From positions 241,056,001-241,120,000 of the forward strand of contig OZ024741.1 in assembly GCA_964016885.1 (NCBI GenBank): a stretch of DNA of 64,000 bases, written 5' to 3'. This document shows, piece after piece, positions 1-64,000 of this stretch. Position 1 is the first letter of the stretch. Each line of letters starts with the position of its first letter. The position numbers were made by a program, and so were the translations under genes. The DNA is from Eledone cirrhosa. Lineage: Eukaryota. The notes below the pieces were generated by a model. The model was not told where the DNA came from. It searched no databases and worked only from the letters and a program-made list of their open reading frames with translations.

Positions 1-2157
1 CTGACTGAAGGCTTATCCGGTCATCCACGCCATTGATGACCTTTTGGAGCTTGGAATCATCAGCGAAAATTTTAATGTTGCTGTGTTTGATGATGTCAGT
101 GATGCCTTGTGGGACCCCACTACTGACTTTGGCTGGGCTGGATTTGACTCCCTCAACTACAACATGTTGGGTTCTGTTTGACAGGAAGCTCTTGATCCAC
201 TGCAGCAGCTTTCCAGTGACACCAATATTGGACAGCTTTCTCAGTAGAATGTTATGATCAACCCTGTCAAAGGCCTTGCTGAAATCAAGGTAGATAACAT
301 CAGTGTTGGAACCCTCTCCCAAGGCTCTCAAAATGTCATCAAAGTGATGCAGTAGCTGCGTCAGGCAATCCCTTCCATTACGGAATCCATGCTGGTTGGA
401 GTTCAGCATATTGTTACTCTCAAGGAAGTGGGTCATTCGCGATCTCACCACTCTCTCAAATACCTTAATGATATGAGAGGTGAGTGAGATTGGACGGTAA
501 TTTACGGCAAGGGATTTGTTTCCTTTTTGAAAACTGGGACAACAGACTGGGATAGAAGGTTTTCTGGCACATATCCAGCATCCAGTGAGTTCCGCCACAG
601 ATTGGCAAGAGGAGATGCAAGTTGGTGTTGACACGCCTTCAAGACACAAGCAGGGAACCTATCGGGACCTACTGCTGAATTATGCTTGATTTCCTTTATT
701 GCCGCCAAGACATCAGGGGCGCCAAACGTTATGTCCGATAAGGTGTAATGGGGAGTAACATCGCCGATACAGCCCAGATCGGCCATATCAGGATTGCTGA
801 AAACAGAGCAGTATTGTTTCTGCAGTATCTCACCCATGGTTTTAGCATTGTCTTGAAGAGTGCCATTTTCATCAATTAGAGGGCCAACAGTAGAGCCAGT
901 GATTTTGTGTTTTTTTGCAAATGAAAAGAACACTTTGGGATTGAGTTTGATCTTCTCAATGGCCCAGGCCTCTTCAGCTCTTCTCTGATTGTTGATGAGG
1001 GACATTATGTTGTTTTGGAGGTTATGTTTTTTAATCTCTAGTGATGAAATGGCAGTCAAGTTGATGTGTTGCTGCTGACAGTATTTCAGCTTGTTGATTT
1101 TTTTGTTCGTTCTCTTAATTTTTCTGATGAGCGTTTTTCTATTTCTAGGGATTCTGCTCTTAGATTTGTTTATAGTTCTTAATGGGGTGTGTTTAGCACA
1201 TATGTTTGTAACAGTGTCCACAAATGACTGCCAGGACTTTTTGATGTTAGTGGGTGTATGAGTGTGCGTGAAGGACCAGTCGACATGTGCAAGATCATGA
1301 CTGATCGCTTCCCAGTTTGCATTGTGGAAATCCATAGCGTCAAACGGATGGACAGGAGAGATGACATTGGGTTTGTATATTGGACGGTGGAATCTCAGAT
1401 CACAGAGAACCATGTCATGATCAGAGAGTAGAGTTTTCTCCACTGCAATATTGTGGATATTGTCAGTGTGATTGCTGAAAATTAAGTCTAGGAGGTTTTT
1501 GTGGCACCTCGTTGGTTCGAGCACCAGTTGGGATAGGAAGAAATCATCCATGAAGTCAAGAAGCGATTCCACTGCTTCCCTGTCAGAGGTTGAGGCAGAA
1601 GAACCTGGTGGCAGGCTGTTTGTGGACCAGTCAACTCCGGGGAGGTTGAAGTCCCCCATCATTAAGATGTTGTCAGGGTGACACTCTTGGATGAAACACT
1701 TTATGCTGTTGAGGCATTCCTTGAAGCATGGTACAGGCGTTTGGGGTGGCCTATAGAGCCCAACTACTAATAGGTTGTTGGTTTGACTGAATACAGTGAC
1801 TGCTTCACAGTATCCATTAGTGAATATGTTCATAGCCTCTGTTGAGAAAGAATTATGGACATAAATGGCAGTTCCGCCCTTTCTTCTGCCAGCGCGATCA
1901 GCACGGATGGCTTTGAAATTTTTCACTTTCACCTCGGCTTCCAAGTGGAGGTTACTGAGATGGGTTTCAGTGAGGACGAAGAAAGGGATGTGGTTTGGAT
2001 GGACATCAATCCAGTCCTCCAGGAATTTGATCTTCCATTTTTGAGTATTGGTGGAAGGGCTGATGCCTTGGGCGTTAAGCAAAAATGTAGAGGCGAGAGT
2101 GGATGGTTTTAATTGTTTTGGTGTGTTGTTAATTTGTTTGTTTGTTAATGGCAGCAA
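1..2157 (-). pseudogene. LINE ORF2 (endonuclease + reverse transcriptase), frameshifted and internally deleted
   Basis: Frameshift at VPVFKK (~520). The usual xLGPLLF..IND segment after GVPQG is missing (~105). FADD lies near 55-70. Confidence 0.88.
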
Positions 2158-2688
2158 TGGGAGTTTGTGCAGTGGGGTGATAGTGGAGGGTGGTGCTGGG
2201 TGATAGCTCGAATGTTTTTTTCCAGTTCTTTTGCCAGATTCATTATGGCTAAAAAAGAGGAAGAAGTTTCCTGTTTAGAAGACTGTTGGTGACTGTGGTA
2301 GTGGTTATTTTTATGTAGGTTATGGTTTTTGTTTTTGCTTTTATTTTTAATTTTATTTTCATTTGTCCGACGGGTCCCCGGGAGATGGGTAAAGGGACAA
2401 TCCCGGTCTAAACACAATCTGTCTCGCAGGGAAAAGCGGCAGATTTGTGGATTCCTTGTTTGAGTTATTGGTGGTTGTGTTGGTGTTAAATTAGAGTATG
2501 TATTATGGTGGTGGCTGTTTGTGGGGATAGATCGTTTTGTCCTAGGTAAATGGGTGAATTTGCAGCCACTATCCGTACATATTCTATAGCGTAGAGAGTA
2601 GCGGAAAATGATGGGGTTTCGAGTGGGTGGGTATGTGGGTGTGTGTGTTGTGAGAGGTGTAGATGATGGTTTGAGTAGGATTTGACGT
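1..2688 (-). mobile_element. CR1/Jockey-group non-LTR retrotransposon (ORF1 remnant + APE-RT ORF2), degenerate, runs off the window start
   Basis: ORF 502-2157 has APE endonuclease motifs (LNAQG, LTETHL, GGTAIYV, GLYRPP, MGDFNLP, LDLIF, SDH). After a frameshift near 520 the minus strand reads NYRPISLTSHIIKVFERVV..NQHGFRNGRDCLTQLL..YLDFSKAFDRVDH..SGVPQG..IFADDSKL. Confidence 0.92.
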
Positions 2689-2939
2689 TGAGCAAGACAC
2701 TTTATTTCACATTGCTCCAGTTTACTCTGTAGAAAGGAGATGATAGGACTGGGGACTATATCATTCCACTACAAAGTGGCCGTGGAGGTGCCACGGCAAA
2801 AAAGCACCCAGCACTCACTGTAAATGAGGTTGGTGTTAGGAAGGGCATCCAGCTGTAGAAATCAAGCCAGAATCAGTTCCCGGCCACCCTTGCAAGCAGG
2901 GAAAAGCGGGCGTAAAATAATGATGATGATGATGATGAT
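2688..2939 (+). mobile_element. tRNA-derived SINE family A, headless 3' portion with (ATG)n tail
   Basis: Near-identical to the internal and 3' parts of 42025-42368 and 48981-49323. Confidence 0.9.
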
Positions 2940-3303
2940 TTAAAGGTTAAACAAGGTTCGATGAATAAATCAAAGAATTGGTTTTACAATAGATTAGAAG
3001 CACTCAACAGTATTGGTTTTCCGGAGTTATTAATATTCATTCAAAGTATTAACAAAAATAGAACTTCATTGTGATCAAGTATATTTTATTATACATATTT
3101 CAGAGGTACTGAGCTAACTTCAACAGTACGTCCTCATCAGTCATGACTGGATCTTAACCATCTACTTTGTCAGGGTATGTCATGCATCATCTTATTTTAT
3201 CTGATGAGGACGTATCGTTGAAGTTAGCTCAGTACCTTTGAAATATGTATAATAAAATATACTTGATCACAATGAAGTTCTATTTTTGTTAATACTTTGA
3301 ATG
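2940..3303. mobile_element. Fold-back element with hammerhead motif (Penelope-like pLTR remnant)
   Basis: Inverted repeat ~3038-3140 / 3201-3303, ending at (TA)n. Related to 13724-14104. Confidence 0.75.
3193..3259 (+). ncRNA. Minimal type I hammerhead ribozyme motif
   Basis: TATTTTAT-CTGATGA-stem II-GAAA-TATGTA-TA-ATAAAATA, with an 8-bp perfect stem I. Confidence 0.7.
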
Positions 3304-3312
3304 TATATATAT

Positions 3313-3725
3313 ATAGTGAAATGTATTAGTGTGGTGTCGCACATGTTAAACAGAAGGTGCAGAAAGAATAATGTTATATACAAATAAGGTTTAAGAAGTG
3401 AAAAGAAAAAAAGAAAAAGGAAAAAAAACATGCATAATGTGGAACGTAAAGAGTCAATGTGGAAGAAAAAATAATTGTAAATAACATTATTTTTTTCTTC
3501 CACATTGACGTTTTACGTTCCACATCATGCACGTTTTTTTTTCCTTTTTCTTTTTTCTTTTCACTTCTTAAACCTTGTTTGTATAGAACATTATTCTTTC
3601 TGCACCTTCTGTTTAACATGTGCGACACCACACTAATACATTTCACTATCATTTGATAATGCATATAAATGCTGAAACCGGTAATAGACAATAATTAAAT
3701 ATATAAATAGTAAATGCCATTGTTA
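3313..3725. mobile_element. Fold-back element (arms ~3313-3474 / 3487-3649) followed by a hammerhead-like motif
   Basis: Near-perfect ~160-bp palindrome, then TTGATAA-tgcatataaatgct-GAAA-CCGG-TA at 3653-3682. Confidence 0.65.
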
Positions 3726-3874
3726 AATAATAATAAAAATCAACTAATACCTTAACACTTCACACAAAGTAAAACATTTCGTTTTAATCATTTTCTAACC
3801 CAGAAAAAAGAGAGAGAGAAACAAAAAAGGAAAAAAAAAATGTTTCTTCCTCATAATCGTCTCTTTCTCCCTGT

Positions 3875-3955
<81 letters not shown>

Positions 3956-4595
3956 GATTATTCCAAATTGAAGGATAAGTATTTACCCTTAATTTTATTC
4001 TGAGTTAAGATTCTATTGGTTTTTTTCCCTGGATTACACAAAATCTGTGGATAAAATTTCTGTCTTGACTTTTTTTTTAAAATTGAGATTGAATTATTTT
4101 CCCATATCTTACGTTAAATATTTTCCATCTTGACGTAATAGTCACTTATATGTATGAATTACTGTTGGCTTCTTGCTCACATTAATTTCTCTATTTTCAT
4201 TTATATATATATATATATATATATAAATATAAGTATGTATACGCACATACATATATGTATACAGACGTACTGAATTATGTATATATATATACATACATGC
4301 ACACATATATATATGTACGTATGGATTCACCGAATATTTATTATAATGCTCGGTGTGTTTGTAAACAAACATCCCAAATTAAGCCTACAGTGTCTAGCAA
4401 CCATTGTTGCTCATTTGTTCAACACTGACAGAGGAACGCTCTACTAGTTTCAAGCTTATTAGCTATCGTCAGCAACGTATACCTTCCTGCCAGATGATTG
4501 AAGGTCTGAAAGTATATACTTTCCTTATGCATATTAACGGCTGAGCAGCCTAATTTGCATATCGAGTGAATTAATCGGCCGGGGCACCGAAAACG

Positions 4596-5416
<821 letters not shown>

Positions 5417-5899
5417 TAAAATAATGATGACGACAATGATGATGATACTAAAGACTAATATAAATGAATAGGTCACCAGGTTTACAAGAAATATCACTGT
5501 CCATTGACCTCCAGTCAAAATTGCCAATTTTACCAGGCATTTCTCTATAGAATCACTTTTTCTGATTCTCTATTTAAAGTGATCTGAATGAGTACTTCCG
5601 GTGAGATGGGAGTGAGGAGGAGAAGAAGATTCTACAAGATATATATAATATAACTGCTGCGTTGATTATTTCTAGATTCTTGCTCTTCACAGATCTCCTG
5701 TCTGCTGTCTGATTCTCTAAAAGACAGAAAAAAAAAACAACAAAAGAAAACCAACAACACTAATAATAACAAAATCTCTCAAATCCCTGATGTGGTTCTT
5801 TAGAATCTACTTGTTGGTTATGTTGTTCTGGGCCTGAAATCTTATTCAAGCATGTATTTATACTATAAGAAAATCTGGAGGATGTGATGATGGCAGTAA

Positions 5900-7480
5900 T
5901 ATTGGTGTTGGTGTTACTGGTGTTGGTGTTGGTGTTACTGGTGTTGGTGTTGGTGCTGGTGTTGCTGTTGGTGTTGGTGTTGGTGTTGGTGTTACTGGTG
6001 TTGGTGCTGGTGTTGGTGTTGGTGTTGGTGGTACTGGTGTTTGTGTTGGTGTTGGTGTTGGTGATTGTGTTGGTATTACTGGTGTTGGTGTTGGTGTTGG
6101 TGCTGGTGTTGCTGTTGGTGGTGGTGGTGTTGGTGATTGTGTTGGTGTTACTGGTGTTGGTGCTGGTGTTGGTGTTGGTGGTACTGGTGTTTGTGTTGGT
6201 GTTGGTGCTGGTGTTGGTGTTGGTGTTACTGGTGTTGGTGTTGGTGTTGGTGTTGGTGGTACTGGTGTTTGTGTTGGTGTTGGTGCTGGTGTTGGTGTTG
6301 GTGTTACTGGTGTTGGTGCTGGTGTTGGTGTTGGTGTTACTGGTGTTGGTGCTGGTGTTGGTGTTGGTGTTGGTGTTGGTGCTGGTGTTGGTGTTGGTGT
6401 TGGTGGTACTGATGTTTGTGTTGGTGTTGGTGCTGGTGTTGGTGTTGGTGTTACTGGTGTTGGTGCTGGTGTTGGTGTTGGTGTTACTGGTGTTGGTGCT
6501 GGTGTTGGTGTTGGTGTTGGTGTTGGTGCTGGTGTTGGTGTTGGTGTTGGTGGTACTGATGTTTGTGTTGGTGTTGGTGCTGGTGTTGGTGTTGGTGTTA
6601 CTGGTGTTGGTGCTGGTGTTGGTGTTGGTGTTACTGGTGTTGGTGCTGGTGTTGGTGTTGGTGTTACTGGTGTTGGTGCTGGTGTTGGTGTTGGTGTTGG
6701 TGTTGGTGCTGGTGTTGGTGTTGGTGGTACTGATGTTTGTGTTGGTGTTGGTGCTGGTGTTGGTGTTGGTGTTACTGGTGTTGGTGCTGGTGTTGGTGTT
6801 GGTGTTACTGGTGTTGGTGCTGGTGTTGGTGTTGGTGTTGGTGGTACTGATGTTTGTGTTGGTGTTGGTGCTGGTGTTGGTGTTGGTGTTAATGGTGTTG
6901 GTGCTGGTGTTGGTGTTGGTGTTGGTGGTACTGATGTTTGTGTTGGTGTTGGTGCTGGTGTTGGTGTTGGTGTTAATGGTGTTGGTGCTGGTGTTGGTGT
7001 TGGTGGTACTGGTGTTTGTGTTGGTGTTGGTGTTGGTGTTGGTGTTACTGGTGTTGGTGCTGGTGTTGGTGTTGGTGTTGGTGTTATCGTTGGTGTTGGT
7101 GTTGGTGTTGGTGGTACTGGTGTTGGTGTTGGGGGTACTGGTGTTGGTGTTGGTGTTGGGGGTACTGGTGTTGGTGTTGGTGTTGGGGGTACTGGTGTTG
7201 GTGTTGGTGTTGCTGTTGGGGGTACTGGTGTTGGTGTTGGGGGTACTGGTGTTGGTGTTGGTGTTGGGGGTACTGGTGTTGGTGTTGGTGTTGGGGGTAC
7301 TGGTGTTGGTGTTGGTGTTGCTGTTGGGGTACTGGTGTTGGTGTTGGTGTTGCTGTTGGTGTTGGTGTTGGGGGTACTGGTGTTGGTGTTGGTGTTGGGG
7401 GTACTGGTGTTGGTGTTGGTGTTGCTGTTGGGGTACTGGTGTTGGTGTTGGTGTTGCTGTTGGTGGTGCTGGTGTCAGTA
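5900..7480. repeat. (GGTGTT)n-derived degenerate tandem repeat
   Basis: 6-bp periodic array with TTACT/GTACT/GCT variants. Confidence 0.95.
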
Positions 7481-8045
7481 CTGGTGGTGTTGTTCTAGAT
7501 GCTGGTTTTGGTCTCAGTACTGGTGGTGTTGATGCTGATGCTAGTGTTAGTGGAGGTGGTGGCAGTGATGGTGTGGCTACTGTTGTTTGCAGGGTGGGGC
7601 TGGTGTGTTGGATGGGTTTTAGTAGTGGTAGTAGTGATAGTTGAGGGGGCGGGGGACGGGTGAGTTGTCAGTTTAATGAAATGTCAGTTAACACAAGAGA
7701 TCTGAGGAAGAGAGAGGGGGAAGCTATCTCAGTTGTGGCATGGGTGGGGTGATGGTGTTTGTGTGTTTCTATACCTGTAGTTGTTGTTGGTGTTGTTATT
7801 GATAATTTGTATGTTTAAGCGTGCTGATGTGGTTGTGTGTGTGTGTGTAACTTATGTATGCATATATGTAAGTATAAGTATATAGATATCTAAGTATATG
7901 TATGTATATATGTAAGTATATGCATGCATATAAATATAAGTATATGTATGTATATATAAATATAAGTATATATATGTATATACATGCATATATGTAAGTA
8001 TATGTATGTATATATGTAAGTATATGTGTAAGTATATGTATGTAT

Positions 8046-8238
8046 GGGTCACTCTTGAATGTTACTGGTAAAATGTAACCCAGTACAACCTGTCACATGG
8101 TTGGGTTGTCAGCAACTAAACCGGCAACCCAACCAAGTATACTTGGTGTGGAGGGTGATTTTGGACTCCCTGCAGGACAAAAAGCAAACCTGACAAAGGG
8201 CCGAAAAACTCATAAGAGTCAATGGTCATTCAAAAATG
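8046..8238 (+). mobile_element. 5' part of a diverged (ATGT)n-tailed non-autonomous retroelement
   Basis: Colinear similarity to 54600-54790. Confidence 0.7.
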
Positions 8239-8276
8239 TATAAATATGTATATACATGTATGCATATGTATATATG

Positions 8277-8364
<88 letters not shown>

Positions 8365-8367
<3 letters not shown>

Positions 8368-9457
8368 GACGTGGACGATATTTGTTCGCAATTTTCAACT
8401 GCTAATTTTATGCAAATTTTTTTTACTTCCGTTGTCACACTTGTCTTCATAAAAACAGTGATTATATTTCAATTATTTATTTTCAGAATAATTGATTATG
8501 AATAATTTTGAACCTCCAAATTTGTGGAAGAGACACGGAGTTCTTCTTGGAATGCGCCGGGAGGACAAATAAGGAAATTTCAGACTTTCTCAGCGTCAGC
8601 AGGAGAATGGTGGAAAAGGTCAGAAAGGAATTGAAAGATTCAGGATTCGACTACGAAGCAACATCAGAGAGGAAAACACAGGATCGACGATCTGACGCCT
8701 TCAGAACGCCCGAGTTCGTCGCTGAAGTTCAGGATATCATCAACAATGAATCTAGCAAGTCAATGCGTGCCATTGCAAGGGAGGAAGACGTGGATGAAAA
8801 GCTCATTAGGCTGGTGGTACATGAAGACATTCGCTATGTTTCATACAAGGTGAGGAAAGGACAATTTCTGTCAAAGGCGATGCAAGAAAAGCGACTGAAG
8901 CATGCAAAGAAGCTGATCAACAAGTTGAAACACCCACTGGAGCCAGACATGCTGTGGTTTTTCTCTGACAAGAAAAACTTCTGCCAAGACTAGAAGATCA
9001 ACTCCCAGAACAACAGTTGGCTCGCTGTCTCATCCAAAGACATGCCCAGAGTCATGCAGACAAAGTTTCCAGCAACAACATTGGTCTTAGGTGTCGTCAG
9101 TAGTCAAGGTGACGTCATGCCACCTCACTTCTTCCTTGAGGGCCTGAAGCTGAACACCAATGGCTACATTCTGAGCGAGGTAGTAACATATCTAGCTGCA
9201 ATACTAAAGACAATCTGAAGGCCAGGATTTCAAGTGCCTTTAAGGGCGTAAGTCGGGGGACAGTGACGAAGGCCTGTAGCCGGTTCCGAGGCTGCTTGAG
9301 GCCGTCATCAAAGCCAATGGCGGGTTTATCGAGTGAGATCGAAAGAACAAGTCATGAAGACAAACTGACCCAAGTTTGATAAATACATCTTAAAAAATAA
9401 AACTACTGTGTTATTTTTTCCTAGAGTGTAATCTTGCGAACAAATATCGTCCGCACC

Positions 9458-9460
<3 letters not shown>
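8365..9460 (+). mobile_element. Tc1/mariner-superfamily (maT/DD37D-like) DNA transposon, internally deleted
   Basis: 27-bp TIRs (caggacgtggacgatatttgttcgcaa / ttgcgaacaaatatcgtccgcaccctg) with TA flanks. HTH ORF 8508-8993 ends in WFFSDKKNF, then a stop. Continues TKFPATTLVLGVVSSQGDVMPPHFF; C-terminus AVIKANGGFIE. The second and third catalytic Asp regions are deleted near 9180. Confidence 0.9.
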
Positions 9461-9506
<46 letters not shown>

Positions 9507-9539
9507 AATCTGTATATATATGCGCGAGGACATAGAAAT

Positions 9540-9880
9540 AATTGGGCTGGATCGCACGGTTAGACCACTGGGAGTGAAGGACCCCTAGCCTTTGTCAGGG
9601 CATTCTTCTAGGAGAAGGCAACTCAGGAAATTGGGATAACTCTGACAAAACCTGTGTCTCAGTAGTTACCGATGATGTTGATCTTTTCTTCTTTGCGGGT
9701 TATAGCTACTGTTGCTCAGAGAGTGGGATTGGCTCAGTGCACAGTCTTTCCTCACTTTAAAAAAAAATGTTCATGCACAGGCATTGCACGATAGCATTAA
9801 TTGATAATTATTAATAATCATCAATAATGTTATATTGTGCAATGGCCATACTCGATAACGAGGGGACAGCCATTATATGT
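9540..9880 (+). mobile_element. 3' part of the same diverged (ATGT)n-tailed element
   Basis: ccctagcctttgtcaggg..ttctaggagaagg..ggccatactcgataacgag..gccatta(tgta)n matches 54805-55215. Confidence 0.7.
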
Positions 9881-10009
9881 ATGTATATATGTATGTATTT
9901 ATGTTAGTATATGTATGTATATATGTAAGTATATGCATGCATATATATAAGTATATGAATGTATATGTGTAAGTATATATGTAAGTATATTTATGCACAT
10001 ATAAGTGTT

Positions 10010-10290
10010 AGATTTCCATGAGTTTCAACAAGTGCTCCAGTTGTTCAAACAATGGAACAGCCTGCACATGAAAAATTCCCCTGTAAGTGGCTGAACATTT
10101 CACAGACACGTACACCCTTAACATAGTTCCCTTAGAGATTCAGCATGACACTAGGTGTAACAAAGCTGGCTCTTTGAATTACAGGTACAGCTCATTTTTG
10201 CCAGCTGGATCAACTAGAGTAACATGAAACACAATGCATTGCTAGGGAATCAAACTTATGACCTTGTGATTATGAGCTGAACATACTGTT
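10010..10290 (-). mobile_element. Old SINE (family C)
   Basis: Reverse-complement similarity to 52800-52960. Decayed tRNA-like head near 10245-10285. Confidence 0.6.
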
Positions 10291-10381
10291 TGTGTGCATG
10301 TGTAATGGGAGTGAAAGCTAGCAATGAAAAGAATTGATGATCAGAGAGTAATTGATAGAGATAGATCCAAGACTGCGTCAT

Positions 10382-10687
10382 CAGAGTTGGATTAAGACCT
10401 TGGGCACCAGGGGCACTTCAGGTTTATGGGAGGCTCTTCATACACAAAAAATTAGAATACACAGAACCCTCCCCCACCCCCACCACCACCAATTTTACAT
10501 ATCAAAGTTAGCTTGGCTCAAGTAATTTGAATTAAATTCAAAAATTCTAACCAACCTAAAACTAATAAACCCAACTGAGGGCACAAATAAATTGTTGCAG
10601 CTGTCACTGGTGACCCCCTCCCCCCCCCCCCCCCTGCAGTGTGCCCAGGGCAATTGCCTCCTTTGCACCACATTAAATTTGGCCCTG
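10382..10687. mobile_element. Possible hAT-like MITE remnant
   Basis: Imperfect termini cagagttggattaa / ttaaatttggccctg. Confidence 0.35.
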
Positions 10688-11100
10688 AGTGCCATCCCTC
10701 CTTACACAATTAGCACGAGGGGAAAGCGACAAGGGAATATTAAAGGGGCACACTGATTGGCGAGTGATAGATGAGACCAGTAATGAAGAAAAAGGAGAAC
10801 AAAATATCGGACTTAACCCTTTTCATACCAACCCTTCCAAAGCAGCCCTTTATTATACAAAACAAAGCTATCCATTTCAAAGGGCTCCTGTTTAAATTTA
10901 AGTCTTCCAACATAATTTGATGTATGAACCATTTGTTAAGTTATGTTTCAAATAGTATCTCGATAATGAAATAACTAATAGTTTTTCTAAACTGTTCACT
11001 TTCCTGACATTTGTACATTATTCTACGTACCACACATGCACCTTTGATGAGTTATAGTGCACCTGAGTACTGTATACAATCATTTTATTATTATTATTAT

Positions 11101-11987
11101 CGCTGGAAACTCCACCTTGGCTTTCCATAGAGGATTAGTGGAAGGAAAGAGCAATGACGTCCTTGGGGAGACTCTAGGTGTCTACGAAAACCTACTAGCC
11201 AATCTCTTTGGGAGAACTTTTGGGCCGGGGCCCATGGACAACTTCCAGAAATCCCTGGCCTGGCAGTGCTTCCAAGGAGCCTTGCCAGTTCGAGATAAAC
11301 TCTACAGGCATGGAAGTGCCGTCAGCCGAGCCTGTCCGAGATGCGCGCAGGCCGATGAAACGTCCTGCACACACTTGTCCAGTGTCCGAGCATTGCTGAC
11401 TTGTGGGTTTATGCTGAACACCTGCTGTCATGTGTAGAACGGATCTGGCTATCAGCTGAGTCTATCGTGAAGATTGCCCCGCCGCCTTCCTTTAGCTGAG
11501 AAGGGCTGGCAGTTTTTATCTTCCTGGTGGCCATGGTAAAACAGATTGTATGGTGGACACGTCTGAAAGGGCTGAAGACGAGCACTTACCTCTTCAGTGA
11601 TGCCCTCATTAACTTTTTCAGGTTTCACCTGAAGAGGAAAATCAGGGTGGAGAGGGAAGTGCTGACCTCCAGCCAATTTGTTGAAAGGTGGGTGAGAGAG
11701 GCAAGAATGGCCTGTGTGAATGGGTCTACCCTGAGCGTGTGCCTGTAGCATTGTAGGAGAAAAACTGGAAGAGGGCATTTGCCCTAGCAATCAGGGTAAT
11801 CGTGGCTTTTCTTCTAGGCTTTCTCCACGAGCAACCCTCGGAGGTCTCGCCCCTATTGGGATTTTTTCATTGTTTCCTTTTGTCATACTGTTTTTATTTT
11901 TTTTACATGCAGAAATGCCCATTTGTATTGTCCTGTGTTGTCCTTAATGTTATACTTTTGTGTCAACTCTTGTAGTTAATAAAGAAT
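11101..11987 (+). mobile_element. Tx1/L1-clade LINE 3' fragment
   Basis: LAWQCFQGALPVRDKL..CPRC...ET..H...C (zf-RVT type) and a 3'UTR ending AATAAAGAA. Flanked by (ATT)n on both sides. Confidence 0.8.
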
Positions 11988-12029
11988 GCATTGTTATTAT
12001 TATTATTTTTATTAGTATTATCATTATTA

Positions 12030-12170
12030 CGGCCCTTGCCATTCTGAGTTCAAATCCCGCCGAAGTTAACTCTGCCTTTCATCCTTACGGGGTCGATAAA
12101 ATAAAGTACCAGTAATGCACTGGTAATTGCTGGCCTTGTGCCAAAAGTAGAAACAATTATTATTATTATT
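12030..12170 (+). mobile_element. SINE family B, partial
   Basis: B-box GAGTTCAAATCC, body gcctttcatccttacggggtcgataaaataaagtacc, (ATT)n tail. Confidence 0.88.
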
Positions 12171-12642
12171 AAATCATTGCAAATTCTTCAATAATTGATT
12201 TGAGTACAGTGTATTTCATTAGCATTATGGTTGTTGTAGCCCTGCTTTGGTTACAACCTGAGTCAGCAACAGTATGATATAACAAGAAGAAGTCCGCTTT
12301 GCATACACTGGTGAATGTATTTCATATAGAATCATACTGAAAAATAGTGAAACATTACCTGTATGAACTCTCAGTACAAATAAAATACATATGAGCTGAA
12401 TACAGGTTTTATTTTTCTGAGAAAATTTGGATTTTAATGAACCTCTTCAAACTGCAAAATATTTCTTAGCTTAGGTAATTTATATGTTTAGTTATAGCAA
12501 GAACCAACCATATAATCTACTTAAACTGAAAGAATAATTTGTAGTCTGAAAAGAGACTCATTAAAGCCCAAAACTTCAAAATCACTGCTACCTTTCTTTT
12601 TCTTTGAAATATAATACCAAGCATAAATATGCATATACATGC

Positions 12643-12678
<36 letters not shown>

Positions 12679-12740
12679 ATGTGTGTGTGTGAGGTTGACA
12701 GCTGAAAGAAAGAGTACACAATACCAAAGTAGAGTTTAAA

Positions 12741-12852
12741 CATTCATTTTATTACAGCTAAATAAAGAGTCTTGTAGTCTGGAGTTTTGCATGTTTATTA
12801 CAGGCGAACTCCAGAGTAACAAGACTCCCTGTTTTGCCTTAATAAAAAGAAT
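12741..12852. repeat. Imperfect inverted repeat abutting (TA)n
   Basis: tttttatta..gagtcttgt..ctggagtt / aactccag..acaagactc..taataaaaa. Confidence 0.55.
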
Positions 12853-12861
12853 ATATATATA

Positions 12862-12914
12862 TAGGAAAAGAGTCAGGACCCCAACAGCTGAGCTCTGGCC
12901 GTTTCGACAGCTAG
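12862..12914 (-). mobile_element. Hammerhead-family end (ggccagag subfamily)
   Basis: Reverse complement of 14519-14572 with few mismatches. Confidence 0.75.
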
Positions 12915-13111
12915 AGGAATGTCCGCAGGTTTTGGAATATGACGACGATTGAAAATTTAAAAAATAGAATTATCGGGTTTTGCTGTATTTGGCAATTGGA
13001 AAGACCAATGAAAACATAATTTCCTTGATCCAATTTGATGAGCTCCATCTCACTCATTAAGTGAATGAGGTCTGGGCTTTTCTTGATCGACTTAATCTCA
13101 AATGCTATTAA

Positions 13112-13300
13112 TAATTGTTTCTACTTTAGGCACAAGGCCAGCAATTACCCAGTACATTACTGGTACTTTATTTTATCGACCCCGTAAGGATGAAAGGCAA
13201 AGTTAACCTCGGCGGGATTTGAACTCAGACTGTAAAGGGACGTAACTATGCTAGAAAGCATGGCATCTGACCCTCTACCGATACTGCCAATCCACCGCCC
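13112..13300 (-). mobile_element. SINE family B, full length with target-site duplication
   Basis: ctcaaatgctattaataat is repeated at 13097-13115 and 13300-13318. Confidence 0.92.
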
Positions 13301-13502
13301 TCAAATGCTATTAATAATAACTTTGAAAATTGAGTAAAAAACCCTGTAATGGTAAAAAGTCACCAACTGCTGTAGCTACATTTTTTTCCCTCCATAGGAG
13401 TATACCCGATTTTCTAAGCTATTATATATAGCAATCCATTGTGGTTACAGTTATTTTCAGCATTTGTGATTCCTACATTTTCTTAGTATATATATATATA
13501 TA

Positions 13503-13651
13503 TATAACGAAGGAAATGTGGTAAGGAACCAGGTGGACCATAACACACCAAAGTACTCAATACTTAGGGTAGTAGAGTGGGTAATAGGAACGAGTAGGAC
13601 CCCGACGGCTGAGCTCAAGCCGTTTCGACGGCTAATCCTACTCGTTCCTAT
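13503..13651 (-). mobile_element. Hammerhead-family fold-back element, short form
   Basis: Tail tataacgaaggaaatgtgg.., partial hammerhead, and a short inverted copy tcctactcgttccta. Sits in (TA)n. Confidence 0.82.
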
Positions 13652-13723
<72 letters not shown>

Positions 13724-13724
<1 letters not shown>

Positions 13725-14100
13725 TAGAAGGGGTATTTAATTTGTTGGAAGTCAGACAAATATAAATGTTTATAACTGATTTAGAGCACTCAACAGTTTA
13801 GTGGAGTAAATATTCAATGATATTAAATAAATGGAAACTATATTTATAAAACCATAAATAAATGGTTGTTTTTCAATTATTTACATATTCATTTGCATAT
13901 TCACCCATAAGTTTGAAAAATCCTTAATATATTTCCACTATCCAGAGAATATCCAACCGATAAGGTATGATTTTCATGGGTATGTCTCTATTTATAAAAC
14001 AAACTTTTTATTTTATCTGAGGAAAGCGTACCAATGTGTCTTGGTACCCTTGAAATATATATAATAAAATAAATATGGTTTTATAAATATAGTTTCCATT

Positions 14101-14104
<4 letters not shown>
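13724..14104. mobile_element. Fold-back element with hammerhead (family of 2940-3303)
   Basis: Inverted repeat 13826-13856 / 14074-14104. Shares agcactcaacagt with ~2999. Confidence 0.7.
14007..14073 (+). ncRNA. Minimal type I hammerhead ribozyme motif
   Basis: TTTATTTTAT-CTGAGGA-AAGCGTACCAA(tgtgtc)TTGGTACCCTT-GAAA-TATATA-TA-ATAAAATAAA. Confidence 0.8.
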
Positions 14105-14137
<33 letters not shown>

Positions 14138-14518
14138 TTTCTTATTTTACGTCTTTTATATTATTGTTCTGCATCCTCCTGCATTGAACCACCTAGGTAC
14201 TATGACATAACCTGTGTATTTGCTGGCATAGGCGTGCATCTGTGCGCTTATGTTAGTTGATATATTAAATTATCTATATATATATATATATATATATACA
14301 TGCTAAATCTGTGGCCGCCTTCTTGTCTCTCTGCCTTTTCAGCCCATGGATTATATTCCTTTGTTAAATTTCGAATACCTGATGATGTCACCACATACTG
14401 AACCCGGTCATTGAAATGTTCATAGTGTAAAAAACCTTTAAGGAATTACACCAGTCCAGCCTCCTGTTATTTTATAATAATTAACTCCGTACTCGCACCA
14501 CCAACAACACAAACGAAG

Positions 14519-14568
14519 TCTAGCCGTCAAAACGGCCAGAACTCAGCCGTCGGGGTCTTGACTCTTTT

Positions 14569-14572
<4 letters not shown>
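14519..14572 (+). mobile_element. Hammerhead-family end (ggccagag subfamily)
   Basis: ctagccgtcaaaacggccagaactcagccgtcggggtcttgactcttttccta followed by (TA)n. Confidence 0.75.
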
Positions 14573-14644
<72 letters not shown>

Positions 14645-14925
14645 TATAAGTGTGTGTCTGTGTGTGCTTGTATATGTGTTATTGAGGAGATAGTCGGTCA
14701 TTTTGAGTATTTGTCAATTGTTATGTAGGTGGTCAGTAGTTGCGGTCATTGTACAATCTGTGGAGATGTCAACTGTGATGTTTTTTTTTTTGTTATTTAC
14801 TGTTATTTGTTATTATTATTATTTTTTTTTTTTATGGAAAAAATTGAAGATACCTGACTGGATTTAATGTATGGTTTATGTGCCAATGTTGTATATCCTT
14901 GGTTGTTGTGTTGGATGTTGTTAAT

Positions 14926-14967
<42 letters not shown>

Positions 14968-15079
14968 TTGATGATGTTGATGAGGAGAAGGAAGGTCCAG
15001 GGAAGGGGAAGAGGTGCTGGAAGACAACTTTAGAAAATCTTCTTCAATCTATTCATCTTTATAGTCCCATTTTTTGTTG

Positions 15080-18000
15080 TGTGTGTGTATGTATGTCTGT
15101 ATGTGTATGTGTGACCAAGTGTATGTATGTGTGTTGTGTGTGTTGGAGAAGTGTATGTTTGTATGTGTATGTGTGGCCAAGTGTATGTATGTGTGTTGGA
15201 GAGGTGTATGTATGTATGTGTATGTGTGACCAAGTGTATGTATGTGTGTTGTGTGTGTTGGAGAAGTGTATGTCTGTATGTGTATGTGTGACCAAGTGTA
15301 TGTATGTGTGTTGGAGAGGTGTATGTCTGTATGTGTATGTGTGACCAAGTGTATGTATGTGTGTTGGAGAAGTGTATGTCTGTATGTGTATGTGTGACCA
15401 AGTGTATGTATGTGCGTTGGAGAAGTGTATGTCTGTATGTGTATGTGTGACCAAGTGTATGTATGTGTGTTGTGTGTGTTGGAGAAGTGTATGTCTGTAT
15501 GTGTATGTGTGACCAAGTGTATGTATGTGTGTTGGAGAAGTGTATGTATGTCTGTATGTGTATGTGTGACCAAGTGTATGTATGTGTGTTGTGTGTGTTG
15601 GAGAAGTGTATGTCTGTATGTGTATGTGTGACCAAGTGTATGTATGTGTGTTGGAGAAGTGTATGTCTGTATGTGTATGTGTGACCAAGTGTATGTACGT
15701 GTGTTGGAGAAGTGTATGTCTGTATGTGTATGTGTGACCAAGTGTATGTACGTGTGTTGGAGAAGTGTATGTCTGTATGTGTATGTGTGACCAAGTGTAT
15801 GTATGTGTGTTGGAGAAGTGTATGTCTGTATGTGTATGTGTGACCAAGTGTATGTATGTGTGTTGGAGAAGTGTATGTCTGTATGTGTATGTGTGACCAA
15901 GTGTATGTATGTGTGTTGGAGAAGTGTATGTCTGTATGTGTATGTGTGACCAAGTGTATGTATGTGTGTTGGAGAAGTGTATGTTTGTATGTGTATGTGT
16001 GACCAAGTGTATGTACGTGTGTTGGAGAAGTGTATGTCTGTATGTGTATGTGTGACCAAGTGTATGTATGTGTGTTGGAGAAGTGTATGTCTGTATGTGT
16101 ATGTGTGACCAAGTGTATGTATGTGTGTTGGAGAAGTGTATGTTTGTATGTGTATGTGTGACCAAGTGTATGTACGTGTGTTGGAGAAGTGTATGTCTGT
16201 ATGTGTATGTGTGACCAAGTGTATGTATGTGTGTTGGAGAAGTGTATGTTTGTATGTGTATGTGTGACCAAGTGTATGTATGTGTGTTGGAGAAGTGTAT
16301 GTCTGTATGTGTATGTGTGGCCAAGTGTATGTACGTGTGTTGGAGAAGTGTATGTCTGTATGTGTATGTGTGACCAAGTGTATGTATGTGTGTTGGAGAA
16401 GTGTATGTTTGTATGTGTATGTGTGGCCAAGTGTAAGTATGTGTGTTATGTGTGTTGGAGAAGTGTATGTTTGTATGTGTATGTGTGACCAAGTGTGTGT
16501 ATGTGTGTTGGAGAAGTGTATGTTTGTATGTGTATGTGTGACCAAGTGTGTGTATGTGTGTTGGAGAAGTGTATGTTTGTATGTGTATGTGTGACCAAGT
16601 GTATGTATGTGTGTTAGGTGTGTTGGAGAAGTGTATGTTTGTCTGTATGTGTGACCAAGTGTATGTATGTGTGTCGGAGAAGTGTATGTCTGTATGTGTA
16701 TGTGTGACCAAGTGTATGTATGTGTGTCGGAGAAGTGTATGTCTGTATGTGTATGTGTGACCAAGTGTATGTATATGTGTTGGAGAAGTGTATGTCTGTA
16801 TGTGTATGTGTGACCAAGTGTGTGTATGTGTGTTGGAGAAGTGTATGTCTGTATGTGTATGTGTGACCAAGTGTGTGTATGTGTGTTGGAGAAGTGTATG
16901 TCTGTATGTGTATGTGTGACCAAGTGTGTGTATGTGTGTTGGAGAAGTGTATGTCTGTATGTGTATGTGTGACCAAGTGTGTGTATGTGTGTTGGAGAAG
17001 TGTATGTCTGTATGTGTATGTGTGACCAAGTGTGTGTATGTGTGTTGGAGAAGTGTATGTCTGTATGTGTATGTGTGACCAAGTGTGTGTATGTGTGTTG
17101 GAGAAGTGTATGTCTGTATGTGTATGTGTGACCAAGTGTGTGTATGTGTGTTGGAGAAGTGTATGTCTGTATGTGTATGTGTGACCAAGTGTGTGTATGT
17201 GTGTTGGAGAAGTGTATGTCTGTATGTGTATGTGTGACCAAGTGTGTGTATGTGTGTTGGAGAAGTGTATGTCTGTATGTGTATGTGTGACCAAGTGTGT
17301 GTATGTGTGTTGGAGAAGTGTATGTCTGTATGTGTATGTGTGACCAAGTGTGTGTATGTGTGTTGGAGAAGTGTATGTCTGTATGTGTATGTGTGACCAA
17401 GTGTGTGTATGTGTGTTGGAGAAGTGTATGTCTGTATGTGTATGTGTGACCAAGTGTGTGTATGTGTGTTGGAGAAGTGTATGTCTGTATGTGTATGTGT
17501 GACCAAGTGTGTGTATGTGTGTTGGAGAAGTGTATGTCTGTATGTGTATGTGTGACCAAGTGTGTGTATGTGTGTTGGAGAAGTGTATGTCTGTATGTGT
17601 ATGTGTGACCAAGTGTGTGTATGTGTGTTGGAGAAGTGTATGTCTGTATGTGTATGTGTGACCAAGTGTGTGTATGTGTGTTGGAGAAGTGTATGTCTGT
17701 ATGTGTATGTGTGACCAAGTGTGTGTATGTGTGTTGGAGAAGTGTATGTCTGTATGTGTATGTGTGACCAAGTGTGTGTATGTGTGTTGGAGAAGTGTAT
17801 GTCTGTATGTGTATGTGTGACCAAGTGTATGTATGTGTGTTGGAGAAGTGTATGTCTGTATGTGTATGTGTGACCAAGTGTATGTATGTGTGTTGGAGAA
17901 GTGTATGTCTGTATGTGTATGTGTGACCAAGTGTGTGTATGTGTGTTGGAGAAGTGTATGTCTGTATGTGTATGTGTGACCAAGTGTATGTATGTGTGTT

Positions 18001-18430
18001 GGAGAAGTGTATGTCTGTATGTGTATGTGTGACCAAGTGTATGTATGTGTGTTGGAGAAGTGTATGTCTGTATGTGTATGTGTGACCAAGTGTATGTACG
18101 TGTGTTGGAGAAGTGTATGTCTGTATGTGTATGTGTGACCAAGTGTATGTACGTGTGTTGGAGAAGTGTATGTCTGTATGTGTATGTGTGACCAAGTGTA
18201 TGTACGTGTGTTGGAGAAGTGTATGTCTGTATGTGTATGTGTGACCAAGTGTATGTATGTGTGTTGGAGAAGTGTATGTCTGTATGTGTATGTGTGACCA
18301 AGTGTGTGTATGTGTGTTGGAGAAGTGTATGTCTGTATGTGTATGTGTGACCAAGTGTATGTATGTGTGTTGGAGAAGTGTATGTCTGTATGTGTATGTG
18401 TGACCAAGTGTATGTATGTGTGTTGGAGAA
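15080..18430. repeat. 53-bp minisatellite, about 60 copies
   Basis: GACCAAG recurs at 16812, 16865, 16918 and so on. Unit gaccaagtgt(a/g)tgtatgtgtgttggagaagtgtatgtctgtatgtgtatgtgt. Confidence 0.97.
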
Positions 18431-18493
18431 AGCAGTTCACTCCTACTTTTCATTGACACTACCACTTTCTGATATGGAAATATATGTCCATAT

Positions 18494-18539
<46 letters not shown>

Positions 18540-18637
18540 TTTATATATTTGCACATATATGCACACTTATATAATTGCATGTATCTTACCTTTTTTGATA
18601 TTAGCTTAAAAATTAAAAAACAAAAAAGTGTTTGTTT

Positions 18638-18716
<79 letters not shown>

Positions 18717-19079
18717 ATACATATATATATATATTTGTGTGTGTATATGTATGTATGTATATATATATATATATATATGCACACACACACACACATATAT
18801 GTACATATATATATATACATATACATACACATATGTATATATGCATGTGTACATGTGTGTTTGATGTATTCATATGCATGTATGTAGTATACAAATTTAT
18901 AAACATATTAGAGTTGATGTTGTTGTCACGCCCCACAATTACAGAGCAGAGTCCATACTCGGTGTTTTACTCTACCCTATCAATTATGGGACCGAGGCAG
19001 ATCAAAGGGGACAACTAACGTTATTGCTGGAGTGTCTTGTAATTAATGTTTAATGAAACACTATTATAGAATGACATAT

Positions 19080-20340
19080 TGTGATGGTGGTGGTGGATGG
19101 TGCTGGTGATGGTGGTGGTGGTGGTGGTGATGGTGGTGGTGGCGGTGATGGTGGTGGTGGTGGTGGTGGTGGTGGTGGTGATGGTGGTGGTGATGGTGGT
19201 GGTGGTGATGGTGGTGGTGGTGGTGGTGGTGATGGTGGTGGTGGTGGTGGATGGTGGATGGTGCTGGTGATGGTGGTAATGGTGGCGGTGATGGTGGTGG
19301 TGGTGGTGGTGATGGTGGTGGTGATGGTGGTGGTGATGGTGGTGGTGGTGGTGGTGATGGTGGTGGTGATGGTGCTGGTGGATGGTGGTGGTGATGGTGG
19401 TGGTGGTGATGGTGATGGCGGTGGTGGATTGTGCTGGTGGTGGTGGTGGTGGTGGTGGTGGTGGTGGTAGTGGTTGTCGTGTGGTGGTGATGGTGCTGGT
19501 GATGGTGGTGGTGGTGGTGATGGTGGCAGTGATGGTGGTGGTTGTCGTGTGGTGGTGGTGGTGATGGTGATGGTGATGGTGGTAGTGATGGTGGTGGTTG
19601 TCGTGATGGTGGTGGTGATGGCGGTGGTTGTTGTGAAGGTAGTAGCAGCAGTGATGGGGGTTGTGGTGTGGTTGTGGTGGTGGTGGAAGTGTGTTGGTGG
19701 TGGTGGGTTATTGTTGTGTGGTGGTGGGGTGATGATGGTGGCAGTGGTGGTCATGATGGTGGTGATGGCAGGTGGTGGTGGTGGGGAGTTGTCGTGGTGG
19801 TAGTGGTGGTCATGGTCATGGTGTTGGTTGTGGTGGTGGTAGTAGTAGAAGTAGTGCTACTGGTGGTGGTGGTGGTGGTTGTCGTGGTGGTGGTTGTGGT
19901 GATGGTCATGGTGTTGGTTGGGGTGGTGGTAGTAGTAGAAGTAGTGCTACTGGTGGTTTTGTGGTGGTGGTGGTTGTCGTGGTGGTGATGGTCATGGTGG
20001 TGGTGTTGGTTGTGGTGGTGGTAGTAGTAGAAGTAGTGCTGGTGGTGATGGTGGTGGTGGTGGTGGTCGTCGTGATGGTGGGGGTGATGATGGTAATGGT
20101 GGTGGTGGTTGTGTTGGTGGTGTTGATGGTGGTAGCAGTAGTAGTAGTACTGCATGTGGTGGTTTTGTGGTGGTGATGGTGGTTGTTTTGCTGGTGATGG
20201 TGACGATGGTCATAGTGGTGATTATGATGATGATGGTGGTGGTGGTGGTGTTGGTGGTGGTGGTGGTGGAGGTGGTGGTTCTGGTGGTTGTTTTGGTGAT
20301 GATCATGATGGCAGTGGTGGTGGTGGTTCTGCTGCTGGTG
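19080..20340. repeat. (GGT/GAT)n low-complexity repeat
   Basis: Direct inspection. Confidence 0.95.
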
Positions 20341-20379
20341 AAGTGAATGACAAGAAGGGATGGGAGAAGCATGATGGTA

Positions 20380-20986
20380 GATAATGAGAGATAGGGGGAA
20401 GAATAGGAAGGAAGGAAAATATGAAGAATATAAAAAGGAAGGAACTTTGGCAGAAAGAAAGAAAATGAAAGAGAGAGAGAAATATAGAAAGAGAGAGGGA
20501 GAGAGATAGGGGGAGACAGGGAAGAAAGGAATGTAAGAGAAAGAGAGGAGGGAGAAAAGAAGGGAGGGGAGAAAAAAAAGAAGGGAGGGGAGAAAAAAGA
20601 GTAAGAGAGAGGGGGAGAGAGTGGGGACAGTAGAGAAAGAAAGAAACAGAGAGAGAGATAAAGAGAGAGAGAGAGAGATAAAGAGAAAGAGAGAGCAAGA
20701 GAACTGGAGAAATTTGAAAAGATTTAAAGGAAGTGCGAGTTGTGGGGTTGTCATGGATAAAATAAAGAAAAATCAGGGTTTGTATGAGCAATGTTTGTAG
20801 AGAGTAAGGGATGAAAGTGAGGAAGAAAGACAGAACTCTAGGGAGAGGGAAAGAAGAAATATAGAGAAGGAAATAGAGGAAGGGAAACAAAGGAGAAAAG
20901 AAAGAGAGAGAAAGAGTTGAAAAAAAAGAAGACATCACTTTAATGAAAAAAAGAAAAATAAGTATGAAAAGAAAGAGGTCTGAGGG

Positions 20987-21056
<70 letters not shown>

Positions 21057-21062
21057 GAGAGA
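20380..21062. repeat. Purine-rich (GA) low-complexity tract
   Basis: Direct inspection. Confidence 0.9.
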
Positions 21063-21078
21063 ATGGTTGATATATATA

Positions 21079-21157
21079 CAGAGTGTCCACAAAAAACGTA
21101 TACACACTTCAGCAGGATTCTAATAGAAGATTGTATACATTTTTTGGGGAACACCCT
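21079..21157. mobile_element. Tiny Tc1-type MITE
   Basis: TIRs cagagtgtccacaaaaaacgtataca / tgtatacattttttggggaacaccct. Related to 45913-46012. Confidence 0.7.
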
Positions 21158-21207
21158 CTCTCTCTCTCTCTCGCTCTCTCTATATATATATATATATACA
21201 CACACAT

Positions 21208-21722
21208 ATCATCATCATCATCATCATCGTTTAACGTCCATATTCCACGCTTGCATGGGTTTGGACGGGAATTGTCCCACTTGAGGCAAGAGTGGTTGTC
21301 TTGCTCGTATAGGACTGTCTGGCGGGTTTTCTACGGCTGGATGCCCTTCCTAACACCAACCACATTTACAGTGTGGGACTGGGAGGTTTTTACCATGTTA
21401 CCTACACGGCCACATTACAGCGTGGACTGTGTGTTTTTTTTGTCGTGACACCTACATGACCTCATTTGTTTCGGGCTGGATGTTGTGGTACCAACATAAC
21501 TTTACATTGAAAGGGGTGGTGTGGATGGGGTGTGGGCGTAGTGGGACGGGGCTGTATTTTGTTAGAGGTGCCTACTGACTGTAGTAGGTTTCACTTTGTA
21601 CTTAGGTAAAGTGGGTCTTCTCTATTACTGTGTAGCGCCAAAGATCTTGGTCCAGTGACATTGTCTTGGAGAGGTGTAAGTGTGTGAAGTCGGAATTTAT
21701 CAAGTCATCCCAGGTTTTTCTG

Positions 21723-21726
<4 letters not shown>
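21208..21726 (-). mobile_element. RTE LINE 3' fragment (family of 49431-51319)
   Basis: Reverse complement of ~50800-51319, with an (ATG)n tail. Confidence 0.92.
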
Positions 21727-21753
<27 letters not shown>

Positions 21754-21754
<1 letters not shown>

Positions 21755-21877
21755 GGTTATGTAATAAACAACATAAGATAATTATTTCGTTTACCAGTGG
21801 TTTCTTGAAAGCAAACAAAATTTGCTTTTAGTCATCAGAATGAAAAAATCCTGGTGTATTTATTGACTAGATTTTAA

Positions 21878-21880
<3 letters not shown>
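21754..21880 (-). mobile_element. Short hammerhead-containing element in (TA)n
   Basis: Reverse complement of 46375-46500. Hammerhead at 21785-21845. Confidence 0.8.
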
Positions 21881-21937
<57 letters not shown>

Positions 21938-21952
21938 TTATATTTATATATA

Positions 21953-22150
21953 TATAACGAAGGAAGTGTGGTAAGGAACCAGATGGACCATAACGCACTA
22001 GAGTACTCAATACTTAGGGTAGTAGAGTGGGTAATAGAAAAAATGTTTGACCCTGACGGCAGAATTCAAGCCATTTCGACGGCTATTTCAGTCCAGAAAT
22101 AGCCGTCGAAATGGCTTGAGCTCTGCTGTCGGGGTCAAACATTTTCCTAT
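21953..22150 (-). mobile_element. Hammerhead-family fold-back element, medium form
   Basis: Tail plus ~57-bp arms centred near 22092. Confidence 0.85.
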
Positions 22151-22360
22151 ATATATATATGTGTGTAAAAACACTAACACATACAATTATTACATTTATA
22201 TATAGATATGTATGTATATATATATACCTATATATATATACCTATATATGTAACTATGTATATTGGTGAAAATGTGACACACACAATACCACACATTCTC
22301 ATTTGCAAACACACACACACACAAACGCACACATATATATATACATGCACACATTAAATG

Positions 22361-23586
22361 ATATGTAAAAGAAACCAAAGAATACTTACATACTCAAATA
22401 GTCTTTATTCACTTACAATGTTTCATCCTCACCTTTTGGCAGGAATCATCAGAGCCTAATAAATACAGTGTTGAGTATAAGCTCCACAAAAACCTAGTCA
22501 CACGAACAATCAGAATAAAGATAGGGAGATTGGAGATAGCTAACAAAGAGGTGCATGCTGGGGTTGTTAAGCATTACTGCTAAATGCCAAGGCACAAGCG
22601 GATTCAACAAGATGAAGATATACCTTGTGTATGTATATTATGGTGGTGATTCGGATTACTGTGGTCTTTCGGGATGTACCAAAAGGAACTCTTTACGCCT
22701 ATATATAGGCTACCGAGATCCTACTCACTCGTGTTACTAGGGACTAGCGCTTGTAATCTTTTGCTTTCTCTATGTGCTCATAACATATAACTTTTTCTTA
22801 ATTTCTTAAATATTTTTAATTCTTTTTAATTTTTAATTTTATTATATTATTATATTATTTTATTATCTTATCTTTTATTACTTTAGTATCCGAGGTTAAC
22901 TTTGCCTTTCATCCTTACGGGGTTGATAAAATAAAGTACCAGTGATATACTGGGTAATTGCTGGCCTTGTGCCAAAAGTAGAAACAATTATAATATAATA
23001 TAATATATTTTATATAATTTTTTTTTTTTATTTATTTAGTTTTTTTAATTTTATTATTTTTCATTATATTTTATTAATTGTTTTTAATTATTTTACTTTA
23101 TTTTAATTTATTTTAATTTATTTTAATTTATTTTATTTTATTTTATTTTATTGTCTTTATTATTTTTATATATTTTTTATTACTTTATTATAATTTATAT
23201 TATGTTTTAACCTTTGCCTGTATTTTTTATGTATTTTTTATGTATTTTTTATGTATTTTTATGTACTTTTTGATGCTTTTGCACTTTTTGCTTTTACATT
23301 CTGTATTTTTTGTGTGCCATCTATTATATCTTCATCTTGTTGAATCCGCTTGTGCCTTGGCATTTAGCAGTAATGCTTAACAACCCCAGCATGCATCTCT
23401 TTGTTAGCCATCTCCAATCTCCCTATCTTTATTCTGATTGTTCATGTGACTAGGTTTTTGTGGAGCTTATACTCAACACTGTATTTATTAGGCTCTGATG
23501 ATTCCTGCCAAAAGGTGAGGATGAAACATTGTAAGTGAATAAAGACTGTTTGAGTATGTAAGCGTTCTTTGGTTTCTTTTGCATAT
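22361..23586. mobile_element. Fold-back element with ~260-bp arms (22361-22622 / 23325-23586), a hammerhead in each arm
   Basis: CT-CTGATGA-ttcctgccaaaaggtgaggat-GAAA-CATTG-TA-AG at 23493-23535, mirrored at 22404-22463. The spacer holds a SINE B piece (~22885-22990). Confidence 0.8.
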
Positions 23587-24609
23587 AACGACTCTGTTCT
23601 TGTACATTGAGCTAACACAATACTGCCATAATACAGTACGGTGCATGTGCTTATGCATATATGCTCTGTGCTTTACATAAATAAATACATTAAATGATAT
23701 ACATTTCACATATTTTTAAAAGTCACTTTCAATTGTTAGTTTTCATTTCATTTCTCTTGTCAAAGAAAGGGAAGATGAAAGAAAATATGAGAAAGAGAGG
23801 GGGAATGAAATATGTAGAGAGATGGTAATAGAATACGATAGAGAAAAACTGAGAAAAAGTGGAATTTAAAGAGATAGAGGCACACAGCAAGAGAGTGAAA
23901 AATAAAAGTAGAAGAAAGCAGTTCATTTAAAATTTGAAGATGTGTTATTCGTAGGCAATGTTATCCATTATTTAATATACATTTATTGATATGTGTGTGT
24001 ATTGTGTATTGCTAAAATAAAGAGAATAAGACATTTATTCACAAAAACAGTTTGTTTCAAAACCCTTATTCTGTAAACTTCTATAGTAACTCACAGTGTA
24101 TCTAATTTCAAGAGAAAATACACAGATTTTCTAATTTATTTATCAAACATTTTGTAATATGTGCTAAAATATATAAGTATTGTTACTTTCATAAAATACA
24201 TCATCAGATATCTCTGCTAGTTTAATAATAAAATATTATATTCTGGTCTTAGTCAAAAGGTTGAAAACAATAATTTGTAAATCTGATAGTTCCTGCTGCC
24301 CATCGAATATGATGACTCATAGTGTTATATAAACACATATACACCTGAGCCATCTAAAATGACAGCTATATTTTTTTCTTGTTAATAAGATATATTACTT
24401 GTCCAGTTAATAATTTGCATATATGTATGGACTGTATAACCAATGTAGAAGTCATAGGGTCACTGTTGTGATATTATGGCTTGACTTGGGTACTTCAAAC
24501 TTGGCAGAGCCTATCTCTTCACAAGGTTTAAATACAGCCAATTTCTTCCAAAGAAAGAGAAAGAGATGATGTGTGAGAGAGGAAGTGAGAAAGAGATATC
24601 AAGAAAGAA

Positions 24610-24752
24610 ATTTACCTCAGTGTGTTGGACTGGTACTTTTTTTAATTGACCTTGAAAGGATGAAAGGCAAAATTGAGCTCAGCTGGATTTGAACTCAGAG
24701 TAGAGTGCCAGGATGAATATACAAAGGATTCTATCTTATATTCTAATGACTG
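24610..24752 (-). mobile_element. Old SINE B copy
   Basis: ctggtactt..gaaaggatgaaaggcaaa..ggatttgaactcag. Confidence 0.7.
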
Positions 24753-25526
24753 AATGGTTTACTTCTAGTCAGGACCGGATTTATTGAAAGGGTGTTGGAG
24801 ACAAAGGCCGTGACAGCTCATCAAACAGCCCCCACATACACAAACACTCACACTCTAAACAGGTACTCTTTTTCAAGCAGGGCCTCCACTTCAAACAGAG
24901 CTCCTGCTACCTTTTAACAATGGGGCTCTGATCATAAACATAATTTTATCTTTCAGACAGTCACATTTTAATTCTCTCACTCTCAATCACCTTTTCTCTG
25001 TTTGCCACGTACTGCAGTTTATTAAACACTCTATCTTTTCATTCATTTACATTTTGCTTCTACCATAAACAGGGGTTACTTTGAATGTACTTTGAAAAAA
25101 AACAATAAAAACTCTTTATGCCACCATAGTTTCTTACATTATATTATTTTGGAAAAAAGTCTTGAAAAATTGAAACTTTCATTATCATTTAAACTTTCTT
25201 TTAAAGTATTTCCTTTAAATGACTTTAAATTCCGTAAAAATATGTAAATTATGTAGGCAACACACAGACGCTGAAATATTGACTTTCAGTCTGATTAAAG
25301 GGAATAAATGTGTGTTTTGTATATATTTTTACATTTGATGCATTCTTAATATGTTTTTAATTGATTCTGTAAATTACATTTCAATTGGATGTATGGTTCA
25401 GCTACAAAATCCGTGTAATTCAGACTTTTTGTCAATCCTGCCAAAATTGAATGTTTAAATATGTCCCACGTTTTTAGTATTTGTTTCTTGCATACTGTCT
25501 TTTTATTATTATTATTATTATTATTG

Positions 25527-25732
25527 TAGGGTGGTGGATTGCCAGTATCGGTAGAGAGTCGGACCCCGTGCTTTGTAGCAAAGAGTTACGGCCCTTTATG
25601 ATCTGAGTTCAAATCCCGCGGAGGTTAACTTTGCCTTTCATCCTTACGGGGTCGATAAAATAAAGTACCAGTAATACACTGGGATAAATGCTGGCCTTGT
25701 TCCAAAAGTAGAAACAATTATTATTATTATAA
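25527..25732 (+). mobile_element. SINE family B, full length
   Basis: A-box-like tggattgccagtatcgg, B-box gagttcaaatcc, (ATT)n on both sides. Confidence 0.92.
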
Positions 25733-25986
25733 TTATCTATGATATATAGCAGAAATTTTATATATTTCCTGGGTTACATATGCCGTACATCCACTTTCCC
25801 TATCAAATATTCAATTTTACAACCAAACAATTCACTTATTTGCTGTTTTGAAGTGTAATCATATATATCACTCCATTAGTTTTATGTATAATTAAATATT
25901 CTATTTGTCATAATTTTTGTGAAATTTATACTTCAATTAAAATATCAATAAAATGTTTTATACATATACCTTTTACTCCGTAATGT

Positions 25987-26051
25987 ACAGTTATGTTTAG
26001 TATTCAAAGTAGCTCCGATGTGAGGCTACTTTGAAGACTAAACATAACTGT
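25987..26051. other. 65-nt near-perfect hairpin
   Basis: acagttatgtttagtattcaaagtagc / gctactttgaagactaaacataactgt, one mismatch. Confidence 0.8.
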
Positions 26052-26567
26052 CTTAACTATATAGCGAATTAAGGTATATTTACAATTTTTTGACAAAAGT
26101 TGTATATGATAGGGCTTCTTTGAATTATCTCTATATTAACAACATCTGTCAACAAAAAATTGAGCTATGTAGCGTAAAAGATGCAAAATTGATGCAAATC
26201 CTTCAAAGTCAACCTGGTTTATGGAACTATCATTAGTTCACTCTCTATTTGTTGTTTGACAACCTCTTAATTAGACATTAACTGTTTACTATGACAGCAG
26301 ATTAAGTGTTTCAGTGCCACAGTTGAAAAGAGGGTAATAACCCTGAAATATCATATTGAAATATACTGGGTAAAACATTACTTTGTTCTGTTTTATTTGT
26401 CATCATTTGCCCTTTGTATTTTTCTACCGCCTTGTGCCGGTCTTTTTAAAATTATTGTTTTTTTATTATAAATATCTATATCTATATCTATATATCTAGC
26501 TCTCTCTCTATCTCCTTCTCTCTCATGCTCTCTCTCCCCCTCTCTATAAATATATATATAAATATAT

Positions 26568-26920
26568 AATCATCATCACCCTTGTCAATCCTTTTTCCAT
26601 GCTGGTATAGGTGCGATAGGTTATCATATTCTGAGACAAGATAGATCAGACGATCACTATAAATAATAAGTGAAAAAAAATTTGGTAAAGTAAAATTTCA
26701 CAGTGGTGATTACAATCCTATCCATCCATCCATATCCAGTTTTGGTCTTTAAGATGGTGCGGTTGTCCCGTACTCTGAGGTAGGCAACACCAGGCAATAT
26801 CTTACAGCTGCTCTCCATGAATTTCTGTCCATAGTATCGGCATCCACCAAGTTCCATTTATACAAATCACTCTTCATACAGTCCAGCCACGTCTTCCTTG
26901 GTCTGCCGCAATCTCTAATG
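26568..26920 (-). mobile_element. Old RTE 3' fragment
   Basis: Minus strand reads GRPRKTWLDCMKSDL, then a 3'UTR and an ATG-repeat tail. Confidence 0.6.
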
Positions 26921-27035
26921 TAAGTGAAATATATTTCATGCCTGACTTGAATATACAGAAGATGATATGAGAGTTGTAATGAAGAAAATAAGTGGATATA
27001 ATTAAAATCAGAGTGTGTGTGTGGTGTGTGTGTGT

Positions 27036-27300
27036 CATTATCATCGTTACTGTTTTACCTCCATTTTTTCTATGCTTACATAGGTTCAATGGCTCTTTTT
27101 CAGCAGAGCTTCCCTCCACTTACTGCATCCCTTTGTTATTTCCTTTGCCAGGTTCAATATTTTGAGAACCACTTTGGTCCAAGGTTGGAAACCTTGGTCT
27201 TCCTCTACTGCAGCTTCCTTCCTTTGCAAACTCCTGAGACTACTTCATCCAATAATCACAAACCATATATATCACATGTCCATACCAGCACAGTCTTTTC
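27036..27300 (-). mobile_element. Old RTE 3' fragment
   Basis: WYGHV motif at ~27275-27290 and an RTE-like tail. Confidence 0.55.
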
Positions 27301-27464
27301 TCTTATGTTATCAATATGTAAACATGTCTCACATTCTTTCTTTCTTTCTCTTACTTCTTCCCCCTCCTTCTCTCTTAACCCTATTCTCAAAATCTCTCTT
27401 TCTCTCTAGCTCTCTCTCTATATATATGATTGTAAAATACCTTCTCTGAGTATATATATGTGCA

Positions 27465-27620
27465 TGGGTGGTGAATTGGCAAAGTCATTAGAATGTTAGA
27501 TAGGCTACTTTCAGGAATTTGTTCCAGCTCTTTGTGCTCTGAGTTCCAAACTTGCTAAGGTCAACTTTGCCTTTCATCCTTCCAAGGCTGATAAAAAAGT
27601 ACCAATCCAGTACTGGGATT
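27465..27620 (+). mobile_element. Old SINE B copy
   Basis: gggtggtgaattggc..gagttcc..tttgcctttcatcctt. Confidence 0.7.
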
Positions 27621-27989
27621 GATTCTTACTTTATATCTCTTCTTCACTATCAATGATTCTCCTTTTCTTAGCTGTTAGCTGTTTTCAGACCTTGGTGAGA
27701 CGATGGGCTTCACTAGGTTTAAAATGCCCATGACATGCTGTATGTCACTACAGTACCCTTATGACTCCATCAAGAGTTACAAATCCATCCATCCATACAT
27801 GTGCAGATATGTACCTATATAATCATAGTTTATGTTCTTAACATTATTATTATTATTAGACTTATCTTTATTGTGTCTTGTTACTGCATTATTGAGTACA
27901 GCTCTGCCTGCCTTGGGTATGTGCAGAGTTGTTTTTGGTGTTGTTATTTCTATTGCATTGAGAGTACTCTTCATAATATTTGTGCAGTT

Positions 27990-28200
27990 CCTAGTATCAT
28001 TAGAACATCAGATAACATATTTTGCAGCATATAGTTATGACCCTTTATATTCTGAGTTCAAATCTCACCAAGGTTAACTTCACCTTTCATCCTTACGGGG
28101 TTGATAAAATAAAGTACCAGTAATACACTGGAGTTGATTTAACTGACTTTTCTCTCCTCCAAAATAGTTGGCCTTCTGCCTAAATCAGAAACCATAATTA
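27990..28200 (+). mobile_element. SINE B copy
   Basis: B-box and body match the family. Confidence 0.8.
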
Positions 28201-28204
28201 TTGT

Positions 28205-28460
28205 TGTCATCATCATCATAATCATCATTTTTATATTATTTTTTTCATGTTTGCATGAGTTAGTTGGGTCTTCCCCAGCTAAACATCTTTCTAGTCTCTT
28301 TATTTTGACATCTCCTTTTTGAGGTTCAGCAACATGAGATCAACTCAAACCACTTCTGCATGAATTTCTTCAGTCTTCCTTGGCCTAACTTTATGTCATC
28401 ATCCCTTCTACTTTGAACTCCTGGCATTTCTTCACCCAATTATTATCATTTATACACATG
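28205..28460 (-). mobile_element. Very old RTE 3' fragment
   Basis: Similar to the reverse complement of 45660-45900 (ctggcatttcttcacccaat, catgtttgcatg). Confidence 0.45.
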
Positions 28461-29299
28461 ATTATCATTTATACACAAAATTTAATTCTTTTTATATTTC
28501 AGTTTTTCTCAGTGTAGTATGTGTATGTGTGTAGTATACACATGTGTGTAGCAGTTTTTAGTGCAATAATATTTGCAATGAATTGAATACAGTTTGACAT
28601 TGTTGAAATACATAGTAAAATCTTTTTTTAAAGTCACTACAAATCTGTTGTCTTCTCACATAATTACAAGGTTAAATTTGATGATTTGCTTCTTTGATTA
28701 TTCTAGTATGTTCTCAAATTTCATAATGGGTGGAGTTTGAAATTTTTGATGTTGAACCTTCTGCAAACATTCCTTCAGTCTCACCACCTCCTATAACTGC
28801 AGTTGCATAACATGTATTGCAGCCAGCTGATTATAACTGCATGTTTTTGCAGTGTGAAATTTCCTAATTGCATTTGTAGCAAAATATTCTGTCTCCACCT
28901 TATCTAATTGACTTGCACTGAAAAATCAGAAAATGTTTCAAATGTCAGCTTTCAACTAGAATTGAACCTATATTTTCTTCACTGATTGCAGTATTTCATT
29001 TCAGTTTTCATTTTCATTAAAAAATCACTGTGAACAATATGCTGAGTTGAACATGAATAATTATTATTTGATGAATTAATTTGTCAAACAAATGCATATC
29101 ATGCAAAATAGAATTGCCATTTCTCTTTAGTTCTACTTTGTATTGGATATAAATAGCATTTGAATATAGTCTTGTGCTCCATACATAAGACAAAAAGAAC
29201 TGAAAAAACCATGGAAAAAATGGCCAGCCTCTTCTTTTCAGCCAACTTCTGGAAATCTTTATAGTTTCAGTGCATTATATTACATGGGTCCTTTAAACA

Positions 29300-29339
<40 letters not shown>

Positions 29340-29344
<5 letters not shown>

Positions 29345-29521
29345 CGAAGGAAATGTGGTAAGGAACCAGGTGGACCATAACGCACCAAAGTACTCAATAC
29401 TTAGGGTAGTAGAGTGGGTAATAGGAACAAGTAAGACCCCGACGGCTGAGCTCAAGCCGTTTTGACGGCTAATTAGCCGTCGAAACGGCTTAGGCTCAGT
29501 CGTCGGGGTCTTACTTGTTCC

Positions 29522-29524
<3 letters not shown>
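29340..29524 (-). mobile_element. Hammerhead-family fold-back element, medium form with no spacer
   Basis: Tail plus ~50-bp arms centred on ggctaattagcc (~29472). Confidence 0.85.
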
Positions 29525-29562
<38 letters not shown>

Positions 29563-29917
29563 GTATTCATGATTTGTGAAGGATACATATGAGGGGAATA
29601 TATATAATTTTTATCAGGTATCTATATTTGAAATTTTTGTTAAATTTTAATATGATACTGAAATGAAATGTGTTATTATATTCTATACAGATTGTCTCCT
29701 GTTAAAGTTTGATATGTTCTATTGTACATTTATATATATTTAGGTATATATGTATGTGTATGTATGTCATTAACTATTTTGTAATGATTAAATGCTCAGA
29801 TTTATTCTTTGAATTTTTCTTTGAGCTTATTTTGGGAGACAAGACGCATGATCAAGATTATCTAAAACATGACATCTATAACTCTGAATGTAATATATAT
29901 ATATATATATATATATG

Positions 29918-30402
29918 TAGATAAATCTACCAAGAGTTTACGGTAGTGTCCAATCCGTATGAAGAACTCAATGTAATCCGGATATCATGGAAAGAAGAGA
30001 TGCATTCAAAAATCACTTTCGGTGAAAGATAAACGGAATACAGAGTCAAGATAAAATATTAAAAAAATAATGAATAAAACAGTGAAACAGTTCCTTATAT
30101 TAAACAAAAAAAGTTCATTATTTAACGATCGTTTCTAGGACATATATGTGTTAGAATTGGCATGCATATTCAACAGATCTATGTACAAAATTATACAAAA
30201 TTATACAAACTATCAAATTTAATATACATACCAACACATATATATGCCGTCTTCAGAAATAATCTGTATAATTTTGTACATAGATCTGTTGAATATGCAT
30301 GCCAATTCTAACACATATATGTCCTAGAAACGATCGTTAAATAATGAACTTTTTTTGTTTAATATAAGGAACTGTTTCATTGTTTTATTCATTATTTTTT
30401 TA

Positions 30403-30411
<9 letters not shown>
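29918..30411. mobile_element. Fold-back element (arms ~30051-30196 / 30265-30411) with a long-stem-II hammerhead
   Basis: Minus strand 30262-30118: TTATTT-CTGAAGA-cggcatatatatgtgttgg..ctaacacatatatgtccta-GAAA-CGATCG-TT-AAATAA. Confidence 0.75.
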
Positions 30412-30440
<29 letters not shown>

Positions 30441-30445
<5 letters not shown>

Positions 30446-31336
30446 CGAAGGAAGTGTGGTAAGGAACCAGATCCACCATAACACACCAGAGTACTCAATA
30501 CTTAGGGTAGTAGAGTGGGAAATAGGAAAAAGTATGACCTCCGATGGTAGAGCTCAAGCCGTTTCGACGGCTATTTCTGGACTAAATTAGAATTTTTAGC
30601 CTGGTGAATAAATAGCCGAACTTGTCAAGGGGTACTTCCTTATATGGGAAGATTGTAGTTGTCAAAAGGATTGGTTAAAATTTGTTGTAAACACAAATAA
30701 GTCTATCATGGCATTTGGTGAGAGGAAGGGGTGGCTGAACTTGCCTGTAGAACAATAGGGGAGTGAGTGGAGCCGGTCAAGCGTTGAAAGTGATATGTAT
30801 ACAGCAGATTCTAAGGATAGTGTATGAAATGGAGGAGGGAGGTTATAGAATAGGTAATTCGAATGAGAGTAGGAGACAATAAAAGATAATAGAAATAAAT
30901 AAAAAAATATATATAAAATTAGATATTCATTTCTCACTATCTAATTTTATATATTTTTTTTTTCTTTCTTTCTGTTATCTTTTATTGTCTCCTACTCTCA
31001 TTCGAATTACCTATTCTATAACCTCCCTCCTCCATTTCATACACTATCCTTAGAATCTGCTGTATACATATCACTTTCAATGCTTGACCGGCTCCACTCA
31101 CTCCCCTATTGTTCTACAGGCAAGTTCAGCCACCCCTTCCTCTCACCAAATGCCATGATAGACTTATTTGTGTTTACAACAAATTTTGACCAATCCTCTT
31201 AACAACTACAATCTTCCCATATAAGGAAGTACCCCTTGACAAGTTCGGCTATTTATTCACCAGGCTAAAAATTCTAATTTAGTCCAGAAATAGCCGCCGA
31301 AACGGCTTGACCTCTGCCGTCGGGGTCATACTTTTT

Positions 31337-31341
<5 letters not shown>
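30441..31341. mobile_element. Hammerhead-family fold-back element, long form (arms 30522-30925 / 30938-31341, plus ~80-bp tail)
   Basis: ~400-bp near-perfect palindrome with a 12-nt spacer, (TA)n on both sides. Confidence 0.88.
31231..31326 (+). ncRNA. Type I hammerhead with U3-A8 variant core (mirror at 30537-30633, -)
   Basis: ACCCC-TTGACAA-GTTCGGCTATTT..AAATAGCCG(C/T)C-GAAA-CGGC(ttgacctct)GCCG-TC-GGGGT. Confidence 0.7.
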
Positions 31342-31427
<86 letters not shown>

Positions 31428-31429
<2 letters not shown>

Positions 31430-31500
31430 TGTTTCTACTTTTTGCACAAGGCCAGCAAATTATCCAGTACATTACTGGTACTTTATTTTATCGACCCCGT
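31428..31500 (-). mobile_element. SINE B 3' fragment with long (AAT)n
   Basis: Family match. Confidence 0.8.
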
Positions 31501-32077
31501 AATAATGATTAAATGCTCAGATTTATTCTTAGAATTATTCTTTGAGCTTATTTTTTACATATTTAAAACAATTGTGAGAATAATTCTTATTACAGATGGA
31601 ACATAAGATACCAGTCTTAACTCTCAGGAAGTGACAACGCATCACATTATGGCATAGGGCTCCAATATTTAATTTTGTATCAGAAATTTTATAGTCAAAA
31701 AAGAATGGTTACAAACAACTGCCAAATAATTTCAACACCAACACCACCACCGCCGTCGCCGCCGCCAGCACCACTACCACAAACAATTTAGCCAAATACA
31801 AACCAACGGCTGCAGCAACACTATCACTATAGTACTACTATCGCGTCACCACTGCCACCGCTGCATCATCGCTACCACCACTATTCCCTCACTACCTCCT
31901 GTTAATAGAGGGATGGTAGTAGTGCCACTACACATGACTAGAAGCGAGGAAGGCATCAAAAGATATAAATAGACTGGGTTAGTGACCCGGTCAAACAGCT
32001 AACAACAACACCATGTATCTCTAAACTCTCTCAAAATGTTTAGTTTAAACGATGTCATATCTAAACTATAATATAAT

Positions 32078-32172
32078 AATTGTTTCTACGTTAGGAACAA
32101 GGCCAGCAATTACCCAGTGTATTACTGGTACTTTATTTTATCGACCCCGTAAGGATGAAAGGCAAAGTTAAC
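32078..32172 (-). mobile_element. SINE B 3' fragment
   Basis: Family match. Confidence 0.85.
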
Positions 32173-32486
32173 TATAATATAATAATAATAATGATAAGCA
32201 ACAAGCCGAAACAATTATAGAACAGAACACAGACAAAAACAAATGCAACAACAAAAACAAATTTCAAAAGTTTTGAACCCAACAACCCCTACTTCCCTCG
32301 TAGCTAAAATCAAAAACAGCAGCGGCAGCAACAACAACACTAGTAACCGATGTTACGCGCCTTGAAAAACGAAAAACGTAAAGGAAAAAAAACAAAAAAA
32401 AAACTAAGTCAGACATTCAAACATTATAATGAAACTTATGTTTATTTTTTTAAGTTTTTATCTATTTATTTGTTTATTTATTTATG

Positions 32487-35400
32487 TTCGTCTACAGCGT
32501 GATGGTGCCATGCTAAAATAACCGGGGGTGATGTAACCATACATTCACCAATCCTCGATATGAGTGTTTAAATGTCGAACCTAAACAGTTCGAATAACGG
32601 TGAAGAGGAGACTGGAACGTCATGTGACAGACTCTCACCCAGCAGGTGCTCCCTGGCCCAGCAGTAGGGACCTGGCTGTCATCCAAATACTGCTGGTGTT
32701 GGAGGAAGAGGAAGAAGGAAAGGGACCAGAACCAACTGGACAAAAGAATTGAATAGAACTGTCATGGAATGTTACCTGAAGAGTAACCCCAAGGAGAGGG
32801 GCTATAGGAAACGCATGCATAACATCTGGAACAAGATTGGTCTATTTAAATTAGATGAACAAAAATTGGCCCGGCAGGCTCGGGTAATAAGAACTAATGG
32901 ATGGATAAGCGAGCTGGAACTGGAGGAACTGAGCAGAGAGATTAGGTTGGAAATGGAGAGTGGAGTATGTCAGGCAAACGAGCCAGTGGGAAATGAAGGT
33001 GAAAAGGTTGAGAGAACGGAGGAAGCATCTGAAGCAGACAAAGATCTGAATGCTGAAATAAATAACATCTGGAACAAAGATACGGTCATTGAGGAAATGA
33101 ATGCTGACGGGCTAGGACAAGATTTGGTTGATATACTGAACTTAGTGGTAGATGAAATGAACAATGATAGTGGGAGACCTATGAACCTAAGATTTGTAGA
33201 CAGGAAAAAGTTAAAAGAAACAACATCTAAGGTAAACAAAGTCATCCCATACCTTGAGGCGAGGAACCTTCACAATGCAACAATATCCTCAAAGCACAGC
33301 AAATGCGATGAGGAAATTACTTGGCATAAAAACGAGAGGAAACAACAAACAAGAAAGATCAGAACCTTGGTGGAAGAAACGACTGAATGGTCAAATCAAG
33401 GAAATGAGAAATGACATTGGAAAGCTTGAGTCCCTACTGAATGGGACACTACAAAACATAGACACTAAAAATAGACTGGAAAGAAAGTACAAAACTAGGA
33501 GGAAAAAATTAAATATTATCATAGAGGAACTGAGGCAACACATTGTAGCAAAAAGTGCAAAGATTAGATGGTATGAGAGCAGTCAGTATAGACAGAATTG
33601 CATGTTTGACAACAACCAGAAGATGTTGTTTGGACAGCTTCAAGGGAAAGAAAGAGGCAACGACTTGATCCCTGAGGCGGAACAGACTAAGACATTCTGG
33701 AGAGGAATATGGGAGCAGGATGTTGAACATAATGATCAGGCAGTGTGGATTGAGACAGTACAAAAGGAGATTAGTGAACAAGCACACCAACAAACTGATT
33801 TGAGTATCACAGTTGAAACTCTTAAAGGGCAGGCCAAAAAACTAACTAACTGGAAATCACCAGGCCCAGATGGAGTGCAGGGGTATTGGATTAAAAATAT
33901 AACATCCCTCCACCCGAAACTGACTACCATGTTCAATGACTGCTTGATGTCGGGTGAGGTACCAGAGTGGCTGACAAAAGGTACCACAGTTCTGGAAATG
34001 AAAGACCGAATCAAGGGTAATGATGTTACCAACTATAGACCTATCACATGTCTGTCCGTAATGTAGAAACTGTTAACAAGCATTGTGTCTGAGGAAATCT
34101 ACCATCACCTCCACACAAACAACTTGTTACCGGATGAACAGAAAGGATGCCGAAAGAAGTCCCGTGGTATAAAAGACCAGTTACTTATTGATAAGATGGT
34201 AATGAGGAATTGCAAGAAAAGATACTCTGGTCTTGCCATGGGATGGATAGATTACAAAAAGGCATTCGACATAGTACCACATTCTTGGATAACCAAAAGC
34301 CTAGAGATCTTCAAGGTGGCAGATAACATTAGACAGTTGTTGGGCAAAAGAAGAGGGGTAAATCCAGGTACCAACAGGTGAGATGATAAAGGAAATTGAC
34401 ACTGAAAAAGGATACAAATATTTAGGTTGTCTGGAGGCAGATGACAACAAGAACAAAAAAATGAAGAAATTGATAACATCTGAGTACATTAGGAGAGTAA
34501 GGAGTATATTAAAATCACATCTAAATAGTAGGAATGTCATAAGTGCAGTGAATTCCCGAGCTGTGTCTATTATTAGGTACAGTGCGGGAATTCTGAAATG
34601 GAATGTTGCTGAACAAAAAGAAATGGATAGGAAGACTAGGAAGCTATTGACTATCTACAACATGTTCCACAAGAGGAGTGATGTTGATAGACTCTACTTA
34701 AAGAGATCTGAAGGTGGAAGAGGTCTTATCAGCATAGAGGACTGTGTTCAGATGGAGAAAAACAACCTGCACAAATACGTGACTGACAGTAGGGAGCCAA
34801 TGCTCAGAATTGTACTGAAGGAGAGGACAATAGACCAGGGGATGTCCAAGGAGGAAATAACAACAAGGAGGAAGAGCAACCTTCATGAAAAATCTCTTCA
34901 TAGTACCTTCTTTGAGAAAACTGAATTTAGAGATCCACAGACATGGAACTGGTTGAAAAGAGGAGACCTTAAAAAGGCTACAGAAGGAATGCTCATGGCT
35001 GTGCAAGAGCAGGCCCTCAGAACGAAGTGGGTGAAACACCATATTTACAAGGAGGAGGCTAGCCCACTGTGTAGGATCTGTGGAGAGAGAGAGAGAGGAG
35101 ACTGTGGCTCACATTGTATCCGAGTGTAAACACCTAGCCCAGACTCACTATAAAGGCTGGACATGATGTGATGGGCAGGGTGATCCACTGGTACCTATGC
35201 AAAGTAAACAATTTACCACATTCTGAGAAGTGGTATGAGCATAAGCCAGAGTCGGTGATAGAAAACGATCAGGTGAAGGTGCTGTGGGATTTTAGGATAC
35301 AGATGGACAAGAAACTGGAACACAATAGACCTGACCTGGTGGTTTTGGACAAGGAAAAAAGATTGTGCCTGATAGTAGATGTAGCCTGCCCATTTGACAC

Positions 35401-35741
35401 AAGAGTGCAAGAAAAGGAGAGGGAGAAAATTAACCGATACCAGGACTTAAAGTGGGAGGTAAAAAGGATTTGGAACTGCCATGAAGTCAGAGTCGTCCCG
35501 ATTGTCATAGGCGCACTAGATACTATCTCAAAGAGTTTCCAAGGATGGTTAAAGAAAATTAGTCCAGCCCCGCTTTTTGGAACACCTCAAAAGGCATGCT
35601 TGCTGGGAACAGCATGAACCCTCCGATACATCCTGAATATCTGAGGCTGCAGGTAGTGGCTTGATATTCATTTCAACAAACTTTCCAGTTAACTAACATC
35701 AATGACTGAGACTCAAAGAATAATAATAATAATAATAATAA
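32487..35741 (+). mobile_element. R4/Dong-clade non-LTR retrotransposon (RT + RLE endonuclease), degenerate
   Basis: N-terminal MECYLKSNPKERGYRKRM; NWKSPGPDGVQGYW; NYRPITCL; EQKGC; WIDYKKAFDIVPHSW; YKYLG; GGRGL; CRIC..H...C; RPDLV, DVACP, KINRYQDL; (TAA)n tail. Several frameshifts and stops. The 5' boundary is approximate. Confidence 0.93.
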
Positions 35742-36181
35742 AGGACGAGGTGTCAGATCTTCATTACATTTATTGAGGTGTGACATGCGTTTCGCAATTG
35801 ATTGATCAGCTCAAGGCTCCATCTGTATATATATAATATTATATTATATTAAATGTAGTCATCCCAATGCAAAGGACCATCATACTAGTCAATCGCTGTA
35901 AATAATTGTTGAAAAACTCATGTAGAGTACCCTAAGGGATGGGAAAAAAAGTGAACGCAGGTACCCTTGAAGAATCAAACTTGCATTTTTTGTAGATGAC
36001 CCTGTCCACTTTTTTCTATTTCCAGAAGTACTTTATCTGATTTTTCCACTATTATTTATAGTGATCAACTGTTATTATGGTCATTTGCGTTGAGGTGCAT
36101 ACATTTCAAATTACATATGTTCCCAATTCTCCTTAAGTCAAATGGACATATATGTATGTGTGTGTGTCAATATGCTTAAAT

Positions 36182-36216
<35 letters not shown>

Positions 36217-36771
36217 CATATATACACATATATATATATATACATATACACACACGCACAATACTTTTATGAACAATGACAGTGTATGCTACCCCTGCCA
36301 AATATTTAGTCATGCTACATGTGTACATTGTTTTTCTGAATGATGATGATGCTGATGAAGGTAGTGGTGGTGGTGGAGGTGATGGTAGTGGTGATGGAGG
36401 TGGTGGTGGTGGTGGTGGTGAATTATAAGGATTAATGCCAAACTTGTAATTCTTCTTTCAGGTACTTAAGTACAAGTAGAGAAAGTTATGTTTTTATTTT
36501 TCCTCTACTCCTTTGTACCTCCGCCCCGCCCCCCCCCCCCCCCATCGACCATTGACCACTTCTACCAAACCTAAAACCCCAACATATGCTCTTTTCTATA
36601 CCCTCACTAATTTCACCCATAACGCACCAGTCAACATTCGGGATTTGCACAATTTACCTGTTCATTCATCCAATACACAAGATTCTGTTTAAACTAACCA
36701 TCTCCCTCCGCCTAACCATTTCCCTCCGCCTAACCATCGTTCTTCCCACAAACGTTGCTTCCTTGTTATTT

Positions 36772-37325
<554 letters not shown>

Positions 37326-37666
37326 TTCTAAATGTGAGCCAATTTCTTGTGCCTTCATCACCAACTACATTACTTCAGGCAAAACTACTTTCCTCAACAT
37401 TTGCTGTGTCGGGGCAGCAATGTAAACTGGAGAGAGAAAAAAAGAGAACAGTGAAATGGTACTTAATGCAAAACGAAAGTGCAACTAGCTGCAGGTCAGT
37501 TGCCATTTGCTTTCATTTTAATGCATTTTATGCTAAGGTTTGGCACCACCGTTGTCTTTTGAAAAGGCCGTGTCAATCTTTGGTTGACATTTCAAATACA
37601 ACAGCTTCCACTAAGTGTGTGTCTTTTGTCTGTCACACACTGTATTGCTCACACTCTTACATGTAT

Positions 37667-38851
37667 ATGGTGGTGGTGGTGGTGGTGGGGGTGGTGATGG
37701 TGGGGGGGGGGGTTGTGGTGGTGGTGATGGTGATGGTGGTGGTGGTTGTGGTGGTGGTGGTGGTGGTGGTGGTGGTGGTGGTGGTGATGCTGGTGGTGGT
37801 GGTTGTGGTGGTGGTGGTGGTGGTGGTGGTGGTGGTGGTGATGCTGGTGGTGGTGGTGGTGATGGTGGTGGTGGTGGTGGTGGTGATGGTGATGGGGTGG
37901 GGGTGGGGGTGGGGGTGATGGTGGTGGTAGTGGCGGTGGTGGTGGTGATGATGTTGTATGGATAGTAGCAGTATTAGTGGTGGTGGTGATGGTGATGTTT
38001 GTATGGGTAGTAGTGGTAGTGGTGGTGGTGATGTTTGTATGGGTAGTAGTATTAGTGGTAGTGATGGTAGTGATGTGTGTATGGGTAGTAGTAGTATTAG
38101 TGGTGGTGGTGATGGTGGAAACAGTGGTGGTAGTAGTGCTTGTGGTGGTGGTGATCGTGATGTTGTATGGGTAGTAGCAATATTAGTGGTGGTAGTGGTG
38201 GTGATGATGTTGTATGGGTATTAGCAGTAGTAGTAGTGGTGGTGGTGATGATGTTGTATGGGTAGTAGTAGTAGTCGTGGTGGTGGTGATGATGTTGTAT
38301 GGGTAGTAGTAGTAGTAGTGGTGATGGTGATGATGTTGTATGGGTAGTAGTAGTATTAGTAGTGGTGGTGATGATGATGTTGTATGGGTAGTAGTAGTAT
38401 TAGTGGTAGTGGTGATGATGATGATGCTGTATGGGTAGTAGTAGTATTAGTGGTAGTGGTGATGGTGATGATGTTGTATGGGTAGTAGTAGTATTAGTAG
38501 TGGTGGTGATGATGATGTTGTATGGGTAGTAGTAGTATTAGTGGTCGTGGTGATGATGATGATGCTGTATGGGTAGTAGTAGTATTAGTAGTGGTGGTGA
38601 TGATGTTGTATGGGTAGTAGTAATAGTAGTGGTGGTGATGATGATGATGTTGTATGGGTAGTAGTAGTAGTAGTGGTAGTGGTGATGATGATGCTGTATG
38701 GGTAGTAGTAGTATTAGTGGTGGTGATGATGATGTTGTATGGGTAGTAGTAGTAGTGGTGGTGATGATGATGTTGTATGGGTAGTAGTAGTATTAGTGGT
38801 GGTGGTGGTGGTGTTGGTGGTAGTAGTAGTAGTAGTAGTAGTTGTAGTAGC

Positions 38852-38888
<37 letters not shown>

Positions 38889-38949
38889 GCAGTAGCAGTA
38901 GTAGTAGTAGTGGTAGTAGTAGTGGTGGTGGTGGTAGTAGTAGTAGTAA

Positions 38950-38985
<36 letters not shown>

Positions 38986-39044
38986 CGGTGGCGGTTGTGG
39001 TGGTGGTGGTGGTGGTAGTAGTAGTAATAGTAGTGTTTGTGGTG

Positions 39045-39108
<64 letters not shown>

Positions 39109-39154
39109 TGGTAGTAGTAGTGGTAGTAGTAGTAGTAGTAGTAGTTGTAGTAGC

Positions 39155-39225
<71 letters not shown>

Positions 39226-39227
39226 CA

Positions 39228-39294
<67 letters not shown>

Positions 39295-39358
39295 TAGTAG
39301 TGGTAGTAGCAGTGGTGATGGTAGTAGTAGTAGTAGTAGTAGCAGTGGTGGTAGTAGC

Positions 39359-39405
<47 letters not shown>

Positions 39406-39421
39406 CAGTGGTGGTAGTAGC

Positions 39422-39480
<59 letters not shown>

Positions 39481-39482
39481 CA

Positions 39483-39528
<46 letters not shown>

Positions 39529-39545
39529 TAGCAGTGGTGGTGGTA
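37667..39545. repeat. (GGT)n, a ~40-bp gatgttgtatgggtagtagt minisatellite (~37950-38790) and (TAG)n
   Basis: Direct inspection. Confidence 0.95.
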
Positions 39546-39909
39546 TTGCAATGAACAGGAAACATTCACATATGAAGATTTTTAGTTGGTCGTTTTTGTA
39601 TTGAAAGTTGGGGTTAGGTGAAGGTGGGGGTGAAGGTTAGTGTCCGGAAGTGTGGTGGGGTGGGGGGAGGGATAGAATAATAAATATCATAGTAGTGGTC
39701 GCAGTGGTGGTGGTGGTAGTGATGGTGGTAATGGTGGGGTGATAGTGGTTGTTGTAGTGTTGTGGTAGTAGTAGTTGTGGTGGTAGTGATAGTAGCGGTA
39801 GTGATGGTTGTGGTGGTAGTGGTTGTATTAGTTGTGGTGGTAGTGGTTGTATTAATTGTGGTAGTTGTGTTGGTAGTGGAAGTAACCTCCTCCTCATCAT
39901 CATCATCAA

Positions 39910-39965
<56 letters not shown>

Positions 39966-40574
39966 AATGTGGTGTTGGTGGTAGTAGTAATGACATCTGC
40001 AAAGGTGAGTAATATTGCTGTCTATAGTGGTGAGAACTGTGTGGTAAAGGTACCTGTATTAGAAGTGAGTGGGGAAGTGAGAGGGAGATGGAGAGAGAGT
40101 AAGAAAGAGAGAGCGAGAAAGAACGAGAGAGAGATAAGGAAAGAAAGTGTAGGAGAGAGAGAGTAGGAAAGAAAGAGGAGAGAAAGAAGGAAAAGGGAGA
40201 AGGAGAGAGAAAGAGAGAGAGTAAGAAAAAGAGAGAGAGAAAGAACGAGAGAGAGATAAGGAAAGAAAGTGTAGGAGAGAGAGTAGGAAAGAAAGAGGAG
40301 AGAAAGAAGGAAAAGGGAGAAGGAGAGAGAGAGTAGGGGAGGAAGAAAAAGTCCAATCGTGATGAAAACATAGACTTCAAAAGGTGTAAAAACTTTATTG
40401 AGGTTTAAATTCCTCATTGTTCCTTTTTAAGTATAAACAAAATCATGCTGAAACGATCAGTTCTCGTCCAGTCACCAAAGTTTAACATCATTGAGCCAAG
40501 ATTTTACATAGATGGGTGATTGCTTGGGAAACCTAAATGATGTAGGCACCTTTTAAAATGTTTTTAGAGATAAT

Positions 40575-41338
40575 TATTATTGGTAAATTGACAGAATTGT
40601 TAGAGCACCAGACAAAATGCCTGCTTTGCAGTATTTCTTCTGATTTTACTACATTCTGAATTCAAGTTCCATGAAGGTCAACTTTTCCTTTCAACCTTCT
40701 TCAAAGCTGGATAAAATAAAGTACAAGTCAAGTATCAATGACAATATAGTCGATTGACTTTTCTCTCCCTCAAAATTGTTGACCCTGTGCCAGAATTAGA
40801 AATAATAATTGTTTCTACATTTGGCACAAGGCCAGCAAGGGAAAGTCGATTAAGTCGACTCCAGTGCATTACTGGTACTTTATTTTATTTACCCCGTAAG
40901 GATGAAAGGCAATGCTAACATCGACAGGATTTGAACTCAGAGCGTAAAGGGCCGTAACTCTATGCCATTAAGCATGTTGTCCGGCGCTCTACCAATGCTT
41001 CCTATCTGTTGCCCTATAAAATAATTGTTTGTACTTTTGGCACAATGCCAGCAAATACCCAGTGTATTACTGGTACTTTATTTTATCGACCCCGTAAGGA
41101 TGAAAGGCAAAGTTAACCTCGGCGGGATTTTCCCTATAAAATAATTGTTTCTACTTTTGGCACAAGGCCAGCAATTACCCAGAACATGACTGGTACTTTA
41201 TTTTATCGACCCCGAAAGGATGAAAGGCAAAGTTACCTTCGGCGGGATTTGAACTCAGAATGGAAAGGGCCGTAACTCTATGCGTCAAAGCATGGCGTCC
41301 GACCCTCTACCGATACTGCCAATCCACTATAAAATAAT
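40575..41338. mobile_element. Cluster of four SINE B copies (old + copy ~40575-40800; three - copies ~40805-41013, 41022-41131, 41142-41327)
   Basis: Repeated family body, with ctataaaataat between the minus-strand copies. Confidence 0.9.
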
Positions 41339-41349
41339 AATAATAATAT

Positions 41350-41700
41350 AGATTACCAACTTTTTTTTTATCGGAGTGAACATGTACAGCATTAGAATCC
41401 TTTCTCCATTGGATTCTCTTCAAATCTTGTTGGAAGGAGTTGCTTCTCTTTCGAAATTTGATACTCTGTATAAGTTCAAGTATTTTTTTGAAAGGTAATA
41501 AAGCTAGGTATTTTGGAGGGTTATTGTAAGTTTTAAATCCAAACTTAACCTGGTGTTTATCAGCTTTATCCTGGTGGTCAAAATAGAAGGTATGCCAACA
41601 CATCCTTTTTAGAAATGAATCAGTTTTTTGGGATGAATATTTTAAAGTATGTCTATGTCTTTCTGCTTGATACCAAAATATTTTTTGTACAAATATTAAG
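41350..41700 (-). pseudogene. Penelope-like element (Naiad-type) ORF N-terminal fragment
   Basis: DSFLKRMCWHTFYF..FGFKTYNNPP..LELIQSIKFRKRSNSFQQDL..VHVHSDK resembles the recalled pattern FxKRMRWKA..YGFKS..PP..IKFR..N.FQ..ADK upstream of PLE RTs. Not searched. Confidence 0.6.
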
Positions 41701-42024
41701 GTGTTGTTTCTTTAGAGGATAAAAAAAACCTATTAAATTGAAGCAGAATATATCTGAAATTTATTTCCCCGCTTAGGGGACATTTCAAGATTACGGTTTG
41801 ACATAATGAATATTCTGGTTCAATTTAATAGTTTTTGTTTAATCCTCTGAGATGGAGAAGTATGAACTATATCTCTTTATCATTTCGTATGTATAGATAT
41901 ATCTATGTATCATTTTGTATGTATAGATCTTCATTATACAAATTTCATGTAACATTCTTCGAATAATTCAATGTATAACTCTCTTGAAATGTGTGTAAGG
42001 AATTCCTTACATATATATATATAT

Positions 42025-42368
42025 GGAGGAACATGGCTTAGTGGTTAGAGCATTGGCCTTGCAATCGAAAGGTTGTGAGTTTAATTCTCAGACCGGGTGA
42101 TGTGTTGTTTCCTTGAGCAAGACACTTTATTTCACATTGCTCCAGTTTACTCAGCTGTAGAAATGAGATGATAGGGACTGGGGTCCATATCATTCCACTG
42201 CAAAGTGGTCATGGAGGTGCCATGGCAAAAAGGCACCCAGCATTCACTGTAAATGAGGTTGGTGTTAGGAAGGGCATCCAGCTGTAGAAATCAAGCCAGA
42301 ATCAGTTCCCGTCCCACCCTTGCAAGCAGGGAAAAGCGGACGTAAAATGATGATGAAAATGATGATGA
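42025..42368 (+). mobile_element. tRNA-derived SINE family A, full length
   Basis: A-box tggcttagtgg, B-box-like gagtttaattc, RTE-type tail and (ATG)n. Confidence 0.92.
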
Positions 42369-42382
42369 GATATATATATATA

Positions 42383-42574
42383 ATAATTGTTTCTACTTTT
42401 GGCACAAGGCCAGCAATTACCCAGTGCATTACTGGTACTTTATTTTATCGACCCCTTAAGGATGAAAGGCAAAGTTAACCTCGGCGGGATTTGAACTCAG
42501 AATGGCAAGGACCGTAACTCTATGCGTCAAAGCATGGCATCCGACCCTCTACCGATAATGCCAATTCACCGCCC
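42383..42574 (-). mobile_element. SINE family B, full length
   Basis: Family match. Confidence 0.92.
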
Positions 42575-42769
42575 TATATATATATTAATAATGAAAATGA
42601 TTGTGTACAGTGTTCAGGTCCACTACATATATACACCAATTATTATAGTTAGTACAGCATGTATACTCCTTGGTATAATTAGTAGTGTGTACACCCCACA
42701 GTGTAATTAGTACAGAATGTATATCACTTAGTATAAATAGTACTGCATGTATAAAAATAAGTTAAAGTC

Positions 42770-43030
42770 TGAGGCTTATCAGGCTGATCCTTATTCTAGA
42801 TTCATTGATGTTAAGCGATTGAAAATACAAGCCCTCCCCTTGGATAAGACACCAGTCTATCACAGGGTTAACTTCCAGCTATTGGTGGTACTCATTTCCA
42901 GCTGAGTGTACTGGAGCAACAAAAAATAACGTGTTTGGCTCAAGAACACAATGCACATCCTGGTCCAGGAATTGAACTCATGATATTATAGTTGTAACTC
43001 CAACACCCTAACCATTAAGCTAACCACTTA
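42770..43030 (-). mobile_element. Old tRNA-derived SINE
   Basis: Reverse complement reads gcttaatggttagggtgttgg..gagttcaattcc..gtgttcttgagc. Confidence 0.65.
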
Positions 43031-44611
43031 GTATTTATTATTACAGCATGTATTCCACCTCATTACAACATCCTGAATAATATGGTTCTACTGCACTATG
43101 GATTCTTTTAATAGTAGCATTGATGCCAGTATAGGGAGGAGCAAGCTGGCCCTGATGGGTGGTGGTGAGAGGTGGGGATTGTTGGTGGTGGTGGGAGATG
43201 GTGGTAGTATGTGTTAGTGGTTGGTGGTGGTAGGTGGTGGTGGTAGGTGGTAATTGATGGTAGTGGGTGGTAGTATGTGTTAGTGGGTGGTGGTATGCGT
43301 TAGTGGCTGATGGTGGCGGTATGTGGGGGTGGTTGATAGATGCTGGTGGTTGTTGGTGGTATGAGCTGGTCGGTGGTGGTGGCATGAGGTGGTGGTAGTG
43401 GGTAGTGGTAGTAGGTGCTGGTGTGTGTTAGTGGTTGGTGGTGGTGGTCAGTGGTGGTTGGTGGTAGTGGGCAGTATGTGGTGGTAGGTGTTAGTGAGAG
43501 TGGGTGGGTTTTGGTGCTAGGAGGTGGTAGGTGGTAATTTGTAGTCAGTTATTGTTGGTGGTATATGGTGATTAATGGGAGTATGTGATGATGGTGGTTG
43601 ATAAGTGGTGGTGGCGGCGGTGTAAAGATCCTTATGATGGGGTCAGTTAATGATGATAATGATGATAGTCTTTATAGAGGGGCTGGGGGAGTTTTGCTGT
43701 TTGTTATCTTCATAATTGGGATACTGTTGCTGCTGCTGATGATTTCCCTGGTATATTCAATTGTTATCACTACCCCCACCTCACTAGTCTCTCTTTATTT
43801 CTCTCTCCTTCCTTTCCTTTTTCTTCCTCTCCTCCCCCTGCCCACCAAAGAAAAACTATGATGGATCTACTCACTAACAATGTTGAATTTTCGGTAAGAT
43901 TTGTCAAGGGATCTTTTCTCTAGAAAGCAACATCAAACACATCCCCATCACACTACAACACACAGCACAATACACAATTACATGCCATTGCCTCTCCACT
44001 GTATTATAAACTCATACCACACCACAGCATAGAACAGCACATCACAACACACAATTATACACCGTTGCCACTACGACCTCACTGCATCATAAACACATAC
44101 CACTCCACATCATACCTCACCACACCACACCACACACAAAACACAGCATGGAACCTCACATCTCAGCTCCTTTATCCTTAGTTCAAACCTCCTCTCCCCT
44201 GCCTTTTCTTTTCTTTTAGTATTCATCCAGCAGGTTGTCTTGGTCCATGGCTGCTAATCTCCAGTGTAAAACATGAAATTAAGCAGAGCTGATATATATT
44301 CAACACACACCAGAAGTGAACATCACAATGAAGAACACACAGAAGCATAGCTCTCACATCTGATCTAATTTCAGGGACGTTCTCTATGAGAAACATATAC
44401 TTTTACATGTGTGTTTAATTAGCCAACCGAGAAATCTGCTCGGAATCAAATTAGATCAGAGTTGCCAAGAGAACATGGTCAGTCAAACAGTCAGACAGTC
44501 AGACAGTGAGCAAGCAATTTTCCATTCTGTTCTGATGTAGGAAAACGTTGGAAATATATACATATACATACATCACACAAACATATCTATCCATCCATCT
44601 ATCTATCTATT

Positions 44612-45000
44612 TATCTTTAAGTATCACTTTAGAAGGAGAATCAGGGTGGAGAGAGAGGCACTGCACCCCAGTAAATTTACTGAAAGGTGGGCGAATGAAG
44701 TGAAAATGGCCCGAGTGACTGGGCCTTCTCTGTTTATAAGCCTGTTTATAAGCCCTGTTTATAAGCCTGTAGAAGAGAGCAAAAGGAAGAAGGGAGCACT
44801 TGCACAACACGCTTCTGGAGTTGAGGGTTGTTCTATTGACGGGGTATTAAACAACCCATTTGTGGCGCCTCCCCCCTATTGGGGATTTCGATTGTTGTAA
44901 TTGTTTGTTTTTATATTTTTTACACGACTGTATGTAAAATCCCCGGCATGTCTTTGTATTGTCCCCTTTTCTTGTGCACCCTTGTGGCTAATAAAGAAAT
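44612..45000 (+). mobile_element. Tx1-like LINE 3' end within (ATCT)n
   Basis: Similar to 11615-11985 (RRRIRVEREAL..F.ERW). Ends AATAAAGAA(ATCT)n. Confidence 0.75.
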
Positions 45001-45097
45001 CTATCTATCTATCTATCTATCTGTTCGTCTGTCTGTCCGTTCATCCATCGATCTCCCTCTCTCTCTCTTTCTATATATATATATATATGTTCGATAT

Positions 45098-45904
45098 ACA
45101 GAAAAGGAACTGGCATAAATTCTATAAGATGCACACAATGCAGATCCTGGGTACACAAGAGATGTAGTGGGATAGCAGGCAAACTAACAGGTAGGGAGAA
45201 AGATGTACAGGGAAATTAGACAGTAGAAGTCGCATTGATAGACACATTTTTCAAATGCAGGCGGGTGTTATAGAAATGGTGGATAGATTCCGGTACCTAG
45301 GAGATCAGATTAGCATGGGAGGGGGGGTTGTTCCGAGGCCATAGTATCTAGAATAAGGACGGGTTGGAAGAAGTTTAGGGTGCTGCTTCTTCTGCTGACG
45401 AAGAAGGGTTTCTCCCTGCGTACGAAAGGCCGGTTATATGATGCCTGTGTGAGGAGCACGATGCTGCATGGTAGTGAGACATGGGCAGCAACTGCAGAGG
45501 ATATGCAACTGCTGGAGAGAAATGAGGCAAGCATGCTCCATTGGATGTGCAATGTCAATGTGCGTGAATGACCCAGCATAAATGTGTTGAGAGAGAAACT
45601 GTCTGAGAGGGATAGAATGTAGTGTACGGGAGAGGAGACTGAGGTGGTATGGACATGTGATGCGCATGGAGGATGATCGATGGGTTAAGAAGTGCCAGGA
45701 AATGCCAGTTGAAGGAAGACGTGGTAGAGGTAGACCATGAAAAACATGGGCGGAGGTGGTGAGAACAGACCTCAGAGTGCTGAAGCTCACGGCGGAGATG
45801 ACGAAGGACCGTGACAAGTGGAGAGATGCTGTGCTGAATAAAACCTGTCCCACCCTTGCAAGCAGGGAAAAGCGGACGTAAAATGATGATGATGATGATG
45901 ATGA
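45098..45904 (+). mobile_element. RTE LINE 3' fragment (second RTE family), degenerate
   Basis: CTQCRSWVHKRCSG, RFRYLGD, KGRLYDACVRSTMLHGSETW, WYGHVMR, GRP.KTW, (ATG)n tail. Confidence 0.9.
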
Positions 45905-45912
45905 TACACACA

Positions 45913-46012
45913 CAGGGTGTACAAAAAAATGTATGCACACTTTGATTACCTGTACAGGCAATATTTATTAGAATGCTGTTAAAGTGTGTATACATTTTTG
46001 GGGAACATCCTG
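45913..46012. mobile_element. Tiny Tc1-type MITE
   Basis: cagggtgtacaaaaaaatgtatgcacactt / aagtgtgtatacatttttggggaacatcctg. Confidence 0.72.
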
Positions 46013-46021
46013 TGTATATGT

Positions 46022-46079
<58 letters not shown>

Positions 46080-46409
46080 AAATTCTACATGGCTAGAATT
46101 GTTTGATTTGTTTGAAATCATCATGAATTCCTGATGAGTTCAAAGGAATGAAACAGTCATTTCTATATGAAATAAATATGCCCTTCTCTACTGATGTATT
46201 TATTGAGTACTTTATTTAACTGAAGTTCCTTCTGTTCCTCTTTGGAAACCCATTTTTAATTTATATATATATATATATTAATTTAACCAACATACACCAT
46301 GTATGCATGTATGTTTATTTTTCCTTTGCTTCTTACTTTTCCAGCCTCACTTTCATATAGATTATATTTTTGTTTTTAAAATCCAATGTCAATAAATACA
46401 CCAGGATTT

Positions 46410-46470
46410 TTTCATTCTGATGATTGAAAGCAAAATTTGTTTGCTTTTAAGAAACCACTGGTAAATGAAA
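46410..46470 (+). ncRNA. Type I hammerhead ribozyme motif (cleanest in the window)
   Basis: TTTCATT-CTGATGA-TTGAAAGCAAA(atttg)TTTGCTTTTAA-GAAA-CCACTGG-TA-AATGAAA. Confidence 0.85.
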
Positions 46471-46495
46471 TAATTGCCTTATGTTGTTTATTACA

Positions 46496-46541
<46 letters not shown>

Positions 46542-46689
46542 TAGTTTGGGAGGGTCATGCTGCCAACTTCCGTTTTCGAATAAAAAAATCTTGCAATACA
46601 AAAACAAAGTGCGTGTACACACACACATAAGTGTGTTATTTTGCTTGCTGTGTTTTTGTTTTGTTTCATTTATTAACTATATATATGCA

Positions 46690-46764
<75 letters not shown>

Positions 46765-46789
46765 TCATTATAAGGTTAGCCAGGTCATG

Positions 46790-47560
46790 TGACCATGTCT
46801 TGCTCACCTTTATGAGTGGATAGTTATGGACCCCCGTTTTTATTGATAACGATGAATCAAAGACTTTGGTAGAAGGAAATTCTCACACAAGTGTTCAAGA
46901 GCTAACAGGAGAGCAAGATCTAACAGCAAGAACAATTTCTGAACATTTAAATTGCATTGGAAAATATTGAAAAAGCTTGAAAAATTTGGACTATTTGAAT
47001 TGAATGAAAACTAGAAAAATCGCTTTTATGATGTCTGTTCTTCACTTCTTTTGTGTAACAAAACAACCTATTCCTTGATTGCATTGTGGCAGTGGTTGGA
47101 CCAAAATTAAGTTCCTATACACTTTCCCAAAGCTGAAGTTGAACCAAATGATGATTATAGTGACTGTTTAGTGATCTACAGCCAGATTAATCTACTACAG
47201 ATTTCTGAATCCTGTAAAAACAATAACAGTAGAATTAGTTTATGAAACTCTGCCTTGACTAGCATACTCACTGGATCTAACAACAAGCTACTAACATTTT
47301 CCCAAGCATTTTGACTTCTTGCAAAGAAAAATCCTCAACAACCAAACACCTGCAAAAAATGCCTTTGAAGCTTTGAAGAACTCATCACATCCACAACTTC
47401 AGAAATCTATGTCATTTGAATAAATAATCTTTTATCTTGGCAAAAATGTGTAAATACTAATGGTTTTTATTTCATTCAATAAAGTTTATTTTTGAACTGA
47501 GATATGCCATTTTAAAGTAATGTTTAAGAACCTGTATTAACTTCTGAACAACTGATAGAA
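46790..47560 (+). pseudogene. Highly decayed mariner transposase
   Basis: Remnants IDNDE.KTLVE, ISEHLNCIGK, ELNEN, YS.DL (YSPDL-like, ~47265) and WQKCVNTNGFYF. Confidence 0.7.
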
Positions 47561-47794
47561 TCAACAATACAATGCGTTTACATAGAATAGGCACTGTCAT
47601 AACACATTAAAAAATAAGAATGCATGCATGGTCCCTTAACTCCTGAAGGGGTCGTAGGAGTACTGTATTGACATAGTGTTTTGGAGGCATTTTTAGACCT
47701 GGCAGAGTTCATCTCTCCATGTCTAAATACAGCCGATTTCTTCCAGAGAAAGATGAAGATTGAGAGAATGGAAGTGAGAAAAATATAGAGGAAG

Positions 47795-47928
47795 AGTTGA
47801 TCCCAGTACTTGACTGGTATTTTTTTTATTGGCCTCGAAAGGGTAAACGGCAAAGTTGACTTTGGCGGGATTTGAACTCAGAGAGCAAAAACAAATATCA
47901 CAAGGCATTCTATCTGACATTCTCATGA
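47795..47928 (-). mobile_element. Old SINE B copy
   Basis: Family match. Confidence 0.7.
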
Positions 47929-48220
47929 CTATAAGAATGCATACATTTTTATTTAAAATAAATACTTTATTTTAACATAAATTTCAAGTCTCTTGGCTTT
48001 ATAGCAAATTCCTCTAATATCTTGTGTAATAGATTTTACCATTGTTCATCTTAAGTTTGATTCAATACTGTCCAAGATAGAGAAGCTTCTTTCTTTTGCA
48101 ACTGAAGTTGCAGCAATCATCAGGAAAAATTTAATTAATCTGTCTTTGACATAATAGACTAAAAACTCAGTTTATGAATTAACTCTAATATGAGTTGATA
48201 TTTTGAAGTCATTAAACTAG

Positions 48221-48444
48221 TATGAAGTGTTATCAGAAAGTTTCCGGACTAGTTCTGTAGCGTGCCAACAGATGGCAACACATAGTTGCACTAACAGTGA
48301 CCTTCTTGCGCCAGTGTGCCAAGTAACATCGGTGTATTGTTATGCAAGGTGACTATTTCGAAGAAGATGATGTTAAAACTTAGGTAAATATATTAGATTT
48401 TTAAAAATATAATTAGTCTAGGAACTGTTTGATATCACCTCGTA
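48221..48444. mobile_element. Mariner-type MITE
   Basis: Imperfect ~34-bp TIRs tatgaagtgttatcagaaagtttccggactagtt / aattagtctaggaactgtttgatatcacctcgta. Confidence 0.65.
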
Positions 48445-48980
48445 TATATAATTGTACTGTATTGGTCTCCTGTGTTGTTTTCCCTTGTTGAATTTTCACA
48501 TACCTACACATATACACACAACTCCAGCCTACATAGGGAGTAAATATAAAGGGATAATGATAAATGAGTGTGTATGTGTATGTGTGTATGTGTGCGTCAT
48601 GTGAGTGTGTATGTGTGTATTTGTGTGCGTGTATTTATGTATGTGTGTATGTGTACATATGCATGTGTATTGTGTGTATGTGTATGTATGTGTGTGCTGT
48701 GTTTGTGTATGTGTGCGTTGCGTATATATGTATGTGGTGTGTATGTGTGTATGAGTATGTGTGTCTGTGTCAAATATTTACCATCAAGTATTGAGTGAGC
48801 TGTATATCTCTAGAACAGCTAATATAGTTACTAAATAATATTACAGGATATCATTTTAGTTTAGGAGTTGGTCAGAAATGTCTAGCATAGAACCAGCCAG
48901 TAACCTTAAATATTGTTGTGGTATATTCTTATTAAGTAACTTTCTCCACCCCCTCTCTCTGTCTCTGTATATATATGTAT

Positions 48981-49323
48981 GGAGGCACATGGCTTAGTGG
49001 TTAGAGCACTGGCCTTGCAATCGAAAAGCTGTGAGTTCAATTCTCAGACCAGGTGATGTGTTGTTTCCTTGAGCAAGACACTTTATTTCACATTGCTCCA
49101 GTTTACTCAGCTGCAGAAATGAGATGATAGGGACTGGGGTCCATATCATTCCACTGCAAAGTGGCTGTGGAGGTGCCACGGCAAAAAAGCACCCAGCACT
49201 CACTGTAAATGAGGTTGGTGTTAGGAAGGGCATCCAGCTGTAGAAATCAAGCCAGAATCAGTTCCCGTCCCACCCTTGCAAGCAGGGAAAAGTGAACGTA
49301 AAATGAAATGATGATGATGATGA
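48981..49323 (+). mobile_element. tRNA-derived SINE family A, full length
   Basis: Near-identical to 42025-42368. Confidence 0.92.
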
Positions 49324-49430
49324 TATAGATAGATAGGTATGTATATAGATAGATAGATATGTATATAGAAAGATAGATATATATATATAAATAGATATGT
49401 ATGTAATTATATATATATATATATATATAG

Positions 49431-51316
49431 GACTGGCATAGCAGCATCATCGTTAACTGTTATAAGGGTAAAGGAGACGCCCTAGATAGGAGTAACTATA
49501 GAGGCATTAAATTAATCGACCAGGTCATGAAGGTCACGGAAAGAGTAATAGCGCAACTAATCAGAGAGAGAATTGACCTAGATGAAATGCAGTTCGGGTT
49601 TGTGTCAGGCAAAAGTACCACAGACGCTCTTTTCATAGTACGACAACTACAGGAGAAGTACCTAGCTAAAGGTAAACCCCTCTACTTAGCTTTTGTCGAC
49701 TTGGAGAAAGCCTTCGACAGAGTCCCCCGCTCCATTATCTGGTGGGCTCTTAGAAAACTAGGCGTTGACGAATGGCTTGTGAGGGCTATACAAGCCATGT
49801 ATAAAGAAACAGTCAGCAAGGTTAGAATTAACAACGAATATAGTGAAGAGTTTAGCGTAAAAGTCGGCGTCCATCAGGGCTCTGTTCTCAGTCCACTACT
49901 ATTTATTATTGCCCTTCAGGCTATAACAGAGGAGTTCAAGACAGGCTGCCCATGGGAACTCCTATACGCAGACGACCTGACACTCATAGCGGAATCAATG
50001 GCCGAGCTAGAGAAGAAATTCCAAACATGGAAGCACGGCCTAGAGTCAAAAGGACTTAAAATTAACCTGGCTAAGACCAAAGTACTAGTTTGTAGGAAAG
50101 AAAACAAGGCGGCGGTCCCTTCTGGGAAATGGTCGTGCTCGGTGTGTAGGAAAGGCGTAGGTAGAAACTCCATTTTATGTCCTAAATGCAAAGTATGGGT
50201 GCATAAAAGATGTAGTGGGATCACAGGTAAGCTAACTAAGAACATAGATTTTACATGTGGCCGGTGCTCTGGTGCAATAAGTAGCAGCAAGTGCCCACAA
50301 ACTACTAGCTCTTTCAATTGCGCAGAGGGTTCTATAGAAATAGTGGACAGCTTCCGTTACCTGGGCGATAAAATCAGCAGTGGGGGAGGGTGCTCTGAAA
50401 GTACTGTAGCTAGAGTCAGAACTGGTTGGAAAAAGTTCAGAGAGCTTATACCACTATTAGCTGCTAAAGGGTTCTCACTAAAAATGAAAGGCAGGTTGTA
50501 CGATGCCTGCATACGAACAGCAATGCTGCATGGCAGTGAGACCTGGGCATTGTGTGCAGAGGATATACGCAGACTAGAGAGGAACGAAGCTTGCATGCTC
50601 CGCTGGATGTGTAACAGTAATATACGTGAACGGCAAAGCATAAACGAACTAAGGAATAAATTAGAGATAAGAGGGATCAGATGTTGTTTACTCGAGAGAA
50701 GGCTACGTTGGTATGGACACGTGATGCGCATGAAAGTCGATAGCTGTATAACAAAGTGCAGGGCAATAAAGATAGACGGTAGTCACGGAATAGGCAGACC
50801 TAGAAAAACCTGGGACGAGCTGATAAACTCCGACATCACACACTTACACCTCTCCAAGACAATGTCACTGGACCGAGACCTTTGGCGGTACTCAGTAACA
50901 GAGAAGACCCGCCTTACCTAAATATATAGTAAAACCTACTCCAGCCAGTAGGCATCTCTAACAAAATACACCCCGTCCCACCACCCCCACCCCCACCCGA
51001 TCCACACCACCCCGTTCTATGTAAAGTTATGTTGGTGCCGCGCCATCGAGGCCGAAACAAATGAGATCGTGTAGGTGTCACGACAAAAAAACACACAGTC
51101 CACGCTGTAATGTGGCCGTGTAGGCAACACGGTAAAAACCTCCCAGACCCACACTGTAAATGTGGTTGGTGTTAGGAAGGGCATCCAACTGTAGAAAACC
51201 TGCCAGACAGTCCTATGCGAGCAAGACAATCACTCTTGCCTCAAGTGGGACTACCCCCGTCCAAACCCATGCAAGCGTGGAACACGGACGTTAAACGTTG
51301 ATGATGATGATGATGA

Positions 51317-51319
<3 letters not shown>
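49431..51319 (+). mobile_element. RTE-clade LINE, 5'-truncated, young
   Basis: Open frame from ~49431 (DWHSSIIVNCYKGKGDA..NYRGIKL) to 50921, ~400-bp 3'UTR, (ATG)n tail, CpGs retained. Confidence 0.95.
49527..50921 (+). CDS. RTE reverse transcriptase (partial ORF) with inserted PHD-type zinc finger
   Basis: QFGF, AFVDLEKAFDRV, GVHQGSVLSP, YADD, FRYLG, HGSETW, WYGHV. Confidence 0.9.
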   Translation: MKVTERVIAQLIRERIDLDEMQFGFVSGKSTTDALFIVRQLQEKYLAKGKPLYLAFVDLEKAFDRVPRSIIWWALRKLGVDEWLVRAIQAMYKETVSKVRINNEYSEEFSVKVGVHQGSVLSPLLFIIALQAITEEFKTGCPWELLYADDLTLIAESMAELEKKFQTWKHGLESKGLKINLAKTKVLVCRKENKAAVPSGKWSCSVCRKGVGRNSILCPKCKVWVHKRCSGITGKLTKNIDFTCGRCSGAISSSKCPQTTSSFNCAEGSIEIVDSFRYLGDKISSGGGCSESTVARVRTGWKKFRELIPLLAAKGFSLKMKGRLYDACIRTAMLHGSETWALCAEDIRRLERNEACMLRWMCNSNIRERQSINELRNKLEIRGIRCCLLERRLRWYGHVMRMKVDSCITKCRAIKIDGSHGIGRPRKTWDELINSDITHLHLSKTMSLDRDLWRYSVTEKTRLT

Positions 51320-51357
<38 letters not shown>

Positions 51358-51439
51358 CGTGTGTGTGTGTATGTAAAAGGTAAACAGAAATAACAACACA
51401 ATCGGTACAGTATATGGAAGGAATATATTAGGTTGTATG

Positions 51440-51470
<31 letters not shown>

Positions 51471-51531
51471 GTATATATATATGTATGTATATATATATGT
51501 ATGTAGGTATGTATGTATATATATATATACA

Positions 51532-52110
51532 TGTCTCTTGGTCGGGTCCTTGGTGACTAAACTGGCAACCCCACCAAGGTTTCTTGGTGAGGAGGGTGAC
51601 TTTGGACATCCTGCAGGACTAAAAACAAAACCTGTCAAAGGGCAAAGGAGCTCTTAAGAGTCAATGGCTATCCAAAATCACTGGGAGAGATGACCCCTTA
51701 GCCTTTGTCAAGGCTGAATTCTAGGAGAAGGAAAACTCTGATATAATACCTGCAACCCTGATGGTATCCAATGATGTTGACTCGTTCTTCTTTTTGGTAA
51801 ATATCATCTTGGTTAAGAGAGTGGGACTGGCTTTGTGCAGTGCCTTTGCTGACTATAAAAGCTTCATGGCACAGGCATTGCTTTATATCTGGAGATCTCT
51901 CTGCACTTGTCGTCACATGGTACTATGAGCCCAGCACTATGTGTCAATAATTGTCACAAGTGTAGTGTTTGTACCAGAGTTTTCAAGTCGCTGGCTTGAC
52001 TAAAATGTCACACTCGTTCAGCGCATCGGTAGTGGTTCTCCTACATGGACATAAAGTAGTGGCCGTACTCGAAAACGAGTTGGCAGTCACCATATATGTA
52101 TGTATGTAGT
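51532..52110 (+). mobile_element. ~600-bp non-coding (ATGT)n-tailed retroelement
   Basis: Near-identical to 54645-55215 and to the reverse complement of 62806-63218. Confidence 0.88.
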
Positions 52111-52624
52111 CTCTTTCTTTTAATTTTGATTAGCCACCTTCGTGCCAAGATTGTTAATAAAAGGAACTTTCCTTCATTCCTTGTGTAATCATTCATCCTT
52201 TAAGCTGTAAGATTGTTTTACACTTTTAAATATCATGGCCATTTGTAAATGGTGAATTAAAGATTTGCATTCTTTCTCCACAAATTAAAATTCTGTCTTA
52301 GTTTGGTCCAAGGGGCTTGGTAGATATCCTGTAGCTCCAACAATAATAGGTATGACACTAAGCATGTGTATATATGTATGATGTATATATGTATATATGT
52401 ATGCATACATGTATGCATATATGTATGATGTATATATGTATATATGTATGCATGCATGTATGCATATATGTATGTATGATGTATATATGTATATATGTAT
52501 ATATGTATGCATGTATGCATATATGTATGTATGTATGATGTATATATGTATATATGTATGCATGTATGCATATATGTATATATGGATGTGTATGCATATG
52601 TAGATGTATGTAGATGTGGTTGTA

Positions 52625-52965
52625 TGTATACGTGTAGGCATTTATACAGCCTGGTTGAATAGTCAAGAAGTTTCCTTTCCAATCACAATGTCCCAAGTTC
52701 AATCTCACTGGATGGAATCTTAGCTATAGCTTTGGGTCAAACGGAACTTTGTAAATGTAATTTGGTAGACAAAAACAGTTTGGATGCCTGAAACAGTTTG
52801 ACTGTACCAGTAATTCAAAGGGCCAGCTTTTTCCCACAATGTCATGCTGAATCTCTCAGAGAATTATATTAATGATACCAATATTGATGGAATACTCAAC
52901 CAGCTGGATATTAATTTCATAAGAAGCACACTCCATTGATCAAACAATTGGAACACTTATTGTTG
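52625..52965 (+). mobile_element. Old SINE (family C)
   Basis: Decayed head (aagttcaatctc) and similarity to the reverse complement of 10010-10190. Confidence 0.5.
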
Positions 52966-52994
52966 AAATTGATAGATGTCCATTTATAGTTTTA

Positions 52995-54190
52995 TATGTA
53001 TGTATATATTTATGTATGCATGCATGTACATATGTACGTATGTATGTATATATGCAAGCATGCATGCATGTATGTATGTACGTATGTACGTATGCATGTA
53101 TATATGCAAGCATGCATGCATGTATGTATGTACGTATGTACGTATGTATGTATATATGCAAGCATGCATGCAGGTATGTATGTACGTATGTACCTATGTA
53201 TGTATATATGCAAGCAAGCAAGCAAGCATGTATGTATGTATGTATATATGCAAGCATGCATGCATGTATGTATGTACGTATGTACGTATGTATGTATATA
53301 TGCAAGCATGCATGCAGGTATGTATGTACGTATGTACCTATGTATGTATATATGCAAGCAAGCAAGCAAGCATGTATGTATGTATGTATATATGCAAGCA
53401 TGCATGCATGTATGTATGTACGTATGTACGTATGTATGTATATATGCAAGCATGCATGCAGGTATGTATGTACGTATGTACCTATGTATGTATATATGCA
53501 AGCAAGCAAGCAAGCATGTATGGATGTATGTATATATGAAAGCATGCATGCATGTATGTATGTACGTATGTACGTATGTATGTATATATGCAAGCATGCA
53601 TGCATGTATGTATGTACGTATGTACCTATGTATGTATATATGCAAGCATGCATGTATGTATGTACGTATGTACGTATGTACGTATGTATGTATATATGCA
53701 AGCTTGCATGCATATATGTATGTACATATGTACGTATGTATGTATATATGCAAGCATGCATGTATGTATGTACGTATGTACGTATGTATGTATATATGCA
53801 AGCATGCATGCATGTATGTATGTACGTATGTATGTATGTATGTATGTATATATGCAAGCATGCATGCATGTATGTATGTACGTACGTATGTATGTATATA
53901 TGCAAGCATGCATGCATGTATGTATGTACATATGTACGTATGTATGTATATATGCAAGCATGCATGCATGTATGTATGTACGTATGTATGTATGTATGTA
54001 TATATGCAAGCATGCATGCATGTATGTATGTACATATGTATGTATGTATATATGCAAGCATGCATGCAGGTATGTATGTACGTATGTACGTCTGTATGTA
54101 TACATGCAAGCAAGCAAGCATGCATGTATGGATGTATGTATATATGAAAGCATGCATGCATGAATGTATGTAGATATGCATGTATATACA
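52995..54190. repeat. (ATGT/ATGC/ACGT/GCAA) tetranucleotide-derived minisatellite
   Basis: Direct inspection. Confidence 0.95.
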
Positions 54191-54244
54191 TGTGTATGTA
54201 CTATGTTTATCATGCATAAACATATCATATAAGCTTCATGTATC

Positions 54245-54280
<36 letters not shown>

Positions 54281-54449
54281 TGTACATATCTATGTGTACA
54301 TGTTCTCTCTTTCTCATAGTTTCGACTTAATTTCTGACCGGCCATTTTCCTGGTGGCAAGCTTGTAAAGAAAGGAAATTGTCATCGTCTCTTGTGTAAGC
54401 ATTCATCCTTTGAATCATAAGAATGTTTTACAAATTTTGAAGGTTTCAG

Positions 54450-54480
<31 letters not shown>

Positions 54481-54597
54481 TGTATTTTTGCATGTATGTA
54501 TGTTTGTATATTTGCTTGTATGTATGTATTAATGTATGTATGTATGCATGAGTTGATCTATCTATGTATATATATATATACATGTATGTATGTATAT

Positions 54598-55215
54598 GTC
54601 AGGTCACCAGTTGGTGCTACTGGTAACATGTATCCCAGTACAACCTGTCTTATGGTCGGGTCGTTGGCGATTAAACTGGCAACCCCACCAAGGTTTCCTG
54701 GTGAGGAGGGTGACTTTGGACATCCTGCAGGACTAAAAACAAAACCTATCAAAGGGCAAAGGAGCTCTTAAGAGTCAATGGCCACCCAAAATCACCGGGA
54801 GAGATGACCCCTTAGCCTTTGTCAAGGCAGAATTCTAGGAGAAGGAAAACTCTGATATAACACCTGCAACCCTGATGGTATCCAATGATGTTGACTTGTT
54901 CTTCTTTTTGGTAAATATCATCTTGGTTAAGAGAGTGAGACTGGCTTTGTGCAGTGCCTTTGCTCACTATAAAAGCTTCACGGCACAGGCATTGCTTTAT
55001 ATCTGGAGATCTCTCTGCACTTGTCATCACATGGTACCATGGGCCCAGCACTATATGTCAATAATTGTCACAAGTGTAGTGTTTGTCCCAGAGTTTTCAA
55101 GTCGCTGGCTGGACTAAAAAGTCACACTCGTTCAGCGCATCGGTAAGGGTTCTCCTACATGGATATATAGTAGTGGCCGTACTCAAAAACGAGTTGGCAG
55201 CCACCACCATGTATG
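54598..55215 (+). mobile_element. (ATGT)n-tailed retroelement, longest copy
   Basis: Family match, embedded in (ATGT)n. Confidence 0.9.
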
Positions 55216-55719
55216 TATATACATATGTATGTATGTATATATGTATATATGTATGTACACATGTGAGAAAGTATTGATGCATGTATGTATATGTGTATAT
55301 GGTTTTGTATTTGTATAGGTATGTATGTATGTATGTATGCATGCTTGTATGTATGCATGTATGTACATGCATATGTGAGAATGTATTTAGGTATGTATGT
55401 ATATGTGTATATGTATGTTTATGTATTAGTATAGGTATGTATGTATGCATGCATGCATGTATGTATGCATGTATGTACATACATATGTGAAATGTATGTA
55501 TGTATATGTGTCTATGTATGTATAGTATATGTGTCTATGTATGTTTATGTATTAGTATGGATATGTATGTAGAAATATCCCCTCCTATGTTTTACTATCA
55601 GTGTATAGAACCATAAAAGGTGGACAGAGTGTATATGGGTGAGGGAAGAAGGGGAAGTGGTCTGTGATAATCAGGTTAGGTCTGCAGTGTAAAGTAGGGA
55701 GTTTCTATACATTGATTGA

Positions 55720-55893
55720 ATTACTACAACAAATACTACAACTTCTACTACCACCACTGCTGCTACTACAAATACCACCAACACCACCATCGCAATTACT
55801 CTTCCTACTACTACTATTACTACTACTACTATTACTACCACTACTATTACTACTACTACTACTACTACTACTACTACAAAAACTACTACAAAA

Positions 55894-55954
<61 letters not shown>

Positions 55955-56073
55955 AAACCACTAACACCAGCACCACCACCGCCACCACCACCACCACCAC
56001 CACCACCACCACCGCCACCGCCGCCACCACCACCACCACCACCACCACCACCACCACCACCACCACCACCACC

Positions 56074-56149
<76 letters not shown>

Positions 56150-56150
56150 T
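55720..56150. repeat. (CTA)n/(CCA)n microsatellites
   Basis: Direct inspection. Confidence 0.95.
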
Positions 56151-56244
56151 TGCTGCTGCAGCAGAAACAACAGCAGTAATAAAAACAAAACCTCATTTTA
56201 ACTTAATGAGTAGCATTATGTGTAATGGCTATATGATTGCATTC

Positions 56245-59200
56245 TCACTACCACCACCATCATAACCACCAACACTCCCATCAACCACCACCAACACCAC
56301 CACCACCATCATAACCACCAACACTACTATCAACCACCACCAACACCACCACCACCATTAATACCACCACCACCACCACCATCACCACCAACACTCCCAT
56401 CAACCACCACCACCACCATCATAACCACCAACACTACTATCAACCACCACCAACACCACCACCACCATTAATACCACCACCACCACCACCATCACCACCA
56501 ACACTCCCATCAACCACCACCACCACCATCATAACCACCAACACTACTATCAACCACCACCAACACCACCACCACCATTAATACCACCACCACCACCACC
56601 ATCACCACCAACACTCCCATCAACCAACACCAACATCACCAACAACTCCACCACAACCACCATCACCATCACCACAACCACCAACACCACCATCATCACC
56701 ACCAACACCAACACCACCACCACAACCACCAACACCACCATCATCACCACAACCACAAACACCACCATCATCACCACAACCACCACCATCATCACCACAA
56801 CCACAAACACCACCATCATCACCACAACCACCACCATCATCACCACAACCACCACCATCATCACCACAACCACCAACACCACCATCATCAGCACAACCAC
56901 CAACACCACCATCACCACAACCACCACCATCATCACCACAACCAGAAACACCACCATCATCACCACGACCACCAACACCACCATCATCAGCACAACCACC
57001 AACACCACCATCACCACAACCACCACCATCATCACCACAACCACAAACACCACCATCATCACCACAACCACCAACACCACCATCATCAGCACAACCACCA
57101 ACACCACCATCACCACAACTACCACCATCATCACCACAACCACAAACACCACCATCATCACCACAACCACCACCATCATCACCACAACCACCAACACCAC
57201 CATCATCAGCACAACCACCACCATCATCACCACAACCACAAACACCACCATCATCACCACAACCACCACCATCATCACCACAACCACCAACACCACCACC
57301 ATCACCACAACCACCACCATCATCACCACAACCACAAACACCACCATCATCACCACAACCACCACCATCATCACCACAACCACCAACACCACCACCATCA
57401 CCACAACCACCACCATCATCACCACAACCACAAACACCACCATCATCACCACAGCCACCACCATCATCACCACAACCACCAACACCACCATCATCACCAC
57501 AACCACCAACACCACCATCATCACCACAACCACCAACACCACCATCATCAGCACAACAACCACCATCATCACCACCACCACCAACACCACCATCGTCACC
57601 ACAACCACCAACACCACCACCATCACCACAACCACCACCATCATCACCACCACCACCACCACCACCACCATCATCACCACAACCACCAACACCACCATCA
57701 TCAGCACAACCACCACCATCATCACCACAACCACCAACACCACCATCATCAGCACAACAACCACCATCATCACCACCACCACCACCACCACCATCATCAC
57801 CACAACCACCAACACCACCATCATCAGCACAACCACCACCATCATCACCACAACCACCAACACCACCATAATCACCACAACCACCACCATCATCACCACC
57901 ACCAACACCACCATCATCACCACAACCCCCAACACCACCATCATCACCACAACCACCCACACCTCCACCATCGCCAACGCCCCCACCATCACCACAACCA
58001 CCAATACCACCACCATCACCAACACCACCACCATCACCACAACCAGCCACACCACCACCATCACCAACACCTCCACCATCACCAACACCCCCACCATCAC
58101 CACAACCACCCACACCACCACCATCACCAACACCCCCACCATCACCACAACCACCCACACCACCATCATCACCAACACCACCACCATCACCAAAACCCCC
58201 ACCATCACCACAACCCCCCACCATCACCCCCACCCCCACCATCACCATAACCACCCACACCACCACCATCACCACAATGACCAACACCACCACCATCACC
58301 AACACCTCCACCATCACCACAACCACCCACACCATCACCACAACTACCCACACCACCACCATCACCAACACCACCACCATCACCATCACCCCCACCATCA
58401 CCACAACCACCAACACCACCACCATCACCAACACCTCCACCATCCCCACAACCAGCCACACCACCACCATCACCACAACCACCAACACCACCACCATCAC
58501 CACAACCACCCACACCACCACCATCACCAACACCACCACCATCACCAACACCCCCACCATCACCACAACCACCCACACCACCACCATCACCAACACCACC
58601 ACCATCACCAACACCACCACCAACACCACAACCACCCACACCACCACCATCACCAACACCTCCACCATCCCCACAACCACCCACACCACCACCATCACCA
58701 ACACCTCCAACATCCCCACAACCACCCACATCACCACCTTCACCAACACCACCACCATCACCAACACCCCCACCATCACCACAACCACCCACACCACCAC
58801 CATCACCAACACTACCACCATCACCAACACCTCCACCATCACTACAACCACCAACACCACCACCATCACCACAACCACCCACACCACCACCATCACCAAC
58901 ATCACCACCATCACCACAACCACCCACACCACCACCATCACCAACACCCCCACCATCACCACAACCACCCCACACCGCCACCATAACCAACACCTCTACC
59001 ATCACCACAACCACCCCACACCACCACCATCACTACAACCACCAACACCACCACCATTACCAACACCCCCACCATCACCACAACCACCCACACCACCACC
59101 ATCACCAACATCACCACCATCACCACAACCACCCACACCACCACCATCACCAACACCCCCACCATCACCACAACCACCCCACACCGCCACCATAACCAAC

Positions 59201-59355
59201 ACCTCTACCATCACTACAACCACCAACACCACCACCATCACCAACACCTCCACCATCACCACAACCACCCCACACCACCACCATCACCAACACCACCACC
59301 GTCACCACAACCACCCACACCACCACCATCACCAACACCACCACCATCACACAAT
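56245..59355. repeat. (CAC/CAT/CAA)-derived tandem repeat array
   Basis: Direct inspection. Confidence 0.95.
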
Positions 59356-60261
59356 CATCCATATATTTATTGTTAATTTGTTGTTCTGTTAATATTAACA
59401 AAATTAATGTTGTTCGTTATTGTTTTTAATAGAAGAGTGATAGAGAGGGGGGGTGTTGTAGAGGAAGGAAGGAAGTGGAGTGGGGCAGAGGTTATAGGGA
59501 AGTGGGGGTGGGGAGGGGGAGTTCTAGAGGGTGTATGGAGATGGAGGAGGAGGGACGGGGTAATGGGTGCTAGAGGTTGTATGGTTATGGAGGAGTAGGG
59601 GGTAGAGGGTGGTTTGGTGGTTGAGGTTGTAGGGAGATGGAGGAGGAGGGGTGGTGGAGAGGGGGAGTGGGGGTGCTAGAGGTTGTATGGAGATGGGAGG
59701 GGGGGGGGGGTGAAATGGGGGAGCTAGAGGTTGTAGGGAGATGAGGAAGAGGGAGAGTGGAAGAAGGGCAGTTAGAGTGGCTGGGGAAGGGGAAGTGAGA
59801 TATAGTGGGAAGGTGGTGGAGGATGAGGAAGAGGGGGTGGGCAGGAAACAGGGGGGGTGGAGGTAACCTGCAAATCAGAGGAAAATTAATAAAACTGGAC
59901 ATAAATTGTTTTTAATGAAATTTGCAGTCCTTGCTTGCCACCATACTTTCTACAGACAAACACACACTCACACACACTCACACACAGACACACACATATA
60001 TATATATGTTTACATGCACACACACATTTATATATATATGTACAAACATACAAACACCACACATGTATACACACAACACACATCAGCATGCACCAAAATA
60101 TTTCAACATACGCATACACATACACATACACATATATATACACATACACATACACATGCACAAACAACTAGAGCAGAGTGCCAAGATGTGGGTGGAGTTG
60201 GAAGGGAGAAGAGTATAGTGTGATTACAATAAGGTAAAAGAGGGGAGAGTGATACACACAC

Positions 60262-60343
60262 TTATATATATATATATATATATACATATATACATTTATA
60301 TATATATATATACATATATGTTTATATATATATATACATATAT

Positions 60344-60407
<64 letters not shown>

Positions 60408-60650
60408 ATATACATATATATATAAATATTTATATATATATAAATAAATATATGTATATAAATATATATATATATGTATATATATATATAAATGTATATA
60501 AATATATATATATATATATATATACATTTATATATATATATATATACACATATATATATATATTTATATACATATATTTATTTATATATATATAAATATT
60601 TATATATATATATTATTTATATATATATATATATATTATTTATATAAATT

Positions 60651-60683
<33 letters not shown>

Positions 60684-60827
60684 TTATATACATATATTTA
60701 TTTATATATATATAAATATTTATATATATATATATTATTTATATATATATATATATTATTTATATAAATTTATAGATATATAAATATACATAGATTTACA
60801 TATATATATATTTACATATATATACAT

Positions 60828-60884
<57 letters not shown>

Positions 60885-60958
60885 GCCGTCGAAACGGCTT
60901 GAGCTCTGCCGTCGGGGTCGTACATTTTCCTATATATATATATATATATACATATATA
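60262..60958. repeat. (TA)n field containing a short hammerhead-family copy at 60879-60932
   Basis: gaaatagccgtcgaaacggcttgagctctgccgtcggggtcgtacattttccta. Confidence 0.9.
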
Positions 60959-61229
60959 TGTTATATTCGATGGTGATGATGATGATATGATATATAAATA
61001 TACAATATGATACACACAAACATATGCATGTACAAACACGCAGATGCCAAAGATAAAGCACTATCTACAAGAAATAATAGCCCAATTCTCATAAATCACA
61101 CCCTGCCATTTTAATACAGGGAGAATAGATTGACCAGTGGTATAGAAACAGACTGGATGGTCATGGATGGAATGTTTCTTGATCATAGTTCTGTCTCATC
61201 ATGGTTGACCTTGGGTTATACAACAACGG

Positions 61230-62232
61230 CATACATGCTTACATACACACATACATACACACATACATACATATACACATCATACATACATACATACACT
61301 CATACATACATACATACATACACACATCATACATACACATATACATACATACACACATCATACATACACACATACATGCATATCTATATACATACATACA
61401 TACATACATGCATACACACATACATTTGTACATCAACAACACATCAAGAACACATGCACACGCACTCATATACATACCGCCACAAACACACACCAAGAAA
61501 ACACTCACACACATACACAGACACAAGTAGACCACAAACACACTCACACACACATCAACACATACAACATACACGACAAATACACTCACACACACCAAGA
61601 ACTCACAAACATACACAACTTACACACACGCTGAGACACATAAACACTCACACACAGGCAGTGTGACAACACACCAATACATTACACGTCAACAAATATA
61701 AACATCCAGACACATATACACCAACACATATATGCACACACACATTGGCACATAGGCCTATACACACCAACGCACATAGACCTATACACACCAGCACACA
61801 TAGGCCTATACACATCAACACACATGCATACACACACCAACACACATATGCATACAAACATCAACACACATACACGCACCAACACACATATACACATACA
61901 CAAACAACATACATACACACACACACACATAGGCCTAGATACACCAACACACACCAACACACATATGCATACAAACATCAATACACATACACACACCAAC
62001 ACACATATGCATACAAACATCAATACACATACACACACCAACACACATATACACAAACAACATACATACACACACACACACATAGGCCTACATACACCAA
62101 CACACACCAACACACATATGCATACAAACATCAACACACATACACACACTAACACACATATACACATACACACACAAATAGGCCTACATACACCAACACA
62201 CAACAACACACATATACACACACAAACACACT
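61230..62232. repeat. CA-rich low-complexity/minisatellite
   Basis: Recurring cacataggccta and catacaaacatcaa units. Confidence 0.9.
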
Positions 62233-62805
62233 ACATCAATATTAATCGAGGTTTTTAATAAAATATCAATAACTTTTTTATTTCTCTAGAACAATATTAC
62301 AGAAGTGGTGGTAGTGATGGTGGTGGTGGTAGTGGTATGGTGGTAGTGGTGTGGTGGTAGTGGTGTGGTGGTAATGATGTGGTGGTAGTGGTGGTAGTGG
62401 TGGTGGTGTGGTGGTAGTGGTGGTAGTGATGGTGGTGGTGGTAGTGGTGTGGTTGTAGTGGTGGTAGTGATGGTGGTGGTGCTAGTGGTGTGGTGGTAGT
62501 GGTGGTGGTGTGGGGATGGTAGTCGTGGTTTGTATGTCAGTCGTGTTCTGAAGCAACTAGAGTTAGCTGTTGTGCAAGGGTAAACCGTCAATTCTGTATG
62601 TATGTGTCTGTATGTGGGTGTAAGAGAGAGTGAGCGTGTTGGCTTAATATGAGTTTGTTATTGTATATTGAGAAGATGGCAAATGTGAGAGTTGGCCTCT
62701 TTCATCCAGTGACATATAAGCTCTACTTCACAGCCAACCATACATTGCTTTAATTTCTTTCATAGGGAAGGTCTGAGCAAAGATCGCTATGCATACATAC
62801 ATACA

Positions 62806-63218
62806 TGGTGGCTGCCAACTCGTTTTCGAGTACGGCCACTACTTTATATCCATGTAGGAGAACCCCTACCGATGCACTGAACGAGTGTGACTTTTTAGTC
62901 CAGCCAGCGACTTGAAAACTCTGGTACAAACACTACACTTGTAACAATTACTGACACATAGTGCTGGGCCCATGGTACCATGTGATGACAAGTGTAGAGA
63001 GATCTCCAGATATAAAGCAATGCCTGTGCCGTGAAGCTTTTATAGTGAGCAAAGTCACTGCACAAAGCCAGTCCCACTCTCTTAACCAAGATGATATTTA
63101 CCAAAAAGAAGAACGAGTCAACATCATTGGATACCATCAGGGTTGCAGGTGTTATATCAGAGTTTTCCTTTCTCCTAGAATTCTGCCTTGGCAAAGGCTA
63201 AGGGGTCATCTCTCCCAG
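62806..63218 (-). mobile_element. (ATGT)n-tailed retroelement, 5'-truncated
   Basis: Reverse complement of ~54797-55210, with (ACAT)n on both sides. Confidence 0.9.
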
Positions 63219-63257
63219 ACATACATACATACATACATACATCGATATATACATACA

Positions 63258-64000
63258 CAGAAATTCCATTTTATGTCCCAAATGCAAACTATAGGTACAT
63301 AAAAGATGTAGTGGGATCATAGGTAAACTATCTAAGAACATAGATTTTATATGTGGCCGATGCTCAGGTGAAATAAGTAGCAAGTGCCCACAGGATATTA
63401 GCTCCTTCTATTGCCCAGACGGTTCTATAGAAATAGTGGACACTTTCTGTTACCTGGGTGATAAAATCAGCAGTGGTGGAGGGTGCTCTGAAAGTACAGT
63501 AGCCAGAGTCAGAACGGGATGGAAAAAGTTCAGGGAGCTAATACTGCTGATGGCCACAAAAGGTTTCTCTCTAAAAATGAAAGGCAGACTGTATGATGCC
63601 TGCATACAAACAGCAATGCTACATGGCAGTGAGACATGGGCATTGCGTGCAGAGGACCTGCGCAGACTGGAAAGGAACGAAGCATGCATGCTCCATTGGA
63701 TGTGTAATAGTAATATATGTGAACGGCAAAGCATAAATGAACTAAGTGAGAAATTAGCAATAAGAGGGATCAGATGCTGTTTACTCAAAAGAAGACTACG
63801 TTGGTATGGCCACGTGATGTGCATGAAAGATGACAGCTGTATAAAAAAGTGCAGGGTGATCAAAATTGATGGTAGTTATGGAGTAGGTAGACCCAGAAAA
63901 ACCTGGGACAATTTGACAAATTCCGAACTTACTCACTTACACCTCTCTAAGACAATGTCACTGGACCGAGATCTTTGGCGCTATGCAGTAATACAGAAGA
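63258..64000 (+). mobile_element. RTE LINE fragment (family of 49431-51319), older, runs off the window end
   Basis: Colinear with ~50163-50907, with stops and CpG decay. Confidence 0.92.

Follow-up and report, generated by a model that had tools for sequence, protein, structure and literature searches.

How does a mobile element come to be inserted as a hairpin, with two copies of the same stretch joined head to head? The question is raised by four copies of one repeat in the window analysed here, which covers 64,000 nucleotides of contig OZ024741.1 of Eledone cirrhosa (positions 241,056,001 to 241,120,000; coordinates below are those of the window). A preliminary description read these copies as a graded series, in which reverse transcription is primed in (TA)n, truncates at variable depth, snaps back, and copies to a defined end. 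The four hairpins are genuine head-to-head ends of a very abundant Penelope-like element (PLE). We favour, with a probability of about 0.6, the reading that they consist of two separate cDNAs, started from the two (TA)n ends, most of which stopped where the RNA begins, at its probable cap, and were then end-joined.

Hairpin copies in the window

All four copies have the layout described earlier: a (TA)n run, a tail of 78 nt, one arm, a turn, and an inverted arm that ends at TTCC/TAT before a further (TA)n run. The inverted arms of copies 1 to 3 measure 16, 61, and 52 nt, that of copy 4 has 405 nt aligned, and their fixed stop lies 17 nt past the GUC when counted to TTCC, or 20 nt when counted to TTCCTAT. 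Depths into the element are given here as element positions (x). In copy 1, the tailed arm (13506..13636, minus strand, which is the element sense) holds the tail and the 3′ half of a hammerhead ribozyme to a depth of about x135, and is followed by a perfect tailless arm (13636..13651, plus strand) ending in TTCCTAT, with (TA)n at both outer sides. The tailed arm of copy 2 (21956..22089, minus strand) reaches x139, and its tailless arm (22090..22150, plus strand) starts at AGTCCAG and reaches x145, so that 6 nt of the inverted arm are missing from the tailed one; this junction of x139 with x145 (139/145) is a recurrent one. Copy 3 has a symmetric turn at a perfect AATT, between a tailed arm at 29343..29472 (minus strand) and a tailless arm at 29473..29524 (plus strand). 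Copy 4 is far longer. Its tailed arm (30444..30924, minus strand, depth x482) comprises 3′ UTR/pLTR, a whole hammerhead with several mutations, and the tail, and its tailless arm (30925..31341, plus strand) reaches x496. The two arms align over 405 nt with 96.5% identity, and 14 nt of the inverted arm (30925-30938) are missing from the tailed arm.

Further tailless arms are present in the window. Lone arms are found at 4938..4992 (plus strand, depth x139), at 12861..12913 (minus strand, a divergent subfamily), and at 60878..60933 (plus strand, depth x140, with (TA)n on either side), and another at 14521..14573 (plus strand) is joined to a different hammerhead-bearing repeat (14300-14520).

Abundance, ends, and pairing

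Searches of the genome with exact 25-nt end motifs gave 4245 tailless and 3965 tailed ends, and none for reversed-pattern controls; extrapolation from tiles spaced evenly over contigs C1-C4, which hold 19 clusters in 600 kb, gives an estimate of about 100,000 copies. The ends are fixed: of 188 paired insertions, 168 have the tailless end at x83-88 and 164 have the tail end at x7-9. Among ends that are exact, 134 of 157 tailless ones and 127 of 156 tail ones adjoin a TA run. Those parts of the preliminary description that proposed priming in (TA)n, and a likeness to the tailed and tailless inverted pLTRs of Penelope, are supported. Both outer ends correspond to internal UAU/UU sites of the ORF 5′ leader, 78 nt apart, and the tail continues into that leader in most of 30 loci that were found by their ORF start. 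Pairing was counted in a set not selected for depth, which comes mostly from one subfamily on contig C1, under-counts pairs longer than about 1.5 kb, and may retain a few duplicates: 129 insertions pair a tailed with a tailless arm, 1 pairs two tailed arms, and about 4 pair two tailless arms, while 25 tailless arms stand alone.

Identity of the element

An ORF encoding a reverse transcriptase (RT) plus a GIY-YIG domain at the C terminus is continuous with the arms, in agreement with a PLE identity. One broken copy (L151) has YRDD and IY..YIG motifs and shares 45% identity across 250 aa with a homologue of 677 aa, among whose Atlas neighbours GIY-YIG is found in 26-50% of members; neither Pfam, queried with fragments of copies and with 8 homologues, nor a profile search of the PDB gave a match naming the RT. 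The same copy contains RWR, DKT, CNCPDRSTC, and CNLC...CKH, motifs that recur in 63, 77, 72, and 76 of 84 homologues, respectively, and has only one cysteine between IY and YIG, that is, no CCHH. The unit extends for about 3.1 kb from one tailless end to the next, and it shows the pLTR or partial tandem, with an inverted 5′ copy and a one-sided tail, by which EN+ PLEs are recognized.

Placed by its motifs against the published definition, the protein fits the Hydra clade, which likewise combines a length of about 3 kb, a single RT and GIY-YIG ORF, RW(R), DKT, a CxCX5C linker, CxxC and CxH without CCHH, a hammerhead in the pLTR, and a (TA)n target (PMC8557442). Compared with the available description of that clade, the family has RWR in L151 and not RWK, a U3-A8 hammerhead core, a long helix II, a very high copy number, and a tail of about 78 nt against the 30-40 bp given for PLEs (PMC8557442). 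The Neptune clade (CX2-5CxxC linker with CCHH, and DKG) was considered and rejected on the same motif test, since L151 has CxCX5C, DKT, and no CCHH.

A predicted hammerhead ribozyme

A type I hammerhead with a U3-A8 core is predicted at 31225..31338 on the plus strand, on the basis of its core boxes and of passages in PMC4209133. The core comprises UUGANAAG at 31236-31243 and the GAAA box, and most copies have a palindromic GAGCUC loop III. Cleavage is predicted after 31321, and helix I, in an extended form, would close at the tailless end. The helices were identified by eye across subfamilies; an Rfam scan of 13000-32000 returned no hammerhead, only miRNA-type hairpins below gathering scores, and free folding failed to recover the core fold in full. 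The core boxes are kept with a variable N7 (C in 33, A in 16, T in 3, and G in 3 of 59, with 1 variant and 3 unmatched). Most of the paired insertions (107 of 129) end at or before x145 and are without the 5′ half of the hammerhead. The ribozyme cut was considered as the stop of the arms and is not favoured, because few of them end there (1 tailed and 4 tailless arms of the 129, at x100-104).

A single depth wall

Genome-wide, the arms do not form a graded series; their depths cluster at one wall. The deeper arm ends at x139-145 in 86 of the 129 insertions, at x144-145 in 60, and beyond x152 in 9, and the summed contig depth drops about 20-fold across the wall in sequencing run X1. The wall, x145, is the A of TTT-A-GTCCAG inside the helix II loop, at 31281 on the plus strand (30583 on the other arm). 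Of the two arms, the tailless one reaches deeper in 67 of the 129 insertions and the tailed one in 51, with 11 equal; that this excess is not significant by itself (p = 0.17) counts against the two-cDNA reading. Where the difference is at least 5 nt, the tailless arm is deeper in 52 and the tailed arm in 32, and where it exceeds 50 nt the counts are 9 and 1. Tailless arms exceed tailed ones by more than 1 kb in L151, L152, L158, L159, L161, L351, and L354, and are the deeper in two of the four window copies (2 and 4). In copies that carry an upstream pLTR, its depth mostly lies beyond x145, so a stop at the cap would there need other templates or jumps.

Where two arms that both end at x145 are separated by a lone base, it is C or G at 137 loci and A or T at 12; the template base is A. 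A second subfamily has a single-base junction at 306 loci, and among the first 50 listed, read by eye, 43 have C or G and 7 have A or T. In parsed loci, the untemplated base next to the wall is C in 27, G in 14, T in 6, and A in 19. Counting against the reading of this base as a copied cap, G appears to be at least as frequent as C in a third subfamily, by eye among the first 100 matches listed. Patterns of the wall and its next base that end in a base other than C, and that omit some junction classes, gave 4009 and 5554 matches, and the first 100 of the 4009 have by eye C in 46, G in 51, and T in 3; both sets of figures are indicative only. The commonest junction, 139/145, has no C on its x145 arm, which also counts against a stop at the cap. 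Recombination between arms after insertion could flip spacers; 139/145 has the same orientation in 17 of 20 cases (p = 0.003), which is not what such flipping would give. A seven-nt imperfect microhomology was examined as the origin of 139/145 and rejected, as the junction also occurs in a subfamily without it (L050).

A proposed scheme with two primed ends

In the scheme that we favour, the endonuclease would cut both strands of (TA)n, and each 3′ ...ATA end would pair with one UAU site, the two sites usually lying on a single RNA or on RNAs that share a source locus. The RT would reach the cap after 60 or 138 nt and copy it as C, and host end-joining would fuse both 3′ ends. Longer transcripts, through their 3′ pLTR, or a jump at the cap would account for long arms and partial tandems. 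From the DNA alone, we infer that x145 is a capped transcription start; a downstream promoter element was looked for by eye at +28 to +32 of the wall, and no match to the consensus was seen. More tentatively, and at somewhat less than even odds, PLE integration in general may proceed by obligatory two-ended priming, in which a paired enzyme would start at two fixed sites inside a single capped RNA, one for each broken DNA end, to produce strong-stop cDNAs at the cap, as retroviruses do. If so, these would be joined head to head in about four-fifths of paired insertions and would otherwise jump to the 3′ pLTR, yielding full-length and partial-tandem copies. The tail, the inverted pLTR, and the partial tandem would then come under one scheme, and PLE promoters could be mapped from genome sequence.

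Other explanations

The alternative that survives best, though we consider it unlikely, keeps the two cDNAs and takes the wall for an RT pause, or for the end of an uncapped, processed RNA, in the helix II loop, with the C or G supplied by terminal-transferase activity or end-joining. The wall does lie within a structured region, many arms end 1-6 nt before it, and G is found after it besides C. Against a pause, the same AGT marks the wall in three subfamilies despite differing loop sequence, C exceeds T after it (27 vs 6), and some junctions carry C on both arms. The TTT-A-GTC context seems to resemble an initiator.

Slightly less probable again is a snap-back, in which one tail-primed cDNA would fold and copy itself, the endonuclease would resolve the product at TTCC/TAT, and later inversion of the spacer would give those copies whose tailless arm is deeper. 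Junction palindromes have been read as self-priming (PMC3846280) and the tail has been attributed to endonuclease resolution (PMC8557442). The tailed arm is deeper or equal in 62 of the 129 insertions, and the perfect AATT turn of copy 3 also speaks for this reading. Rare variants common to both arms number 41 in 140 insertions, against a mean of 5 (maximum 12) in 200 shuffles, a result that counts in favour of the two-cDNA scheme but fits a snap-back or gene conversion as well. Microhomology of at least 3 nt is slightly enriched at insert-free joints (13 of 104, against 5%), but 46 of the 104 have none and 76 of 180 joints carry inserts; joints have 0-2 nt of microhomology or short inserts. 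The 25 lone tailless arms and the one-way orientation of 139/145 also speak against it. As a general mechanism, a snap-back after truncation at variable depth is contradicted by the depth wall, by the tailless arms that are deeper in more than half of the insertions, since a snap-back arm cannot contain sequence missing from the first arm, and by arms joined head to head with other TA-targeted families (L256, L093, L101, L116), although nested insertion with deletion could account for these four hybrids. For copies that are symmetric or deeper in the tailed arm, copies 1 and 3 among them, a snap-back may apply.

There is little to recommend the idea that the short palindromes are a few non-autonomous masters copied whole, with their junctions inherited. 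Recurrent junctions (139/145 in 13 of the 129 insertions, and the single C in the 137 and most of the 306 loci) and a one-way orientation would follow from inheritance, but most junctions are unique, and one and the same junction turns up in different subfamilies, each time with two arms that match the subfamily in question. Fold-back during assembly or library preparation can be practically dismissed: AT-rich repeats that contain palindromes are known to put an assembly at risk, and no read or contig crosses copy 4 in the reads of two other samples, but the mean divergence between arms is 5.5% per site, the flanks are not mirrored, junctions vary between copies, the ends are fixed biological ones at thousands of loci, and strand-switch joints corresponding to 30580-30583 occur in raw Illumina reads of two other samples, in other copies of the family.

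Relation to known systems

Tailed and tailless inverted PLE insertions in (TA)n have already been described, and the inverted pLTRs of EN+ PLEs also have head-to-head arms, a tail at one end, partial tandems, and a microsatellite target (PMC8557442, PMC3846280). The available parts of these accounts invoke self-priming or endonuclease resolution and contain no depth wall, extra C, or count of one-tailed-one-tailless pairs (PMC8557442, PMC3846280); the origin of the inverted ends is stated there as open (PMC8557442). A search of titles and abstract openings, with subscription journals and older Penelope reviews outside its scope, returned neither twin priming nor a cap-marked stop for PLEs. The layout is known already, and what this family adds is evidence on mechanism from its natural junctions, which separate the models and argue against self-priming. 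It also supplies coordinates for two priming sites and one start site, all of which are testable.

In twin priming of L1, each of the two pieces derives from a different part of the RNA, whereas the PLE arms, from their two fixed sites, copy one and the same stretch, which gives a palindrome. The two processes would be alike in that two target-derived primers lead to an inversion in L1, with the cap marked by an untemplated G; such a G at L1 and SVA 5′ ends has been taken as cap copying (PMC4859970). The protein of an anole PLE, Poseidon PAc, cuts and extends both strands in vitro, with two internal start sites, one on either side of the tail (PMC11167929). AT-rich DNA, cutting and extension of both strands, two internal RT starts, and dispensable ribozyme cleavage would be common ground with the family studied here (PMC11167929). 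PAc belongs to another clade, however, no difference in its start site was seen between strands whereas the ends of the Eledone family nearly always differ, and inverted structures are not explained in the available parts of that account (PMC11167929). Non-LTR retrozymes also derive from PLEs and are short, non-coding units that carry type I hammerheads, but as described they are head-to-tail tandems with whole ribozymes (bioRxiv 10.64898/2026.07.22.740005). Membership in that group was considered and rejected, as the copies here are head to head and mostly hold the 3′ half of the ribozyme, 107 of the 129 being without the 5′ half.

The fold-back copies and their family

The four hairpins starting near 13503, 21953, 29340 and 30441 (copies 1 to 4) occur where the preliminary description placed them and have the layout it gave, namely a tailed arm with a 78-nt tail beside (TA)n and an inverted, tailless arm ending at TTCC|TAT. 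Four further single arms of this Penelope-like element (PLE) family lie within the window. The host genome is 3.0 Gb; sixty evenly spaced 10-kb tiles hold 19 clusters of the family, and exact matches to the end motifs total 4245 (tailless) and 3965 (tailed) genome-wide, with 0 for controls. Positions (x) refer to a natural long copy (L154), on which the tail ends at x7, the tailless end falls at x85, the ribozyme cut is predicted near x102 and x145 is the T of CTGGACT. The set of insertions not chosen for depth comprises end-motif matches from one contig (C1) in genome order, bystanders, the tiles and the window.

Long arms reach, via the 3′ UTR, an ORF with reverse transcriptase (RT; YRDD) and C-terminal GIY-YIG motifs; because library searches of the ORF gave the RT no name, its identity rests on motifs. 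These include RWR, DKT, CxCX5C and CxxC...CxH, with CCHH absent. Judged from sequence, the set matches the Hydra clade (defined in section 11 of PMC8557442), and Hydra-type motifs recur among 84 homologues. The motif set, including the missing CCHH, does not fit the Neptune clade. The sense strand of the element is opposite to the strand reading the tail outward from (TA)n. The element is a new addition to a known clade, and its tailed/tailless inverted layout is already published, as described in the available parts of PMC3846280 and PMC8557442.

Fixed ends and a common depth

The fixed outer ends that had been described hold widely: among tailed-tailless insertions the tailless end lies at x83-88 in 168/188 and the tail at x7-9 in 164/188. 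In tandem copies the tail runs on into the ORF leader, and therefore each end of an insertion corresponds to a site inside the RNA; both read UAU|UU. Pairs in the depth-unselected set are tailed-tailless in 129 cases, tailed-tailed in one and tailless-tailless in approximately four, alongside single or unresolved arms (36 tailed, 25 tailless). Since free choice of site would be expected to pair like with like in about half of cases, the two ends are coupled.

The deeper arm end (n = 129) falls at x144-145 in 60 insertions and at x139-145, here termed the wall, in 86; in 107 it does not pass x145, and in nine it extends past x152. The graded series of arm lengths proposed for the window is not upheld as such: copies 2 and 3 are wall copies, copy 1 has short arms, and copy 4 is of a rare long form. 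Separately, several upstream pLTRs near x181-183 (L183, L180, L175) start at TTCGGCTATTT, which forms the 5′ strand of helix II and may be a second truncation hotspot. Long copies at L345 2492-4108 and L360 2190-4129 leap from x139 or x56 to the deep 3′ UTR (x891, x472), possibly through template jumps or deletions.

A single base separating two x145 arms is C or G at 137 loci and A or T at 12, and the template base at this position is A. In a second subfamily the extra base is C/G in 43 and A/T in seven of the first 50 of 306 loci. Across the collected loci, the untemplated base that follows is C in 27 cases, G in 14, T in six and A in 19; each palindromic joint enters this tally twice, and A coincides with the template base. 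For L1 and SVA, the available part of PMC4859970 describes an additional C on the cDNA as a cap signature. Two observations count against a cap reading here: G is also common beyond the wall, chiefly in a third subfamily, and the frequent junction of arm depths 139|145 lacks an explanation under it. The literature searched held no PLE precedent for the wall, the extra C or the pairing rule.

One cDNA or two

We suggest that the (TA)n target would receive a double-strand cut, that each broken end would prime at one UAU site, that cDNA synthesis may run off at the RNA cap, and that the two cDNAs would then be joined head-to-head. The scheme builds on in vitro work with an anole element, for which the available part of PMC11167929 reports extension of both strands and two internal starts, and departs from the self-priming reading in the accessible text of PMC3846280.

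Spacer flipping after insertion could blur any comparison of arm depths; against this, the 139|145 junction is oriented one way in 17/20. Folding back of one tailed cDNA to copy itself, as first proposed, requires an inverted arm no deeper than the tailed arm. The inverted arm is deeper in 67/129 and shallower in 51/129 (by more than 50 nt, nine versus one), which contradicts that proposal as a general rule. The tailless arm is the deeper by 6 nt in copy 2 and 14 nt in copy 4, and the bulk of the ORF may sit in either arm among long copies, which were picked by similarity. Assembly fold-back fails as an explanation, given the divergence between arms and the lack of mirroring in the flanks; the strand switches at 30580-30583 appear in raw reads from two further samples, with one or two read starts each and none spanning copy 4.

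Head-to-head joins to other TA-targeted families, with no intervening TA, involve four arms; in two such hybrids (L256 and L093) the partner family has its own hammerhead. Rare variants are common to both arms of one insertion in 41 cases versus five in shuffles, and arms differ at ≥5 of 17 diagnostic positions in only 2/127 insertions, so the two arms normally derive from a single source RNA or locus. Inserts occur at 76/180 joints. Microhomology at the turn, suggested earlier as a test, measures 0 nt in 46 and at least 3 nt in 13 of the 104 insert-free joints, and the joints look like end-joining products.

The predicted hammerhead ribozyme

A type I hammerhead is predicted in the element, its core being UUGANAAG with a variable N7; this U3-A8 variant of the core is already known from PLEs, according to the available parts of PMC4209133 and PMC3088659. 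On one point the fixed end does relate to the ribozyme: the predicted extended helix I would close precisely at TTCC. The predicted cut position is an arm end in only one tailed and four tailless arms (n = 129). The wall falls within the predicted helix II loop, and therefore a leader starting there would hold half a ribozyme only, which fits with the ribozyme not setting arm depth. At 14300-14573, a repeat with its own hammerhead (CUGAUGA core) runs directly into a tailless arm of the present family, both in one orientation, and the junction is an AGT resembling the wall; this looks like a between-family template jump, and a similar chimera occurs in L186.

Neighbouring repeats

Copy 4 adjoins, across one (TA)n, a second family that is unrelated but built alike (29915-30411; ~136-nt tail, arm, turn and tailless inverted arm) and that recurs in L115 and L069. 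Beside copy 1 is a third (13722-14110), the partner in the hybrids L256 and L093, with an 85-98-nt tail, an inverted end, a canonical CUGAUGA...GAAA hammerhead with a UAUAUA loop, and 156 matches in the collected loci. A fourth TA-targeted family (L101 1350-1496; also L043, L038, L164 and L022) has TA-flanked outer ends in 44/44 and forms inverted and direct pairs spaced ~420-750 bp. The window also contains a SINE-like repeat of a very abundant kind (41012-41250, with a 120-nt tandem duplication at 41012, and 13100-13300) and a 53-nt minisatellite (15137-18430; 61 copies, 94% matches). Large (TGGTGT)-type arrays at 5876-7475 and 56246-59350, on opposite strands and 71% complementary over ~1.45 kb, are likely to represent one simple-repeat class.
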